Shown piece by piece: positions 1 to 64,000 of a DNA stretch of 64,000 bases. Position numbers and translations under genes: made by a program. A model generated the notes under the pieces. The model had not been told where the DNA came from and searched no databases. It was given only the letters and a program-made list of their open reading frames with translations. This DNA is from Polyangiales bacterium (lineage in GTDB: Bacteria; Myxococcota_A; Polyangia; Polyangiales; Ga0077539). Location: positions 192,001-256,000 of the forward strand of contig JBGARZ010000005.1 in assembly GCA_044229975.1 (NCBI GenBank). Reading direction: 5' to 3'. Numbering within the stretch: the stretch's first letter is position 1; each line of letters opens with the position of its first letter.

Positions 1-1
1 C

Positions 2-285
<284 letters not shown>

Positions 286-289
<4 letters not shown>

Positions 290-1710
290 GCTCGGATGGG
301 CCCGAGAAGCCCGATGGCGCGGTTCCGCGAGTCCTGCTGATCGAAGACGACGTCGACGTCGCGGCCGCGGTCACCCCCATCCTGGTCGAGCGCGGCAAGC
401 GCCACATCGAGCACGTCGCCACGGCGAAGGCCGCGCGGGAAGCCCTCGCGCAGCGGGTCTTCGACGCCGTGGTGGTGGACCTCTCCCTGCCCGACGCCGA
501 CGGCTTCGGGTTGTTGGAAGAGATCGCCGCGGAGTTTCCCAACACGGGAATCCTCTGCTTCACGGGTCGCGACGACGCCTCGGCCGCCGTGCGCGCGCTG
601 CGGGCCGGCGCGACGGAGTACATCACCAAGCCGGCCCCGGCCGCGATGCTCCGTCAGGGGGTCGACAGCGCGGTCACCCGGTCGCGCGTGCGCCGCTCGC
701 GCCTCTCGGGGGTGCTCGAAGCGCCGCTCCCCATCGGCAATTCCCCTCCGTGGCGGCAGACCATGGACCTGATCGAGGCCGCGGCGCGCAGCCCGAAGAC
801 CACGGTGCTCATCACGGGCGAGCCGGGCGTCGGGAAGGAAGAGGCCGCCGCCCTGGTGCACCGGCTGAGCGCCCGACGCGACGGGCCCTTCGTGGCCGTC
901 AACGCGGCGTGCCTCTCTCCCTCCATGATCGAGTCCGAGCTCTTCGGACACGAGGTGGGCGCCTTCACGGGAGCCCACCGCCAGCACCGCGGCTTCTTCG
1001 AACAAGCCAGCGGCGGAACCCTCCTGCTCGACGAGATCGGCGAGCTGCCGTTGGAGCTGCAAGCGAAGCTGCTGCGGGTGCTGGAGCGGCACCCCTTCCG
1101 CCGCGTCGGCGGGGAGAAGCCGCTGACGGTAGACGTTCGGCTGTTGTGCGCGACCAACCGCTCGCTCGACGAGCGGGTGCGCGTCGGGGCCTTCCGCGCC
1201 GACCTCCTCGAACGCCTCCGCGTCTTCGAGCTCAAGCTCCCGCCGCTGCGCGATCGGCCCGGCGACGTCACGCGCCTCGCCCATCACTTCCTCGCGCGGC
1301 TGGGCCCTGAGCTCGGCATCCCGGTCGAGGGCTTCTCTCCCCTCGCCCTCGAAGCGCTGGAGGGATACGCCTTCCCCGGCAACGTGCGCGAGCTGCGCAA
1401 CATCACCGAGCGCGCCATCGTGCTGTCGGGCGGAGGCATCATCGAGCGGCGCCACCTGCCGGGAGAGCTGTGGGGCCGAGGCATGACGAGCAGCGCGCCG
1501 CCGCCGCCGCCGAGCGACGACACCTCCCTCGAAGACGTGGTGCGAGAGCACATCCTCCGCGTCTATGAAAACACCGATCAGAACGTGACGCGCACCGCGC
1601 AGGTGCTCGGGATGTCTCGCCTGGCCGTGCGCAAGCGGCTGCAATCCTACGGTGTGCGTGCACGCGGCACAGACGACATCGGTGTAGACCGGAACGAAGA
1701 CGACCGGTAA
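286..1710 (+). CDS. Sigma54-dependent NtrC-family response regulator (REC-AAA+-Fis HTH)
   Basis: REC domain (LLIEDD, VVDLSLPD), Walker A GEPGVGKE, ESELFGH-x-GAFTGA, LLLDEIGE, FPGNVREL and a C-terminal HTH. Confidence 0.95.
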
Positions 1711-1754
1711 CAAACGATCCACCGGTGGATTCAAACGATCCACCCTGGTTGGAT
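1711..1754 (+). promoter_or_regulatory. Putative enhancer (UAS) for a sigma54 activator
   Basis: CAAACGATCCACC occurs twice, at 1711 and 1732 (21-bp spacing). A perfect palindrome ATCCACCGGTGGAT lies at 1717-1730. The site is about 60-105 bp upstream of the -24 box. Confidence 0.6.
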
Positions 1755-1815
1755 GTCGATAATCGAAACTCTTCAAAACAAGCGAATCACTCAAGACAAA
1801 GAGACGACATAGCGC

Positions 1816-1831
1816 TGGCACGACGACTGCA
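1816..1831 (+). promoter_or_regulatory. Sigma54 -24/-12 promoter
   Basis: TGGCAC-GACGA-CTGCA matches TGGCAC-N5-TTGCW with exact GG to GC spacing. It follows an AT-rich stretch and lies directly downstream of an activator gene. Confidence 0.8.
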
Positions 1832-1931
1832 AACACTCTCTACACACGCAGCGACGACAGCGGGTCGAGGTCTTCAATGAGTGGAGACCGACAGTCCGAG
1901 GTCGCAAGTGTCAATCAGGGAGCAGAAGACC

Positions 1932-2294
1932 ATGGCGAACATCAATCCGACTCTTGAGAAGCTTCAGGCGATCGACGGGTTTCTCGGCGCGTGCATCGTC
2001 GACAGCGAGAGCGGCATGACGCTCGGCCTCATCGGCGGCAATGGCATGAACCTGGAGGTCGCGGCGGCGGGCAACACCGAGGTGGTGCGGGCCAAGCGCA
2101 AGACCATGAAGAACCTCAACCTCCGCGACGAGATCGAGGACATCCTCATCACCCTCAGCAAGCAGTACCACCTCATCCGCCCGACGCGGACGCGGCCGGG
2201 CGTCTTCTTCTACCTGGCCCTCGAACGAGGGCGCGCCAACCTGGCGATGGCCCGCATGACCCTCGCGGACGTCGAGAAGGACCTCCAGATCTGA
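1932..2294 (+). CDS. Roadblock/LC7 (MglB-like) protein
   Basis: IDGFLGACIVDSESGM..AAAGNTEVVRAK..IEDILITL..QYHLIRP..ANLAMAR. SD AGGGAG precedes ATG 1932. Confidence 0.8.
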   Translation: MANINPTLEKLQAIDGFLGACIVDSESGMTLGLIGGNGMNLEVAAAGNTEVVRAKRKTMKNLNLRDEIEDILITLSKQYHLIRPTRTRPGVFFYLALERGRANLAMARMTLADVEKDLQI

Positions 2295-2437
2295 GCCCCG
2301 CAGGCGCCGGTGCCTCCCTGTCCTGTAAAAGGGGAGTCACGCGGCGCCGACGTCCCTGACGGTGCGCCCGGCGAAGGTCGGGCGCCGTCGTCTCCAGTGT
2401 ACGAAGAACGGTTCTCGACACCTGCGCGGTGCAAGAC

Positions 2438-3766
2438 ATGGTCAAGACGCCGAGCATCCACCCCGGTCATCCCGCCCCGATCATCCTCGTGGATGATGAG
2501 TTCGAACTGGTGCACGCGGTCAGCGCGATGCTCCGGGCGGAGTTCGGGGAGTCGCGCGTCCGCGCCACGAGCAGCCCCAACGAGGCCCTCGGCTGGATCA
2601 AGAGCGAGAAGCCCGCGGTGCTCATCACCGACGTGCGGATGCCCGGCATCTCCGGCCTGGAGCTCATCTCCCACGTGCAGAGCACGTGGGGCGCGACGCC
2701 CACCGTGGTCATCACCGCCTTCCCCACCGAAGCGGTCTCGGTCGGAGCGCGGCGCGGCTCCTTCGTCTATCTGCCGAAGCCCTTCCCCTTCAAGTCGCTC
2801 GTCGAGACGGTGCAGCAGCTCGCGTCGGCGCCCGCGGCGACCTTCAGCGGGGCGATCGCGGTGTCGACCCTCGCCGACCTCCTCCAGCTCTACGCCATCT
2901 CCGGGAGCACCGGCATGATGACCGTGCAGTCCGCCGACCGGCGCGGGGAGATCTGGTTCGAGCGGGGGCAGATCACGCACGCCCGCACCGACGACGCCGA
3001 AGGCTTCGACGCCTTCGCCGCGATCATCTCGTGGCCCAACGGATCGTTCTCCTGGAAGCTCCGCCGCTCCAACCGGCAGACCATCACCATGAGCGTCTCC
3101 GAGCTCCTCCTCGACGCCTACCGCATCTTCGACGAGACCCGCAAAGACGGTCGTGACACCTCGCCGCCGGCAAGCCCCGCCACGCTCTCGCTGCCGCCCC
3201 TCGACTTCTCCATGGAGGCCCTCCAGAGCCTCAAGGTGCCCGCTCCGCCGCGCGCCTTCAGCCTCGACGCCCCGACGATCATCCCGACGGTCAACCCCAC
3301 CGAGGCGCCCGAGACCGTGAACACCATCTCGGCGGTTCCGCTCGCCTCGGACGAACCGCCGCCGCTCCCGGCGCGCGAGCCGCAGCCCTCCATGGGCAGC
3401 CCGACGCCGGGCTCGGTCGAGATGGTGCTCTCCGGTCTCGCGGCGCTCGACGGCTTTCTCGGCGCGGCGCTCGTCGACAGCGAGCGCGACACCCCGCTCG
3501 GGATGGTTGGGTCGGGCATCGACGTCGCCACGGCGGCGACCGGCAACGCGCAGCTCGTGCAGGCCAAGCGGCGCACCCTCCGGCGCCTCGAGCTCGACGA
3601 CGAGATCGAGGACATCCTCGTGACGCTGGGGACGCAGTACCACCTCGTCCGGCTGGTGCGCGCGCGGCCGGGGCTCTTCTTCTACATGGCCCTCGACCGC
3701 TCGCTCGTGAACCTCGCGATGGCCCGGCTGCGCCTCGCCGACGCCGAGCGCGAGCTGACGATCTGA
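2438..3766 (+). CDS. REC + DUF4388 (PatA-N-like) + Pro-rich linker + roadblock fusion protein
   Basis: IILVDDE..LITDVRMPGISG..YLPKPF; FSGAI..LADLLQL..TG....GEIWFERGQITHA; the C-terminal domain is a close paralog of 1932-2294. Confidence 0.85.
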   Translation: MVKTPSIHPGHPAPIILVDDEFELVHAVSAMLRAEFGESRVRATSSPNEALGWIKSEKPAVLITDVRMPGISGLELISHVQSTWGATPTVVITAFPTEAVSVGARRGSFVYLPKPFPFKSLVETVQQLASAPAATFSGAIAVSTLADLLQLYAISGSTGMMTVQSADRRGEIWFERGQITHARTDDAEGFDAFAAIISWPNGSFSWKLRRSNRQTITMSVSELLLDAYRIFDETRKDGRDTSPPASPATLSLPPLDFSMEALQSLKVPAPPRAFSLDAPTIIPTVNPTEAPETVNTISAVPLASDEPPPLPAREPQPSMGSPTPGSVEMVLSGLAALDGFLGAALVDSERDTPLGMVGSGIDVATAATGNAQLVQAKRRTLRRLELDDEIEDILVTLGTQYHLVRLVRARPGLFFYMALDRSLVNLAMARLRLADAERELTI

Positions 3767-3772
3767 CCGGCG

Positions 3773-4504
3773 ATGGCCCTCTACGACCCCGCCCGCCGTA
3801 CGGTCACCATCCGCATCGTCTACGACGGGCTCGGCACCGCGGGGAAGACCACCAACGTCCGACAGATCTATGAGCTCTTCACCCTCGCGCGCGACGGCGA
3901 CGTGGTGGTGCCCGAAGAGCACCGCGGACGAACGCTCTTCTTCGACTGGCTGGAGCTCAACGCCGGCTACATCGACGAGCGCCCGCTGCGCATCCAGGTG
4001 CTGACGGTGCCGGGGCAGTTCGCCTACGCGCAACGGCGCTGGGCGCTGCTGCGAACGCCCGACGCCATCGTGGAGGTCTGCGACAGCACGCCCGACGCCA
4101 TCGCGCGCTCGCGCTACGCCGTCCGCTTCGTGCAGAAGATGCTCGCCGAAGGGAGCTGCCCCGACGTCCCCATCATCGTGCAGGCCAACAAGCAGGACGC
4201 GCCAGGCGCGCTGCGCGGCCCGGAGATGGCCGCCGCGCTGGGGCTGAGCCCGGAGGTGCGCGTCATCGAGGCCGTGGCGAGCCGAGGCGAGGGCGTGCGA
4301 TCGACGCTGCTCTTCGCGCTGCTCGATGCGCGCGAGCGGGTGCGGGCGCAGATCGCCGAGCACGGCATCGAGTCGCTCGAACAGGGCAACGAGAGCGCCG
4401 AGGACGTGTACCAGCGGATGCGGGCGATCGAAGACGACGGCACGGCGCAGGACGGCGCGGCCCTGGTCGAGAGCATGCTCAACGAGGACGGGGCGAACCG
4501 CTGA
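3773..4504 (+). CDS. MglA-like small GTPase
   Basis: IVYDGLGTAGKTTN (G1), RTLFFD, TVPGQ (G3), NKQD (G4), EAVA..GEGV (G5). Confidence 0.9.
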   Translation: MALYDPARRTVTIRIVYDGLGTAGKTTNVRQIYELFTLARDGDVVVPEEHRGRTLFFDWLELNAGYIDERPLRIQVLTVPGQFAYAQRRWALLRTPDAIVEVCDSTPDAIARSRYAVRFVQKMLAEGSCPDVPIIVQANKQDAPGALRGPEMAAALGLSPEVRVIEAVASRGEGVRSTLLFALLDARERVRAQIAEHGIESLEQGNESAEDVYQRMRAIEDDGTAQDGAALVESMLNEDGANR

Positions 4505-4622
4505 GGGCGCCGCGGTGCGCCCGTGACGGCGCTCATCGATCGCGACGAACCGTAGCAACGCGCCACGCCCGACATCGATGGGCCGTTGGGGTCTAGACTG
4601 CGTGACGGAGGGGAGTTCCTCG

Positions 4623-6164
4623 ATGCGCGTCTGTCCCAACCATGATTGCCCGCACCGCAAGCTCACCGGCGAGCGGGCCGCGTTCGAGTCGGACCGGGAG
4701 CATTGCTCCGATTGCGATGCGACCCTCGTCGCGAGCGATGAAGAGGCCGTCGAGGAGAGGCCCCCGCCCCCGGCGAAGCCGACGGGGCTGGTGCGCCGGG
4801 CGCTGGTGACCCTCGGAGTCATGGCGGCAATCGAAGTGGCGCGCGAGACACCGTCACCCTTCCTGTCGCCAGAGCACTTCATGGGCGACGGGACCTTCGA
4901 GGTCATCCGCGACGTCTCCACCGTCAACCAGGCGACCGCGAGCGCGATCTCGGCTTTCGTGACGGTCGAGGCGGTGTCCATCCTGATTCCCGCGTTGCGA
5001 CGAAGGCGACACGATCACCCCAAGACGCGCCAGCGGATGACGATGGTCGCCTGGGCGCTCACGATGTTCATGACCCTCTCGCAGGGGTACGCCTACGCCC
5101 AGTACGGCATGAGCCACGGGATGAGCGAGGGTGTGGACCTGCCCTTCACGGCGTCCTTCCTCGCGGGGCCAATCGCGCTGTGGGCCGCGGTGCGCGTGCT
5201 CGATCGCTGGGGCATCGGAGGCGGTTGGCCCATGGTGCTGATCGGCTCGAGCGCCGCCCCGCTCGTCGTGGACCTCGCGTCGCTCGTGCGGCAACAGGTC
5301 ATCACGCCCGCAGGGCTCGCGCTGCACCTGTGCCTGTACGCGGGGTGGGCCGCGCTCGGATGGCGGTTTCTACGCAGGCGCTTCGAGCGCGACGCCGAAG
5401 CGGCGACAGCCGACCTCGGCCCGTCGGCCTACCGTAGCGAAGCAACGACCGCGACGACGCTCCGCTTGAGGTTCAGGGCGCCGCTGTGGGGCACCGTTCC
5501 ACTGGCCGCGGCCGTGGCCATCTTCACGATCTTCCAGCAACTGCGGGACTTGCACACACCCGGTGCGGCCGGGCTCATCGAGACGCTCAACGGCAACCCG
5601 TGGCTCCACACCGGATGCTGTTCGCTCGTCGCGCTGGGGATGCTTGCGCTCCTCCCGCGGCTGCCGACGTCACTCCGTCACGCTGACCAGCGGCTCGCGG
5701 CGCTCGGAATGCGCTCCGGGGTGTCGTCGGCCGAGGCGATCGCCCGCGCGGCCAAGGCCACCCGCGCCATGATGCTCGCGGGTTGCGTCCTCATCCTGCT
5801 GGGTGACATCGCGAACCTCCCGCGCTTCGGACCGATGACGGGCCTCACCACCCTCGCCGTCACGGCGCTCGCGCTCGACCTCGTCGACGAGTGGCGCGCC
5901 TTCTCCCGTCACGGTGCCCTCACGCCGGTGCTGCGTGAACAGCGGGTGTGGCTGGCCGACGCCACGGCCTCCTTGCTGGAGCGCGAGGGTGTTCCGGCGT
6001 TTGTACGCAGTGCGAACTATCACCAGATCGCATGGTGGGGCGCGCCGCAGGCGCCGGCCGTGGTGATGGTTCCGGTCGACCGGCGCGACGAGGCGCTGGC
6101 GATCATCGAGCCCGCCGACGAAGCCCCGACCGACGAAGCCCCCACCGGAGAGGCGTCGCCATGA
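4623..6164 (+). CDS. Divergent SecY-like polytopic membrane protein with N-terminal Zn ribbon and C-terminal DUF2007-like domain
   Basis: CPNHDC..CSDC at the N-terminus. SecY-like segments: LVRRALVTLG, AISAFVTVEAVSILIPAL..RQRM, LDRWGIGGGWPMV, LRFRAPLWGTVPL. Tail SLLEREGVPAFV..VMVP..RRDEALAII. SD GGAGG before ATG 4623. Confidence 0.65.
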   Translation: MRVCPNHDCPHRKLTGERAAFESDREHCSDCDATLVASDEEAVEERPPPPAKPTGLVRRALVTLGVMAAIEVARETPSPFLSPEHFMGDGTFEVIRDVSTVNQATASAISAFVTVEAVSILIPALRRRRHDHPKTRQRMTMVAWALTMFMTLSQGYAYAQYGMSHGMSEGVDLPFTASFLAGPIALWAAVRVLDRWGIGGGWPMVLIGSSAAPLVVDLASLVRQQVITPAGLALHLCLYAGWAALGWRFLRRRFERDAEAATADLGPSAYRSEATTATTLRLRFRAPLWGTVPLAAAVAIFTIFQQLRDLHTPGAAGLIETLNGNPWLHTGCCSLVALGMLALLPRLPTSLRHADQRLAALGMRSGVSSAEAIARAAKATRAMMLAGCVLILLGDIANLPRFGPMTGLTTLAVTALALDLVDEWRAFSRHGALTPVLREQRVWLADATASLLEREGVPAFVRSANYHQIAWWGAPQAPAVVMVPVDRRDEALAIIEPADEAPTDEAPTGEASP

Positions 6165-6643
6165 CCATCGCCTGGAACTTCGAACGGCGCCGCGACACCG
6201 CCGCGCGCTTCCTCCTCGGCGTCTGGGTGGTCGCCCAGGGGTCGCCAGGCCGCGACACGAGCCTCAACGCCGTTCGCAACCGGATGCGCCTCTCGCCCGA
6301 GGAGGCGCTCTTCGCCGCTCGTCGCCTGCACGAGGAGGAGCTCATCACCTTCGAGGAGGGCGGCGCCGTGCGTTCCAACGCCCGCGGCATCGAGCGCGCC
6401 GCGGCCCTGATGATGGCAGTGCGCGAGAAGCTACAGCGGTACGATGCGGTGACCGCGGCCCTGCGCGCCGGAGGCACTGCGCTCGACGTCATCGCCGCCG
6501 TCATCCGCGCCGATGGCGGATCGCTCGCGTGCGGGTCACCCGATGATGGAGTCGCCCACCAGCTCGTGGTCACCGGCGACGTCGTCACGCTCCAGCGGCA
6601 GCGCGCCGACGGCGGCTTCGAGCCGGTGCCCGACGACGCCTGA
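6161..6643 (+). CDS. Hypothetical protein, possible winged-helix N-terminal domain
   Basis: ATGA overlap with the upstream gene. SLNAVRNRMRLSPEEALFAARRLHEEELI..G.V...RG resembles a winged HTH. Confidence 0.6.
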   Translation: MTIAWNFERRRDTAARFLLGVWVVAQGSPGRDTSLNAVRNRMRLSPEEALFAARRLHEEELITFEEGGAVRSNARGIERAAALMMAVREKLQRYDAVTAALRAGGTALDVIAAVIRADGGSLACGSPDDGVAHQLVVTGDVVTLQRQRADGGFEPVPDDA

Positions 6644-6650
6644 CCTGAGC

Positions 6651-6690
6651 GCGCTCGCGCAGAAGGGCGCGACTCTTCTGTGAGGAGCGC
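6651..6690. terminator. Hairpin between convergent genes, possible bidirectional terminator
   Basis: GCGCTC..CGCAGAAGGG pairs with CTCTTCTGTG..GAGCGC (with G-U pairs). There is no U-tract. Confidence 0.35.
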
Positions 6691-6714
6691 CCCGCGTCCG
6701 AGCTCGCGCAGACC

Positions 6715-7455
6715 TCACCCCTCCAGGCGCTCGTAGAGCCGGTCGCGCCAGTCGAAGAAGCGCCCCAGCGCCGGGTCGTCGATGAACTCCCGCACCCCCG
6801 CGCCCACCCGATCGGGCAGCGCGTTGTGCCGCGAGCGCGGGATCTTCAACGTCATGCTCAACCCCGCCGCCGTCAGGTCGGCCAGCGTCACGCTCTTCCC
6901 GCACAGGTAGCCGTCGGCCGCGATGCGCTCGCTGAGCTCCATGAGCAGCGACCGCACCTCCGCGCGCGCCGCGGCGAGCTGCCGCCGGATCCCCGGGATG
7001 AACGTCGCTGGTCGCGCGATCCATCGCACCGCGCCGACCACCGCCTGCAGCCCGGCGCCGCCGCCCATCGCCACGCGCCCGACGTCGGCCCAGTCGGCGC
7101 CATCGCGCAGCGCCTCGTCCGTCGCGACACCCGCTGCCCACCGGCCCAGCACGGCGTCGAGGCGGTCTTCCATGTCGAGCACCACGCGCCGCTGCGCGAA
7201 GTCCGATGGCAGCATCGCGGGCGCCTCGGGGAACGTGTGCTCCAGGTACAGCGCGATGGCCGTCGAGTCGGCGATGACGCTCCCCTCGTGCTCGATGACG
7301 GGCACCTGGCGCTGACCCGACAGCCGCATGATGGCGAGCTGATCGACGCCGGGGTGGTGGTCCACGACCCGGTAGTCCAGGCGCTTGAAGTCGAGCATCA
7401 CCCGGACCTTCTCCGAGTAGTGGCTCAGCGGAAACCGATGCAACACGACGCCCAT
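6715..7455 (-). CDS. Glutathione S-transferase family protein
   Basis: LHRFPLSHYSEKVR..LDFKRL..SGQRQVPVI...GSVIADSTAIALYLE..YLCG..TLADL. Confidence 0.9.
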   Translation of the reverse strand: MGVVLHRFPLSHYSEKVRVMLDFKRLDYRVVDHHPGVDQLAIMRLSGQRQVPVIEHEGSVIADSTAIALYLEHTFPEAPAMLPSDFAQRRVVLDMEDRLDAVLGRWAAGVATDEALRDGADWADVGRVAMGGGAGLQAVVGAVRWIARPATFIPGIRRQLAAARAEVRSLLMELSERIAADGYLCGKSVTLADLTAAGLSMTLKIPRSRHNALPDRVGAGVREFIDDPALGRFFDWRDRLYERLEG

Positions 7456-7469
7456 CTCGCCCTCTTTTC

Positions 7470-8660
7470 TCAACCGACCACGCCCGCGCCGCGCAACCCT
7501 GCCAGCTCCGCTTCGTCCACTCCCGCCAGCTCGGCCAGCACCGCGTCGGTGTCCGCGCCCAGCACCGGCGCCGCCGTGTACCCCGCGCGCTCCGCCTCGC
7601 CCGCCCGCAGCGGATCACCCGCCGCGCGCACCGTCCCGGCCACCGGGTGTTCCATCGTCGCGATCATGCCGCGCGCCGCCACCTGCGGATCGGCGCACAC
7701 CTCGGACACCCGCTGCACCGGCCCGGCCGGAACACCCTCTTCGTACAAGCGCGGCAGCCAGTGCCCCGTCGTCTCTTCCGACAACCGTTGTCCGATGAGC
7801 GCCAACACCTCCGCGGCGTGAGCCCGGCGCGCGGCGTTATCGACCATGCGCGGGTCGCGCTCCCACTCCGGTCGACCCAGCGCCCGGCAGAACCCCGGCC
7901 AGAACGCGTCGGTGAACACCGCCACCACCAGATGCCCATCGCGCGTCGTGAAGCGCTGATACGGCAGCGCGTGCGCGTGACCCGATCCCTGGCGGCCCAT
8001 GTCGTCGCCCGCCATCAGCCAGTTGCCCGCTGCATAGCTGAGCAGGCTCACCTGACAGTCGAGCAGCGACAGGTCGATGAAGCGACCGACGCCCGTCTTC
8101 TCGCGCTCGTACAGCGCCGAGCTCACCGCCAGCGCCGCGAACAATCCGCCCGCGAGGTCGCCCATCGGAACCCCGCAGCGCACCGGCTCACCCGCGGGCT
8201 CACCCGTGAGGGCCATCATCCCGCCGCGCGCTTGCAGGGTGAGATCGAAGGCGGGCAGATCGCGGTCGGGCCCGTTGCGCCCGAAGGCCGTGATGCCACA
8301 CACGATGAGCCGCGGGTTGAGCGCCATCAGCGTCGCCGCATCGCAGCCCACGCGCTCGGCCACGCCCGCGCGGAAGTTCTCCACCACCACGTCGCAGCGG
8401 GCGGCCACCCGTCGCAGGAGGGCTCTTCCCTCCGGTCGCGAGAGGTCGAGCGCCACCGAGCGCTTGCCGCGATTGACCGACAGGAAATAGACGCTCTCGC
8501 CCTGGACGAAGTGGGGACCTACCGCGCGGATGTCGTCGCCCGTGACGGGACGCTCGACCTTGATGACCTCGGCGCCAAGATCACTGAGCAGCATCGTGCC
8601 GTAGGGGCCCGCGAGCATGCGCGTGAGGTCGAGCACGCGGACGCCGCGCAGGGAGTTCAC
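7470..8660 (-). CDS. CaiB/BaiF family III CoA-transferase
   Basis: LRGVRVLDLTRMLAGPYGTMLLSDLGAEVIKVE..GDDIR..NRGKRS..DVVVENFR. GTG start overlaps the upstream TGA. Confidence 0.93.
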   Translation of the reverse strand: MNSLRGVRVLDLTRMLAGPYGTMLLSDLGAEVIKVERPVTGDDIRAVGPHFVQGESVYFLSVNRGKRSVALDLSRPEGRALLRRVAARCDVVVENFRAGVAERVGCDAATLMALNPRLIVCGITAFGRNGPDRDLPAFDLTLQARGGMMALTGEPAGEPVRCGVPMGDLAGGLFAALAVSSALYEREKTGVGRFIDLSLLDCQVSLLSYAAGNWLMAGDDMGRQGSGHAHALPYQRFTTRDGHLVVAVFTDAFWPGFCRALGRPEWERDPRMVDNAARRAHAAEVLALIGQRLSEETTGHWLPRLYEEGVPAGPVQRVSEVCADPQVAARGMIATMEHPVAGTVRAAGDPLRAGEAERAGYTAAPVLGADTDAVLAELAGVDEAELAGLRGAGVVG

Positions 8661-9757
8661 GGGCACATCCGCAGCAGGAACGAGTAGCCCGTCGAGCCCG
8701 ACACCGCGCTGCGCTGATAGCCGAGCAGCGCGCCGCCCCACGGCGACGGCGCCACCACATCGAGCGAGCGCACCGGGTCGTTGAGCAGCGTGCGCAGCTC
8801 CACGAAGCGCGCCTCGTGGTCGTACTGCAACGTCACCAACCGCGCGTCGACCTCCGTGCGCCGGATGCCCACCACCGTCAGCGAACGCACCGCCCCCGTC
8901 TCATCAACACCCACCAGGATCGACGGCCGCTCGATGGCCCCCTCCAGCCGCCGCGGCGCCATCCGCACACGCCCATCAACCCCGAGCGCCGCGAACCACC
9001 CCGCGCCGTTGCCGTCGGTGAAGGTCACCCACGGACCCTGCGGATCGGCCGCCAACGCGCGCCATCCCACAACCCCGGCGCCCTCGGAGAGCACTGCTCG
9101 GCGGCGTTCGCGGCACTGCGCGTCGAGCCACACCGCCGACAGCCCCGACGACTCGCCCGGGACCAGCGCCACGAAGCCATCGCCCGCTGCCGCCACCGCG
9201 TCGGGAACCACCCCACGAGGACATCGCGCCGTCGCGCCGAGGTCGCCGTCCTCCTCCACGAGCACCCGCTCGGTGCCGCGCAGCGTCTCCAGAAACACCG
9301 CCGCGGGCAGCGAGCTCTCGCCCGGTCGCGCGACCATGGAGAGCCGACCCGACAACGCCGCGTCGAGGGTGGCCACCGTGGGCTCGCTGCCCTCCGCGAC
9401 GCGCACCACGTTCACCGTCGCGTCCTCGCGGGAGGCGAAGGCGACACGCTGCGTCCCGCCCACGACGGTCAGCGCGGCGTGGTCGAGGCGGTCGGCGTCG
9501 TTGGAGAGCGCCACGGGCTCGCCCGTCGTCACCCCGTCGGGCCGCAGTCCCCGCAGGAACAACCGCTGACCGTCGAGGACGAGGGCGCTCCAGCCGTGGC
9601 CGTTCCAGGCGACGTGGGGCGTGGGCAGACCCTGCTGCGAGCCGACCTCACAGGCGACGCGCGGCGGAGGCACCGGCCTTCCAGCCGGACAACCCACCAC
9701 CACCAACGCCAGGGTCAGCGCACCTGCGATCGAGGAACAAACACCGCGCTCTGCCAT
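8657..9757 (-). CDS. Hypothetical lipoprotein, beta-rich (possible propeller)
   Basis: Hydrophobic stretch ending VVVGC. Overlaps both flanking genes on the same strand. Confidence 0.65.
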   Translation of the reverse strand: MAERGVCSSIAGALTLALVVVGCPAGRPVPPPRVACEVGSQQGLPTPHVAWNGHGWSALVLDGQRLFLRGLRPDGVTTGEPVALSNDADRLDHAALTVVGGTQRVAFASREDATVNVVRVAEGSEPTVATLDAALSGRLSMVARPGESSLPAAVFLETLRGTERVLVEEDGDLGATARCPRGVVPDAVAAAGDGFVALVPGESSGLSAVWLDAQCRERRRAVLSEGAGVVGWRALAADPQGPWVTFTDGNGAGWFAALGVDGRVRMAPRRLEGAIERPSILVGVDETGAVRSLTVVGIRRTEVDARLVTLQYDHEARFVELRTLLNDPVRSLDVVAPSPWGGALLGYQRSAVSGSTGYSFLLRMCP

Positions 9758-11652
9758 GGTCCCAATGACACCGTCACCTGTCCGCCATTCCCCACCGTGA
9801 CGCGCGCGGGCTCGGTGCCCAGCACGTTGACCAGCTCGGTTCCTTCCGGCTGGCTCACCGTCATCGCGTTGCCGCCCGTGCGCGTCGTGCTCGTCTCCGC
9901 CGTCTCACCCTTCGCGTGAATCACCACCAGCGCGTAGTTGGCCCCGTCCACGCGCTCGTACGCCATCATCCCGGCGTCCTGCTCCGCGCCCGTGTGGGCC
10001 GTGGTCCAGCGCACCGACATGCCGCCGCGGCGCAGCGCGGGGTACGTGCGACGCGCCGCAATGAGCCGACGGATCCACCCGAAGGTGCTCACCGAGCCGT
10101 CGGGGCGGGTCTCGCGCGTGGGGTAGCCGGTGTCCCAGAGGCGCTCGCGGTTGGACGGATCATTGCCACCACGGAAGTCCTGCTCGGTGCCATAATAGAT
10201 GCAGGGGATGCCGTCTTCGGTGAGCAGATACGACAGCGCCGCCAGCATGCGCGGGCGGAAGCGCTCGACGTCCGCGGGGTTGTCGATGTCCACGAGCCCG
10301 CTGGAGCAGTTGGGCCCCACGTTGTTGGGGTTCATTCCATAGAGGAAGCGGGAGACGTCATGGTTGTCCATGAAGTTGACCAGCGCCTGGCGCGGCGCGA
10401 CGCCGATGCCCTCGGGCTGCGGCGCCGCGGAGTAGTTGGCCTGGCGGTCGTTGAGCAGCGCCTCGACGGCGGTGGTGTTGCCCGCCCCACACTGGAAGAT
10501 ATCGTCGAAGACCCGGTACTTCTGTGGGAAGTAGAACACCGAGTCCATCTCGTTGGGGTTGGTGTACGAGCCCACCAGCGCGTCGTCGCCGTCGAAGGCT
10601 TCGCCAAACATGAAGAAGCGCCGCTTGCCCGCGCGCGCGGCCCGCTGGCGGATCTGCGATCCGAAGTACTGCCAGAAGCCGTGCTCGACGTGCTTGAGCG
10701 TGTCGATGCGGAAGCCATCGATGTCGGTGAGCTCGACCCAGCGCCAGTACGCCTCGACCATCGCGAGGCGCACCCGCGGGTCTTCGGTGTTGACGTCCTT
10801 GAGGCCGCCCGGGAAGTCGCCGAGGAGCGTCTGCTCCCCCGGCTCGCCGGGGCCGTGGTCGTAGGAGACGATGCGCCCGCGACGGTGATAGCCGTCGGGC
10901 CTCGCCAGGATCGCTTGCGAGGCGAGGATGTCCGAGCGCGGCGGCGTGCGGAAGATCTCCGGCATGTTGAGGAAGATGACCGGCGCGTCGCCCGCGGGGC
11001 CGAGTGAGGTAAACGCCTGCACCGGGCCGCGGAGGTTGTAGTCGGGGTCGTACTCGGTGACGCGCGAGATGGGGGAGCTGGCGCCGCCGGGGTTCTGGAA
11101 GCCCGACACGGTGCCGCTGCCGCCGAGAAACTCGTCGGGCCGGCCGTTGTTGTTGATGTCGTAGAAGAACATCTGACCCATGTGGTTGGTCACGATGTCG
11201 ACGATGACCTTCATCCCCCGGTCGTGGCAGGCGCGCACGAGGCGCCGCAGCGTGGCGATGTCGCCGAAGTGGGGGTTGGGGAGCGTGAGGTCCGACGCCC
11301 AGTAGCCGTGGTAGCCGTCGAAGCCCGCGTCGGTGTCGACGTTGCGGACGACGGGCGAGATCCAGAGCGTGGTGACGCCGAGGCGCTGGAGGTAGGGGAG
11401 CTGCTGCTCGACGCCGAGCCAGTCGCCGCCCTGGTAGCGGCCGAGCGAGCTGCGGTCGACGCGCACGTCGTTGCCCGTGTCGCCGTTGGCGAAGCGATCG
11501 ACCAGGAGCTGGTAGATGACCTCGTCGCGCCAGTCGTCGACGTGCGTCGCGAGCGGCTGCTGCGTGTAGTCGTCGATCTCGCCGAGGCACGAGGCCCCGC
11601 CGAGGAGGGTGCCGATCAGGCCGACGGTCGCGAAGAGTCCTCGGAGCCTCAC
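9715..11652 (-). CDS. GH13 alpha-amylase family lipoprotein
   Basis: DWRDEVIYQLLVDRF, YHGYW, DIVTNH, GFRIDTLKH (nucleophile D), FGEAF (acid/base E), FMDNHD; lipobox GASC. Confidence 0.93.
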   Translation of the reverse strand: MRLRGLFATVGLIGTLLGGASCLGEIDDYTQQPLATHVDDWRDEVIYQLLVDRFANGDTGNDVRVDRSSLGRYQGGDWLGVEQQLPYLQRLGVTTLWISPVVRNVDTDAGFDGYHGYWASDLTLPNPHFGDIATLRRLVRACHDRGMKVIVDIVTNHMGQMFFYDINNNGRPDEFLGGSGTVSGFQNPGGASSPISRVTEYDPDYNLRGPVQAFTSLGPAGDAPVIFLNMPEIFRTPPRSDILASQAILARPDGYHRRGRIVSYDHGPGEPGEQTLLGDFPGGLKDVNTEDPRVRLAMVEAYWRWVELTDIDGFRIDTLKHVEHGFWQYFGSQIRQRAARAGKRRFFMFGEAFDGDDALVGSYTNPNEMDSVFYFPQKYRVFDDIFQCGAGNTTAVEALLNDRQANYSAAPQPEGIGVAPRQALVNFMDNHDVSRFLYGMNPNNVGPNCSSGLVDIDNPADVERFRPRMLAALSYLLTEDGIPCIYYGTEQDFRGGNDPSNRERLWDTGYPTRETRPDGSVSTFGWIRRLIAARRTYPALRRGGMSVRWTTAHTGAEQDAGMMAYERVDGANYALVVIHAKGETAETSTTRTGGNAMTVSQPEGTELVNVLGTEPARVTVGNGGQVTVSLGPWQSAVFVPRSQVR

Positions 11653-11730
11653 GCGGCCGAACGTAACCCGCGGGGGGAGAGCGGGGGAAGCTTCAGGAAG
11701 GGAGCGTGGCGGGGAGGAGTCGGGCCCTGC

Positions 11731-14700
11731 TCAGCGGCAGCCGGCGGCCCAGAGCACGGCGTTGGTGTAGAGCCGCGTCGTATTGGGGTCGGTGGTCCAG
11801 AGGATGCCGGCGCTCCCGCCCTCGCTGTACTGGGTCGCGATCGCGATCTGCACGACGCGGCCGTTGGGGCTCGCGCGCACTGCCACGCCGATGCCGCCTG
11901 CCTCGGCGCTCGTGGCGATGGTCGAACCGCCGTTGACCAGCGAGCCCGAGATGTTGCTCCCCACCGCGACGGCGGTCGCGAACGAGGCCGGGAGGCCCGC
12001 CCAGATCGGGTGCGACACCGTGTTGGTGAACGAGAGCGTCGCGATGGTGCCGCTCGCCCGCGTGAAGAGCATCAGCGGATCGAGCGTCACCCAACGTCCG
12101 CCCTGGCGGTGGTTGGCGGCCCACTCGCTCAGCACCACGCCGCGCCCCGCCGCCTGCGCGGCCACGATCGCGGCCTGACCGGCCGTGGGCATGTCGACCG
12201 CGTAGCGGTTGCCCACCACCGGGACGATGACGCCGAAGCCGGTCGCCGCGGGCGTGCCCGTGTACGTGACGACGCCGTTGTCGATCAGCGTCGGGTTGAG
12301 CCCCGCCGCGCGGAGCGCCGTCACCATCTCGGCGTCGCGCGCCGACTGGTCCGACCCCAGCACCAGCACGGTGTTGTTGCAGCCCAGGCAGACGCCCGCG
12401 CTGCACGAGCCCGCGCAGACCGCCCCGCACACGCCGCAGTTGGAGTTGCTCGTGCGGGTGTCGACCTCGCAGCCGTTGGACGCGACGCCGTCGCAGTCCG
12501 CGAAGCCCACGTTGCACGTGAACCCGCAGCGCCCGGCGGCGCAGGTCGCCACCGACGCGTTGGCCGGAACCGGGCACACCGTCCCGCACGCCCCGCAGCG
12601 AGCCGGGTTGGTCGCGATGTTGGCCTCGCAGCCGTTGGACGCGACGCCGTCGCAGTCCGCCAGCCCCGAGTCGCAGGTCGACTGGCAGGCGCTCGACACG
12701 CAGCTCGCGGTCGCCCCGGTGCGGGCCGGGCACACCGTCCCGCAGGCGCCGCAGTTGGACACGTCGTTGGACGTGTTGGCGCAGCTCCCGCCGCAGGTCA
12801 CCAGCGGCGCGAGGCAGCTCACCTGGCAGGTTCCGCCCGAGCAGACCTGGCCCGAGGCGCACGCGCGCGAGCACATCCCGCAGTGCGCCCGGTCGGTCTG
12901 CAGGTCGCGGCACGCGCCCGAGCACACCGTCTGCCCCGTCACGCACGACAGGGTGCACGTCCCCGCCGCGCAGATCTCCCCGGCCCCACACGCCCGCGCG
13001 CAGGCCCCGCAGTTGTTGCGGTCGCTCTGCAGGTCGCGGCACGACCCGCTGCACGCGTTGAGACCCGCCGCGCACGACAGGGTGCAGGTGCCCGCCACGC
13101 AGATCTCACCCGCGCCGCACGCCCGCGCGCACGCTCCGCAGTTGGCCCGATCGGTCTGCAGGTCGCGGCACGACCCGCCGCACGCGTTGAGCCCCGTCGC
13201 GCACGACAGGGTGCAGGTGCCCGCCACGCAGATCTCGCCCGCGCCGCAGGCGCGCGAGCACACGCCGCAGTGGGCGCGGTCGGTCTGCAGGTCGCGGCAC
13301 GCGCCCGAGCACTCCGCGAGGCCCGCGGCGCAGGAGGTCACGCACGACCCGCCGAGGCACACCTGGCCGCCCAGGCACACGCGTCCGCAGGCGCCGCAGT
13401 GGGCGCGGTCGGTCTGCAGATCACGGCAGATGCCGTCGCAGTTGGTCTGCAGCGGGTTGCAGGTGACCACGCACCCGCCGGCCGAGCAGATCTGGCCCGA
13501 CGGGCACATGCGCCCGCACATCCCGCAGTGGGCGCGGTCGGTCTGCAGGTCACGGCAGACGCCCGAGCAGTTGGCGAGGCCACCGCCGCACGAGAGCGTA
13601 CACGCCCCGGCCGTGCACACCTCGCCGGCGGCGCAGGCGCGGCCGCACATCCCGCAGTTGGCGGTGTCGGTCTGGAGGTCGCGGCAGACGCCCGAGCAGT
13701 TGTTGGTGCCCGCGCCGCAGCTCACCTGGCAGGCGCCCGCCGAGCACACCTGGCCGCTCGCGCAGACGCGGCCGCACATCCCGCAGTTGGCGAGGTCGGT
13801 CTGGAGGTCACGGCAGACGCCTTCGCAGTTGGCGAGGCCGGTGCCGCACGACACCTCGCAGATGCTCCGCGAGCAGACCCGGCCAGCGGCGCAGGGCATC
13901 GCGCACCCGCCGCAGTTGGCCCGGTCGGTCTCGAGGTCGCGGCAGGCGCCGTCGCAGTTGGTGGTCCCCGCCGCACAGCTCACGCGGCACACGCCGCCGG
14001 AGCAGAGCTGACCCGCGGCGCACGACGTCCCGCACGCGCCGCAGTGGTTGGAGTCGGTCTGCAGGTCACGGCACGCGCCGCCGCAGGTCACCTGGCCCCC
14101 GCCGCAGGAGAGCTCGCAGCTCCCCATGGCGCAGACCTGGCCCGACGCGCAGGCCGTCCCGCACGCGCCACAGTTGGCGCGGTCGCTCTGGAGGTCGCGG
14201 CAGGTGCCGTCGCAGTTGGTGGTCCCGGCGGTGCAGGTCACGCGGCACATCCCGCCGGAGCAGAGCTGACCCGCCGGGCACGCCGTCCCGCACGCGCCGC
14301 AGTTGGCGTTGTCGGTGTCGGTGTCGCGGCAGCTCCCGCCGCAGCTCGTGAGCCCGGCGACGCAGCTCACCTGGCACGAGCCCATGGAGCACACCTGGCC
14401 CGTCGCGCACGCCGTCCCGCACGCGCCACAGTTGGCGCGGTCGGTCTGCAGGTCGCGGCACACGCCGCCGCAGGTCGTCTGGCCGGAGAGGCAGCTCACC
14501 ACGCAGAGCCCGCCCTCGCAGACGTTGCCCGAGGGGCACGCCGTCCCGCACGCGCCGCAGTTGAGGCGGTCGGTCTGAAGGTCGGCGCAGAAGGCCCCCG
14601 CGCCCGCGTCGGCGCCAGCGTCACTCGCGCCGCCGCAGCGAGCGAGGCGCGCCCCGCACTCCACGCCGCACTGGCCCTCGGCGCACACCAGGCCGGCCGC

Positions 14701-15045
14701 GCAGGACGCCCCGCAGGCGCCGCAGTTGGCGCGGTCGGTGCGGATCGTCACGCACTGGCCGCCGCAGTTCTGCTGGCCGGTCGGGCACGCCACCGCGCAG
14801 GCCCCGGCGGTGCACACCTGGCCGCCCGGACAGCGGGTGCCGCAGGCGCCGCAGTGGTCGCGGTCGGTCTGGAGGTCGACGCACTGGCCGCTGCACGCGG
14901 CCTGCGGCGCGGTGCACTGCGGGCCGATGTCGGTGGTCGCATCGATGCCGGCGTCGCCGCCACCGCCGACCACGGGACTGCCGGGACTACAGCTCTGTAT
15001 CGCGAGCGCGACCGCCAACAGGACCCAAACGCTGACCACTCTCAT
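11731..15045 (-). CDS. Cys-rich repeat surface lipoprotein (19 DLQTDxxNCGxCG-type units) with C-terminal globular domain
   Basis: Signal peptide ending IQSC. I count 19 repeats of about 39 aa. The last ~190 aa are nearly Cys-free (VLVLG..HPIWAGLP..GRVVQI..LYTNAVLWAA), resembling a class-I GATase/ThuA-like fold. Confidence 0.88.
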   Translation of the reverse strand: MRVVSVWVLLAVALAIQSCSPGSPVVGGGGDAGIDATTDIGPQCTAPQAACSGQCVDLQTDRDHCGACGTRCPGGQVCTAGACAVACPTGQQNCGGQCVTIRTDRANCGACGASCAAGLVCAEGQCGVECGARLARCGGASDAGADAGAGAFCADLQTDRLNCGACGTACPSGNVCEGGLCVVSCLSGQTTCGGVCRDLQTDRANCGACGTACATGQVCSMGSCQVSCVAGLTSCGGSCRDTDTDNANCGACGTACPAGQLCSGGMCRVTCTAGTTNCDGTCRDLQSDRANCGACGTACASGQVCAMGSCELSCGGGQVTCGGACRDLQTDSNHCGACGTSCAAGQLCSGGVCRVSCAAGTTNCDGACRDLETDRANCGGCAMPCAAGRVCSRSICEVSCGTGLANCEGVCRDLQTDLANCGMCGRVCASGQVCSAGACQVSCGAGTNNCSGVCRDLQTDTANCGMCGRACAAGEVCTAGACTLSCGGGLANCSGVCRDLQTDRAHCGMCGRMCPSGQICSAGGCVVTCNPLQTNCDGICRDLQTDRAHCGACGRVCLGGQVCLGGSCVTSCAAGLAECSGACRDLQTDRAHCGVCSRACGAGEICVAGTCTLSCATGLNACGGSCRDLQTDRANCGACARACGAGEICVAGTCTLSCAAGLNACSGSCRDLQSDRNNCGACARACGAGEICAAGTCTLSCVTGQTVCSGACRDLQTDRAHCGMCSRACASGQVCSGGTCQVSCLAPLVTCGGSCANTSNDVSNCGACGTVCPARTGATASCVSSACQSTCDSGLADCDGVASNGCEANIATNPARCGACGTVCPVPANASVATCAAGRCGFTCNVGFADCDGVASNGCEVDTRTSNSNCGVCGAVCAGSCSAGVCLGCNNTVLVLGSDQSARDAEMVTALRAAGLNPTLIDNGVVTYTGTPAATGFGVIVPVVGNRYAVDMPTAGQAAIVAAQAAGRGVVLSEWAANHRQGGRWVTLDPLMLFTRASGTIATLSFTNTVSHPIWAGLPASFATAVAVGSNISGSLVNGGSTIATSAEAGGIGVAVRASPNGRVVQIAIATQYSEGGSAGILWTTDPNTTRLYTNAVLWAAGCR

Positions 15046-15168
15046 GTCACGGACCTTTCTCTGCTTCAGGGACGAAGGGCGGGACGCACGACGCGCCGCC
15101 CGCGCGCCTCGTTGATACCTGAATCGAGCGGCCTCCGTGGGCCTTGCCGCGGATCGACGCGGAAGCGC

Positions 15169-15582
15169 TCAGCGAGGCGCGGCGCCGTAGCGTTCGACGA
15201 TCTCCTGCGCGAGGCGACGCAGCAACGCGCCTCCGTGGCTGCTCACGTGAAGCTCCAGGCCGGGGATGAGCACGACGCGCTCCCATGCCTCTCCCGCGAA
15301 GCCTGCGACGAGTGTTGCGGTGGCCGCGGGGACGACCGGCGCGGGGACCTCGGCCGCCAGCCGCTGCCGGATCTTCCCCAGTGAGAGGTGTTGATCGCGC
15401 AGCTTCACGATGGCCAGGAGGCGATCGCGGTGCCCCGCCGGGTAGCGTGTCGCGGGGCCGCGTCGCTCGGGCGGGGCGATGACACCGGCGTGCGTCCAGC
15501 GACGCAGGGTGCGGCGGGAGACACCGGTCCCCTTCACGAGTTCGTCGAAGCTGAGCGTCGGCAGCAGGGCAGCGGCGGTCAT
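15169..15582 (-). CDS. MerR-type HTH DNA-binding protein
   Basis: LSFDELVKGTGVSRRTLRRW..AGVIAPP..G..TRY..HRDRL..I..LR...LSL..IR, with C-terminal WERVVLIPGLELHV. Confidence 0.85.
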   Translation of the reverse strand: MTAAALLPTLSFDELVKGTGVSRRTLRRWTHAGVIAPPERRGPATRYPAGHRDRLLAIVKLRDQHLSLGKIRQRLAAEVPAPVVPAATATLVAGFAGEAWERVVLIPGLELHVSSHGGALLRRLAQEIVERYGAAPR

Positions 15583-15597
15583 CGCGCGATGTCACCC

Positions 15598-15830
15598 GAG
15601 GAGGCGATCGAGGTCAACCCGAGGGCATCGCGAGGTCGAACGAGAGCCTATCGAGGATCACCGAACAGATCCCACGGTCTTTCGAGAGCCTATCGAGGCT
15701 GACCGGGAGGATTCTGAAGTCGTATTGGGAGGCAATCGAGGTCATCAACTCGGTTCGTGAAGTCAAAACCGACCCTATTCAGGTCACTATTGGACTTCCG
15801 ATGGTCGTCCGGGAGCTCATCGAGGTCACC
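15598..15830. repeat. Degenerate 21/42-bp periodic array
   Basis: ATCGAGG at 15607, 15650, 15692, 15735 and 15819, plus variant ATTCAGG at 15777 (spacings 43, 42, 43, 42, 42). Intervening half-units keep GGTC/AGTC. Confidence 0.8.
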
Positions 15831-16079
15831 GCTGCTGCTGGCGCCGAGTGCCTTCCACGACCGCGCGGCCGCGACCGGGGAGTGGACGCACGTCGGCCCG
15901 CCACAGGCGGCGGCCGGCGTGGGTGGCGGGTTGCGCACCCCGCGACCGCGCCGATCGGCACCGCGGCGACGGGCGCGTAGCAGTGGACCTGCGGCTCTCC
16001 ATTGACCGGGGAGCTGGAGGGACCAGCGACCCGGCGGCCATGACACCTCTCCTCAAAGAACACCGCCGACGGCGCCGGC

Positions 16080-19000
16080 TCACCGCAACGCCACGCGCGC
16101 CGCCAACAACACCAGCGCGACCACCGCCACCACCACCGCGACCGTCCGCCACCGCGCAAGGTTCCTCGCCCGCTTGAGCGCCGCGGCCGACCCCGTCATC
16201 GCCGCGCGCACCCCCGGAAACCCCGCGCCCTCCGCCCGCGCCAGCAGCAACGCCACGTCGCCCTCCGCCCCGCGCGCCAGCAGCGCCACGGCCTGCGCCT
16301 CGAAGCGTCGCCCGAGCTCGTCCGCCAGCGTCGTCCCGTCGGCGTCGTCGGGCGCCGCCGCGTACAGCTCCTTCAGCAGGTCGATCGCGCGACCGTCGAG
16401 CCCGCGTTGCAGCGCCGTGCGCGCGTCTTCGGCCAGCGCCCACGAGGCCCGCTTGTTGAGCCGTCGACCCGCCACCCGCTCGGCCTGCACCAGCCGCGCG
16501 ACCGCGTCGGGCCAGCGCACCGCCACGCCTCTCTCAGCCAACCGCTGCGCCTCGTAGAGCTCGCCGCGCTCGGCCATCGCCAGCACCGCACCACCGAGCG
16601 CCGTCGCCGCGTCGCGGGCGCCCGCATGACCAGGGTCTTCCGCCGCGAGCGCGACCAGCCGATCGATGGCCGCGTCGAGTGAGTCCGTCGCAATCAACGA
16701 CCTCACCGCCTCCACCGCCGCATCCGTGGCGACGTCCAGCGGCGAGCGCTCGGCCCACACCTGCCGCCGCGCGCCATGAACCCACAGCACATACGCCTGG
16801 TCGGCCACCCGCACCTGCAAGCGCCACGCGGGGTAGCGCCACACCACCACCTGCTGCCGCGTCACCCGCTGCCCTGGCGCCGCGCGCGCCGTCTCCGCCG
16901 TCAGCAGGTCGGCCAGCGCCGCGCCGAGGTGGTCGTGCGGGAGCTCGCGCGCCAACGCCGCCGGATCGATGGCGTCGGCCTCGACATGCACCACCGCCGT
17001 CGCCTCGCTACCGGATACACCGACCTCGGCCACGAGCGCGTCGGGCAGACCCACCGTCACCGCGGCGCGGGCCCGCACGCCGAGCACCGACTGAAGCACC
17101 CACGGCCGCGTCTCCGCCTCACCGGTCGCCGCGCAGGTCGGGCACGGCGTCTGGCCTGCGCCCTCGCACGCGCGACACGCGACGCGGCCGAGGGTGCAGC
17201 CGCCGCACGACACGTCGCCGCGGCCCTCGCACTGCTGACAGCGACGACTGCCGCCGCCGGGCGCGAGCACCTCGCCGTTGCCGCCACAACGACCGCAGCG
17301 TGCGCGGCCGTAGCCGCTGCACCGCGAGCAGACGAGGGTTCCGACCGCGTCGCAGGAGGGGCAGCGGAGGTGACCGGCGCGCGGGCCGTCGACGCAGCGG
17401 GGGCAGGGGCCGCGACGCGGAGCGAGGGCGAGCGGGGCGTCGGTGGAGAGGCGGTCCCAGGTGTCGACGGCGCCGAGTTCGAGCAGCCACGGATCGACCG
17501 CGTCGTCGCCCTCGCCCAGCGCCTCGGCGCCCACCGCCACGGCGTCCGTGTCCTCGCCTTCGCCGACGACCCGGCGCTCCACGGTGCGCGTCTCCAGCCG
17601 TGTCGCGACGTGCGCCTCGAAGGCCGGAACCATCGTCACCGCGTCGACCACCATCGCCGCGCCGAGCTCCGCCAGCGGGTGCCCCCGGCGCGCGCGCGAC
17701 CACCCGTTGACGGCGTCGCGCAGCACCGCGAGCGCCACGTCGTCGACGCCCTCGTAGGCCACCGCGAGGCGGTCGTACGCGACCTCGTGGCGGTCGAGCG
17801 AGAGCAGCTCCTCGCCGATGCCGTCGTCGGTCCCCTCGGCCGTCGGGTCTTCGGTGAAGCCCTCGTCCACCGCGGGTTCGTCCGCCGCGGGAGCCTTCGA
17901 CGAGGAGCCCTCCAGCCCGACGCGCCGCGCCTCTTCGCGTCGCTCGCGCTCGGCCCTCGACAGCGCGTCGATCTCGGCTTCCGCTCTCGCCTGCGCGGCG
18001 CTCCACTCCGCGGCGACCCGTGCGTCCCTCGCCTCTGCCGCCAGCCGCGCGGCCTCTTCCGAGGCGCGCTCGGCCTCGGCCCGTTGCGTCTCGCCCTCGG
18101 CCAGCGACAGCGCCAGCCGCGCCGCCTCGTCCGCCGTCCGCAGCGCGTCCGCGCGCAGCGACTCCTCCCGCGCCATCAGCTCATCGAGCGTCGCCGTCAG
18201 GTCGATGCGCGCCCTCTCGCGTCGCGCGATCTCCGCCGCCGCCCGCTCGGCCGCGCGCTGCACCTCGGCCGCCGCCGCCCGCTCCGCCGCCCGCAGCGCC
18301 GCCTCGCGCAGCTCGGCTTCCGACCGCGCCAGGGCGCCCTGCGTCTCCTCCTCGGCCGCCTTGCGCGCCGCGGCCCGCCAGCGCGCCTCCAGCTCCGACG
18401 CGTCGACGATGGGGGTCGCCTCGGAGGTCGTTCGCTCTGTCGACAGGGACAGCTCGGCCAGCGCGCGAGCGTGCTCCGCCTCGGCCAGCGCGCGCTCGGC
18501 CTGCATCTGCGCGAGCGCCTGCTCGTGGGTGCGCCGCGCGGCGTCCCGCTCCGACTTGATGCGCGCGATCTCGCGGTCGACCTCGCGTCGCAGCGCATCG
18601 CGGGCCGCCTGCGTGCGCGCCGCCTCGCGCTCGGACTCCACCCGCGACGCCTCTTGCGCGAGCTGCGATCGGGCCGCCTCGCGCTTCGCCGCGATGCGCT
18701 CGCCCTCCTCCACCATCGCCCGCTGCCGCGCCCGGCGCTCGGCCCGCGCCGACTCCTCCGCCAGCGTCTCCGCCAGCGGCGCCGACGGAACCGGCCGCCC
18801 CGTCGCCAGCAGCGCCTCGCGCACCGCCTCGCGCGCGACCGACTCTCCCGCGGCCGCGAGCACCCCGAGCGACGAGGCGTGCCGCGCCGCCCAGAGCAGC
18901 GCCGTCCCCTGCGCCAGCGGATCACCCGGCGCGTCGAGCAGCTCCGACCACACGGCCGGGTCGTTGTGCTCGGCGTCGATGCCGACGAAGCCCACCAGCG

Positions 19001-20876
19001 AGCGCCCGTCGGGGCCGCCGCTGGCCGTCGCGTCCTTCGGGATGACGGTGAGCCCGCACAAGAGCGCGCAGCGCAGCGCCGCCACGCCCGACGGAGCCAC
19101 GCCCGCACCGAAGCCTTCGCCCCACCGCCGCATCGCGTCCGCGACGTCGAGCCCCGGCACCCCGTCGCGCGGATGAAACCTCCGCAGCCACTCCCCCACC
19201 ACGCCCTGCGCGAGCGCCTCTTCGAGCACCAGCGGACCACGCCGCCACGCCAGCACCAGGTCACCCGGCGAGTCGACGGAGACTCCCGCGCCCGCACCCC
19301 GACCGAGCACCAGACCCGTCGCGCCGAGCGACCACAACAGCCGCGCGAGCGCCCCGTCGTCCGCCACCGTGGGTGGCGCGTCGAGCTCCAGGCCCGGTGC
19401 CGAGACCGCGAGCCACGCGTGCAGCTCACCACGCACGTGAGCGTCGCGCAGCGCTCCCCATGCTGCCGCCACGCGAGGCGTCGCGCGCAGGTCACCGATG
19501 CCCTCGAAGCGCACCGCGCGGGTCGCGGCGCCCACCTCGACGAAGACCCGCAAGGGAGCGCGCGGGGTGCGACGGTAGACGCCGCGCCAGAAGCTCCCCT
19601 CGTCGGCGTCGGAGCGACGGGGCGCGGTGAGGTCTTCGGCCCAGGCGGCGTCGCGCTTCGCGCGCGGGAGGGCGTCCATCCAGGCGAGGAGGGTTCCGTC
19701 GCGCCAGCGGTCGAGCGCCTCGGCGCGAGCCTCGGGGCGACGCAGCACCTCGCGCGCGAGCGACGTCGGGTCGGCCACGGGCTTCGACGCCACCCGCAGC
19801 GGCTCTCCCAGCGACCACGACAGCCGCAGCGACGCGTGCGCCTCGTCCCGCGCGACGGCCTCACACGCTGCGGCGACGGCGCCGTGACCGCCGCGACGAA
19901 ACCACGCCGCGAGCGCGTGGCCCTGCGAGCGAACCCGCGATGGGTCGAGCCGGCCGGCGCGCAGGTGCGTTCGGAGAACCTCCGGCGAGGTGACGAGCAG
20001 ACCCTCCACGGCGACGCCTTCGCGACCGATGGCCCAGGCGAGCGTCCAGGCGCCGATGACGGCCGCGTCGGAGTCGGCGCCGCGGGCGACGGCCTCCGAG
20101 GCGACCGCGACCGCGACGAGGGATGGCTCGGCGCGGTTGGCCCGCAGCCACGCCGAGAGGGCGCCCTCGCGCAGCGCGACGACCGCGTGGGCGATGTGCG
20201 CGGTGATGGCCTCGGCGGCGGCGTCGAGGGAGCGCGGTGATCCGGGGAGCGCGTCGCAGGGCGACCACGCCGGCAGTACGTCGCTGTGTAAAGCGACCCC
20301 GAGGCGGGCGGCGACGGCGCGGGCGCGCTCGACGGTCAGACCGCGGCGGGTGGCCTCGGCGTCGAGGCGGGCGATCTCGGCGGGGTGCAACGCGCGGGCG
20401 TCGCCGGCCTCGCGCGTGATGAGCGCTTCGAGGGCGCGCTCGTGCCAGGTGACGAGCTCGGCGTAGGCGTGGGTGGCGAGGTCACCGTGGCCCTGGAGGG
20501 CGGTGAGACGGCGGGCGAGCGCGGAGCCGGCGACCTCGGCGCGGGCGCGCCACTCGGCGCCGCGGCGGGTGACCTGATTGAGCACGGCGCGGACGAAGGC
20601 GAGGCGCTCGGCGAGGGCGGCGGCGGTGGGCGGGCGAGCGGCGAGGTCGGGCTCGGCGGGGTGGAGCGCGTCGAGCAGCGGGCGGTCGTCTTCGGCGAGG
20701 GCGGTGACGGTGCGGAGGTCGTCGTCGCTGACGACGCGCACGGCGCGGGCGAGCGGCGCGCGGGCGACCTCTTCGACTTCGAGGAAGGCCTCGTCGACGG
20801 AGGCTTCGGGGAGGTGCGGGGTCGGGTCGGCGGGGCCGTCGCTCTCCAGTTCGAGGAAGGCTTCGTCGTCACTCAT
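16080..20876 (-). CDS. 1598-aa protein: helical repeats, coiled coil, SSUH2-like domain with 8 CxxC DnaJ-type Zn finger, TPR-like helices, C-terminal TM
   Basis: Recurring G-x-L-xx-W-L helices; an EAAR/ERAA-rich stretch; CPRC, CPSC, CSRC, CGRC, CQQC, CGGC, CRAC, CPTC; tail VAVVVAVVALVLLAA. Confidence 0.8.
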   Translation of the reverse strand: MSDDEAFLELESDGPADPTPHLPEASVDEAFLEVEEVARAPLARAVRVVSDDDLRTVTALAEDDRPLLDALHPAEPDLAARPPTAAALAERLAFVRAVLNQVTRRGAEWRARAEVAGSALARRLTALQGHGDLATHAYAELVTWHERALEALITREAGDARALHPAEIARLDAEATRRGLTVERARAVAARLGVALHSDVLPAWSPCDALPGSPRSLDAAAEAITAHIAHAVVALREGALSAWLRANRAEPSLVAVAVASEAVARGADSDAAVIGAWTLAWAIGREGVAVEGLLVTSPEVLRTHLRAGRLDPSRVRSQGHALAAWFRRGGHGAVAAACEAVARDEAHASLRLSWSLGEPLRVASKPVADPTSLAREVLRRPEARAEALDRWRDGTLLAWMDALPRAKRDAAWAEDLTAPRRSDADEGSFWRGVYRRTPRAPLRVFVEVGAATRAVRFEGIGDLRATPRVAAAWGALRDAHVRGELHAWLAVSAPGLELDAPPTVADDGALARLLWSLGATGLVLGRGAGAGVSVDSPGDLVLAWRRGPLVLEEALAQGVVGEWLRRFHPRDGVPGLDVADAMRRWGEGFGAGVAPSGVAALRCALLCGLTVIPKDATASGGPDGRSLVGFVGIDAEHNDPAVWSELLDAPGDPLAQGTALLWAARHASSLGVLAAAGESVAREAVREALLATGRPVPSAPLAETLAEESARAERRARQRAMVEEGERIAAKREAARSQLAQEASRVESEREAARTQAARDALRREVDREIARIKSERDAARRTHEQALAQMQAERALAEAEHARALAELSLSTERTTSEATPIVDASELEARWRAAARKAAEEETQGALARSEAELREAALRAAERAAAAEVQRAAERAAAEIARRERARIDLTATLDELMAREESLRADALRTADEAARLALSLAEGETQRAEAERASEEAARLAAEARDARVAAEWSAAQARAEAEIDALSRAERERREEARRVGLEGSSSKAPAADEPAVDEGFTEDPTAEGTDDGIGEELLSLDRHEVAYDRLAVAYEGVDDVALAVLRDAVNGWSRARRGHPLAELGAAMVVDAVTMVPAFEAHVATRLETRTVERRVVGEGEDTDAVAVGAEALGEGDDAVDPWLLELGAVDTWDRLSTDAPLALAPRRGPCPRCVDGPRAGHLRCPSCDAVGTLVCSRCSGYGRARCGRCGGNGEVLAPGGGSRRCQQCEGRGDVSCGGCTLGRVACRACEGAGQTPCPTCAATGEAETRPWVLQSVLGVRARAAVTVGLPDALVAEVGVSGSEATAVVHVEADAIDPAALARELPHDHLGAALADLLTAETARAAPGQRVTRQQVVVWRYPAWRLQVRVADQAYVLWVHGARRQVWAERSPLDVATDAAVEAVRSLIATDSLDAAIDRLVALAAEDPGHAGARDAATALGGAVLAMAERGELYEAQRLAERGVAVRWPDAVARLVQAERVAGRRLNKRASWALAEDARTALQRGLDGRAIDLLKELYAAAPDDADGTTLADELGRRFEAQAVALLARGAEGDVALLLARAEGAGFPGVRAAMTGSAAALKRARNLARWRTVAVVVAVVALVLLAARVALR

Positions 20877-21015
20877 CGGGGTCGTCGCGGCGCCGGAGGC
20901 TGTGACCGCGCGACATCATGGGCCGGTGGGCCGCGCCGATGCCAGAAAGGTGCGGCTGCGAAGACCTTCTCGAGGAGCCGTCGCGCCCGTCACCCCGCAA
21001 GAGGTTCGGTGCCTC

Positions 21016-21888
21016 CTATGGGTTGACGAAGGCCGCGCGCCCTTCGAACAACACCGCGCCCGAGAACAGGCGGCAGTTGCCGTCGGTGTCGGGGTCCATG
21101 TCCGTGATACCGTTGATGAGCCGCGAGAAGAGCGAGCGCTGCGAGTCGGGGATGCCCAGCGTCTGCACGACGGCGCTGAGCTCCGAGGCGGGGATGCCGC
21201 CGCCGATCATGCCCTCGAAGGTGTCGTCCTCCCGCCACCGGAGGCGGATGCGCGCGTTGCGGAAGTTGATGATGAAGCGCGCGTCGAGCACCGCGATGGG
21301 GATCGCGACGGTGAAGCCCGACGCCTCGACGACGCCGTCCCTCATGCGACCGACCACCGTGCTCACGGGCTGATCGCGGGCCACGGAGAAGGTCTGCCCG
21401 GGGTCGATGCGCTGGTCGCTCCCCACGTAGGGGATGCCCGTGAGCTGGCGAAACACCAGCCGCACGCAGGGGTCGTTGCGGCGGTCGTCGAGGTCTTCGA
21501 TGGACATGCCGAGCATGAGCTGCCCGCTGTTGATGGCGGCCTGGATCGCGGCGTCGAGCGCCCCCGCGGTCTGCGTCTCCAGCACCGGAACGAGCAGCGA
21601 GAGCTGGTTGTCGACGCCGGTCGTTCCGTCGGGGCTGGTGAAGTCCGTGCGGCGGCAGGACGAGGCGTCCTCGTTCGTGCTCACCCGCCCGTCGAGGTTG
21701 AAGCCGTCGGTGACGCCCGGCCGCGACGCCTTGATGAAGAGCAGGCGGGACACGACCAGCGACTGCTCCATGCGCGTCGCCCCACACTGCGCCGGAACCG
21801 GCCCCGCGAAGGGATCGCTCGGCGCCTCGCCGCCGCAGCCGAGCGCCATCAGGAGCAGCGATCCGAGACCCCAGTTGCTTCGTCGCAT
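21016..21888 (-). CDS. Hypothetical myxobacterial-type lipoprotein
   Basis: MRRSNWGLGSLLLMALGC lipobox; GFNLDG..C...DF....GTTGVDNQL motif. Confidence 0.75.
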   Translation of the reverse strand: MRRSNWGLGSLLLMALGCGGEAPSDPFAGPVPAQCGATRMEQSLVVSRLLFIKASRPGVTDGFNLDGRVSTNEDASSCRRTDFTSPDGTTGVDNQLSLLVPVLETQTAGALDAAIQAAINSGQLMLGMSIEDLDDRRNDPCVRLVFRQLTGIPYVGSDQRIDPGQTFSVARDQPVSTVVGRMRDGVVEASGFTVAIPIAVLDARFIINFRNARIRLRWREDDTFEGMIGGGIPASELSAVVQTLGIPDSQRSLFSRLINGITDMDPDTDGNCRLFSGAVLFEGRAAFVNP

Positions 21889-21952
21889 CGGCCGCACCTC
21901 TCCGAGCGCACCCGACGCTCGCAGGCACCGATGGTACACAGGTCGCGCCCCA

Positions 21953-23614
21953 ATGGCGTTCTACGGCATCGACCTCGGCACCACCTACGCGTCCGTCGCG
22001 CTCGCGCACCGCGGCGTCGCGCGGATGATCCCGCTGGAGTCCGGCGGCGTCACGCTCGCCACCACGGTGCTCCTCGACGGCTCCGACCCCGACCGCCCCG
22101 CGGTGACCGTCGGCCGTCGCGCCGCCCTCGCCTGGCGCGACCGCTGCGCCGTCCTCGGGTGCGCCCCGCCCCGCGTCGCCCTCGTGCGCGGCAGCAAGAA
22201 CCACCTCGCCGTCGCCCACGCCGTCGCAGGCGGTCCGCCGTGGCCGCTCGGCCCGATGAACCTCCACGCCACCGACGTCGGCGCCCTCGTGCTGCGCGCG
22301 CTCCGCGTCTGCATCGACCGCACGCCCGGCCTTCCACCCGTCGACGGCGTGGTCGTCACGCACCCGCAGCGCCTCCGCAACCGCGAGCGCCGCGCCGTCG
22401 CGCAGGCCGTCTCCCTCGCCGGGCTCTCCTCCGTCGCGATGCTCCCCGAGCCCGACGCGGCCGCGTGGGCCTATGGCATGGGCGAGCGCTTCGGTTCGCG
22501 CAGCGCGCGCTTCATGGTCTTCGACTTCGGCGGCGGAACCCTCGACGTCACCCTCCTCCACCGCAACGCCACCACCGCCACGCCGACGCTCGAAGCGCTC
22601 GCTTCGTACGGGGTTCAGCTCGGAGGACTCGGCGTCGACGAGCTCCTGCGCGAGCGCCTGCTCGACCGCTACGCCGAGGCCGCGCGCGTCCCCGATCTGG
22701 GCATGGGTGACCTCGACGAAGCCTCGCGCGAGGCCCTGCTCGCCGTCGCCGAGGGCGTGAAGATACAGCTCAACCAGCACGCCTCGCTCGACGCCAACCC
22801 GATGGCGCGCGTCGCGTCGCGGACGTTTGCGCTGCGCACCGAGTCGGGCGTCTCGCTCCCTCCGACGGCAGTGCGCGTGACGCTGGCCGAGCTCTCTCGC
22901 TGGATGGAGGAGCACACCGAGCGGGCCGTCGCGTGTGCCGAGGAGGCGCTCGCCCGCGCGTCGCTGCGTTGGGGCGACCTCGACGAGGTGCTGCTGGTCG
23001 GCGGGTCGAGCTGGCTCTACCCGGTGCAGGCACGGCTGCGGGCGCTGCGGGGTAGCGCGCCGGTGCGGCTCTTCGACGACGCGGACGACCCGCTCAACCC
23101 GGCGTGTGCCGTCGCGGCGGGCGCGGCGCTCTACGCCGAGCGGTGCTTCGTCGACGGCGGGACGGCGGCGGACGACTACCACGGAGTGATTCCCGATGCG
23201 CTCGGGGTGCGGGCACGCGAGGCCGATCCGACGCGACCGGGCGAGCGGCGCGAGGCGCTGGCGGTGTTGGTTCCGGCGCTGACGAAGGTGCCCTTCGAGG
23301 GGCGACGGGTGTTTCGCAAGCGCGGGGGCGCGCGGGTGCTGCCGGTGGACGTGCTGGAGGGCGCCACGTTGGCCGAGGCGACGCCGCTGGGACGCTTCAT
23401 GGTCGACCTCGCGGACGATCTGCCGGACGGGTCTCCGGTGGAGGTGATTCTGCGCGTGGGCCGCGACGGCGTGCTCTCGGTCGAGCTGAAGGACCCGCAG
23501 ACGCAGCGCTCGCGGGCGCTGACGTTGAGCGACGCGGAGGGCCTCTACGCCGACGACGAGATGGACGCGCGGCGGGCGTTTCTGGCCAACGTCGCCCTCG
23601 ACGCGGGGGTGTAG
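21953..23614 (+). CDS. Atypical Hsp70 (DnaK-like) family protein
   Basis: YGIDLGTT, EPDAAAWAYG, VFDFGGGTLDVT, LGGLGVDELL, KIQL, VLLVGGSS, AVAAGAA, followed by a short SBD-like region (553 aa). Confidence 0.88.
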   Translation: MAFYGIDLGTTYASVALAHRGVARMIPLESGGVTLATTVLLDGSDPDRPAVTVGRRAALAWRDRCAVLGCAPPRVALVRGSKNHLAVAHAVAGGPPWPLGPMNLHATDVGALVLRALRVCIDRTPGLPPVDGVVVTHPQRLRNRERRAVAQAVSLAGLSSVAMLPEPDAAAWAYGMGERFGSRSARFMVFDFGGGTLDVTLLHRNATTATPTLEALASYGVQLGGLGVDELLRERLLDRYAEAARVPDLGMGDLDEASREALLAVAEGVKIQLNQHASLDANPMARVASRTFALRTESGVSLPPTAVRVTLAELSRWMEEHTERAVACAEEALARASLRWGDLDEVLLVGGSSWLYPVQARLRALRGSAPVRLFDDADDPLNPACAVAAGAALYAERCFVDGGTAADDYHGVIPDALGVRAREADPTRPGERREALAVLVPALTKVPFEGRRVFRKRGGARVLPVDVLEGATLAEATPLGRFMVDLADDLPDGSPVEVILRVGRDGVLSVELKDPQTQRSRALTLSDAEGLYADDEMDARRAFLANVALDAGV

Positions 23615-23750
23615 CGATCGGGGTCGAGCGCCGAAGGGGACCCCGCGTTCGTGAAGCGCATGCGCCGGGGCGTGTCGGAAAGCCGGCGCAGCCCGCGGGC
23701 CGTCGGATGCGGGCGCACCTCGGCGGTCTGTTGGTCTAACCTCCGGGCCC

Positions 23751-25337
23751 ATGAAGTGTCCGGGGTGTGGGAACGAGACGGCCTCGACGGTCATGCTCTG
23801 TCTCGCGTGCGGGTGGCGGGCGCCCGACCTCGACGACTCCGTGGGGGCACCACCGCCTCCGACTGAGGATTCGCCGATGGCGATGCAGGGAAAGCTCCTC
23901 GCCGCGTCTGGGATGATCGTTGTCCTCACGGGCTTCGTCGCGCTGCTCGCCCTCGAAGGCAGTGGTCGCGGCGTCTGCGCCATCGCGCTGGTTGGCGGGC
24001 TCATCTTGATCGTCGTCGGCCTCGTCCGTCGGAGGCGTGGGTTGCGCGAGCCACCGACCCGCGCTCCGTTCGGCGGCTCTGCCCCGGCCGAGGGCGCGCT
24101 CGACCTCGCGACACACCGTGGGGCGGACGTGCTTGGCAGGACCCTGGTGCTGCGAGGGGCGATCTACCGGGTCGAGACCCTGTCGAGGACTGCGGCCGGA
24201 CAGGTGACCCTCGTCCTGGTCAACGAGCGGACGGCCCTCGCGGTCCACCGCGTGCGCTTCTTCCCCGACGGCGAGGCGGGGGCGCCGGAGGCGGACGCCT
24301 GGACGATCCCGGTGCCCGGCGGGTGCGCGGCCCTGACCCTGAACGAAGGTCCCTTCGAGGCGGACGCCCCGTGGACCGACGTGATCCGTCAGGCCGCCCG
24401 CGCCCGCGGCGACGGAGACCTGGCCCGCGGGGAGGCGCTGATCCGCAAGGTCATCGCGATGCACCCCACCCACGTGCTCGCGCTCAACCACCTCGCGGGC
24501 ACGCTGGTCATCCAGAGGAAGGATGCGCAGGCGCTCCCTATCGCGATGACCGTCGTCGAGCTCGAACCGAACCATCCTGGCTTCGCGATGAACCTCATCC
24601 GGTTGTTGACGGCGTTCTCGCTCCGCTCAGCGCTCGACCTCTACCGCACCAGCGCCCGCTGCTTCCCTCCGACGGAGGAGTCCGACGAGCTCGGGGTGGG
24701 GCTCATGCTGGAGCTCGGTGAGGTGCAGGACGCCCTGGCGATCCTCGAAGCGCGTCCCTCTCCCTCCCTGGCGAAGCTCCGCCCGAAGGCGCTGGCGGGG
24801 CGGTCGGCGCAAGAGCGCGCGGCGCCCCTCATCGACGAGGCGATTCACCTCCTCGACGAGGGGGTGACCGACGGAGTCCTCGACCTGTTCGAGCGCGCCC
24901 ACGAGGCGCACCCGCAAGACCCGTACGCTCTCGTCAACTTCAGCCTCGCGCTTGCCCGCGCGGGCCGACACGCCGAAGCGGCGGAGGGGCTCCTCCTGGC
25001 GAGGGCCCGCGCCCCCGTCCCGCTCGACCGGCTCTGCGTCGTGAACGCGGCCTTCGCGCTCGCCGACGGCGGCGATGCGCAGGGGGCGGCGGACCTGCTC
25101 GACCGCGGCTTCCACAACGTCAACGAGCCGACGGACAGCCCCAGCGAGCTGATGGCAGACCTGCCTTCCCTCGCGGTCTTCGTGTTCGCGCCGGGCGGCT
25201 CGAAGGAGACCCTGCCGGGCGTAGCCCTGGAGCGCCTCGAACGCCTCGCCGACGCCCTCCAGTCCGCGACGCCCGCGAGCGTTCGGACCCTCATCGAGTG
25301 CTACCGAAACGCGGCCCTGCGACCGACGTCCAACTGA
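23751..25337 (+). CDS. Zn-ribbon + 2 TM + TPR-repeat protein
   Basis: MKCPGCG..CLACG; two hydrophobic helices; TPR-like HPTHVLALNHLA, LEPNHP and PQDPYALVNFSLALARAGR. Confidence 0.75.
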   Translation: MKCPGCGNETASTVMLCLACGWRAPDLDDSVGAPPPPTEDSPMAMQGKLLAASGMIVVLTGFVALLALEGSGRGVCAIALVGGLILIVVGLVRRRRGLREPPTRAPFGGSAPAEGALDLATHRGADVLGRTLVLRGAIYRVETLSRTAAGQVTLVLVNERTALAVHRVRFFPDGEAGAPEADAWTIPVPGGCAALTLNEGPFEADAPWTDVIRQAARARGDGDLARGEALIRKVIAMHPTHVLALNHLAGTLVIQRKDAQALPIAMTVVELEPNHPGFAMNLIRLLTAFSLRSALDLYRTSARCFPPTEESDELGVGLMLELGEVQDALAILEARPSPSLAKLRPKALAGRSAQERAAPLIDEAIHLLDEGVTDGVLDLFERAHEAHPQDPYALVNFSLALARAGRHAEAAEGLLLARARAPVPLDRLCVVNAAFALADGGDAQGAADLLDRGFHNVNEPTDSPSELMADLPSLAVFVFAPGGSKETLPGVALERLERLADALQSATPASVRTLIECYRNAALRPTSN

Positions 25338-25487
25338 ACCCTGGCGGCGGACCGCGACCGACGGCCGCGCGCGACGACCCGGCGTCAGCGGAGCCTTTGA
25401 GGATGCTCCGTCGGTCCCCCGATGAGTCCCTCGCGTTGGACGCGTCGCCGACGCCGTGTTGGGATGGTCGCAGCCCAGGAGCGCGCG

Positions 25488-26129
25488 ATGAACCGCGTGA
25501 AGTTCTTCACCAGCATTCCCCCGATGCCCCAGGACCAGCGGCGGCTGATCCAGTGGGCGTACTTTCTCGCGAAGAAGGCCCACGACGGCCACACCCGAGA
25601 CACGGGCGAGCGCTACTTCGAGCACCTGCGCGCCGTGGCGATGCTGCTGATCGAACACGGGTACGCGGAAGCGGAGTACGTCGTGCTCGCGGTGCTGCAC
25701 GACAGCCTCGAAGACACGACCGTCCCGCTGTCGATGCTGGAGCAGCTCTTCGGGCCTCGCACGGCGCGCGAGATCCTGAGCCTGTCGAAGGTGTACGGCC
25801 TCGAAGACCCGCTCACGGGCTTCGTCGAGCTGTCCAAGAAGCGCGCGAACCAGGACTACTTCGACGGCATTCGCGCGGCAGGCAGGCGCCCGATGATCGT
25901 CAAGTGCGCCGACCGCATCCACAACCTCTCGGACCTCGTCGCGCCCCCACCAGGCTCGCGCTGGACGCCCGAGAAGCGGCTCGCGCAGGTGGCCGAGACG
26001 CGCGAGTGGATCCTTCCCCTGGCAGAGGCGTGTGAGCCTCGCTTCGCGGCGCAGCTCCGCCACCTCTGCGAGATGATCGAGACGGCGGTCGCGGCGACCA
26101 CCGCTGCTGCGATCGAATCGCCAGGCTGA
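25488..26129 (+). CDS. HD-domain small alarmone hydrolase (RelA/SpoT HD, Mesh1-like)
   Basis: AYFLAKKAHDGHTRDTGERYFEH, AVLHDSLEDT, FG, VKCADRIHNL, ETR...LPLA. No synthetase domain. Confidence 0.85.
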   Translation: MNRVKFFTSIPPMPQDQRRLIQWAYFLAKKAHDGHTRDTGERYFEHLRAVAMLLIEHGYAEAEYVVLAVLHDSLEDTTVPLSMLEQLFGPRTAREILSLSKVYGLEDPLTGFVELSKKRANQDYFDGIRAAGRRPMIVKCADRIHNLSDLVAPPPGSRWTPEKRLAQVAETREWILPLAEACEPRFAAQLRHLCEMIETAVAATTAAAIESPG

Positions 26130-26225
26130 GGCTCCTGCGAGAGCTCGGCGTGATCGCCGAGGAGGCCAGTGCTCGCGACCGGATGCGTTCGCCCGTTTCG
26201 TGGATGGCCGCGGCGATCGCCGTGA

Positions 26226-26564
26226 TCAGTTGGTGAGCGTCGCGGCGTCGGGCTGGACGTAGCGCACCGCCACGGGCCCCGCGTCGGTCTCGACCATCTG
26301 GTGGGTCACCAGCGGCGCGCGGCGGGCCTCGGTCCAGAGCGCAGCGTCGGCCTCGCGGTTGGCGATGATGGGGCCGAGCGCGAGGTGCGCCGCGATGGAC
26401 GACGCGAGCCGCATGCGAACGCCAGAAGCGCTGCTGGCGGAGACGCCGAGGTTGAGGTCGAGGCAGTGCGCGCTCCAGCGGCGGCTGCGACCCGGCTCGG
26501 TGACGGGGGGACGGAGGATGACGGTGAAGGTCACCATCGGCGAGAGATCCATCGGTCGGTTCAT
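26226..26564 (-). CDS. Small protein, HicB-like (start uncertain: 26564, 26552 or 26537)
   Basis: FTVILR..WSAHCLDLNLGVSASSASGVRMRLASSIAAHL resembles the HicB N-terminal partial RNase H fold. Confidence 0.5.
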   Translation of the reverse strand: MNRPMDLSPMVTFTVILRPPVTEPGRSRRWSAHCLDLNLGVSASSASGVRMRLASSIAAHLALGPIIANREADAALWTEARRAPLVTHQMVETDAGPVAVRYVQPDAATLTN

Positions 26565-26623
26565 CAGCGGGGACGCGGCGTCTATCACGCGCTGCGTCGC
26601 GATCTCAAGAGGAGACGCGCGCC

Positions 26624-26794
26624 GTGTTGAAGGGCCGCAAGGGCGCGAGGATCGCAAGGGGCTGTTGTTCGGGACTGACGGGGGAAGGAGAACGCAAGGT
26701 TCGTGACGCGCGTGGCTCGCAAGAACTCTCGGCTCATCTGCGCTCTCGTGCGGCAGCCCCCTGCGACCCTCGCGCCCTTGCGGCTCCTCAGCAC
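26624..26794. repeat. REP/MITE-like element with 41-bp imperfect inverted repeats
   Basis: 26624-26664 reads GTGTTGAAGGGCCGCAAGGGCGCGAGGATCGCAAGGGGCTG. The reverse complement of 26754-26794 reads GTGCTGAGGAGCCGCAAGGGCGCGAGGGTCGCAGGGGGCTG. Confidence 0.8.
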
Positions 26795-26821
26795 TCCGCA
26801 CCGCCGACGCCGCGCGTCCGC

Positions 26822-27505
26822 TTACCCCAGGTGGATCTTCTCCCCCTTCACCTTCACGTCCTGCTCGGCCTTGATGACCGTGCGCCCGCTCATCAGATGC
26901 ATCGCCGCCCGCGCCACCACGCGCACCCGCCCCGCGCGCGTCTGCGCCAGCTCCTCGACCTCGCGGTAGACGTTCTTCGCGCGCTCGACCACGCGCGTCG
27001 CCTCGACTTCCACCACGCCGGCCACCTGCCGCACGCTCTCGGCCACCGTCGTCAGCGAGCGCACCACCAGCCGCGCCTCCCCCGCCCCCAGCTCGGCCCG
27101 CGGCGCCTTCGCGTCGATGCCCGCCGCGCCGACGATGACCTCGCTCTCGCCCGAGCGCACCACCACGCCGTCGCGCGCCACGATGGTCACCCGGCCGCCC
27201 GGCGCCTCCAGCGAGAGGTCGCCCTCCTCCACGCGCACCACGCGCTCTTCGGCGACGACCCGCAGCGCCCGCAGCACCGCCACCACGCACCAGCTCTCGT
27301 CGCGCATCGGCAGCGCCACCACGGCGTCGCCCGCGCGCAGCGTGCCCGCCCACGGCAGCGACACCTGCGCCGTCACCGCCTCGCCGCCCGCCTCCAACGT
27401 CAACCGCACCGCCCCGTCGGGCAGCGCCTCGGCCACCGTCGCGCGCTCACCGAAGGCAGCGCGCTCATCGGACACCGTCGGTCGCGCTTCAATGGACTTC
27501 TTCAT
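26822..27505 (-). CDS. DUF3540 family T6SS-tip-associated protein
   Basis: ERAKNVYREVEELAQTRAGRVR..G..VIKAEQDVKVKGEKIHLG C-terminus; SD GGGAGAG; sits in a VgrG locus. Confidence 0.82.
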   Translation of the reverse strand: MKKSIEARPTVSDERAAFGERATVAEALPDGAVRLTLEAGGEAVTAQVSLPWAGTLRAGDAVVALPMRDESWCVVAVLRALRVVAEERVVRVEEGDLSLEAPGGRVTIVARDGVVVRSGESEVIVGAAGIDAKAPRAELGAGEARLVVRSLTTVAESVRQVAGVVEVEATRVVERAKNVYREVEELAQTRAGRVRVVARAAMHLMSGRTVIKAEQDVKVKGEKIHLG

Positions 27506-27524
27506 CGGACACTCTCCCGACATC

Positions 27525-30500
27525 TCAACCGATGTTGATCTTGGTGCCCTTGATCTTCACGCCGCTCTTGGCCATCTCCAGCTTTGTCGACGAGCCAGGG
27601 ATCAGCCACGCGCCGTCGCTCTCGTTCAGGCCCAGACGGTTGCCCTTGTTTTCGAGCGCGATGAGGTGACCCGTGTCGAGCAGGATGTTGCCGTCCTCGT
27701 GGATGATCAGCTTCGCCTTCGGGTCTTCCGTCGCCGACCCCGCGAGGCCCAGCGAGATCTCCTTGTCCTTCAGCTGGAGCACGTACTTCCCGATCTGTAG
27801 CCGGATGTGGCCGCCGTCCTTGGCGTGCACCTCCACCTTCCCGTCCTTGTCGGCGCTTAGATAAAACGGCGTGTCCTGCGCGAGCGTCGGCTTGTCCCCA
27901 TCGGGGCTCTTGCCCGCCACCTGCAACACCGTCTTGTCCGTCGCCAGCGTGTGCAGGAGATCGGTCGCGTGCTGCTTCGCCTCGGCGAAGCCGCCGCCGA
28001 GGTCGCCATCGTTCTTCTTGCGACCGGTGGCCGCGCTCTCCAGCGCGCCGACGCGCACCGTCTTGCCAAGCACCTCCGCGGTGGCCTGCCGCGAGGCCAG
28101 CACCGTCGGCCCCTTGGAGGTGAGCTCCGCGCCCTTCAAGCCCTCCAGCCACAGGTGCTTCTCCGAGAGAAACTCCCCCATGTCCTGCGTGCGGAAGGCG
28201 ATCTCCTTCGCCGTCTGCGCGCGGAACCCACCCTTGTCGGTGTCGAGGTCGACGCCCGCCGCCGCGTAGAGGTGGATCTTCTTCGACGAGCCCACCTCCA
28301 CGTTGTCCGCCGCCGACAGAAACAGCTTCCCAGAGCCTGCCCCCGCCAGGAGGTTCATCGCGACGTTGTCGAGCGCCGCGGCCAGCGCGTTGAGCATCTT
28401 GCTCACCATCTTGCACAGGCCCTGGAGCGCCCCGAGCGCCTCGGCCGCCCCCGCGGTGAGGCCCTGCATCGCCGCGAGCGCCTCCTTCATCGAGACGTGA
28501 CCGTCGCCGTCGGCGTCGAGCTTCGCGTCCTTCGCCTTCTGGGCGAGCTCCGCGAGCTTGTCCATGTGCGGCTGGGCCTTGGCGTACTCCTCCTTGCACG
28601 TCGCCACGAAGCGCTCGCCCTCGTCGAGCATCTGGTTGGTCGTCGTGATGAACTGCTGACCGTCCTTCTGCCAGTCGAGCTCCTTGATCTTGCGCTCGCT
28701 CGGGTCGCCCTTCGCGTCGGTCGCCGATTGCTTCGACAGGAAGTGCTTGTTGGCCGCGTCGGTGACGTCCTTCATGGCCTTGCCGATCTTCGGCGCGTAG
28801 GCCGGACTCCCCAGCTTGTTGGCCACCGCCCCCAGCAGCCCGCTCGCCGGACCGCCGCCGCCCGCGGACTTCAATGCCGAGTCCATCGCCCCGGTCACCT
28901 TGCTCGCCGCGCCCGTCACCGCGCCGGCCGCACCACGCGCCGCGCCGACGGCTCCGCCCACCGCGTTCTGCGCCGCGCCGACAGCATTCTGCGCCGCACC
29001 GACTGCCCCACCGACGGCGTTCTGCGCCGCACCCACTGCCCCACCGACGGCGTTCTGCGCGGCACCGACTGCGCCACCGACAGCGTTCTGCGCGGCACCG
29101 ACGGCGTTCTGCGCCGCGCCCGCCACGTTGGTCACGCCGCCCACCGCGCTCGCCACGGTCGAGGGCAATCCGCCGATGCCACCGGCCGCCGCCCTGGTCA
29201 CGCCCTGCGCCGCGCTCGACACCGCGTCGCCGACGCCCTTCGCCGCGTTGGTCACGCCGCTCACCGCGCCTTGCGCCGCGTTGGCCACGCCGCTCGCCGC
29301 GCTCGTCACCTGGTTCACCGCGCCCTGCGCTGCGTTGGAGACGCTCTGCGCCGCGCTCGTCACCTGGTTCACCGCGCCGCGCGCCGCGCTGGCCACGCCG
29401 CTCGCCACACCCTGCGCCTGGTTGACGACGCCTTGAGCCATCGAGCGCGCTTCGTTGACCGCGCCCATCGCCTGACCCGCCACGCCCTGCGCCGTGCTCG
29501 CGGCGCTCTGCGCCATGCCCCGCGCCGTGTCGAGGGCGCCACCCGCGGCGCTCCTCGCGCGGCTGGCCGCGTCCTGCGCCTGCTCGATGAGCGACGTCCC
29601 CGGGATCTGATCGACCCCGAGCCCCACCGGCCGCGCCAGCACGTCGTCGAGCGAGGGCAGCTCACCCGGCAACACGTCGGGCAACCCCGCCAGCGCACCA
29701 CCACCGAGCGCGCCCGCCACGTCGGGCATCGCCGCCGACGGAAACGCCGCCAGCAGATCGGCGCCGCCCGGCAGTCCCCCAGCGCCGAGCCCGAGCGCTC
29801 CGTCCATCACCCCGCGCGCGCTCTCGGCCGCGTTGAGCATCATCCCCGTCCACGGCGCGGCCGTCGACATGTTGCTCCAGAACGAGTCGATCGACGCCTC
29901 GACCTTGTCGGAGTTCTTCTTCAGCCACTCGTTGGCCTTCTTGGCCTTGGCCTCGGCCTCCTTCAGCTTCGCCTCGATCTTCCCGACCTTGCCCTTCAGC
30001 TCCTGGATCTTGTTGGCCGCCTTGTGCAGCGCGAGCCCGAGGAGCTGCCAGATGGTCACCTCCGGCACGGGCAGCATCGGGAGCCCCAGGTCGCGGCGGC
30101 TCTTGCTCAGCGACACCGTGCTCTTCAGCACGAAGTTCAAGCTGTCGCTCGTGTGGTCGAGAATCTGGTCGTGCAGCTTGGAGTGATCGAACACCGGGGG
30201 CTTCAGCGCCGCCCCCGACGTCGGGATCATGATCCCCTTCACGAACTCCGACGGCAGCGTGGTGGTGCCCGCGCCGATCATGATCGCCTCGCCCGACGTC
30301 ACGCTGATGCGCTTGAGCGCGCTCGCGTCCCACTGCTGCGAGAACTGCGTCCACTTCGCGCCGCCCTGCTGGGTCACATCACCGGTGCCCTGAAACACCG
30401 TCGTCCCACCGACGTTGGAGAAGTGGTTCGCGGCCGTACCAACCGAGAAGCCCGGATAACCGAAGGCCGCACCGATGTCGGCAATACCGGGGTTCTTCAC

Positions 30501-30845
30501 CCACTCACCGAGGTTGAGCTTCGTGTCTGGACTCGGAACCGCCATCAAGCGGTACTGCATCGGCCCCGTGGGCTTCGCGTCGGCCACCTGCTTGTGGTCG
30601 GTCTGGAAGTACCCCGCGATGCGCGACCCGATCTTCTGCATCCCGGTGCCCAGCTTCACCTGGGCCTCCTTCGCGGCCCTCTTCTCCGCCGCGGTGGGAG
30701 CCTTCGCCGCGGGCTTGGCGTCGCCCTTGGCCTTGGCCGCGTCGGGCGTGCTCGGCGGCAAGCCCTTCGGCGGGTCGGCCTTGCCCTGCGTGGCCGCGGC
30801 GACCGAGTAGTCCTTCGTCGGAACGGGCTTCTGTTCGTTGCTCAT
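27525..30845 (-). CDS. VgrG spike-like protein (T6SS_Vgr/DUF2345-like ends) with long Ala/Gly 11-mer repeat insertion
   Basis: TKLNLG..GFSVGT near the N-terminus; GAAQNAVGGAV-type repeats; DADGDGHVSMKE; beta-strand-rich C-terminus ending GVKIKGTKINIG. Confidence 0.65.
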   Translation of the reverse strand: MSNEQKPVPTKDYSVAAATQGKADPPKGLPPSTPDAAKAKGDAKPAAKAPTAAEKRAAKEAQVKLGTGMQKIGSRIAGYFQTDHKQVADAKPTGPMQYRLMAVPSPDTKLNLGEWVKNPGIADIGAAFGYPGFSVGTAANHFSNVGGTTVFQGTGDVTQQGGAKWTQFSQQWDASALKRISVTSGEAIMIGAGTTTLPSEFVKGIMIPTSGAALKPPVFDHSKLHDQILDHTSDSLNFVLKSTVSLSKSRRDLGLPMLPVPEVTIWQLLGLALHKAANKIQELKGKVGKIEAKLKEAEAKAKKANEWLKKNSDKVEASIDSFWSNMSTAAPWTGMMLNAAESARGVMDGALGLGAGGLPGGADLLAAFPSAAMPDVAGALGGGALAGLPDVLPGELPSLDDVLARPVGLGVDQIPGTSLIEQAQDAASRARSAAGGALDTARGMAQSAASTAQGVAGQAMGAVNEARSMAQGVVNQAQGVASGVASAARGAVNQVTSAAQSVSNAAQGAVNQVTSAASGVANAAQGAVSGVTNAAKGVGDAVSSAAQGVTRAAAGGIGGLPSTVASAVGGVTNVAGAAQNAVGAAQNAVGGAVGAAQNAVGGAVGAAQNAVGGAVGAAQNAVGAAQNAVGGAVGAARGAAGAVTGAASKVTGAMDSALKSAGGGGPASGLLGAVANKLGSPAYAPKIGKAMKDVTDAANKHFLSKQSATDAKGDPSERKIKELDWQKDGQQFITTTNQMLDEGERFVATCKEEYAKAQPHMDKLAELAQKAKDAKLDADGDGHVSMKEALAAMQGLTAGAAEALGALQGLCKMVSKMLNALAAALDNVAMNLLAGAGSGKLFLSAADNVEVGSSKKIHLYAAAGVDLDTDKGGFRAQTAKEIAFRTQDMGEFLSEKHLWLEGLKGAELTSKGPTVLASRQATAEVLGKTVRVGALESAATGRKKNDGDLGGGFAEAKQHATDLLHTLATDKTVLQVAGKSPDGDKPTLAQDTPFYLSADKDGKVEVHAKDGGHIRLQIGKYVLQLKDKEISLGLAGSATEDPKAKLIIHEDGNILLDTGHLIALENKGNRLGLNESDGAWLIPGSSTKLEMAKSGVKIKGTKINIG

Positions 30846-30858
30846 CGGTCTTCAGCCC

Positions 30859-32523
30859 TCACGCGTCGTCGTTGGTGTAGTCGACCACGCGGTTGCGGGT
30901 CTTGAAGCCACCCAGCGTCGCGTTGCGCGCCGTGATGGGCGTGATCTGATCGAAGTTCGGAACCGACCCCACGATGATCGGCCGATCGGGGTCGCCGTTG
31001 AGGTGCACCAGCAGCACCTCGGCGCCCTCGTGCAGCGGGTGATGCATCCCGTAGCCCGGCCCCGAGAAGGTCTGCACCATGCGAAAGCGCTTGAGCGTCA
31101 CGCTCGCGGCCGCCTTGCCCTCCACCATCGGCACATCCAACACGAGATGGTACTGCCCGTGGTCGTCGAGGTCGGCGGCCGAGCCCTTCACGCGATCGGC
31201 CACCTTCGCCGACAGCACGCCCGCCACCACCGGACGCGGCGTCACCCGCGGCGGGCGGTAGGTCACGTTCATGTTCTTGAGCACCAGCGACGCGACGAAG
31301 TCCTCGTTGGTGCCGCCGTCCCCGAGCGACACGCCCTCCTGCGTCACCGTGAAGCGCGCCTCGGTGACGTAGTAGCGGTGGCGCTTGTCGGCGCGCTCGT
31401 CGACCCACACGAGGTCGGGGTCGAAGTGGTTCTCCAGCGTGAGGATCATCCCCGAGAAGAGACCCAGCACCGTCGACTCGACGCGCAGGTCTTCCCGCTG
31501 CGCCGCGAGCTCCTGCGCGCGCACCTTGGCGAGCCGCTCGACCTGCGGCAGCACGTCGTCGGGCGGCGCGGGCTCCAGCGACGAGTACTCCTTGGCGGGC
31601 AGGTACTCGACGCGCGTTCCGATGCCGGAGTCGATGACCTCGGCGTTGGCGTGGGCGTCCATGGAGGCGCGCTTGTAGTCGTGGTCGACCACCGCGACGG
31701 TGCGCGGCAGCGCGCGAAACACCCGGTTGACGCTCTTGAAGCACGGCACCTTGTCGAGCACCCCGAGCCGCGGGTCGTAGCGGATGTGCTCGAAGCGCGT
31801 GTCGTCATCGGACTCCGCAAAGGCCTTCAGCGTCAGGTAGTCCTGCAACGCTTCGTTGTTGTCCGCAAAGACCACCCGCTCCAACGAGCTGGTCTGCTCG
31901 AAGAAGAAGAAGATCCCTTCGTGCTCGCAGAGCCGACACAGGAAGTCGAAATCGCTCTCCTGGTACTGGAGCAGGTACTCCCGCTTCATGTGCTCGCCGA
32001 TGACGCGGAACGAGTAGTCCTGGTCGAGGGTCATCCCGAGCTCGTCAAGAATCGAGGCCACCACCTCCGGCACGCTCATCCCCTGGAAGAGCCGCGTGCG
32101 CACCGACTGCGTCGTGAACCACAGCCGCGGAACCAGCTTCAACCGATACCGCACCGCCACGTCCCCGGAGTCGCCGTGCGCGCGGTCGATGGACAGCATC
32201 TCCAGCTCACGGATCACCCCGTAGAAGCTGTGCATCATCGCGCCGTGCACGGTGCCGTGATGGTCCTCGTCGGCGTCCTCGGACACCTCCTGGAGCAGCG
32301 TCACCATGTAGTGACCCGCGAGCAGCGCCTCGACCTTGTCGGCCGGGTACGGCGCGCCCACCAGCGACGACGCCTGCACCACCACGTCGAGCTCGTACAG
32401 CCGCGAGATCCGCTCGTGCCCCTTCACCTGGAGCACGTACCACTCGTCCATCACCCCGCCGCTCACGGGGTCTTCCCGCAACACCTGCGAGCGAATCCGA
32501 ACCACCGGCGAACCGAACTTCAT
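30859..32523 (-). CDS. vgrG: Type VI secretion tip protein VgrG, base only (554 aa)
   Basis: GHERISRLY, YRLKLVPRLW, RLFQGMSVPEVV, REYLLQYQESDFDFLCRLCEHEGIFFFF, YRPPRVTPRP, GMHHPL..GAEVL....GDPDRPIIVG. It stops at NDDA. Confidence 0.92.
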   Translation of the reverse strand: MKFGSPVVRIRSQVLREDPVSGGVMDEWYVLQVKGHERISRLYELDVVVQASSLVGAPYPADKVEALLAGHYMVTLLQEVSEDADEDHHGTVHGAMMHSFYGVIRELEMLSIDRAHGDSGDVAVRYRLKLVPRLWFTTQSVRTRLFQGMSVPEVVASILDELGMTLDQDYSFRVIGEHMKREYLLQYQESDFDFLCRLCEHEGIFFFFEQTSSLERVVFADNNEALQDYLTLKAFAESDDDTRFEHIRYDPRLGVLDKVPCFKSVNRVFRALPRTVAVVDHDYKRASMDAHANAEVIDSGIGTRVEYLPAKEYSSLEPAPPDDVLPQVERLAKVRAQELAAQREDLRVESTVLGLFSGMILTLENHFDPDLVWVDERADKRHRYYVTEARFTVTQEGVSLGDGGTNEDFVASLVLKNMNVTYRPPRVTPRPVVAGVLSAKVADRVKGSAADLDDHGQYHLVLDVPMVEGKAAASVTLKRFRMVQTFSGPGYGMHHPLHEGAEVLLVHLNGDPDRPIIVGSVPNFDQITPITARNATLGGFKTRNRVVDYTNDDA

Positions 32524-32542
32524 GGAGGTCGTCCTTCCCCTC

Positions 32543-32956
32543 TCAGCCGTTGATGAAGACCGTCGTCTGGCTCGGCGCCACCTGCGTCCCCGCCGGGACG
32601 TTGGCGTTGTTGCCGTTTTGCGGCGTCGTCTTCAGGTGCGTCACCACGTACTGACCTTCGACCAGCACCTTCTTCGACGCCATTTTGTACTTCGCCTTGT
32701 TCATGTTGACGTTGGAGATCACGCCCCCGAGCGTGCCCGGCTCGTCGCCGCTGCTCGTCGGAATCTCCGTGCCCTTGTGCAACACGGGTTGGTTCTTGAT
32801 CTTGACGTTCTTGGTGACCGTCGACCCGCTCGCGTTGGGACACATCGCGATGTTGGGAAACGGCACCGGGATGGGCGGCGCGGGCGGCGCCGGCACCTTG
32901 CACACGTCCGGAAACCCCATGCACTGCCCACCGCCCTTGGTCGACGCAGGAAACAT
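32543..32956 (-). CDS. DUF4150 PAAR-like protein
   Basis: FPDVCKVPAPPAPPIPVPFPN..SSGDEPG..GGVIS..S.KV.VEG..N..N...G..VAPSQT.V. Confidence 0.92.
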   Translation of the reverse strand: MFPASTKGGGQCMGFPDVCKVPAPPAPPIPVPFPNIAMCPNASGSTVTKNVKIKNQPVLHKGTEIPTSSGDEPGTLGGVISNVNMNKAKYKMASKKVLVEGQYVVTHLKTTPQNGNNANVPAGTQVAPSQTTVFING

Positions 32957-32960
32957 CGCG

Positions 32961-34781
32961 CTATCCCTCCGCGCTCGGTCGTTGTGCCTTGAAGTCTTCA
33001 GCCCCCGCCAGCGCCTCGTCGGTGCCCATCGCCCCCGACCGATCGGCGTCGGCGTACTCCGCCGTCGCATCGACGGTGCGATGAAAGCGCGCCCCGCGGA
33101 GATCACCCCCACCCCAACGCGTGCCCGACAGGTCGCTCTTCGACAGGTCGAGGTAGCGGCCCTTCACGTGCTCGAACGAGCTCCCACGCACGTCGGCCTC
33201 CACCATCTGCGCGCGCTCCAGGCGCGCCACCTCGAAGTGAGCGCTGTGCGCCTTCGTGCCCTCCCAGCGGGTGTCGCGCAGGTCGCTGCCGCGCAGGTCC
33301 CCCTGGTCGACGATCGCGCCCGAGAAGTCTGCGTGGCGGGCCTTCACCGCGCGCATCTTCACCTGCGTCATCGCCGCGCCGCGCAGGTCGGCGCGCACGA
33401 GTGACGCCTCGTCGAGCCGCGTCTCGGTGAGGTTGGCGCCGCGGAAGTCCGCGTCGGTGAAGTCCGCCTCCTTGAGGTTCATCCCGGCGAGCTTGCACCT
33501 CTGCATCGAGCACCGGACGAACACCGCCGCCCTCAAGCGACAACCCGTCAGGTCGAGCCCGTCGAGGTCAGCGCCCGTGAGGTCAGCGCCCGTGAGGTTG
33601 GCCCCCGCCACCGTCGCCCCCGTCCACGTCGTCTCCCCCGCATGAACATGTATCAGCCACGCCTCGGTGAGCTTCGCCTCGACGAGCTGCGCCCGCTCCA
33701 GCGTGGCGCCCTCCATGCGGCAGCGGCTCACGTCGGCCTTGGTGAAGTCCGCTTCGGTGAAGTCGACGCCCGCGAGGTCGCTCCCTGCCAGCGACGCCTC
33801 GCTGAAGTCGGTCATGGGCATCGACGCGCCCTGCCAACCCGTGCCTTCGAGCACGGCCTTCGCGAAGCTCGCCCCCTCGCCCTGCGCCCTGAAGAAGCGC
33901 GCCTCGGTGAAGTTCGCCCGGTCGAGCACCGCGCCCTTGAGCACCGCTCCCTCCAGCGAACACCGCTGCCCCTGCACCCGCGAGAGCGTCGCCTCGGTGA
34001 GCGTCGCGTCGACGAGCGCGGCAGCCTCCAGCACCGCGTCGGAGAGGTCGGCCCGCGTGAGCGTCGCACCCCGCAGCACCGCGTCGCGGAGGATGGCGCC
34101 CTGCAACCGCGCGCCCTCCATCGATGCGCCGGTGAAGTCGAGGCTGGTGAGGTCGAGGCCCGTGAGCTCGGCGTCGCGTAGTTGAGAGCCCGCGAGCGAG
34201 GCGCCCGTGAGCACGACGTCGCGCAGCGAAGCACCCGTGAGCACGGCGTACTTGAAGGTCGCGCGAGCCGCCGACACGCGGGTGAGCCGAGCGTCGGAGA
34301 GGTTGGCGTTGAAGAGGGCGGCGTCGTCGAGGAGGGTGTCCGTGAGCGTGGCGCGGGCGAGGCGCGCGTGCCGAAGCTGGGCGCGGGAGAGGTCGCACCC
34401 CGTGAGCGTGGCGCCCGAGAGGCGGGCGCCCTCGAAGAGAACACCCACGGCGTGACACTCGCGGAGGGACGCACCGCCGAGGTCGATGGCCCCCGCGTCG
34501 CAGGGCTCGTCGGGTCGCCCGAGGATGGCGCAGCGGGAGAGCGTGGCCTCGGTGAGCCGGCAGCCCTGGAGGTCGCACCCGCGGAAGACGACACCCGTGA
34601 GCGTCGCGCCGCCGAGGTCACATTGATAGAAGCGGCACGCCTCGAAGCGGACGTCGATGAGCGTCGCGTCGACGAAGGACTGTCCCTGGAGGTCGACCTC
34701 GCGGACGGAGACGTCGCGCAGCTCGCCGTGGTCGCGGAGGTGTTCGAGCACCGCGTCGAGCGATCGGAGGGTGACGGTCAC
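32961..34781 (-). CDS. Pentapeptide repeat protein
   Basis: A(D/N/T)(L/F)xx repeats throughout. GTG start overlaps the upstream TGA. Confidence 0.9.
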   Translation of the reverse strand: MTVTLRSLDAVLEHLRDHGELRDVSVREVDLQGQSFVDATLIDVRFEACRFYQCDLGGATLTGVVFRGCDLQGCRLTEATLSRCAILGRPDEPCDAGAIDLGGASLRECHAVGVLFEGARLSGATLTGCDLSRAQLRHARLARATLTDTLLDDAALFNANLSDARLTRVSAARATFKYAVLTGASLRDVVLTGASLAGSQLRDAELTGLDLTSLDFTGASMEGARLQGAILRDAVLRGATLTRADLSDAVLEAAALVDATLTEATLSRVQGQRCSLEGAVLKGAVLDRANFTEARFFRAQGEGASFAKAVLEGTGWQGASMPMTDFSEASLAGSDLAGVDFTEADFTKADVSRCRMEGATLERAQLVEAKLTEAWLIHVHAGETTWTGATVAGANLTGADLTGADLDGLDLTGCRLRAAVFVRCSMQRCKLAGMNLKEADFTDADFRGANLTETRLDEASLVRADLRGAAMTQVKMRAVKARHADFSGAIVDQGDLRGSDLRDTRWEGTKAHSAHFEVARLERAQMVEADVRGSSFEHVKGRYLDLSKSDLSGTRWGGGDLRGARFHRTVDATAEYADADRSGAMGTDEALAGAEDFKAQRPSAEG

Positions 34782-36865
34782 GTTCGTTCCAGCTTGGTTC
34801 GTTGCACGATGGCGAGGTCGAGGCGGGCGTTGTCGGTCTTCGCTCGATGAAACTCCGCCTCGAAGAGGTTGGCGCCGCGCAGGTCGCACCACGTCAGGTC
34901 GGCGCCCTCGAAGCGCCCTCGCATCAGGTCAGCCCGCTTCGCGCTCGCGCCCACGAGCCTCGCCTCGTCGAAGCAGCAGTCCCGTCCTACGCAGCCGTCG
35001 AGCGAGCACTTCACCATGTCGCAGCCGGTGAAGTCGGCGCGCTCCATCGTCGCGAAGGCCAGCGTCGCCTCGTCGAGCACGCTGCCCGCGAAGTTGGCCC
35101 GCCCGAGCTCCGCGTTGGCAAACGACGCGCGCGCGAAGCGACCGCCGTCGATGGCCCGCAGCCCCGTGGCCACGCAGCCCTCGAAGACGGCGGCCTCGGC
35201 GTTGGCGCCCGCGAGGGTCGCGTCCCGCAGCGTCGCCTTCTGGAAGCGCGCTCGCTCCATACGGGCCCCCGTAAAGTCGGCGCCGCTGAAGTCCCCTTCG
35301 CTGGCGTCGACGTCGCGCAGGTCGGCCTCGCGGTAGTCGGCCCCGGCGGACTTCGCCTGCGTGAGGTGCGCCGTGCGAAGAACGGCGTGCGCGAAGACCG
35401 TGTCGGCGAGGAAGGCCTCGTCGAGGGTGGCGCCCGTGAGGTCGGCGCGGGTGAGGTCGGCGCGCGAGAGCTTCGCGCGTTGGAGCGTGACCCCAGTGAG
35501 GTTGGCGCCCGTGAGGTCGGCCTCTTCGAGCACGGTGCGGTACAGCGTCGCGCCGGAGAGGTTGGCGCCCGCGAGGATCGACCCGCTGAAGTCGGCGCGG
35601 GAGAGGTCGAGGCCCGAGAGGTCGGCGCCCGTGAGGTCGAGGCCCGCGAGCGGCTCGCCGTGCGAGCGAAGGCGCAACACCTCGGCGCGATGAACGGCAC
35701 CAGGGCTCGGCGCCTCCGCGGGCGCATCAGCAGCGACCGGGAGAGCGGCCAGCGCCTCGGCGAGCACGATGTGCTGGGCCGGGAGCGGAGGGACTTCGTC
35801 GACGCCGTCTTCGGCGGCGCGCTCGGCTTCGAGGGCCGCGATGCGCGCGAGGCAGTCGGCGGTGGACTGCGGCGCGTCGAGAGGCTCCTGCAAGAGGGCG
35901 ACGCGGAGGATGTCGTCGAGGGAGTCGTCGGTGATGGGGGTGAGTCCGCGCCAGAGGCACATCACCTGTCGCGCGTCGGCGTCGAGGGTGATGGTGTCGA
36001 GGTTCATCCGGGCCTCGGTGACGACGTCGGCGTCGCCCACGCGGCGGGTGACGAAGCAGCGGACGCGCGTCGCGGGGAGACGCGAACGCAGCGTGGGAAG
36101 CGCGGGGTCCATCCCGGTGAGCTCGACGGGTTCGTCGCCGCGCCAGTAGCCGTCGATGCGCTGCGACGGAGGGGCGGCCTGGAAGTAGGTCGGATCGAAG
36201 TCCGTCGGGTACCAGGGCCAGCGGGTGCGCTTCCAGGTCTCGTCGTAGGTTCCGGTCAGGGCGGTGCGGGCGCGCCAGGTGCGTGGAATGGGGAAGGCTC
36301 CAGCGGGTGCGGGGCGGTCACCCGTCGAGCGGACGAGCGCGTCGGGGTCTTCGATGAGCGGCAGCGGGACGAGCGATCGGCCGTCGACGTCGACCGGGTC
36401 GAGGCCGCGGCCGACGGGGTTGTGGGGGGAGGATGATCCGCCGAAGGAGTGCTCCCATTGGAGGGTGAGCGTACGGAAGGGAGCGGGGTCGGTGGGTGCG
36501 CCCGCGCGATCGAAGTAGCGCGCGCCAAACACCATGAAGCGACGGTGGATCGCGCCCACACGGAAGGCGACGGCGGCGACGGTGGCCTCGCCGCCGGGCG
36601 CGTGACAGGTGCCTGCGAGGAGACACTCGCCGCGGGGTTTGAGCGACGCGAGGTCGGACTCGAAGCGGAGCGAGGGGTGGTCGCGCGTGGGGTCTTCGAA
36701 GGGCTCGTCGCCGGTGACGAGACGGGGCTCATCGGCGGGCGTGGCGACGCCGTCGGCGACGAGGTCGAAGGTGGACTTGACGACCAGGGTGAGCGCCCAT
36801 TGCGGTGGCTGGAGCTGCCACGCGAGGTGACCAAACGCGAAGGGAGTGTCGTTGAGGAGGTCCAC
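34778..36865 (-). CDS. DUF2169 T6SS chaperone fused to pentapeptide repeats
   Basis: N.TPF..LVVKSTF..ESDL..KP..FGG..NPVGRG..GTYD..W..RWP..P.DFD..YFQAAP..LDT, followed by ADLSG repeats. Confidence 0.92.
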   Translation of the reverse strand: MDLLNDTPFAFGHLAWQLQPPQWALTLVVKSTFDLVADGVATPADEPRLVTGDEPFEDPTRDHPSLRFESDLASLKPRGECLLAGTCHAPGGEATVAAVAFRVGAIHRRFMVFGARYFDRAGAPTDPAPFRTLTLQWEHSFGGSSSPHNPVGRGLDPVDVDGRSLVPLPLIEDPDALVRSTGDRPAPAGAFPIPRTWRARTALTGTYDETWKRTRWPWYPTDFDPTYFQAAPPSQRIDGYWRGDEPVELTGMDPALPTLRSRLPATRVRCFVTRRVGDADVVTEARMNLDTITLDADARQVMCLWRGLTPITDDSLDDILRVALLQEPLDAPQSTADCLARIAALEAERAAEDGVDEVPPLPAQHIVLAEALAALPVAADAPAEAPSPGAVHRAEVLRLRSHGEPLAGLDLTGADLSGLDLSRADFSGSILAGANLSGATLYRTVLEEADLTGANLTGVTLQRAKLSRADLTRADLTGATLDEAFLADTVFAHAVLRTAHLTQAKSAGADYREADLRDVDASEGDFSGADFTGARMERARFQKATLRDATLAGANAEAAVFEGCVATGLRAIDGGRFARASFANAELGRANFAGSVLDEATLAFATMERADFTGCDMVKCSLDGCVGRDCCFDEARLVGASAKRADLMRGRFEGADLTWCDLRGANLFEAEFHRAKTDNARLDLAIVQRTKLERT

Positions 36866-37027
36866 GCGATGGTCGCGGATGGGACACGCGGGAGAGGGCG
36901 GGTGTCAACGACGAGGCGCTCCCACACTTTCCCACTGGCGTGGGCTGTGAGAGCGCCCAACACAGCCGCGACGATGCCGTGGACATCCGACACGCCGTTG
37001 CCCGCCGTACCGACTCCGCACGGCCCG

Positions 37028-38869
37028 ATGATGTCCACCGATCCCCGCGTCACACCCAGCTCACTCCCGCCGCCGGTCGATCGTTGCCTCGGGCGCGTCC
37101 TCGGCGGCAAGTACCGCGTCGACGCCTTCCTCGGCGCGGGCTCCATGGGCCGCGTCTACCGGGCCACGCAAGAGCCGCTGCGCCGCATCGTCGCGGTGAA
37201 GGTGCTCAACACCAACCTGGGCGCCGACCCGGCGGCGCCGCAGCGCTTCCTCCGCGAGGCGCAGGCCGCGAGCCGCATCGACCACCCCAACTCCGTCGCC
37301 GTCTACGACTTCGGACACGAGGACGACGGCACGGCGTTCATCGTGATGGAGTACCTGCGCGGCGAGACGCTCGAAGACATGCTCGCCCGCGACGGGTCGC
37401 TCCCCATCGCGCGCTGCGTCTCCATCATGGCGCAGGTGCTCGCGGCCCTCGACGAGGCCCACGAGCGCGGCGTCGTGCACCGCGACATCAAGCCCGAAAA
37501 CATCATGCTCGTCCGCTCCGCCGAGGGTGAGCGCGACGCGCCGCGGGTGAAGGTCACCGACTTCGGCATCGCCAAGGTGCTCGACGACCCCGCGTGGCAC
37601 TCCACCCGGCTCACCGCGACGGGCATCACGCCGGGCTCGCCCGCGTACATGTCCCCCGAACAGGCCAGCGCGCGGGAGGTCGACGGTCGCAGCGACCTCT
37701 ACCAGTGCGGCGTGATCCTCTTCGAGATGGTCACCGGCGACCTCCCGTTTCACGGCGACAGCGCCATCGCGATGCTCATGCACCAGATCAATGACGCGCC
37801 GCCGAGGCCGCGCACGCTCGCCGCGCGCTGCCCCGAGTCGTTGGAGGCCGTGATCCTCAAGGCGATGGCGAAGAAGCCCGACCGGCGCTTCGCCACCGCG
37901 CGCGACATGCGCCACGCGCTGCGCTCCGTGGCGCCCGGTGAGGTCGCCGCGACCGCGGAGCTCAACCGCCACAACCGCCCGACGCCGCTCCTGCCGCCGC
38001 CGATGGACACCGAGCGTACGCCCGTGCCCGTCGACTCGACGCCCGCGGCCTCGCTCTCCGTGCGCCCCGCTCCGCCCGCGCGACACCTCACGTCGGCGCG
38101 GGGGTTCATCGTCGCGTGCGCGTTCGCCGCCGCGGCCTTCGGGCTGGTGGTGTCTCGACGACCTTCGTCGGAGGACCGGACACCCGTGCACGCCACCTCG
38201 GCGCCTGTGCGGCGGGTGCCCGTGACGCCCGTCGTGATCCCCGCGATGGTGACGGTCGAAGCGCCACGCACCATCGTCTTTGAGCGGCCTGCTGAGGTGC
38301 CGACGCCGACGGCTCCGCCGCGACCGACCGTCGTCGCGAGGCCCCTCATCGCGCCTCGACCCGCGATCACTCGACCCGCGGCTCCGACCGTCGGTGCACC
38401 CTACGCGACGGTCGTCGCGCCTCCGGTCGAAGCGCCCGTTGCGCCACCGACCGAGGTGACCAGCGACGTGCCTCCGGTCGTGAGCGCGGCACCCACCGAG
38501 GTCGCGGAGAGCGCTCCTCCCGTGCGCGGGCTGACGGCCGTCGACGGCTCGCTCGCGGGCATGCAGCTCACCGGCGGCATCACCCGCGCGTCGGTGCTCT
38601 CGCGCGCCACGGAGGCCGCCGAGTCGCTCGGGCGGTGCTCGTTTCTCGCGGCGGGGATGCTGGGCGACGAATCAGCGTTTACGTCGGCGACGACGGTGCA
38701 TGTGACGGTGGTCGTGCGCGACCGCCGCGCCGACGAGGTGCGCCTCGTGGGCAGCCACGTCGCGGCGTGTCGGGAGGCGGTGTTGGGTGCGTTCCGCGGA
38801 GAGCTCCCGCAGGGAGAGGACCTCGAATACGAGGTGCGGATGGCGATCAGGCTGGAGCCGCGGCGCTGA
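37028..38869 (+). CDS. Membrane Ser/Thr protein kinase (Hanks type)
   Basis: LGAGSMGRVY, VAVK, HRDIKPEN, DFG, GSPAYMSPEQ, then a TM helix and Pro-rich extracellular part. Start could be 36974. Confidence 0.93.
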   Translation: MMSTDPRVTPSSLPPPVDRCLGRVLGGKYRVDAFLGAGSMGRVYRATQEPLRRIVAVKVLNTNLGADPAAPQRFLREAQAASRIDHPNSVAVYDFGHEDDGTAFIVMEYLRGETLEDMLARDGSLPIARCVSIMAQVLAALDEAHERGVVHRDIKPENIMLVRSAEGERDAPRVKVTDFGIAKVLDDPAWHSTRLTATGITPGSPAYMSPEQASAREVDGRSDLYQCGVILFEMVTGDLPFHGDSAIAMLMHQINDAPPRPRTLAARCPESLEAVILKAMAKKPDRRFATARDMRHALRSVAPGEVAATAELNRHNRPTPLLPPPMDTERTPVPVDSTPAASLSVRPAPPARHLTSARGFIVACAFAAAAFGLVVSRRPSSEDRTPVHATSAPVRRVPVTPVVIPAMVTVEAPRTIVFERPAEVPTPTAPPRPTVVARPLIAPRPAITRPAAPTVGAPYATVVAPPVEAPVAPPTEVTSDVPPVVSAAPTEVAESAPPVRGLTAVDGSLAGMQLTGGITRASVLSRATEAAESLGRCSFLAAGMLGDESAFTSATTVHVTVVVRDRRADEVRLVGSHVAACREAVLGAFRGELPQGEDLEYEVRMAIRLEPRR

Positions 38870-38872
38870 CGA

Positions 38873-39814
<942 letters not shown>

Positions 39815-40053
39815 GGTGCCTCTCGCGCGCCGGTTGTGGACGGGGAACTCCGACACGCGGGCGCCGTCTACACCCGCGCCTCTTCCGAAGTCAACGAAGG
39901 CACAAGTGTCTGGGATTCGGAGCAGGCGTCGTGCTGCGCCACGCGTCTCCCCGCTGCGGATGCCGTAGCCAGCGTCCCAATCCGCCTCCGTATCCCCTTT
40001 CGCCCCGGTGCCCTCATCGCTCGCGAGACCCTGCCTATGCTGCGCGCGATCCC

Positions 40054-40944
40054 GTGCCCTTGTGGTCGTACCGTCGTACCGAAGTCGCCTCGCTCGGGGC
40101 CTGGCTCTCCACCGCCGCCCGCGTGTGGACCCGCGGTCGACTGCACGCCGTCGACAACGCCGCGGTCGTCTCCGAAGACGCCCTCTCGGTGCGCGCATTC
40201 GCCCGCGCGGGTCACCTCCGACGCCCCGTGGTGACGGTGCTCCTCGACGGCGCGGCGCGCATCTCGCTGGGCGGCGATCACCACTGGCTCGACCCCGGAT
40301 CGATGCTCGTCGCGCCCGAGAAGTCCGAGCTGCTCATGCGCCAGGAGGGCGCCCGCTACCGCAGCCTCGTACTGGAGTGGGAGCCCGCGTGGCTGGGCCC
40401 CTCGCCCGACCGCGCGCACCCTGCCCGCGTCCCCGACGGGCACCTCGACGCGCTGCGCTCACTCGCCGATGAGCTGCACGCCGGACGCGCCGCTCCGCTC
40501 GACGCGCTCTTCGACACGTTGCGCGTCGCAGGGCTCGACGTCGCGCCGGATGTCGACCTGTACGAGCCCGTTCCCGAGCAGCACCAGCGTCTCGGCGCGA
40601 CGCTCGACGCGCTGCTGTCGGACCTCTCACGCGTCACGCTCAAGTCCGCCCTCGACGAGCGTATGGGGCTGTCGGCGCGGCAGTTTCAACGCATCGTGAC
40701 GGAGTTTCACCAGCGCTACGGCTTCAACGCCACGAGCTGGGTCGACGCCCGCAACCGACGACGCCTGCTGCTCGGCGCGGCCTTCCTCACGGCACCCGGC
40801 GCGACCGCCACCGTCGTCGCACCCGCGATGGGGTTCACCTCGGCCGCGGCCTTCAGCAAGGCCCTCGTCAACGCGGGACTGCCGCGTCCCGGCGACGTCG
40901 CTGCCATGGTCTCCGCGCTTCGCGAGGGCGACGTCCGAAAATGA
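40054..40944 (+). CDS. AraC-family transcriptional regulator (start uncertain)
   Basis: Cupin-like VLLDG..LDPGS; double [13 protein letters not shown] and [14 protein letters not shown]. Confidence 0.7.
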
Positions 40945-41018
40945 CAAGCATCGGCCGACCGTACGGTCTGCGTACGATCGGGGGTTCGCCTCGACACCCA
41001 AAGGAAGGTCCACCGATC

Positions 41019-41438
41019 ATGACCCGCACCCTCGCCTCGCTCGTCGCGCTGTTCGCTCTCGCTGGTTGCAGCGTCGACGGCACCACCTCCGTCGCGCTGC
41101 GCCCCTACGGCGCCAACATCCCGGCCTCGTCGGTCACCGCGACAGGCATCACCTGGAGCACCGACGCGCGCGACTGGCGCGGGATGAACGCCGTGCGCAT
41201 CCGCTTCGACTGCCCCGCCGGCGGCACCGGCGCGGGCTCGGTCTACGGCTCCGACCTCTACACCGACGACAGCCCCGTGTGCGGCGCCGGTGTGCACGCC
41301 GGCCGCATCAGCTTCGCGGGGGGCGGGCCCGTCGTCATCGAGATCCGCCCCGGCGCCGCGAGCTACGCCTCCACCACCCGCTACGGCGTCACGACCAACG
41401 CCTACGCCGCCTACGACGGCTCCTTCGTCGTCCTGTGA
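41019..41438 (+). CDS. LCCL-domain lipoprotein
   Basis: Lipobox LAGC; CP..VYGSDLYTDDSPVCGAGVHAG..GG.V...Y....YGV..SF is the LCCL signature. Confidence 0.88.
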   Translation: MTRTLASLVALFALAGCSVDGTTSVALRPYGANIPASSVTATGITWSTDARDWRGMNAVRIRFDCPAGGTGAGSVYGSDLYTDDSPVCGAGVHAGRISFAGGGPVVIEIRPGAASYASTTRYGVTTNAYAAYDGSFVVL

Positions 41439-41680
41439 GCGCGACCATTCGCCTCGCCGGGTGGGCGAGACCTACAACGGTCGCACGCGTCGCGCGACGC
41501 CCCACCCGCTCGTCTCGCGGCCACTGATGATCGGCGCGGACGACGGCTCCAACCGCTCCTTCGGCTCGCTCACCAGCCCCCCCCACGCGGGCGGCGTCAC
41601 CGCCTTCGCGCTGCTCGCTCGCGGACCTCGGTCGCAACCGTCCTATCATCGTTGCCTCCCTTCGCCCGCAGGAGGCTCCC

Positions 41681-42193
41681 GTGAAGCACCGCTCTCTCCT
41701 CGCCGCCGCCGTCGTCGCCTTCGCGCTCGCGGCACACGCCGACCCTCAGCCCGGACGCGCGTTTCCTTCCTTCACCGTCGATGACCTCGCGGGCGTCCAC
41801 CACACCGCGCGCGACCTCCAGGGGCACTGGACCGTCGCGCTCGCCATGACCGACAAGGACATCGGGCCCAACGTCACGGCGTGGAGGCGACAGATCGAAG
41901 GCCGCGTCCCTGCGCAGACACGGGTGCTCAACTTCGTCGCGCTCGACATCTTCGGGCTCGTGGCGACCTCGACGATTCTCTCGCAGGCCCGCGAGCGCGC
42001 GCCGCGGGCGATGTGGGAGACCATCTGGTTCTCGCGGGACGGGGCCTTCGCCGAGCAGCTCGGGCTCGCCGACAGCGAGACCCCGTGGGTGTTCGTCATC
42101 GACCCCACCGGGCGGGTCGCGCTGAGCATCCACGCGGAGGTCAGCGCGGCTGGCGTCGCGCGGGTGCTCGCGGCCGTCGGCGCTGCGCCGTAG
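41681..42193 (+). CDS. Exported thioredoxin-fold (AhpC/ATP10/YtfJ-like) protein without CxxC
   Basis: Signal peptide ending AHA; G..FPSFTVDDLAG..DLQG..P.VFVIDPTGRV. Confidence 0.7.
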   Translation: MKHRSLLAAAVVAFALAAHADPQPGRAFPSFTVDDLAGVHHTARDLQGHWTVALAMTDKDIGPNVTAWRRQIEGRVPAQTRVLNFVALDIFGLVATSTILSQARERAPRAMWETIWFSRDGAFAEQLGLADSETPWVFVIDPTGRVALSIHAEVSAAGVARVLAAVGAAP

Positions 42194-42220
42194 ACGCTCG
42201 CAGACCGCGTTGGCGTCGAG

Positions 42221-43135
42221 TCAGCGCGGGCGCCGCTCCGATGCGTTCACGCGGACGGCCGGGGCGCAGAGCGGCGCGGCTTCGACGGTACGGGCCTCGA
42301 CGTCGGCGAGCGTCGAGCCGATCAGGGCGCCCCCGGCGAAGTAGGTCCCGGTGTCGCTGGCCGGCAGGATGTCGTAGGTGGCGTCGTACGCGTAGGCCTC
42401 CGACGACACCCCCTCGACGCGCTGCCCGCCCAACCAGTCGCCCACCCGGAGCGCTCCGAACGTGCGCCCGTCGGCCGTCGGATGCCCGGCGCTCACGTGC
42501 AACTCGAGGCCGCTGCCGAGCGCTACCCGCACGACGACGTGGTGGCTTACGGGGGTGCGGTTCACGCGGAGAATCGGAACGAACACGCGGCTGCCATGGT
42601 CGATGCTCTCGACGAGGTCGCCCACGCGCAGCGACGCGATCGGGCGGTCGCCATCGGGGGTTGCGATGGGCGTCCACGGCGACGCGCACCTGCACTGGCA
42701 GTTGATGCAGTGGATGCCGTCGGCCTCGACCGAGCCGCAGTGGGTGCAACCGCCGCACGGGTCCGCCGCGAAGCAGCCGCACGCCAGGGCCCCTGAGCAT
42801 CCCGGCGGGATCGGCACACACTGCGGCGGCACCTCGCAACAGCCTGCGCACCGGCCGCGGATGCAGATCTCTCCAGACGCGCACGCCGCGTCGCCGCACG
42901 GGGCCGCGTCCGACGGAACGACGTCGATGGCGTCGATGGCATCGACCGCGTCGATGGCGTCGACGGCGTCGATGACATCGATGACGTCACTGGCGCGAGC
43001 GGCATCGAGGGGACCCGCGTCGACGGCACTCGCAGTGGACGCGCACGCTGCGCCCGACAACGTGATGATGACGATGGCCATCGAGCCATGGGTCGTGGGC
43101 GATCGAGTGGGAAGCCTGACGCGCGAGTCGCTCAT
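42221..43135 (-). CDS. Putative lipoprotein with Cys-rich domain and C-terminal Hint domain
   Basis: CASPWTPIATPDGDRPIASLRVGD..SAGHP..TYDI..YFAGGALIGST, preceded by a Cys-rich block and DAIDAV repeats. Confidence 0.82.
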   Translation of the reverse strand: MSDSRVRLPTRSPTTHGSMAIVIITLSGAACASTASAVDAGPLDAARASDVIDVIDAVDAIDAVDAIDAIDVVPSDAAPCGDAACASGEICIRGRCAGCCEVPPQCVPIPPGCSGALACGCFAADPCGGCTHCGSVEADGIHCINCQCRCASPWTPIATPDGDRPIASLRVGDLVESIDHGSRVFVPILRVNRTPVSHHVVVRVALGSGLELHVSAGHPTADGRTFGALRVGDWLGGQRVEGVSSEAYAYDATYDILPASDTGTYFAGGALIGSTLADVEARTVEAAPLCAPAVRVNASERRPR

Positions 43136-43252
43136 GGGACAGTGTGGGAGCCTCGCACGATGTGCAGGTGAGAGGGTCGCCCGGCGCGTCTTCTGGTCGA
43201 CGACCCGAACCGGGGAGTGCGTGACGCTCGACCCGCGCGCCTGGCGGACCGA

Positions 43253-43420
43253 TCACGCCGTCGCGAACTGCTCGTGCCGCGCGTGCGCCTCGCCCCAGCG
43301 CGCGTCGAGCAGGGCGCGCACCGCAGGGTCTTCCCGGTAGGACGCCGGGCGAAACTCCGACACCGTGTCGAGGTACGCCGCGAAGCGCTCACGGGCCGCG
43401 CCGAAGCTGAGAACCCACCG
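43253..43420 (-). pseudogene. Possible 5'-truncated gene remnant abutting a palindromic element
   Basis: Frame reads RWVLSFGAARERFAAYLDTV..HEQFATA*. 50 of 55 codons end in G/C. There is no start codon at its 5' end and an in-frame TGA lies inside the element end. Confidence 0.4.
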
Positions 43421-43658
43421 CGCTCACGCCGGAGTTCACCGTGCCGCCCCGGCGACCGCCACGCTCGGTTCACTCCACGGCTATTTCACGCGGATGGCCC
43501 CGCCGAAGCGGGGCTCAGGAGGCCCCCATGAAGGCATTCGATGGTCCCTGGGCGGAGGCACGGAGCCCCGCTTCGGCGGGGCCATCCGCGTGAAATAGCC
43601 CGGGAGTGAACCGAGCGCGGCGGGCGCAGGGGCGGCACGGTGAACTCCGGCGTGAGCG
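43421..43658. repeat. 238-bp palindromic REPIN/MITE-like element
   Basis: 96-bp arms at 43421-43516 and 43563-43658 are near-perfect reverse complements. Each arm contains a GCCCCGC-CGAA-GCGGGGC hairpin. Confidence 0.88.
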
Positions 43659-43782
43659 AGGCGAGTTGTCCTACTTTGGAGACACCGAGAAATCAGTGTC
43701 CCAAGTCGGACACCACCGCCGCGCCCGTCGCGTTGACACCCTCGGCGGGCGGATGGTCTACCGTCCCAAGCCGCGACAGACC

Positions 43783-44853
43783 ATGACCAGACATCGCCGC
43801 CCCGAACGATTCGCGCTCGCGCTCGCACTGACCCTCGCGGGCGCCACGGCAGGCGCGCAGCCACGACGCGACGACTCCGAGGAGTCCCGCGAGGCGCGGC
43901 AGCACTCGCGGCGCGGAGCCGAGTTGCAGGCAGCGGGTCGGCACGAGGAGGCGATCGAGGAGTTTCGACTCGCGGGTCTCGGGTTGATGCAGCCGCGCTA
44001 CCTGGCGCTCATCGGGCTCAACGAGGCCGCGCTCAACCGCTGGGTCGACGCCTACCGCCACCTGGAGGGCGCCCTCCGCTTCGGCACCGACCCCTGGATC
44101 GCGCGCAACCATTCGACGCTCAACACCGAGCTGGAGCGCGTGCGCGGCCACGTCGGGTGGGTCCGCCTCGAAGGCTCACCGGACGGCGCGCGGCTGAGCA
44201 TCAACGGCACCGACGCAGGAACGCTCCCGCTCACCGACAACCTCCTGCTGCCGTCCGACGAGCCCGCGCAGTTCGAGCTCAGCGCGGGCGGCTACGTCAC
44301 CGACCGCCGCAGCGTCACGGTCGTCGCGCGGCAGACCACGCCGCTCCAGATCACCCTCCAGGCGCTGGCGACCGAGCCTGCGCCCGTTTCGCAGCCGCAG
44401 GCGGAGCCCGCGACGGTGGCGTTCGAGGCGCCTGCGCCGGTCGTGGCGACGCCCGCGCCCGTGACCGCAGTCGTGACCGCGCCGACGACCGGAGACAAGA
44501 CGGACTACGGCCGCATCGTCTTCTGGATGGGCGTCGGGGTCGGGGTCGCGGGCAGCGTCGCCACGGGGGTCTTCCTCGGGCTCGGAGGCTCCGCGGCGGC
44601 CGAGTACAACGACCTCTGCCGCGGTCCGAGCATGGCGCCCGCGTCGTGCGTGACCTTTCGCACCGAGCGGCAGGAGCAGCTCGACTCGTACCACACGTAC
44701 GCGCTCGTCGGCCTCAGCGCCGCGCTCACGGGCGTAGCGATGGCGCTCGGCGGATACATCGTTCCCAACCGCGAGCCGCGGACGCCGCGCAACTCGCTGC
44801 GGCCACACCTGCTGTTGGGCGCCTCCAGCGTCGGGCTGCGGGTGACGTGGTGA
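43783..44853 (+). CDS. TPR + PEGA domain exported protein
   Basis: Signal peptide; EEAIEEFRLA..WVDAYRHLE.AL; GSPDGARLSINGTDAGTLP..SAGGY; hydrophobic C-terminal hairpins. Confidence 0.82.
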   Translation: MTRHRRPERFALALALTLAGATAGAQPRRDDSEESREARQHSRRGAELQAAGRHEEAIEEFRLAGLGLMQPRYLALIGLNEAALNRWVDAYRHLEGALRFGTDPWIARNHSTLNTELERVRGHVGWVRLEGSPDGARLSINGTDAGTLPLTDNLLLPSDEPAQFELSAGGYVTDRRSVTVVARQTTPLQITLQALATEPAPVSQPQAEPATVAFEAPAPVVATPAPVTAVVTAPTTGDKTDYGRIVFWMGVGVGVAGSVATGVFLGLGGSAAAEYNDLCRGPSMAPASCVTFRTERQEQLDSYHTYALVGLSAALTGVAMALGGYIVPNREPRTPRNSLRPHLLLGASSVGLRVTW

Positions 44854-45350
44854 GGGCCTTCTTCGTCCGGGTCGTCTCGCTCACCGTCGCCATCGCGGGC
44901 TGCGGGTGGGATCTGCTCCCGCCCACCGGCTACGACGACGCGGGGCGGTCGAGCGTCTCGCCCTTCGCCGACGTGGCCAACCCGTCGACGTGCGGGCGCG
45001 CGCAGCAGCGGTGCTGCTCCACCGGCGAGCTCTGCCAGAGCGGCTCGATCTGCACCGGGGTGACCTGCATCGCGACGCGCGGGCTCGGCGTCACCGCGGC
45101 CTGCCAGTCAGCGTCGGAGTGCTCCGTTCTTCTCAGTTGCGGGGGTGGGTTGGGCGTTCCGGCGACCTGCTGCCTCGGGGTCGACCAGGCCTGCGACCCA
45201 GCCATCGCAAACTCGTGCTGCGCCAACCGAACCTGTGCCGACCAGGGCGACGGTCGACCGGTGTGCCTCTGCTCGGTGACGGGTCAGGCGTGTCGCGCCG
45301 AGTCCGACTGCTGCGGCGGCCTCTCCTGCGTGGGCTCGGTCTGCGAGTAG
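44850..45350 (+). CDS. Small Cys-rich lipoprotein
   Basis: GTGA overlap with the upstream gene; lipobox IAGC; repeated C..CC..C units. Confidence 0.75.
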   Translation: MRAFFVRVVSLTVAIAGCGWDLLPPTGYDDAGRSSVSPFADVANPSTCGRAQQRCCSTGELCQSGSICTGVTCIATRGLGVTAACQSASECSVLLSCGGGLGVPATCCLGVDQACDPAIANSCCANRTCADQGDGRPVCLCSVTGQACRAESDCCGGLSCVGSVCE

Positions 45351-45407
45351 TCTCCGTGACGGCGCGCTGGTTGGAGCGCTCGCTGGACGCCCTTCGCCCG
45401 CAACGGG

Positions 45408-45923
45408 TCAGCGGATCTGGAGGGTGAGCGTCGCCACGCCTGCGCCGACCGGAGCCGAGAGCACGATGTCTCCCGGGCGGATCTGATCGGCGGTGAGCGC
45501 GACCTGGAAGCGCGCGATGTGATCGTTCTCGTTGAAGACGAGGAGGACCGGGATGTCGGGGTCGTGGTCGTAGACGTCGATCGTGATCGGGTGCGTGAGG
45601 GTCTCGACGTCCTGGTCTTCCGAGACGACGAAGTCCCAGCGGGGCTCCAACGTGTCGGCGAGCCTGTCGGATTGGAAGGGCCTGAACTCGCCCGACGAGG
45701 ACGTCACGACGACGTACGGGTCGGGGTCGGTGTGGGCGGGGTCCACGCAGTCCCAGGTCGAGCAGCCGTGCCCGGAGGGGTCCACCGAGGGGAGCGACGC
45801 GCCGACGACCACGAGGGTGTAGCTGGACCCCGAAGAGCAGCTCGCGAGCAGGCCGAGCAGCGCGACGGCGCGACAGGCCGCGAGGGTCCGGCCGAAGGGC
45901 GACGTCGGGAGGGTGGTTCGCAT
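45408..45923 (-). CDS. C2-domain-like lipoprotein
   Basis: Lipobox LASC; WD..PDPYVVV..S...DTLEPRW..ITIDVYDHD..END.I matches the Ca-binding C2 pattern. Confidence 0.7.
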   Translation of the reverse strand: MRTTLPTSPFGRTLAACRAVALLGLLASCSSGSSYTLVVVGASLPSVDPSGHGCSTWDCVDPAHTDPDPYVVVTSSSGEFRPFQSDRLADTLEPRWDFVVSEDQDVETLTHPITIDVYDHDPDIPVLLVFNENDHIARFQVALTADQIRPGDIVLSAPVGAGVATLTLQIR

Positions 45924-45939
45924 GGGCGACCGAGAGACT

Positions 45940-48783
<2,844 letters not shown>

Positions 48784-48892
48784 GGCGGGTTCTCGCCGCA
48801 TGCGATGCGGGACGGAGGGGTGCAGTGTCAAGCGCGGCACCGGACCCTGAGCTTCGGAGTAGGGGTCGTGACCACGCGAGGCGCTCGTCATC

Positions 48893-49027
48893 GGTCCTCA
48901 CAAGGGACCGGCGTTCATGAGAACGACGGAATCCAGAGCGACAGAACGCTCTTCGACGGGTGACCGAGACGTGGTGGGTTGCCCCGGATTCCGGCGTTCT
49001 CACGAACGCCGGTCCCTTGTGGGGACC
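48893..49027. repeat. REP-doublet-like palindrome with 50-bp imperfect arms
   Basis: 48893-48942 matches the reverse complement of 48978-49027. Internal hairpins are CCGGCGTTC..GAACGCCGG and GGTCCC..GGGACC. Confidence 0.8.
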
Positions 49028-49129
49028 AGCGACATGGCGGTCCTCATGTACGCCGCCAACACCTACTCCGAATCCAAGCCGGGCCGACGGACGAACCGGC
49101 GATCGACGGCGGCCCCGATGGACGGCGCG

Positions 49130-49167
49130 TTGACACCGCGAACGCCAACGCGGTGAGATCGCCGCCG
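49130..49167 (+). promoter_or_regulatory. Duplicated upstream element with TTGACA (copy 1)
   Basis: TTGACA starts 38 nt before ATG 49168. A homologous copy lies at 51300-51337. Confidence 0.45.
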
Positions 49168-51303
49168 ATGCGCCCGTGGGGATGGACACTTGCGCTGCTG
49201 ATGGGCTGCATGCGGGCGCACCCGATGGCGTCCGCGACCGCACCGACGCCACCGACGCCACCGACAACCGCATCGCCTGCCTTCAGTTGTCGCGGACCAG
49301 CGCCTCCGCCCATCCCTGCGCGGCCGCGCCACTCACCCTCGCCGCCGGGTCGGCTCGTGATCCAGCGGCTCGCACTCCCTTCCGCGACACCTCGCGCGCG
49401 CACGGAGGGAGAGCCGACCCTGCCCTTCGCGGGTCTGCGTCTGCGCGTCGTCGCCGAGAACACCCCCCTCCCGCGCTTCGCCGCGGCCCTCGCGGAGGCG
49501 ATCGGCTTCGGGGTGATGGTTCCGCTCGACGCGTACGACCTCCAGGTGACGGTCGCCTCGCCCGATGTGAGCGTCGACGATCTGCTCAGGACGCTGCGGT
49601 TCGTCGGCGTGCGACACCGCCTCGACGCCCACGACCCGCACCGACCGCCGCGGCCCGACGAGGGACAGCACGGTATCGACGCCGAAGGAGTGCTCCGCCT
49701 GGACGCCGCGGAGACGCTCGCCGCCGCGGCCGTCCGCGCCGTCCACGCGGACCGGTACAACACCACGCGGCGAGTGTTCGCGCCGCGCGCGGGCCTACGC
49801 TTCGCGGAGGTCGCCCGGTACTACTGCGACCGGCTGGCGTCGCCCTTCGGGGCCGCCGACGTCGTGGAGGGGCGCCTCATCGTGACCGACCTCGCGCCCC
49901 GCATCGAACAGGCCGAAGGGCTGTTGCACTCGCTCGAAACCCACGACGCGCCCGCGACGCCAACGCCGCCGTTCAGTTGTGGCAACCCCCCGCGGGTGTC
50001 CCCGCTCTCGTCCGAGCTCGACGCCGTCCCGCTCTTCGCGCGACCGCCCGATCCGCCCGCTGGGAGCCTCGTCGTCCAGCGGTTGCCGGGTCCGCTCGGC
50101 GCCCTCCTTCCGCGAGAGCAGAGCGAACCTCCGCCGGCATCGTACGCGGGCGTACGACTGCGGGTCGCGGCGGAGGCCGTCCCCCTCTGGCGCTTCGCGC
50201 AGGCGCTGTCGGAGACGCTGCGGATCACGGTCGCGGTCGCGCCCGGGAGCCTCGACGAGACGGTGACGCTCGCCTGGCCCGACGTGACCGCCGAGCGATT
50301 GCTCCGCGTGCTGCCGGACGTCGAAGGCATCGGAGACGCGCTCGTCCTGGGCGACGGCTCCGACTACCACGCCCGGCGCAACCTGGTGGAAGGCCCCCCG
50401 CCCGCCGAGGAGACGCGGGCGTACTCGGTGCCCGCGGCGGTCCCGCCGGAGCTTGCGGCGCGGCTCTACTGCGAGCTGGACGGACCCGGGGGTGGCACCG
50501 CCGACGTCGTCGCCGGGCGGCTCGTGGTACGCAACTACGGGTGGTCAGCCGACCGCATCGAGGACGACCTTCGACGGCTCGCGGAGTTCGTCACCCAGCG
50601 TCACCGCGAGGAGAGACCGCTCTTCACCTGCCACGGGCCGCCCGAGCCCCCGCGGCCCACGCCGCCTCCATCGACCCTCCCCCTCCCCGCGCCGGGAAGA
50701 CTCATCGTCCAGCGGCTCCCGCTGCCGCCGGCGGTCGCGCAGCCGAGCGAGCACACCGATCGATCCCGGTACGAAGACCCGACGCCGTTGCCCTTCGGGG
50801 GCGTGCGACTGCGGATCGTCGCGGAGGGCGCCCCGCTCCGTCGCGTGGCGGTGGCGCTGTCGGAAGCGCTGCGAATGGGCGTCGTGTCGGGGGGAGACTG
50901 GCCCGAGCTGCCCGTGACCATCACCTCGTCGGACATCACCGTCGACCAGCTCTTCCCCGCCCTGGAGCACATCGGCGTGTTCGTCACCTTCCGAGAAAGC
51001 CTCGGCCTCCTGACCCTGGTGTCGCGCGAGCCGATCGGCTCACCGGTGGTCCGGATTCGCGGGTTCCACGACCCCATCATCGCCGAGACTCGCCTGATTC
51101 CCGTGGACCCCGGCGTGTCCGAAGAGGCGGTGGCGCGACACTACTGCGAGCGCCTGGCGTCCCCCATCGGCGCGGCCGCGTCGATCGGCGGCCTGCTGAT
51201 CGTGCACGACTACGGTGATGTGCTGAGCCGCGCCGAGCTCCTCGTCCGCGAGCTGGCGTCGCCGACCGCTCCCTCCGGCGATGCGGGTGCCGCCGCGCGT
51301 TGA
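49168..51303 (+). CDS. Lipoprotein with three secretin N0(STN)+N1(NolW-like) modules, no barrel
   Basis: Lipobox LMGC; 3x [F(S/T)C..PG.L.(I/V)QRL..(F/Y).G.RLR..AE..PL.R.A.AL.E..VT....DV..YC..G.L.V]. Confidence 0.7.
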   Translation: MRPWGWTLALLMGCMRAHPMASATAPTPPTPPTTASPAFSCRGPAPPPIPARPRHSPSPPGRLVIQRLALPSATPRARTEGEPTLPFAGLRLRVVAENTPLPRFAAALAEAIGFGVMVPLDAYDLQVTVASPDVSVDDLLRTLRFVGVRHRLDAHDPHRPPRPDEGQHGIDAEGVLRLDAAETLAAAAVRAVHADRYNTTRRVFAPRAGLRFAEVARYYCDRLASPFGAADVVEGRLIVTDLAPRIEQAEGLLHSLETHDAPATPTPPFSCGNPPRVSPLSSELDAVPLFARPPDPPAGSLVVQRLPGPLGALLPREQSEPPPASYAGVRLRVAAEAVPLWRFAQALSETLRITVAVAPGSLDETVTLAWPDVTAERLLRVLPDVEGIGDALVLGDGSDYHARRNLVEGPPPAEETRAYSVPAAVPPELAARLYCELDGPGGGTADVVAGRLVVRNYGWSADRIEDDLRRLAEFVTQRHREERPLFTCHGPPEPPRPTPPPSTLPLPAPGRLIVQRLPLPPAVAQPSEHTDRSRYEDPTPLPFGGVRLRIVAEGAPLRRVAVALSEALRMGVVSGGDWPELPVTITSSDITVDQLFPALEHIGVFVTFRESLGLLTLVSREPIGSPVVRIRGFHDPIIAETRLIPVDPGVSEEAVARHYCERLASPIGAAASIGGLLIVHDYGDVLSRAELLVRELASPTAPSGDAGAAAR

Positions 51304-51337
51304 CAGCGCGAACGTCGGCGCGGTGTGATCGGCGTCG
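51300..51337 (+). promoter_or_regulatory. Duplicated upstream element with TTGACA (copy 2)
   Basis: TTGACAGCGCGAACGTCGGCGCGGTGTGATCGGCGTCG-ATG has the same geometry as copy 1. The upstream gene's TGA lies inside TTGACA. Confidence 0.45.
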
Positions 51338-52081
51338 ATGCATCCCCGGGGATGGACCCTCGCGTTGCTCGTGGGCTGCACCCGTACGCTGCCGGTCGCG
51401 CCGACCCCCGCGCCCGCCGCCTCACCGCCGTACTTCAGTTGCCGCGGCCCCGCGTCGCCACCCGTCGTCACGCGCGCGCATCATCCGCCCGCGCCGCCGG
51501 GTCGGCTCGTGGTCCAGCGGCTCGCCCCCCCGCCCGGAACACCCCGCGCCCGTGAAGAGCACGACGACCCGCCGCTGCCCTTCGCGGGCGTGCGCCTGCG
51601 GGTGGTCGCCGAAAACGCCCCGATCGCACGCTTCGCGGCCGCCCTCGCGGAGGCGCTCGGCGTCGCGGTGATCGTGCCTCTCGACGCGCACGACCTCCAG
51701 GTGACGGTCTCGTCGCCCGACGTGACCGTCGACGATCTGCTCCGTCTGCTGCCGCTCGTCGGCGTCCAGCACGAGCTCTCCCCCAGGGGGTTGCTCCGCC
51801 TCGCAGCGACGGAGACGCTCAGCGAGGTGATCGCCCGCAACGAGTGGAGGAACGATCTCCGCACCGCGCGGCGGGTGTTCGCCCCGCGCGCGGGGGTGCC
51901 CTTCGCGGAAATCGCCCGGCACTACTGCGACCATCTCGCATCGACCCACGGGACCGCCGACGTCGTCGACGGGCGCCTCGTCGTGCACGACTTCGAGACG
52001 TACATCGAGAGCGTCGAGCGGCTGCTGCGGGCGTTCGAGTCGCGTGGCGCGTCGCAGGTGCGGCTGGGCGGCCGACCGTGA
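51338..52081 (+). CDS. Lipoprotein with one secretin N0+N1-like module
   Basis: Lipobox LVGC; close paralog of module 1 of the upstream gene. Confidence 0.7.
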   Translation: MHPRGWTLALLVGCTRTLPVAPTPAPAASPPYFSCRGPASPPVVTRAHHPPAPPGRLVVQRLAPPPGTPRAREEHDDPPLPFAGVRLRVVAENAPIARFAAALAEALGVAVIVPLDAHDLQVTVSSPDVTVDDLLRLLPLVGVQHELSPRGLLRLAATETLSEVIARNEWRNDLRTARRVFAPRAGVPFAEIARHYCDHLASTHGTADVVDGRLVVHDFETYIESVERLLRAFESRGASQVRLGGRP

Positions 52082-53565
52082 CGCCCCGACGACCGCGCGT
52101 CGGCGGATGGCTCCTCGCGTTGCTCGTAGGCTGCGCGCGACCCACGCCCGTCACCGTGACGCCCGCGCCCGCGACGCCGCCGTCCTTCAGTTGTCGGGGC
52201 AGCGGCAGGGCATCCATCTTCCGCCCCGCGCCTGTCCCACCGCCTCGTTTCGAGCGCCCGCCCGTCCCCGCGCCGGGGCGGCTCGTCGTCGAGCAGCTGC
52301 CGGGCCCGCCCGGTGCTCTCCTGCCGCGCGGCGAGGGCGAGCCACCGGCTCCGGTGTATGCGCGCGTGCGGCTGCGAATCGTGGCCGACGCGGTTCCGCT
52401 CCCGCGCGTCGCGGCGGCGCTCTCCGAAGCGCTCCGGGTCACCATCGCGGTCGCGCCCGAGGGCCTCGACGACGTCGTGTCCATCGTGTGGCCCGACGTG
52501 ACCGCCGAGCGCCTCTTCGAAGAGCTGCGCGGACGACGCAGCCGCGACGACGGGATCGTCCTGGGCGCCGACGAGTCTCACCTCGTCGAGCGCCCGCGGC
52601 GCAGCGAGCCCGACCTCTTCGAGACGCGGACCATGCAGACGGAACTCCCGTTGCCGCCTGAGCAGGCCGCGCGAATCTTCTGCGAGCAGGTCTCGTCCGA
52701 ACGGGGCGGCGCCGACGTGATCGCGGGCCGCCTCGTCGTGCACGACTACGAGCTGTCGGTCCGCCACTTCGAGGCCCTGCTCCAAGGCATCGCCGCGCTC
52801 CCGACGTCGCCCGACCGAGGTCCGACGACGCCGTTTGGCTGCCACGCCCCGGCGCCGCCGACCGCGCCGCCTGCCGCGCTCCGGCCGCTCCCTGTGCCCG
52901 GCGGAGTCGTGATCCAGCGCCTCCCGCTGCCACCAGCGGAGGCGGAGCGTCGCGAACCGCGCGCCCTGTCCCGGGAACCCGAACCGCCACTGCCCTTCGG
53001 CGGCGTGCGCCTGCGGGTGGTCGCCGAGAACGCTCCGCTGCGGCGCCTCGCGGTGGCGCTGTCGGACGCGCTGCACGTGGGCGTCGCGGCGGACGGAGAG
53101 TGGCCCGACCTGCCGGTGGCGATCGCTTCGCGTGACGTGACCGCCGACCGGCTCTTCTTCGCGCTGGAGCAGGTCGGCGTCGCCGTCGATTTCGACGAGC
53201 GCCTCGGGTTGCTTCAACTGCGCGCGTGGGAGCCGGTCGGCGAACCAGTGGTCCGGGTGCACGGACACCCACGATTCCGTGACTACGGCACCCGCGTGAT
53301 CGCCCTGCGTCGCGAGGCGTCAGGAGAGGCGGTCGCGCGCTACTACTGCGAGCGCATCGCCTCCGAGATCGGGTTGGTCGAGGTGCTCCGCGGCGGGCTC
53401 CTCGTGCGCGACTACGGAACGCAGTTGAGGAACATCGAGGCCTTCGTCGGATCGCTCGCGCCGCCCCCCACGACCCCGACGGCTCTTCCTGCCGACGCCG
53501 GGGTCACCGCGCCGCCCGAGCCCATCCGACCGCGCGATACGGTCACCCTCTCGGGACGTCGATGA
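52078..53565 (+). CDS. Lipoprotein with two secretin N0+N1-like modules
   Basis: GTGA overlap; lipobox LVGC; modules resemble modules 2 and 3 of 49168-51303. Confidence 0.7.
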   Translation: MTPRRPRVGGWLLALLVGCARPTPVTVTPAPATPPSFSCRGSGRASIFRPAPVPPPRFERPPVPAPGRLVVEQLPGPPGALLPRGEGEPPAPVYARVRLRIVADAVPLPRVAAALSEALRVTIAVAPEGLDDVVSIVWPDVTAERLFEELRGRRSRDDGIVLGADESHLVERPRRSEPDLFETRTMQTELPLPPEQAARIFCEQVSSERGGADVIAGRLVVHDYELSVRHFEALLQGIAALPTSPDRGPTTPFGCHAPAPPTAPPAALRPLPVPGGVVIQRLPLPPAEAERREPRALSREPEPPLPFGGVRLRVVAENAPLRRLAVALSDALHVGVAADGEWPDLPVAIASRDVTADRLFFALEQVGVAVDFDERLGLLQLRAWEPVGEPVVRVHGHPRFRDYGTRVIALRREASGEAVARYYCERIASEIGLVEVLRGGLLVRDYGTQLRNIEAFVGSLAPPPTTPTALPADAGVTAPPEPIRPRDTVTLSGRR

Positions 53566-53576
53566 CGCCCGTCTGA

Positions 53577-54818
53577 CTACCCTCTACGAACGGCCCGCCC
53601 GCGACGCCGCGTCCACGCCAACGCGATCGCCGCCAGCACCGAACCCCACCCGGCGCCACCACCACTCGCACCGATCGTGCGGCACCCGCAGTCGCCACGG
53701 AGATCACCACCGAGGCCGCCGTCGATGCCGATCGTCGAGCTGTCGTCCGCCGCCACATCAACGACGCGCGCATCCCGAACGCCTAGGTCGTTGACCACGC
53801 CCGCGTCGTCTTCGATGGGTGCGCCCGCGTCGACGATCACCCCCGCATCCACCGTCGGCATCGGCGCCACGCAGCCCGTCGGAGTGCACGTCCTCCCCCC
53901 CGTCGCGCAGTCCTCCGACACCGGGCGCGTGCCGTCGCAGCGCACGAAGCGCGATCCCTCGCAGCGTGGCCCCGGCAGCAACGCCCGGCCCGACGCCGGA
54001 TCACACCGCAGGCAGTTGAAGCCCTCGGTGTCGTTCTGCCAGGCGCACACTCCTCCGCGGCCGAGGCACTCGGCCTCCATGGGCGCGCCGTCCATGCACC
54101 AGCGCAGCGTCTCGCCCTCGCAGCGCCCGCGGTAGTCGAGCGCGCCGCAGCTCGGGCCCGCCACGCGGGCGTACGCCTCGTTGCCGTAGGCGGCGGGTTG
54201 AATCCACTGGATGGTCACGCCACGGCACACCGACTGGCACCCCGGCGCATCGACGAAGGTCGACGACACCACCGACGCCCGAACATACGCCGGCGTCGGG
54301 CACCCCGGGTCGACCGGTCCGCCGCAGTAGTTGCGCGTCGTCGCGAGGTGCAGATGCAGATGTGCCCCGACGCCGCCCGTGTTGCCCGACAACCCGATGC
54401 GCGTTGTCGTGGTGACCGACGCGCCCACCGCCACGTCGATGCGCGACAGGTGCATGTACGTCACGAAGTACGTCGCGCCGAGGCCCGGCACGGTGCTGCC
54501 GTCGTGACGCACGCGCACCCACAGACCCGCGTTGCCGTAGTCCGCGGTGCGCGCGTCGTTGGGGTTGACCGCGTCCACCACGCCCGGCGCCACGGCGTAG
54601 AGGGCGGTGCCCACGCCCATCGCGACGTCGTAGCCGTTGTGCGTTCCGCAGCCCTCGCGGCCGCCGCAATAGGTGATGTAGTCGCCGTAGTAGCCCTGCG
54701 TGAGCCGCGCCCGCGCCGCGGTGCCGCGGTCGACCGGCCAGTGCATCCACCCTTGGGCCTGGGCCTCGGCGCCCGCGAGCAGAACGGCGACGGCGAGAGC
54801 AACGGTCGAACGAGGCAT
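53577..54818 (-). CDS. M23 metallopeptidase with Cys-rich repeats and MYXO-CTERM-like tail
   Basis: Signal peptide ending AQA; HNGYD, YMHL, SGNTG..HLHL; tail CGCRTIG..GWGSVLAAIALAWTRRR. Confidence 0.9.
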   Translation of the reverse strand: MPRSTVALAVAVLLAGAEAQAQGWMHWPVDRGTAARARLTQGYYGDYITYCGGREGCGTHNGYDVAMGVGTALYAVAPGVVDAVNPNDARTADYGNAGLWVRVRHDGSTVPGLGATYFVTYMHLSRIDVAVGASVTTTTRIGLSGNTGGVGAHLHLHLATTRNYCGGPVDPGCPTPAYVRASVVSSTFVDAPGCQSVCRGVTIQWIQPAAYGNEAYARVAGPSCGALDYRGRCEGETLRWCMDGAPMEAECLGRGGVCAWQNDTEGFNCLRCDPASGRALLPGPRCEGSRFVRCDGTRPVSEDCATGGRTCTPTGCVAPMPTVDAGVIVDAGAPIEDDAGVVNDLGVRDARVVDVAADDSSTIGIDGGLGGDLRGDCGCRTIGASGGGAGWGSVLAAIALAWTRRRGRAVRRG

Positions 54819-54918
54819 CGACGGACCATACCGCGGAGTGGTTGCGAGAGCGGCAACCTGGGGTTGAGCGAACCGCCGGTGCCCGAAGCCCCGGAGGCGA
54901 CGTACGATGCCCTCCATC

Positions 54919-56043
54919 ATGGATCGACGATCACTCCTCGGCGCGATCGCGACCGCGCCCGTCGCAGCAGCCTGCAACCGCGCGGTGACCACCCTCACCC
55001 CGCCCAACGAAACGGTGTCCCCCGTGAACGAAGATGTCGTCCGCACCATCGAGCCGCTCGCGTTTCCCTGGCAGACGCCGGACCCCTTCCTGTTCTGCGT
55101 GCATCACGATGACGCGTACCCAGCGGGCAACGAGCAGATGGGCCCCGCGGCCTCGCTCGCGGGCCGCAACATCGGCAGCGACTTCGCCGGCATCGACGGC
55201 TGGCGCATGTATCACGGCGACGTGGTGCCGGGCTTCCCGCAGCACCCGCACCGCGGCTTCGAGACGGTGACCGTGGTGCGCCGCGGGCTCATCGATCACA
55301 GCGACTCGCTCGGGGCCGCCGCGCGCTACGGACACGGCGACGTGCAGTGGCTCACCGCGGGGCGCGGCATCGTGCACGCCGAGATGTTTCCGCTGCTCGA
55401 CCGCAACGCCGCCAACCCGACCGAGCTCTTCCAGATCTGGTTGAACCTCCCCGCCGTCGACAAGATGGCCGAGCCCCACTTCACCATGCTCTGGAACAAC
55501 TCCATCCCCCGCCACACCGCCCACGACGCCGCCGGTCGCGCGACCGAAGTCACCCTCGTCGCGGGTCACCTCGGCGAGACGCGTCCCCCGTCGCCGCCGC
55601 CGAAGTCGTGGGCCTCGCGCCCCGACAGCGACGTCGCCATCTGGACCCTCAAGATGGCCCCGGGCGCGCGCTTCACGCTCCCGACCGTCGCCGCGGGCAC
55701 CAACCGAACGCTCTACTTCTTCCGCGGTCAGCGGGCGCGCGTGGGCAACCGGGAGGTTCCGGCGCAGCACGCGGTGAAGCTCCGCGACACGGTCGCTGCC
55801 GTGGTGGAGAACGGCCCCGACGAGGGAGAGTTTCTGTTGCTCCAGGGCAAGCCCATCGGCGAGCCCGTCGCGCAGCACGGGCCCTTCGTGATGAACACCC
55901 GCGCGGAGATCCAGCAGGCCTTCGCGGACTACCAGCGCACGCGCTTCGGCGGCTGGCCCTGGCCCAGCGACGGGCCCGTCCACGGTCGCGACGGGAGCCG
56001 CTTCGCGCGCCGCCCCGACGGCACCATCGAGCGCTCGGGATAG
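54919..56043 (+). CDS. Pirin family protein with possible Tat/lipoprotein leader
   Basis: DPFL, GFPQHPHRGFETVT, HSDSLG, VQWLTAGRGIVHAE, FQIWLNLP, GPFVMN; leader MDRRSLLG..AAAC. Confidence 0.9.
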   Translation: MDRRSLLGAIATAPVAAACNRAVTTLTPPNETVSPVNEDVVRTIEPLAFPWQTPDPFLFCVHHDDAYPAGNEQMGPAASLAGRNIGSDFAGIDGWRMYHGDVVPGFPQHPHRGFETVTVVRRGLIDHSDSLGAAARYGHGDVQWLTAGRGIVHAEMFPLLDRNAANPTELFQIWLNLPAVDKMAEPHFTMLWNNSIPRHTAHDAAGRATEVTLVAGHLGETRPPSPPPKSWASRPDSDVAIWTLKMAPGARFTLPTVAAGTNRTLYFFRGQRARVGNREVPAQHAVKLRDTVAAVVENGPDEGEFLLLQGKPIGEPVAQHGPFVMNTRAEIQQAFADYQRTRFGGWPWPSDGPVHGRDGSRFARRPDGTIERSG

Positions 56044-56045
56044 GC

Positions 56046-56065
56046 GTCGAAGAAAAATCTTCGAC
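56046..56065. other. Perfect 8-bp inverted repeat (terminator or operator)
   Basis: GTCGAAGA-AAAA-TCTTCGAC directly after the pirin stop; no U-tract. Confidence 0.4.
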
Positions 56066-56131
56066 CCCTCCGTAGGGACTCCAGAGGGCCGCGCGTCCGT
56101 AGAGATGTTCGCAACGCCCACGGAGGCCAAC

Positions 56132-56569
56132 ATGAACTCATCCACGCTCTTCGGCTCTGCCCTCATCGCCCTCTTCGGAACCGTCGCCCTCGGGTCGACC
56201 GACGCCCACGCGCAGCAGTTCAACCGCTTCGACCGCGGTCGCCCGGTCGTCGTCGCGCAGCCCGCGCGCCCCGTGATCGTCACGCAGCCCGCGCGCCCGG
56301 TCTTCGTCGCCCGCCCGGTGGCGCAGCCCGTGTACGTGCAGCCGGTAGCGCAGCCCGTGTACGTGCAGCCCGTCGCCGCCCAGCCGGTGTACCAGCAGCC
56401 GGTGTACGCCCCCCGGTATGTCCGTGGCCGCGATCTCCGCGCCCAGGCCGCCCGCGCCGAGGCGATGCGCATCCAGGCCATTCGCGAGGCCCAGCTCAGG
56501 GCGCAGCGCGAGGCGATGGAGCGGGCGCGCATGCAGGGCCGCGGCGCGTGGGGCCACAACCACCGCTGA
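56132..56569 (+). CDS. Secreted low-complexity protein with (A)QPVYV repeats
   Basis: SD GGAGG; signal peptide ending AHA; QPARPV and QPVYVQPVA repeats; Arg/Gln/Ala helix. Confidence 0.75.
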   Translation: MNSSTLFGSALIALFGTVALGSTDAHAQQFNRFDRGRPVVVAQPARPVIVTQPARPVFVARPVAQPVYVQPVAQPVYVQPVAAQPVYQQPVYAPRYVRGRDLRAQAARAEAMRIQAIREAQLRAQREAMERARMQGRGAWGHNHR

Positions 56570-56615
56570 GCGCACCACCGCGTGGCCCCGGATCGGCGCT
56601 ATAGCCTCCGGGGCC

Positions 56616-57365
56616 ATGAGCCCCTCGCTCCTCTCTCCTCGCTTCACTCCTCCCGACCAGCTCATCGACGCCCTCCGCCGCGACGGCTACGCGGTGCTCG
56701 CTCCCTCCGCTCTCGCGGCGTGGGGCCACGTCACCCCCGCCGCCCTCGACGCGCTCCGCCCCGACTGGAACGCCCTCCCCCTCGACGCCCACCTCCGCGA
56801 CGGCGGTCGCTACCGACGGCGTCGTCACTCGTGCTTCGTCGTCGACGCCGATGGGGTCGAGCCCGTCGCGCACCGCGCCCACTGGCAGCCCGTCGAGTAC
56901 AACGCGCTGCACGGCGGACTCCAGCGGTGGTTCGAGCCGATGCTCCCCGCGACCGTCACATCGCGCGACTGGAAGCTCCTCCTCCGCGCCCTCGCCGCCT
57001 CCGCGTCCGCGCTGCGCCCGGAGGTGTCGCGCTGGTACGTCGAGGCGCACCAGTTTCGCATCGACACCACCGACGGCATCGGCCGCCCGACACCCGAAGG
57101 CGCGCACCGCGACGGCGTCGACCTCGTGGCCGTCATGCTCGTCGACCGCGCGGGCGTGAAGGGCGGCGAGACGCGGGTGTTCGAGGCCGACGGTCCGCGC
57201 GGCGAGCGCTTCACCCTGACCGAGCCGTGGACGCTGCTGCTCCTCGACGACGCGCGGGTCATCCACGAGAGCACGCCGGTGCAGCCCACGAGCGACGACG
57301 GTCACCGCGACACGCTGGTCATCACGCTGCGCGCGGGAGCCTTCCAGGGCGCTGAGGTGCCGTGA
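56616..57365 (+). CDS. 2OG-Fe(II) dioxygenase (2OG-Fe_Oxy_2/BsmA-like)
   Basis: D..L.DGG.YR.RR, HWQ...YN.LHGG..RWF, EAHQFRI, PTPEGAHRDGVD, H..TP, RDTLV. Confidence 0.88.
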   Translation: MSPSLLSPRFTPPDQLIDALRRDGYAVLAPSALAAWGHVTPAALDALRPDWNALPLDAHLRDGGRYRRRRHSCFVVDADGVEPVAHRAHWQPVEYNALHGGLQRWFEPMLPATVTSRDWKLLLRALAASASALRPEVSRWYVEAHQFRIDTTDGIGRPTPEGAHRDGVDLVAVMLVDRAGVKGGETRVFEADGPRGERFTLTEPWTLLLLDDARVIHESTPVQPTSDDGHRDTLVITLRAGAFQGAEVP

Positions 57366-57487
57366 AGGCAGGGCGCGCGGAGTGTGCGCGGCTCTCCGCG
57401 CAGCGCGGCGGATTCATACATTGAAGAGCCCTTGGCGGTGCCGCTACGGTGGAGTTGTCGCTCCACCTGCGAGGAGGTTGACCGCCC

Positions 57488-58990
57488 ATGACCATCGACC
57501 CCGTCCAGCGTCGTCCCATCGAGGCGCATCTGCCGACCATGCACGTCGGCCGCTACCAGCTCATCACGCCGCTCGGTCGCGGCGCGATGGCCACCGTGCA
57601 CCTCGCCCGCAGCGTCGGGAGCGCCGGCTTCGAGCGCCTCGCCGCCGTGAAGGCGCTGCACCGCGACCTCTGCTCCGATCGCGACCTGGTCGAGCGCTTC
57701 CTCGACGAGGCACGGCTCGCGGCACGGCTGCACCACCCCAACGCCGCGGCCATCCTCGACGTCGGCGTCGACGGCTGGCAGCCGTACATGGTCATGGACT
57801 ACGTCGAGGGCGACACGCTCCACGCCGTCCAGTGCACCGCCGTCTCCCGCCGAGAAGCGCTGCCGCTGGGTGTCGTGCTGCGCGTGGTGCTCGACGCGCT
57901 CGCGGGCCTCGACGCCGCCCACGAGCTGCGCTCCGCCGAGGGCGAACCGCTCGGTCTCATCCACCGCGACGTCTCGCCGCACAACGTCCTCGTCGGGGTC
58001 GACGGCGTCGCGCGGCTCATGGACTTCGGCATCGCCCGCGCGGCCACCCGACGACGCGCGACGGCCAACGGCATCGTGCAGGGCAACGTGCAGTTCATGG
58101 CCCCCGAGCAGCTCCGCGGGCGAGCGCTCGACCGCCGCGCGGACGTCTTCTCCATGGGCGTCACGCTGTGGGAGACGCTCGCGCTGCGACGGTGCTTCCC
58201 GCTGCGGGAGGGCGCTTCGATGGCGCGCTTCGCGCTCGAAGAGTACCGCTCGCTCGGGGAGCACGCGCCCGAGGCTCCGGCCGCGCTCGACGCCATCTGC
58301 CGACGCGCGCTGGCCGTCGAGCCCGACGACCGCTACGCCACCGCGGCGGCCTTCGCCTCCGCCATCGAAGAAGCCTTCGGACGCGACGTCGCGACGCAGC
58401 GCGAGCTCGGGCAGTTCATGTCCGCGGTGGCGGCCGAGAAGGTGGCGCGCGAGCGCAACGCCGCCCGCGCATCGGCGCAACCGCTGCCGGGACGAACAGA
58501 GGCCGCGCTCTCGCTGCGAACCACGGCGGCCGACCAGGGAGGGCGCTTTCCGGCCATCGCCACCGCGCTCCAGAACAAGCTCAGCACCCGTCGCTTTGGC
58601 GCGCTCCCGTCGCCCGCGGGCGCGGGGTCGCTCTACGACGCCGTCACGCAGGCGCTCTTCCGCCGCAGCCATGCGACCCGCCACGTCATCGCTCCGTGTC
58701 CCGAGCCGGCGACGGTCAAGGTGCGCGCGATGCCTTCGCGGCCGCCGTCGTTTGCCGCGCGGCCCACGTTGCGCCCGGCGCGTTCGTCCGCTCGTCCACC
58801 GCCCACGGGGCTCGACGGGCCCACGCGTCCGATGTCGGCGCTACGTCGCTCGCGTGCGCCCGCGGCGCTGTTGCTGGCGGCACCGGCGCCACAACGGACG
58901 CGCTGGTTTGGCGGGCTGCGGGCGCTGGCCGCGAGGCTCTGGTCGCGGTGGGGCGGAGTTGTTCGGGGTGAGAGAATTGAACTCCCATAG
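57488..58990 (+). CDS. Ser/Thr protein kinase (Hanks type, no TM)
   Basis: LGRGAMATV, AAVK, IHRDVSPHN, DFG, FMAPEQ, DVFSMG. Confidence 0.93.
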   Translation: MTIDPVQRRPIEAHLPTMHVGRYQLITPLGRGAMATVHLARSVGSAGFERLAAVKALHRDLCSDRDLVERFLDEARLAARLHHPNAAAILDVGVDGWQPYMVMDYVEGDTLHAVQCTAVSRREALPLGVVLRVVLDALAGLDAAHELRSAEGEPLGLIHRDVSPHNVLVGVDGVARLMDFGIARAATRRRATANGIVQGNVQFMAPEQLRGRALDRRADVFSMGVTLWETLALRRCFPLREGASMARFALEEYRSLGEHAPEAPAALDAICRRALAVEPDDRYATAAAFASAIEEAFGRDVATQRELGQFMSAVAAEKVARERNAARASAQPLPGRTEAALSLRTTAADQGGRFPAIATALQNKLSTRRFGALPSPAGAGSLYDAVTQALFRRSHATRHVIAPCPEPATVKVRAMPSRPPSFAARPTLRPARSSARPPPTGLDGPTRPMSALRRSRAPAALLLAAPAPQRTRWFGGLRALAARLWSRWGGVVRGERIELP

Positions 58991-59117
58991 CGGGCACCAA
59001 AAACCCGCGTCCTAACCGTTGGACGAACCCCGATCGGGTTCCCCGTCTAGCGTGACGAGGAGCGCACCCTAGCGCAGCCGCTCCGCCTCCGACAACCCCG
59101 TGTGTGACACGCCGGTA

Positions 59118-59444
59118 CTACCGACACGTCTCCGTGTACGCATCCGCCGTCAGCCCCGGTCGGCACCCTTCCCCCTCGCACGAGTTCGACCCCGGCCGAC
59201 GACAACAGTGCTGCCCGGCCGCTCCGCACGGTCGACACATCCACTGCCCGCGTCGCCACCCTGGCTCCCCAGGGAAGTGGATGATCTCGCACCGCAACAC
59301 ACTGCTGTCACAGCACTCCAGCACGCCCGGTCGACACGTCTGCCCATCGCGCGAGCACGTCGCCCGCTCCGGCTGCCCCACTGCCACCGGCGCCTCCGTC
59401 ACCAGCACCGCCGCCACCCACCACGCCCACGCGTTGACCTTCAT
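59118..59444 (-). CDS. Small secreted Cys-rich protein
   Basis: MKVNAWAWWVAAVLV leader; C..GQ.C..CC..C..CG..GQ.CC..C pattern; SD GGGAGG. Confidence 0.55.
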   Translation of the reverse strand: MKVNAWAWWVAAVLVTEAPVAVGQPERATCSRDGQTCRPGVLECCDSSVLRCEIIHFPGEPGWRRGQWMCRPCGAAGQHCCRRPGSNSCEGEGCRPGLTADAYTETCR

Positions 59445-59490
59445 CGACGCCTCCCGGTCACGTCGCTGGTGATACCCTCCGCGCCCTCCC

Positions 59491-60801
59491 ATGGCACGCA
59501 CCACCCCCGAACTCCTCGCCGCCAAGCGCGACGGCCACGCCCTGTCCGCCGACGAGATCCGCTCGCTCATCGCGGGCTTCACCCGCGGCGACGTCGCCGA
59601 CTACCAGATGAGCGCCTTCGCCATGGCGGTGCTCCTGCGCGGCATGACGCCCGACGAGACCGTCGCCCTCACGCTCGCCATGCGCGACTCCGGGACCGTC
59701 GTCGACCTCTCCGCCATCCCCGCCCGCAAGGTCGACAAGCACTCCACCGGCGGCGTCGGCGACAAGGTCTCCCTCGCCCTCGCGCCCCTCGTCGCCGCGT
59801 GTGGTGTCGCCGTCCCGATGATCTCGGGCCGCGGCCTCGGCCACACCGGCGGCACGCTCGACAAGCTCGAAGCCATCCCCGGCTTCTCCGTCGACCTCTC
59901 CATCGAGCGCTTCCGTGAGCTCGTCCGCGACGTCGGAACCTGCATGATCGGCCAGACCGCCGAGCTCGCCCCCGCCGACAAGAAGCTCTACGCGCTGCGC
60001 GACGTCACCGCGACCGTCGAGTCCATCCCCCTCATCGTCGCGAGCATCCTCTCCAAGAAGCTCGCCGAGGGCATCGACGGCCTCGTGCTCGACGTGAAGT
60101 TCGGCAGCGGCGCCTTCATGAAGACGCCCGACCTCGCCCGCGACCTCGCGCGCAACCTCGTCGACGTCGCGCGCGGCGGCGGAAAAGACTGCGTCGCCTG
60201 GCTCACGCGCATGGACCGCCCGCTCGGCCGCACCGTCGGCAACTCCCTGGAGACCATCGAAGCCTTCGAGCTCCTCCACGGGCGCGGACCCGATGATCTC
60301 CGCGAGGTCACCCTCACCCTCGGCGCCTCCATGCTCGTCATGGGCCGCGTCGCCGCCGATGACACCGCCGCCCGCGCGCTGCTCCTCGCCGCCATCGCCG
60401 ATGGCCGCGCCGCCAGGGTCGCCCGCGCCATGGTCGCCGCGCAGGGCGGTGACCCGCGCGCCGTCGATGACCCCACCACTTTCGCCGTCGCTCCCGTGGT
60501 CGTGCCCTTCCGCGCGCCCTCCGCTGGGACGCTGCTCGCCATCGACACCCACGCGGTCGGCATCGCCGGCGTCGAGATGGGCGCCGGCCGCGCGCGCACC
60601 ACCGACGTGATCGACCCCGCCGTCGGGTTCGTCTTCGCGCACAACGTCGGCGACCGCGTCTCCGCCGGGGACGCCATCGCCATGGTCCACGCCCGCGACG
60701 CTGCGAGCGCCGAGCGCGCCGTCGAGCGACTCACCCGCGCCGTCACCGTCGGCGACGGTGAGGTCGAGAACGTTCCGCTCATCCTCGAACGCGTCGGTTG
60801 A
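59491..60801 (+). CDS. deoA: Thymidine/pyrimidine-nucleoside phosphorylase
   Basis: KRDG, DYQMSA, DKHSTGGVGDK, SGRGLGHTGGTLDKLE, LYALRDVTATV, SILSKK, DVKFGSGAFM. Confidence 0.95.
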   Translation: MARTTPELLAAKRDGHALSADEIRSLIAGFTRGDVADYQMSAFAMAVLLRGMTPDETVALTLAMRDSGTVVDLSAIPARKVDKHSTGGVGDKVSLALAPLVAACGVAVPMISGRGLGHTGGTLDKLEAIPGFSVDLSIERFRELVRDVGTCMIGQTAELAPADKKLYALRDVTATVESIPLIVASILSKKLAEGIDGLVLDVKFGSGAFMKTPDLARDLARNLVDVARGGGKDCVAWLTRMDRPLGRTVGNSLETIEAFELLHGRGPDDLREVTLTLGASMLVMGRVAADDTAARALLLAAIADGRAARVARAMVAAQGGDPRAVDDPTTFAVAPVVVPFRAPSAGTLLAIDTHAVGIAGVEMGAGRARTTDVIDPAVGFVFAHNVGDRVSAGDAIAMVHARDAASAERAVERLTRAVTVGDGEVENVPLILERVG

Positions 60802-60805
60802 ACCT

Positions 60806-61837
60806 CTACCGCGGAGCGTCGACGGCAGGGCCGCCGTCGCGGTCCATCGGAGAGACCACCGACTCGCAGAACGCACCGGGTCGCACGGCGCCAAGCCGCA
60901 TCACGGTGCTGCTCAGCGCGCATCGTGTGCCCTGGTCACGGCAGTCGACGTCCGACGCGCATCGTCGACGACACTGCGCCGCGTAGCACTCGAACAGCTC
61001 GGGCAGATCGCCCGGCAGCACGCAGTCCGTCGACACCGCGCACGCCCGCGGCCGCGACGGCACCGCGCCGACATAGAACGCCTCCGCCACGCTGGTCGCC
61101 ACGACCCGCCCCCCGCGGATCGCATACACGAACCACCAGTACTGCCCGGTCGGCAGCGTGTCGCCACCCCACGGCGGACCGAAGGCACCGTCGCGCGAGA
61201 CGCCCCGATGACCGAAGCGAACGGGCACCGTCCCGTCGACCGCACGACCATCACCCAGGGTGTTGCCCGGCTCCGCCGTCGACCACGCCCAGGTCACCGC
61301 CGACCAGTTGCTGATGCGACCGCGCGCAGGATCGAACGATGGCGGCTGTCGCGACACCATCGCCACCGTGATGGCGTCCGCGGCGCCCCGCAGCGGCTGC
61401 CAGCGGAAGGAGAATCCCGTCGTCGGGAAGAGCTCGGTGTCCTGCGTCGGACCTTCGAGCTCGATGCGCCCCTCCACTGGAAACACCGCCCGCGACGGCG
61501 GTTGAAACGAACACCGCCCGCGACCATCGGGCGCCACCGTCGACAGGTCACAGCGCGCATCGGGGTAGCACTGACCTTCGATGGGGGCCTCGGGGTCGCA
61601 GGTTCCGAGCGGGGGCGTGCAGTAGCCGACGGGGTTGCCGCCCACGCGAACGCAGACCTCGTTGCGCGAGCGGCAGTCCGTCGTGCGCTGACATTCTTCC
61701 CTCGCCCCGGCGTCGATGCTCGCGTCGAGCTCGGGGAGGTTGCTCACGCCCCTGTTAGCGTCGGCGCAGGCCGCGAGGCACCACGCACCAAGCGCCACCA
61801 CGAGGCCGGAGAGCAGCACGCTGTAGCTACGGTTCAT
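60806..61837 (-). CDS. Cys-containing lipoprotein, tandem copy B
   Basis: Lipobox LAAC; core near-identical to 61834-62853. Confidence 0.8.
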   Translation of the reverse strand: MNRSYSVLLSGLVVALGAWCLAACADANRGVSNLPELDASIDAGAREECQRTTDCRSRNEVCVRVGGNPVGYCTPPLGTCDPEAPIEGQCYPDARCDLSTVAPDGRGRCSFQPPSRAVFPVEGRIELEGPTQDTELFPTTGFSFRWQPLRGAADAITVAMVSRQPPSFDPARGRISNWSAVTWAWSTAEPGNTLGDGRAVDGTVPVRFGHRGVSRDGAFGPPWGGDTLPTGQYWWFVYAIRGGRVVATSVAEAFYVGAVPSRPRACAVSTDCVLPGDLPELFECYAAQCRRRCASDVDCRDQGTRCALSSTVMRLGAVRPGAFCESVVSPMDRDGGPAVDAPR

Positions 61838-62853
61838 CGCGGCGCATCGACGGCAGGTCCGCCGTCACGGTCAATCGGGGTGACCACCGTCTCGCAGAAC
61901 GCACCGGGTCGCACGGCGCCAAGCCGCATCACGGTGCCGCTCAGCGCGCATCGTGTGCCCTGGTCGCGGCAGTCGACGTCCGACGCGCATCGCCGACGGC
62001 ACTGCGCCGCGTAGCACTCGAACAGCTCGGGCAGGTCGCCCGGCAGCACACAGTCCGTCGACGCCGCGCACGCCAGCGGCCGCGACGGCGTCGCCCCCAC
62101 GACGAACGCCTGCGCCACGCTCGTGGCGATCACCCGCCCCCCGCGGATCGCATACACGAACCACCAGTACGACCCCGCTGGCAGCGTGTCGCTCTCCCAC
62201 GCCGGACCGAAGGCACCGTCTCGCGAGACGCCCCGATGACCGAAGCGCACCGGCACGGTCCCATCGACCGCGCGACCGTCGCCGAGGGTGTTGCCCGGCT
62301 CCGCCGTCGACCACGCCCAGGTCACCGCCGACCAGTTGCTGATGCGCCCACGCGCCGGATCGAACGACGGCGGTTGTCGCGACACCATCGCCACCATCAC
62401 CACGTCGCCACCGTCCCGCAGCGGCTGCCAGCGGAAGGAGAAGCCCGTCGTCGGGAAGAGCTCGGTGTCCTGCGTCGGACCTTCGAGCTCGATGCGCCCC
62501 TCCACCGGAAACACCGCCCGCGACGGCGGCTGAAACGAACATCGCCCGCGACCATCGGGCGCCACCGTCGACAGGTCGCAGCGCGCGTCGGGGTAGCACT
62601 GCCCCTCGATCGGAGCCTCCGGGTCGCAGGTCCCCGATGGCACCTCGCAGAAGGCGTTGATGCCATCGCGGCGCATGCACACCTCGTTGCGCGAGTCGCA
62701 GTCCGCCGTGCGGTTGCAGCGCTCCCCGACCGTCGCCCCCGCGTCCACCGCAGGACTGGGAAGGCTGGTCGCAGCGTCGCTCCCACACGCCAGGAGCAGC
62801 CACGACCCAAGCACCAGCGCGAGGGTGGACAGCAGCGGGCGGACGGCGTTCAT
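61834..62853 (-). CDS. Cys-containing lipoprotein, tandem copy A
   Basis: Lipobox LLAC; ATGA overlaps on both sides. Confidence 0.8.
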   Translation of the reverse strand: MNAVRPLLSTLALVLGSWLLLACGSDAATSLPSPAVDAGATVGERCNRTADCDSRNEVCMRRDGINAFCEVPSGTCDPEAPIEGQCYPDARCDLSTVAPDGRGRCSFQPPSRAVFPVEGRIELEGPTQDTELFPTTGFSFRWQPLRDGGDVVMVAMVSRQPPSFDPARGRISNWSAVTWAWSTAEPGNTLGDGRAVDGTVPVRFGHRGVSRDGAFGPAWESDTLPAGSYWWFVYAIRGGRVIATSVAQAFVVGATPSRPLACAASTDCVLPGDLPELFECYAAQCRRRCASDVDCRDQGTRCALSGTVMRLGAVRPGAFCETVVTPIDRDGGPAVDAPR

Positions 62854-63998
62854 GGCTCGACTCCAACTCCGATCAGGGCGCCGAGTTGCACGAGCGATGC
62901 CATCTCCGTCGAGATGGTCGCCGCGCCCAGGTTGCTGAACTGCCGCCCCCGCGGCCCCACCCCCGGAACCCACAGCGTCCGCAGCCCCGCGAACACCGTC
63001 CACGGCCCCGCGAAGCGCAGCCCCACCAGCAGATCGCCCACCAGCCCGACGCGCGCGACCGCTTCGGAGAGCAGCGTTCCGTCGGTGCGCCGCTCTTCAC
63101 CGCGCGCGGCCACGGCGCCCGAGACCAGCGCGGTCAGTCGGAGGCGGTCGCCTGTGCCGCCAGGGGCCACCGTGACACCGCCGCCCAGCTCCAGGAGGCC
63201 GAAGCTCGCCGACGTCGCTCCGTCGGCCGCCACCTGGGTCGTCGGGCCCACCAGCTCGGTGTCGCGCGAGTACCCACCAAAGGCCGCTCCGAGGTGCGCC
63301 ACCGCGCGAACGCAGGTGTCCGCGAGGGGACACGTCTCGCCCGTGCGGCTGCTGCGGGTCGGGACGTCCACCGCGAGCAGGGCGCCCGCACCGTCTGCCT
63401 GGAGGAAGCCCAAGGTCGCACCGAGGCGCAGCGAGAGGCCGCCCAGCACGTGACCCGCGTAGTGCGCCGTCACGGCGACGCTGCGCGACGGATCGGTCGC
63501 AGAGAAGCCCGCGCTGGCCAGACCGAAGGAGGGCGTGCGTACCGCGAGACCGACGTCGCCGGGCGTGGCGGCGAGGGAGACCACGCACCAGTGCGATCCG
63601 GTGGGCGGGGACTCGCCCGCGCAGGTTCCGCGGAAGACCTCGGCCTCGCGCTCGCTGCGGGCGTCGGGGCGTAGATCGACCTCGCGCAGACCCGCGGCGG
63701 TGAGCTCGCGGTGGGTGCCGGAGCGCTCGATCTGCACGGCGAGGGAGACGTCGCGAGCGCGCGGGACGAGGGTGATGCGAATCTGGCGGGCGGAGGTTCC
63801 GGCGGCGGGGAGCTGGGCTTCGCAGCCGAAGTAGCGGCGTGAGGCGAGGCCGTCGACGCGCAGGGTGTACGAGCCGTCGGTGGGCAGCGTGATGAAGCGA
63901 CGAAGGGGCGCGCCGGCCTCATCGTCCTCGCGAACGCGGGTGGGCAGCGGGTCGCTCGCGCCGTACGCGACGGGGATGAGCGCGCCGACGTCACCGGG
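62850..63998 (-). CDS. Hypothetical protein, 5' end outside window; C-terminus rich in amphipathic beta strands
   Basis: Manual translation shows the frame open to the window edge (PGDVGALIPVAYG..). It ends SLVQLGALIGVGVEP. Confidence 0.65.
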   Translation of the reverse strand, partial: PGDVGALIPVAYGASDPLPTRVREDDEAGAPLRRFITLPTDGSYTLRVDGLASRRYFGCEAQLPAAGTSARQIRITLVPRARDVSLAVQIERSGTHRELTAAGLREVDLRPDARSEREAEVFRGTCAGESPPTGSHWCVVSLAATPGDVGLAVRTPSFGLASAGFSATDPSRSVAVTAHYAGHVLGGLSLRLGATLGFLQADGAGALLAVDVPTRSSRTGETCPLADTCVRAVAHLGAAFGGYSRDTELVGPTTQVAADGATSASFGLLELGGGVTVAPGGTGDRLRLTALVSGAVAARGEERRTDGTLLSEAVARVGLVGDLLVGLRFAGPWTVFAGLRTLWVPGVGPRGRQFSNLGAATISTEMASLVQLGALIGVGVEP

Positions 63999-64000
63999 CG

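Follow-up and report, generated by a model that had tools for sequence, protein, structure and literature searches.

The stretch of DNA analysed here (the window, 64,000 nucleotides of a Polyangiales contig) carries three adjacent genes for predicted lipoproteins built from six copies of one module, which on sequence evidence is a PilQ-type N0-helix-N1 unit of PilQ ancestry. The proteins have no secretin barrel and belong to a family which, judged by its alignments, is real and not a collection of decayed secretins, and which is apparently undescribed. A first-pass annotation had proposed three roles for them, namely secretin modulator or decoy, ring scaffold, and signalling adaptor; our best guess among these is a ring scaffold or secretin modulator.

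Module borders were set by splitting the proteins at the F-x-C motif, giving six modules (3+1+2) of 215–243 aa with pairwise identities of 33–63%. Three module types could be distinguished, with gene 1 arranged as A-B-C, gene 2 as A and gene 3 as B-C, and every module has exactly two Cys, the lipobox Cys not being counted. The copy number, the lipobox in each gene and the two Cys per module had been noted in the first-pass annotation and are borne out by the open reading frames, the splitting and the Cys count. The features are located as follows:

49125–49167, + strand: upstream element, with a second copy before gene 2 at 51295–51337; TTGACA lies inside a short hairpin
49168–51303, + strand: gene 1, 711 aa predicted lipoprotein, lipobox Cys14 (codon 49207), modules A-B-C
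49282–49971, + strand: module A1 (gene 1), Cys codons 49288 and 49825; 63% identity between A1 and A2
49972–50622, + strand: module B1 (gene 1), Cys codons 49978 and 50470; 49% identity between B1 and B3
50623–51300, + strand: module C1 (gene 1), Cys codons 50629 and 51145; 54% identity between C1 and C3
51338–52081, + strand: gene 2, 247 aa predicted lipoprotein, lipobox Cys14 (codon 51377), one type-A module; the protein that was modelled
51434–52078, + strand: module A2 (gene 2), Cys codons 51440 and 51926
52078–53565, + strand: gene 3, 495 aa predicted lipoprotein, lipobox Cys19 (codon 52132), modules B-C
52186–52833, + strand: module B3 (gene 3), Cys codons 52192 and 52681
52834–53562, + strand: module C3 (gene 3), Cys codons 52840 and 53347

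Gene 3 starts with a GTG codon and overlaps the stop of gene 2. The element found upstream of genes 1 and 2 marks the duplication unit, and gene 1 likely arose when an ancestral gene pair, [A] + [B-C], fused in frame. The element lacks a full sigma-70 match; no sigma-70 promoter or terminator matches were found at the locus, nor was there an Rfam match. All three frames are intact with a GC3 of 0.86–0.90, and dN/dS between the paralogues is 0.58–0.82.

Searches of the three proteins against Pfam and NCBIfam gave zero matches. The secretin barrel domain (PF00263) is thus absent by Pfam, as the first-pass annotation had stated, and the proteins end approximately 35 residues or fewer past N1. Likeness to N0 and N1, also claimed there, is supported by profile searches, language-model features and the predicted fold; the two motifs offered as a consensus proved to be those of single modules, the N0 motif being that of gene 1 module 2 and the N1 motif that of gene 1 module 3. 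In a profile search of the genome, the family profile matched its own PilQ at an E-value of 1.2e-13 and left its own GspD unmatched. HHalign against the PilQ of a relative gave a probability of 96.6 over 155 columns, and the model of the gene 2 protein has a PilQ-type linker helix (residues 158–173); these results argue for a PilQ origin. A helix between N0 and the next domain is reported to be a PilQ feature absent in the secretins of T2SS and T3SS (PMC7545093). Identity of the modules to the PilQ of the same genome is 19–26%. Searches of the PDB by single sequence and by a six-module profile returned nothing meaningful, and only a 92-member profile reached HofQ, XcpQ and PilQ there; Secretin_N was found, below the cut-off, in 6 of the 92 members. 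Of the PilQs, 21/21 have the D-x-R-T-N hairpin in N1, against 0/135 family modules.

The following regions were assigned in the gene 2 protein:

51434–51445, + strand: F-x-C strand, residues 33–36, block pLDDT 93, hence an ordered part of the model; predicted to form a disulfide with N1 Cys197
51503–51523, + strand: lid-like strand, residues 56–62; the DotD structural alignment begins at model residue 57 = DotD 37, the first lid residue
51581–51826, + strand: N0 domain, approximately residues 82–163; PilQ N0 Z 8.9–9.0, EscC Z 8.5, rmsd 2.3
51857–52051, + strand: N1 (N3-like, ring-building) domain, approximately residues 174–238, preceded by the linker helix

Both domain folds, the two ordered arm strands and the position of the lid are predictions from this model and the alignments. 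PilQ N0 was the best structural match (Z 9.0), and the N1 domain matched that of P. aeruginosa PilQ (6ve2; Z 6.7, rmsd 2.2, 57 aligned) and GspD N1 (Z 6.9), so that the structural comparison suggested in the first-pass annotation recovered both folds. The two domains never superpose together on a solved secretin (whole model, TM ~0.25, rmsd 9–19 Å), and for this reason the geometry of any ring may differ, although the hinge is uncertain (pTM 0.61).

The Cys of N1 occurs in 131/133 family modules and in 0/21 PilQs, and that of the arm in 102/110 modules, with Cys absent from the N0-N1 region of 21/21 PilQs; the per-module conservation of the pair reported earlier therefore extends to the family. 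Two of the 122 matches (P0122 and P0125, the latter twice) have lost N0 and kept both the F-x-C arm and the N1 Cys. As the pair is kept family-wide, is absent in PilQ and is retained where N0 is lost, and as the model shows an ordered arm strand, the arm is predicted to be stapled to N1 by a disulfide between these residues. The median spacing is 17 residues from the lipid Cys to the arm Cys and 22 from there to the lid.

With regard to the lid, model residues 57–163 align to DotD 37–161 (Z 8.6, rmsd 2.8, 89 aligned), in which the lid is formed by residues 37–42. The end of N0 beta1 is L/I/F/V in 21/21 PilQs and Ala in 84% of the family, while a Leu of N0 alpha1 in 21/21 PilQs is Ala/Gly in 87% of the family. 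In DotD, compared with secretins, small residues open a cleft under the lid (PMC2951367). Given that the alignment starts at the lid and that the bulky groove residues of PilQ become small in the same way, an arm strand is predicted to sit where the DotD lid sits, on the PilP-binding face of N0; the placing of such a strand on a face remodelled to small residues is new here. Hydrophobic positions of N1 beta1, beta3 and alpha2 are retained in the family alignment and could be buried by the arm, not by a neighbouring subunit.

Among the representative matches, 118/122 are short, barrel-less relatives, and the first-pass annotation's concern that homologs might normally be full secretins was not borne out. 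P0080, P0085 and P0119 (no domain) and P0120 (a double STN protein) were dropped before the counts; proteins of the window itself appear as P0004 and P0007. The longest C-terminal tails are of 200, 145 and 96 aa, the first without a Pfam match, and a search for longer relatives, which is weak evidence, found no full-length one. A lipobox, called by a simple motif rule only, is present in 72 of the 121 family records, and most of the others begin inside the arm or a module. Multi-module proteins (15/122 matches) are scattered on the tree and tandem fusions appear to have arisen several times, which fits the module expansion first proposed in that it points to repeated tandem duplication and fusion.

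Members share 18–36% identity with gene 2, and the distribution survey that had been suggested revealed a patchy family, with carriers in 7/401 genomes of the order and 0/8 congeners. In two genomes of one genus (G019 and G503) the members belong to distant clades and their contexts are unrelated. Apart from P0107 and P0127, word-indexed protein searches recovered nothing but the proteins of the window itself. The genome under study and all nine other carrier genomes checked each have at least two full secretins. In a secretin-start check of 30 loci, the 20 that were read all run on into a secretin start and 10 gave no match at the threshold and were left unclassed. A link to AMIN-less PilQ was rejected, carriers in other families having long, PilQ-sized secretin frames. 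No description of the family was found in the literature searched, which was largely without subscription papers or supplements. The novelty claimed earlier holds to that extent for the family; barrel-less N0 lipoproteins as such have precedent in DotD and Xanthomonas VirB7, which the first-pass annotation did not mention.

In agreement with that annotation, no pilus or T2SS families were found among the 27 other window ORFs scanned (21.9–62.9 kb); Tad and T4SS families were also absent there, and all four were missing from the 63 ORFs scanned around nine other loci. FecR/ECF families were absent from both sets, and effector or toxin families adjoined none of the ten loci scanned. There are no shared neighbours across the family loci. 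MopE-motif proteins (4/9 loci; single genomes have from 76 up to at least 150 matches) and MauG-type peroxidases (2/9 loci, 4–9 per genome) were rejected as partners since they represent background, as was pirin as a recurrent neighbour (the window and 1/9 loci). The genome has its own pil, gsp and Tad-like secretin clusters on other contigs, with an intact pilMNOPQ operon, and no VirB10/TrbI domain was found in it (93% complete). A VgrG/PAAR cluster lies approximately 12 kb upstream of the three genes, and a TonB-dependent receptor lies approximately 6 kb from one other family locus.

The genes are found within an accessory block, the left edge of which is marked by a repeat:

48834–54839, unstranded: accessory 6-kb block, three lipoprotein genes and an M23 peptidase gene
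48893–49027, unstranded: dispersed inverted-repeat element at the block's left edge; 50-nt arms, 88% complementary, with copies elsewhere in the genome

Contigs of a related strain (runs X1 and X2, one study) skip 48834–54839 and join both flanks with 25 other letters, and another run contains an identical copy of 194 bases from gene 3. The flanking genes are on different contigs in 7 of the 8 congeners having both.

We tentatively propose, at rather less than even confidence, that the six PilQ-derived modules are subunits of a pore-less arc or collar, acting not as channels but as accessory modulators of the host's secretin channel. If lipidated and sorted as expected, the proteins would likely be fixed in the outer membrane by the N-terminal lipid. 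The arm would cap N0 and be stapled to N1 by the putative disulfide, with lipid and staple taking the barrel's place in attaching N1 to the membrane, and the PilQ order would be kept, with N1 close to the membrane and N0 further into the periplasm. Modules may then pack side by side through the ring-building surface of N1 into a barrel-less arc or collar, either with each other or on a host secretin ring, whose channel would be modulated. Domains of the N3 type serve as ring-building motifs and have a hydrophobic interface (PMC6155069), the N-domains of XcpQ assemble into rings when isolated (PMC5646246), and Xanthomonas VirB7 oligomerises arm-to-N0 (PMC3093366). These precedents, together with the retained hydrophobic N1 positions and the recurrence of tandem fusions, argue for a propensity to form rings. 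However, conservation and co-location are usual for structural subunits, and the absence of pilus, T2SS, T4SS and Tad families among the ORFs scanned at the ten loci, the rarity, divergence and accessory nature of the family, the loss of the D-x-R-T-N hairpin, the failed joint superposition and the need of XcpQ for N2 in oligomerisation (PMC5646246) argue against this. A bolder version, which we regard as quite unlikely, would have the proteins as mobile secretin mimics in which lipid and disulfide replace the barrel and arm strands swap to link modules, possibly covalently. Pore-less rings, or insertion into the PilQ ring, would shut or tune pilus channels, for example against pilus-dependent phages or rival cells, with the A-B-C fusions as pre-linked ring segments.

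Weighed against the arc or collar is a somewhat unlikely reading in which the secretin fold was reused as a self-contained, disulfide-stabilised binding protein, periplasmic or at the surface and either monomeric or strung like beads, serving in conflict (immunity, receptor decoy) or adhesion with neither ring nor secretin partner. The orphan context, patchiness and fast divergence of the family (including the paralogue dN/dS), its distant-clade members within one genus and the alteration of both partner-binding features of PilQ (the PilP face and the hairpin) are consistent with it. Tandem lipoproteins may be typical of immunity arrays, and here the paralogues lie in an accessory block downstream of the VgrG/PAAR cluster. 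Yet the lack of adjoining effector or toxin families and of a hypervariable ligand-binding insertion common to the family speaks against this. It is improbable that the proteins are decoys titrating PilP (or GspC) off the real secretin, thereby down-tuning pilus assembly. PilP binds PilQ N0 (PMC3441751), and the secretin genes of carriers, including pilMNOPQ here, are intact; but PilP and GspC bind N0 beta1/alpha1 by strand addition (PMC3441751, PMC3169554), and this face is remodelled to small residues and predicted to be filled by the family's own lid strand, which disfavours the decoy role of the first-pass annotation (PMC3441751, PMC2951367).

The signalling adaptor of that annotation, with N0 contacting an anti-sigma factor like the STN domain of TonB-dependent transducers, found no support in context and is very improbable. 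The model does match the FecA/PupA/PupB signalling domains (Z 5.4–7.0), and one locus has the TonB-dependent receptor mentioned above. Against this, the sequence ancestry is PilQ N0-N1 and not STN, FecR/ECF families are missing from the neighbours, and an STN-type fusion to a TonB-dependent barrel beside FecR/ECF was seen neither in the three proteins nor in the neighbours scanned. A role like that of DotD and Xanthomonas VirB7 in type IV secretion, as an accessory layer of rings in some other envelope machine, is equally doubtful. The anatomy of those proteins (lipid, arm, lid, N0) is repeated, but no VirB10/TrbI domain was found in the 93% complete genome and no T4SS family among the neighbours scanned. 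Decayed or mis-assembled fragments of secretin genes are scarcely credible. Members are rare and the paralogue dN/dS is not far below 1, but the 118 matches share invariant features that are new relative to PilQ and end soon after N1; the genes have signal peptides of their own, intact frames and the piece of gene 3 repeated in another run, and the family-wide Cys pair and arm refute decay in substance.

The family offers a small, soluble system for testing whether N0-N1 of PilQ can assemble into rings when the barrel is missing, and it is a candidate for an endogenous regulator of secretin channels. Should it be a plain monomeric binding protein, a channel fragment would still have become a new family, one missed by Pfam, NCBIfam and current annotation.

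PilQ (N. meningitidis 4AR0/4AV2, V. cholerae 6W6M, P. aeruginosa 6VE2 and that of the same genome) is the best match in both sequence and structure, sharing the N0 and N1 folds, the linker helix and the motifs P-L-E-T-R-L-I-P-V and S-x-R-G. The family differs in being barrel-less lipoproteins with an extra arm of two strands and a Cys pair, in the lost hairpin and remodelled PilP face, and in its tandem repeats and location outside a pil operon. BfpB, the lipoprotein secretin of the type IVb pilus (9U5S), has its N-terminal lipid linked to a distal N0 past the N3 ring (PMC12531336), the topology we infer for the family, but it keeps the barrel and is itself the channel, whereas the family has a lipobox and no barrel. 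Legionella DotD (3ADY, T4BSS) is a lipoprotein without a barrel, in which a lid strand joins beta1 of N0 over a small-residue cleft (PMC2951367); it consists of N0 only and sits in the Dot/Icm core, while the family is PilQ-derived, adds N1 and the Cys pair and has no T4SS context. Xanthomonas VirB7 (XAC2622; Z 5.8 to the model, 6gyb) is a lipoprotein with a flexible arm and N0 that forms an arm-mediated head-to-tail oligomer, but it requires VirB9 and the virB operon and has no N1, and the available part of that report describes no family-wide disulfide (PMC3093366). The window's proteins thus resemble this type in the lipobox and, by prediction, the lid on N0 beta1, and depart from it in that N0 is not the sole globular domain, every module also having N1, and in the lack of T4SS neighbours. 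In the literature found, reuse of secretin N-domains without a barrel is known from DotD and Xanthomonas VirB7, single N0 domains fixed in T4SS operons, whereas the unit of the present family comprises two PilQ-derived domains and a clamp of its own and is operon-free, thinly spread in myxobacteria-like genomes and repeatedly multiplied.

The three predicted lipoprotein genes and the features adjoining them are as follows:

48846-49078: MITE- or REP-like element whose inverted arms are 50 nt long (C20:448459-448660 in the same genome is a nearly complete copy; at least seven other contigs have partial ones)
49168-51303, + strand: gene 1, predicted lipoprotein, 711 aa, lipobox Cys at residue 14
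51338-52081, + strand: gene 2, predicted lipoprotein, 247 aa, lipobox Cys at residue 14
52078-53565, + strand: gene 3, predicted lipoprotein, 495 aa, lipobox Cys at residue 19
53577-54818, - strand: secreted M23 peptidase with Cys-rich repeats, single copy

Each lipoprotein gene starts with a short signal ending at the lipobox Cys. Splitting at the F-x-C motif gave 3+1+2 modules of 215-243 aa in genes 1, 2 and 3, so the first-pass annotation of three lipoproteins built from ~220-aa modules held, as did its claim of two conserved Cys per module, found in all six. Pairwise identities are 33-63%, and the modules pair by identity as A/A (63%), B/B (49%) and C/C (54%), giving the gene order A-B-C, A, B-C. 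No copies beyond these six were found by tblastn in the 10-Mb, 93% complete genome. Genes 1 and 2 are each preceded by a copy of a duplicated stretch of about 45 bases. In gene 1 the A-B junction is similar to the sequence directly preceding module B in gene 3, and the gene 3 signal peptide is homologous to the other two, from which we infer that an ancestral gene pair (A and B-C) was duplicated and its first copy then fused into gene 1. GC3 of the genes is 0.86-0.90; dN/dS between paralogues (0.58, 0.60 and 0.82) was obtained by simple count, in which dS tends to come out too low at such GC, and is thus only weak evidence of constraint.

No Pfam or NCBIfam family matched the three proteins, and an ESM Atlas feature search gave, as a lead, STN and Secretin_N clusters at 0.88-0.91. 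When 40 related genomes were searched with a profile of the six modules, 2 yielded close relatives with a single module, and others gave weaker matches to the PilQ N0-N1 region. A 92-member family profile matched the genome's own PilQ (E 1.2e-13), gave no match to its GspD, scored 96.6% in HHalign against a relative's PilQ and matched HofQ, XcpQ and V. cholerae PilQ in the PDB (E 2e-6 to 1e-5). PilQ was also the top Foldseek match of the AlphaFold2 model of gene 2 (92-member alignment as input; mean pLDDT 86, pTM 0.61), which in VIA-align gave Z 9.0 and 8.9 against PilQ N0, 8.6 against DotD and 6.7-6.9 (rmsd 2.2) against N1/N3 domains. A helix at model residues 158-173 lies between N0 and N1; such a linker helix is described as PilQ-specific among secretins (PMC7545093). 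The two domains superpose on secretins singly, not jointly (whole-model TM about 0.25, rmsd 9-19 A). The reading as PilQ-like N0+N1 modules, for which profile and Foldseek comparisons had been proposed, is therefore borne out at the level of profile and predicted fold.

Among 1.84 billion representative proteins 122 matches were found (E up to 1e-3); after removal of one double STN protein and of three in which the family profile found no domain, 118 remained, two of which come from the window itself. Their length is mostly 190-330 aa, 15 carry two or three modules and, as had been stated for the window, none has a secretin domain, the sole member with room for one being the two-module protein P0118 (unannotated tail of 200 aa). 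Of 30 members looked up, one bears an automatic GspD/PulD label and the others are called "hypothetical protein" or have no source name; the organisms given are Myxococcales, Polyangiaceae and Deltaproteobacteria MAGs, which suggests a myxobacterial range. In a FastTree tree with PilQ as sole outgroup the family forms one clade (support 0.87), with the window modules clustering with P0008, P0127, P0009 and P0010 (0.997); deep nodes are weak and multi-module proteins are scattered, implying that fusion probably occurred repeatedly and independently.

The Pro-rich arm noted earlier is present and contains, further, two conserved strands ordered in the gene 2 model, F-x-C (residues 33-36) and G-R-L-x-V (residues 56-62). 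Among 135 modules compared, the N1 Cys is kept in 131 of the 133 covering the position and the arm Cys in 102/110; none of 21 PilQ N0-N1 regions has any Cys, and the D-x-R-T-N hairpin occurs in 0/135 modules versus 21/21 PilQs, these being the best profile matches rather than a random sample. P0122 and P0125 (two repeats, three cluster members) are N1-only lipoproteins which lack N0 yet keep the F-x-C arm together with the N1 Cys, P0125 in both repeats, so the Cys pair belongs with N1 and would form a disulfide. The alignment with DotD begins at model residue 57 (DotD 37), and DotD 37-42 is reported as a lid added to beta1 across a cleft which in secretins is occupied by bulky residues (PMC2951367). 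In the family the side chains lining this groove are smaller than in PilQ: the end of beta1 has L/I/F/V in 21/21 PilQs versus Ala in 84% of the family, and alpha1 has Leu in 21/21 versus Ala/Gly in 87%. With a median of 17 residues between lipid Cys and arm Cys (range 9-38, n 59) and of 22 between arm Cys and lid (range 17-83, n 67), N1 would lie near the membrane and N0 deeper in, as in PilQ.

A lipobox-like Cys is present in 72/121 records, most others beginning inside the arm or module; Lys occurs at +2 in none of the 72 and Asp in one. For M. xanthus lipoproteins, Lys at +2 is reported to mark those of the inner membrane and Ala at +7 those of the extracellular matrix (PMC3222651). The window's proteins have neither, so by default outer-membrane anchoring is predicted.

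The distribution survey that had been suggested found the family in at least 7/401 genomes of the order (E up to 1e-19), 0/8 congeners and at least 5/401 genomes of a phylum sample (E below 1e-25), all lower bounds, with seven candidates scored per genome. In contigs of a related strain (two runs, one study), 48833 is joined to 54840 by 25 other letters, with flanks about 94-95% identical to the window, so this strain lacks the lipoprotein genes and the adjoining M23 gene; 194 bases of gene 3 also occur, unchanged and at low depth, in another run. The dispersed inverted-repeat element, without an Rfam match, marks the left edge of the missing block. The C-terminal tail of the peptidase resembles what we take to be a myxobacterial sorting tag.

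Several other genes were observed. The genome's PilQ frame (G000:C32:545257-546849, - strand; 530 aa) appears to lack AMIN domains; PilQ frames are also short (531-600 aa) in other genomes of its taxonomic family and 729-980 aa in neighbouring families. A second barrel-less derivative, unrelated to the modules, is a 169 aa predicted lipoprotein (G000:C38:637276-637785, - strand) flanked by an ABC-F gene and a PAS sensor; it has one PilQ-like N0 stretch but neither N1 nor a barrel. A cluster some 12 kb away from the lipoprotein genes (26822-36865, - strand) encodes DUF2169/pentapeptide, pentapeptide, PAAR-like, VgrG-like (Phage_GPD) and DUF3540 proteins and a 1106 aa protein without a Pfam match. 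At 60806-62853 (- strand) lies another tandem pair of predicted lipoproteins, Cys-rich and closely related to each other (343 and 339 aa, no Pfam match). In another carrier genome (G013), a sterol methyltransferase-family gene (L053:1402-2466) is immediately upstream of the family member.

While the family itself is solid, with a specific and testable architecture, its function is at present a proposal. We tentatively favour, at somewhat below an even chance, an accessory module anchored at the outer membrane which retains the ring-building surface of N1 and would pack sideways, with its own kind or onto a host secretin. N3-type domains are described as ring-building motifs (PMC6155069), the hydrophobic positions of N1 are kept in the family alignment, XcpQ N-domains without the barrel are reported to assemble into rings (PMC5646246), VirB7 subunits are reported to join arm to N0 (PMC3093366), and repeated fusion would suit subunits acting in series. 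Against sideways assembly stand the lack of a genetic link to any machine at the loci scanned, rarity, fast divergence, the lost N1 hairpin and the differing inter-domain angle of the model.

The main rival, a stand-alone, stabilised binding protein acting in conflict or adhesion, is possible but doubtful; the remaining explanations are weaker than it. A decoy for PilP is very improbable: PilP and GspC are reported to bind the beta1/alpha1 face of N0 (PMC3441751, PMC3169554), where the lid would sit. A T4SS-like layer and a signalling adaptor are both very improbable; no TrbI domain was found in the 93% complete genome, and no pilus, T2SS, T4SS, Tad, FecR or ECF families were found near nine other family loci (63 of roughly 90 ORFs scanned; four loci short or reaching a contig edge), which have no neighbourhood in common. 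Least probable are decayed secretin genes. At least two secretins are retained in 9/9 carrier genomes, and the three of the window's genome belong to pil, gsp and Tad-like clusters, all on other contigs.

No published description of the family was found in the literature searched, subscription papers and supplements lying outside that search, and it is apparently undescribed. Its predicted topology is reminiscent of the linker in BfpB, a lipoprotein secretin (PMC12531336), but without a barrel it is not a secretin. In the model its architecture looks like that of DotD; having N1 and no T4SS, however, it is neither DotD nor VirB7.
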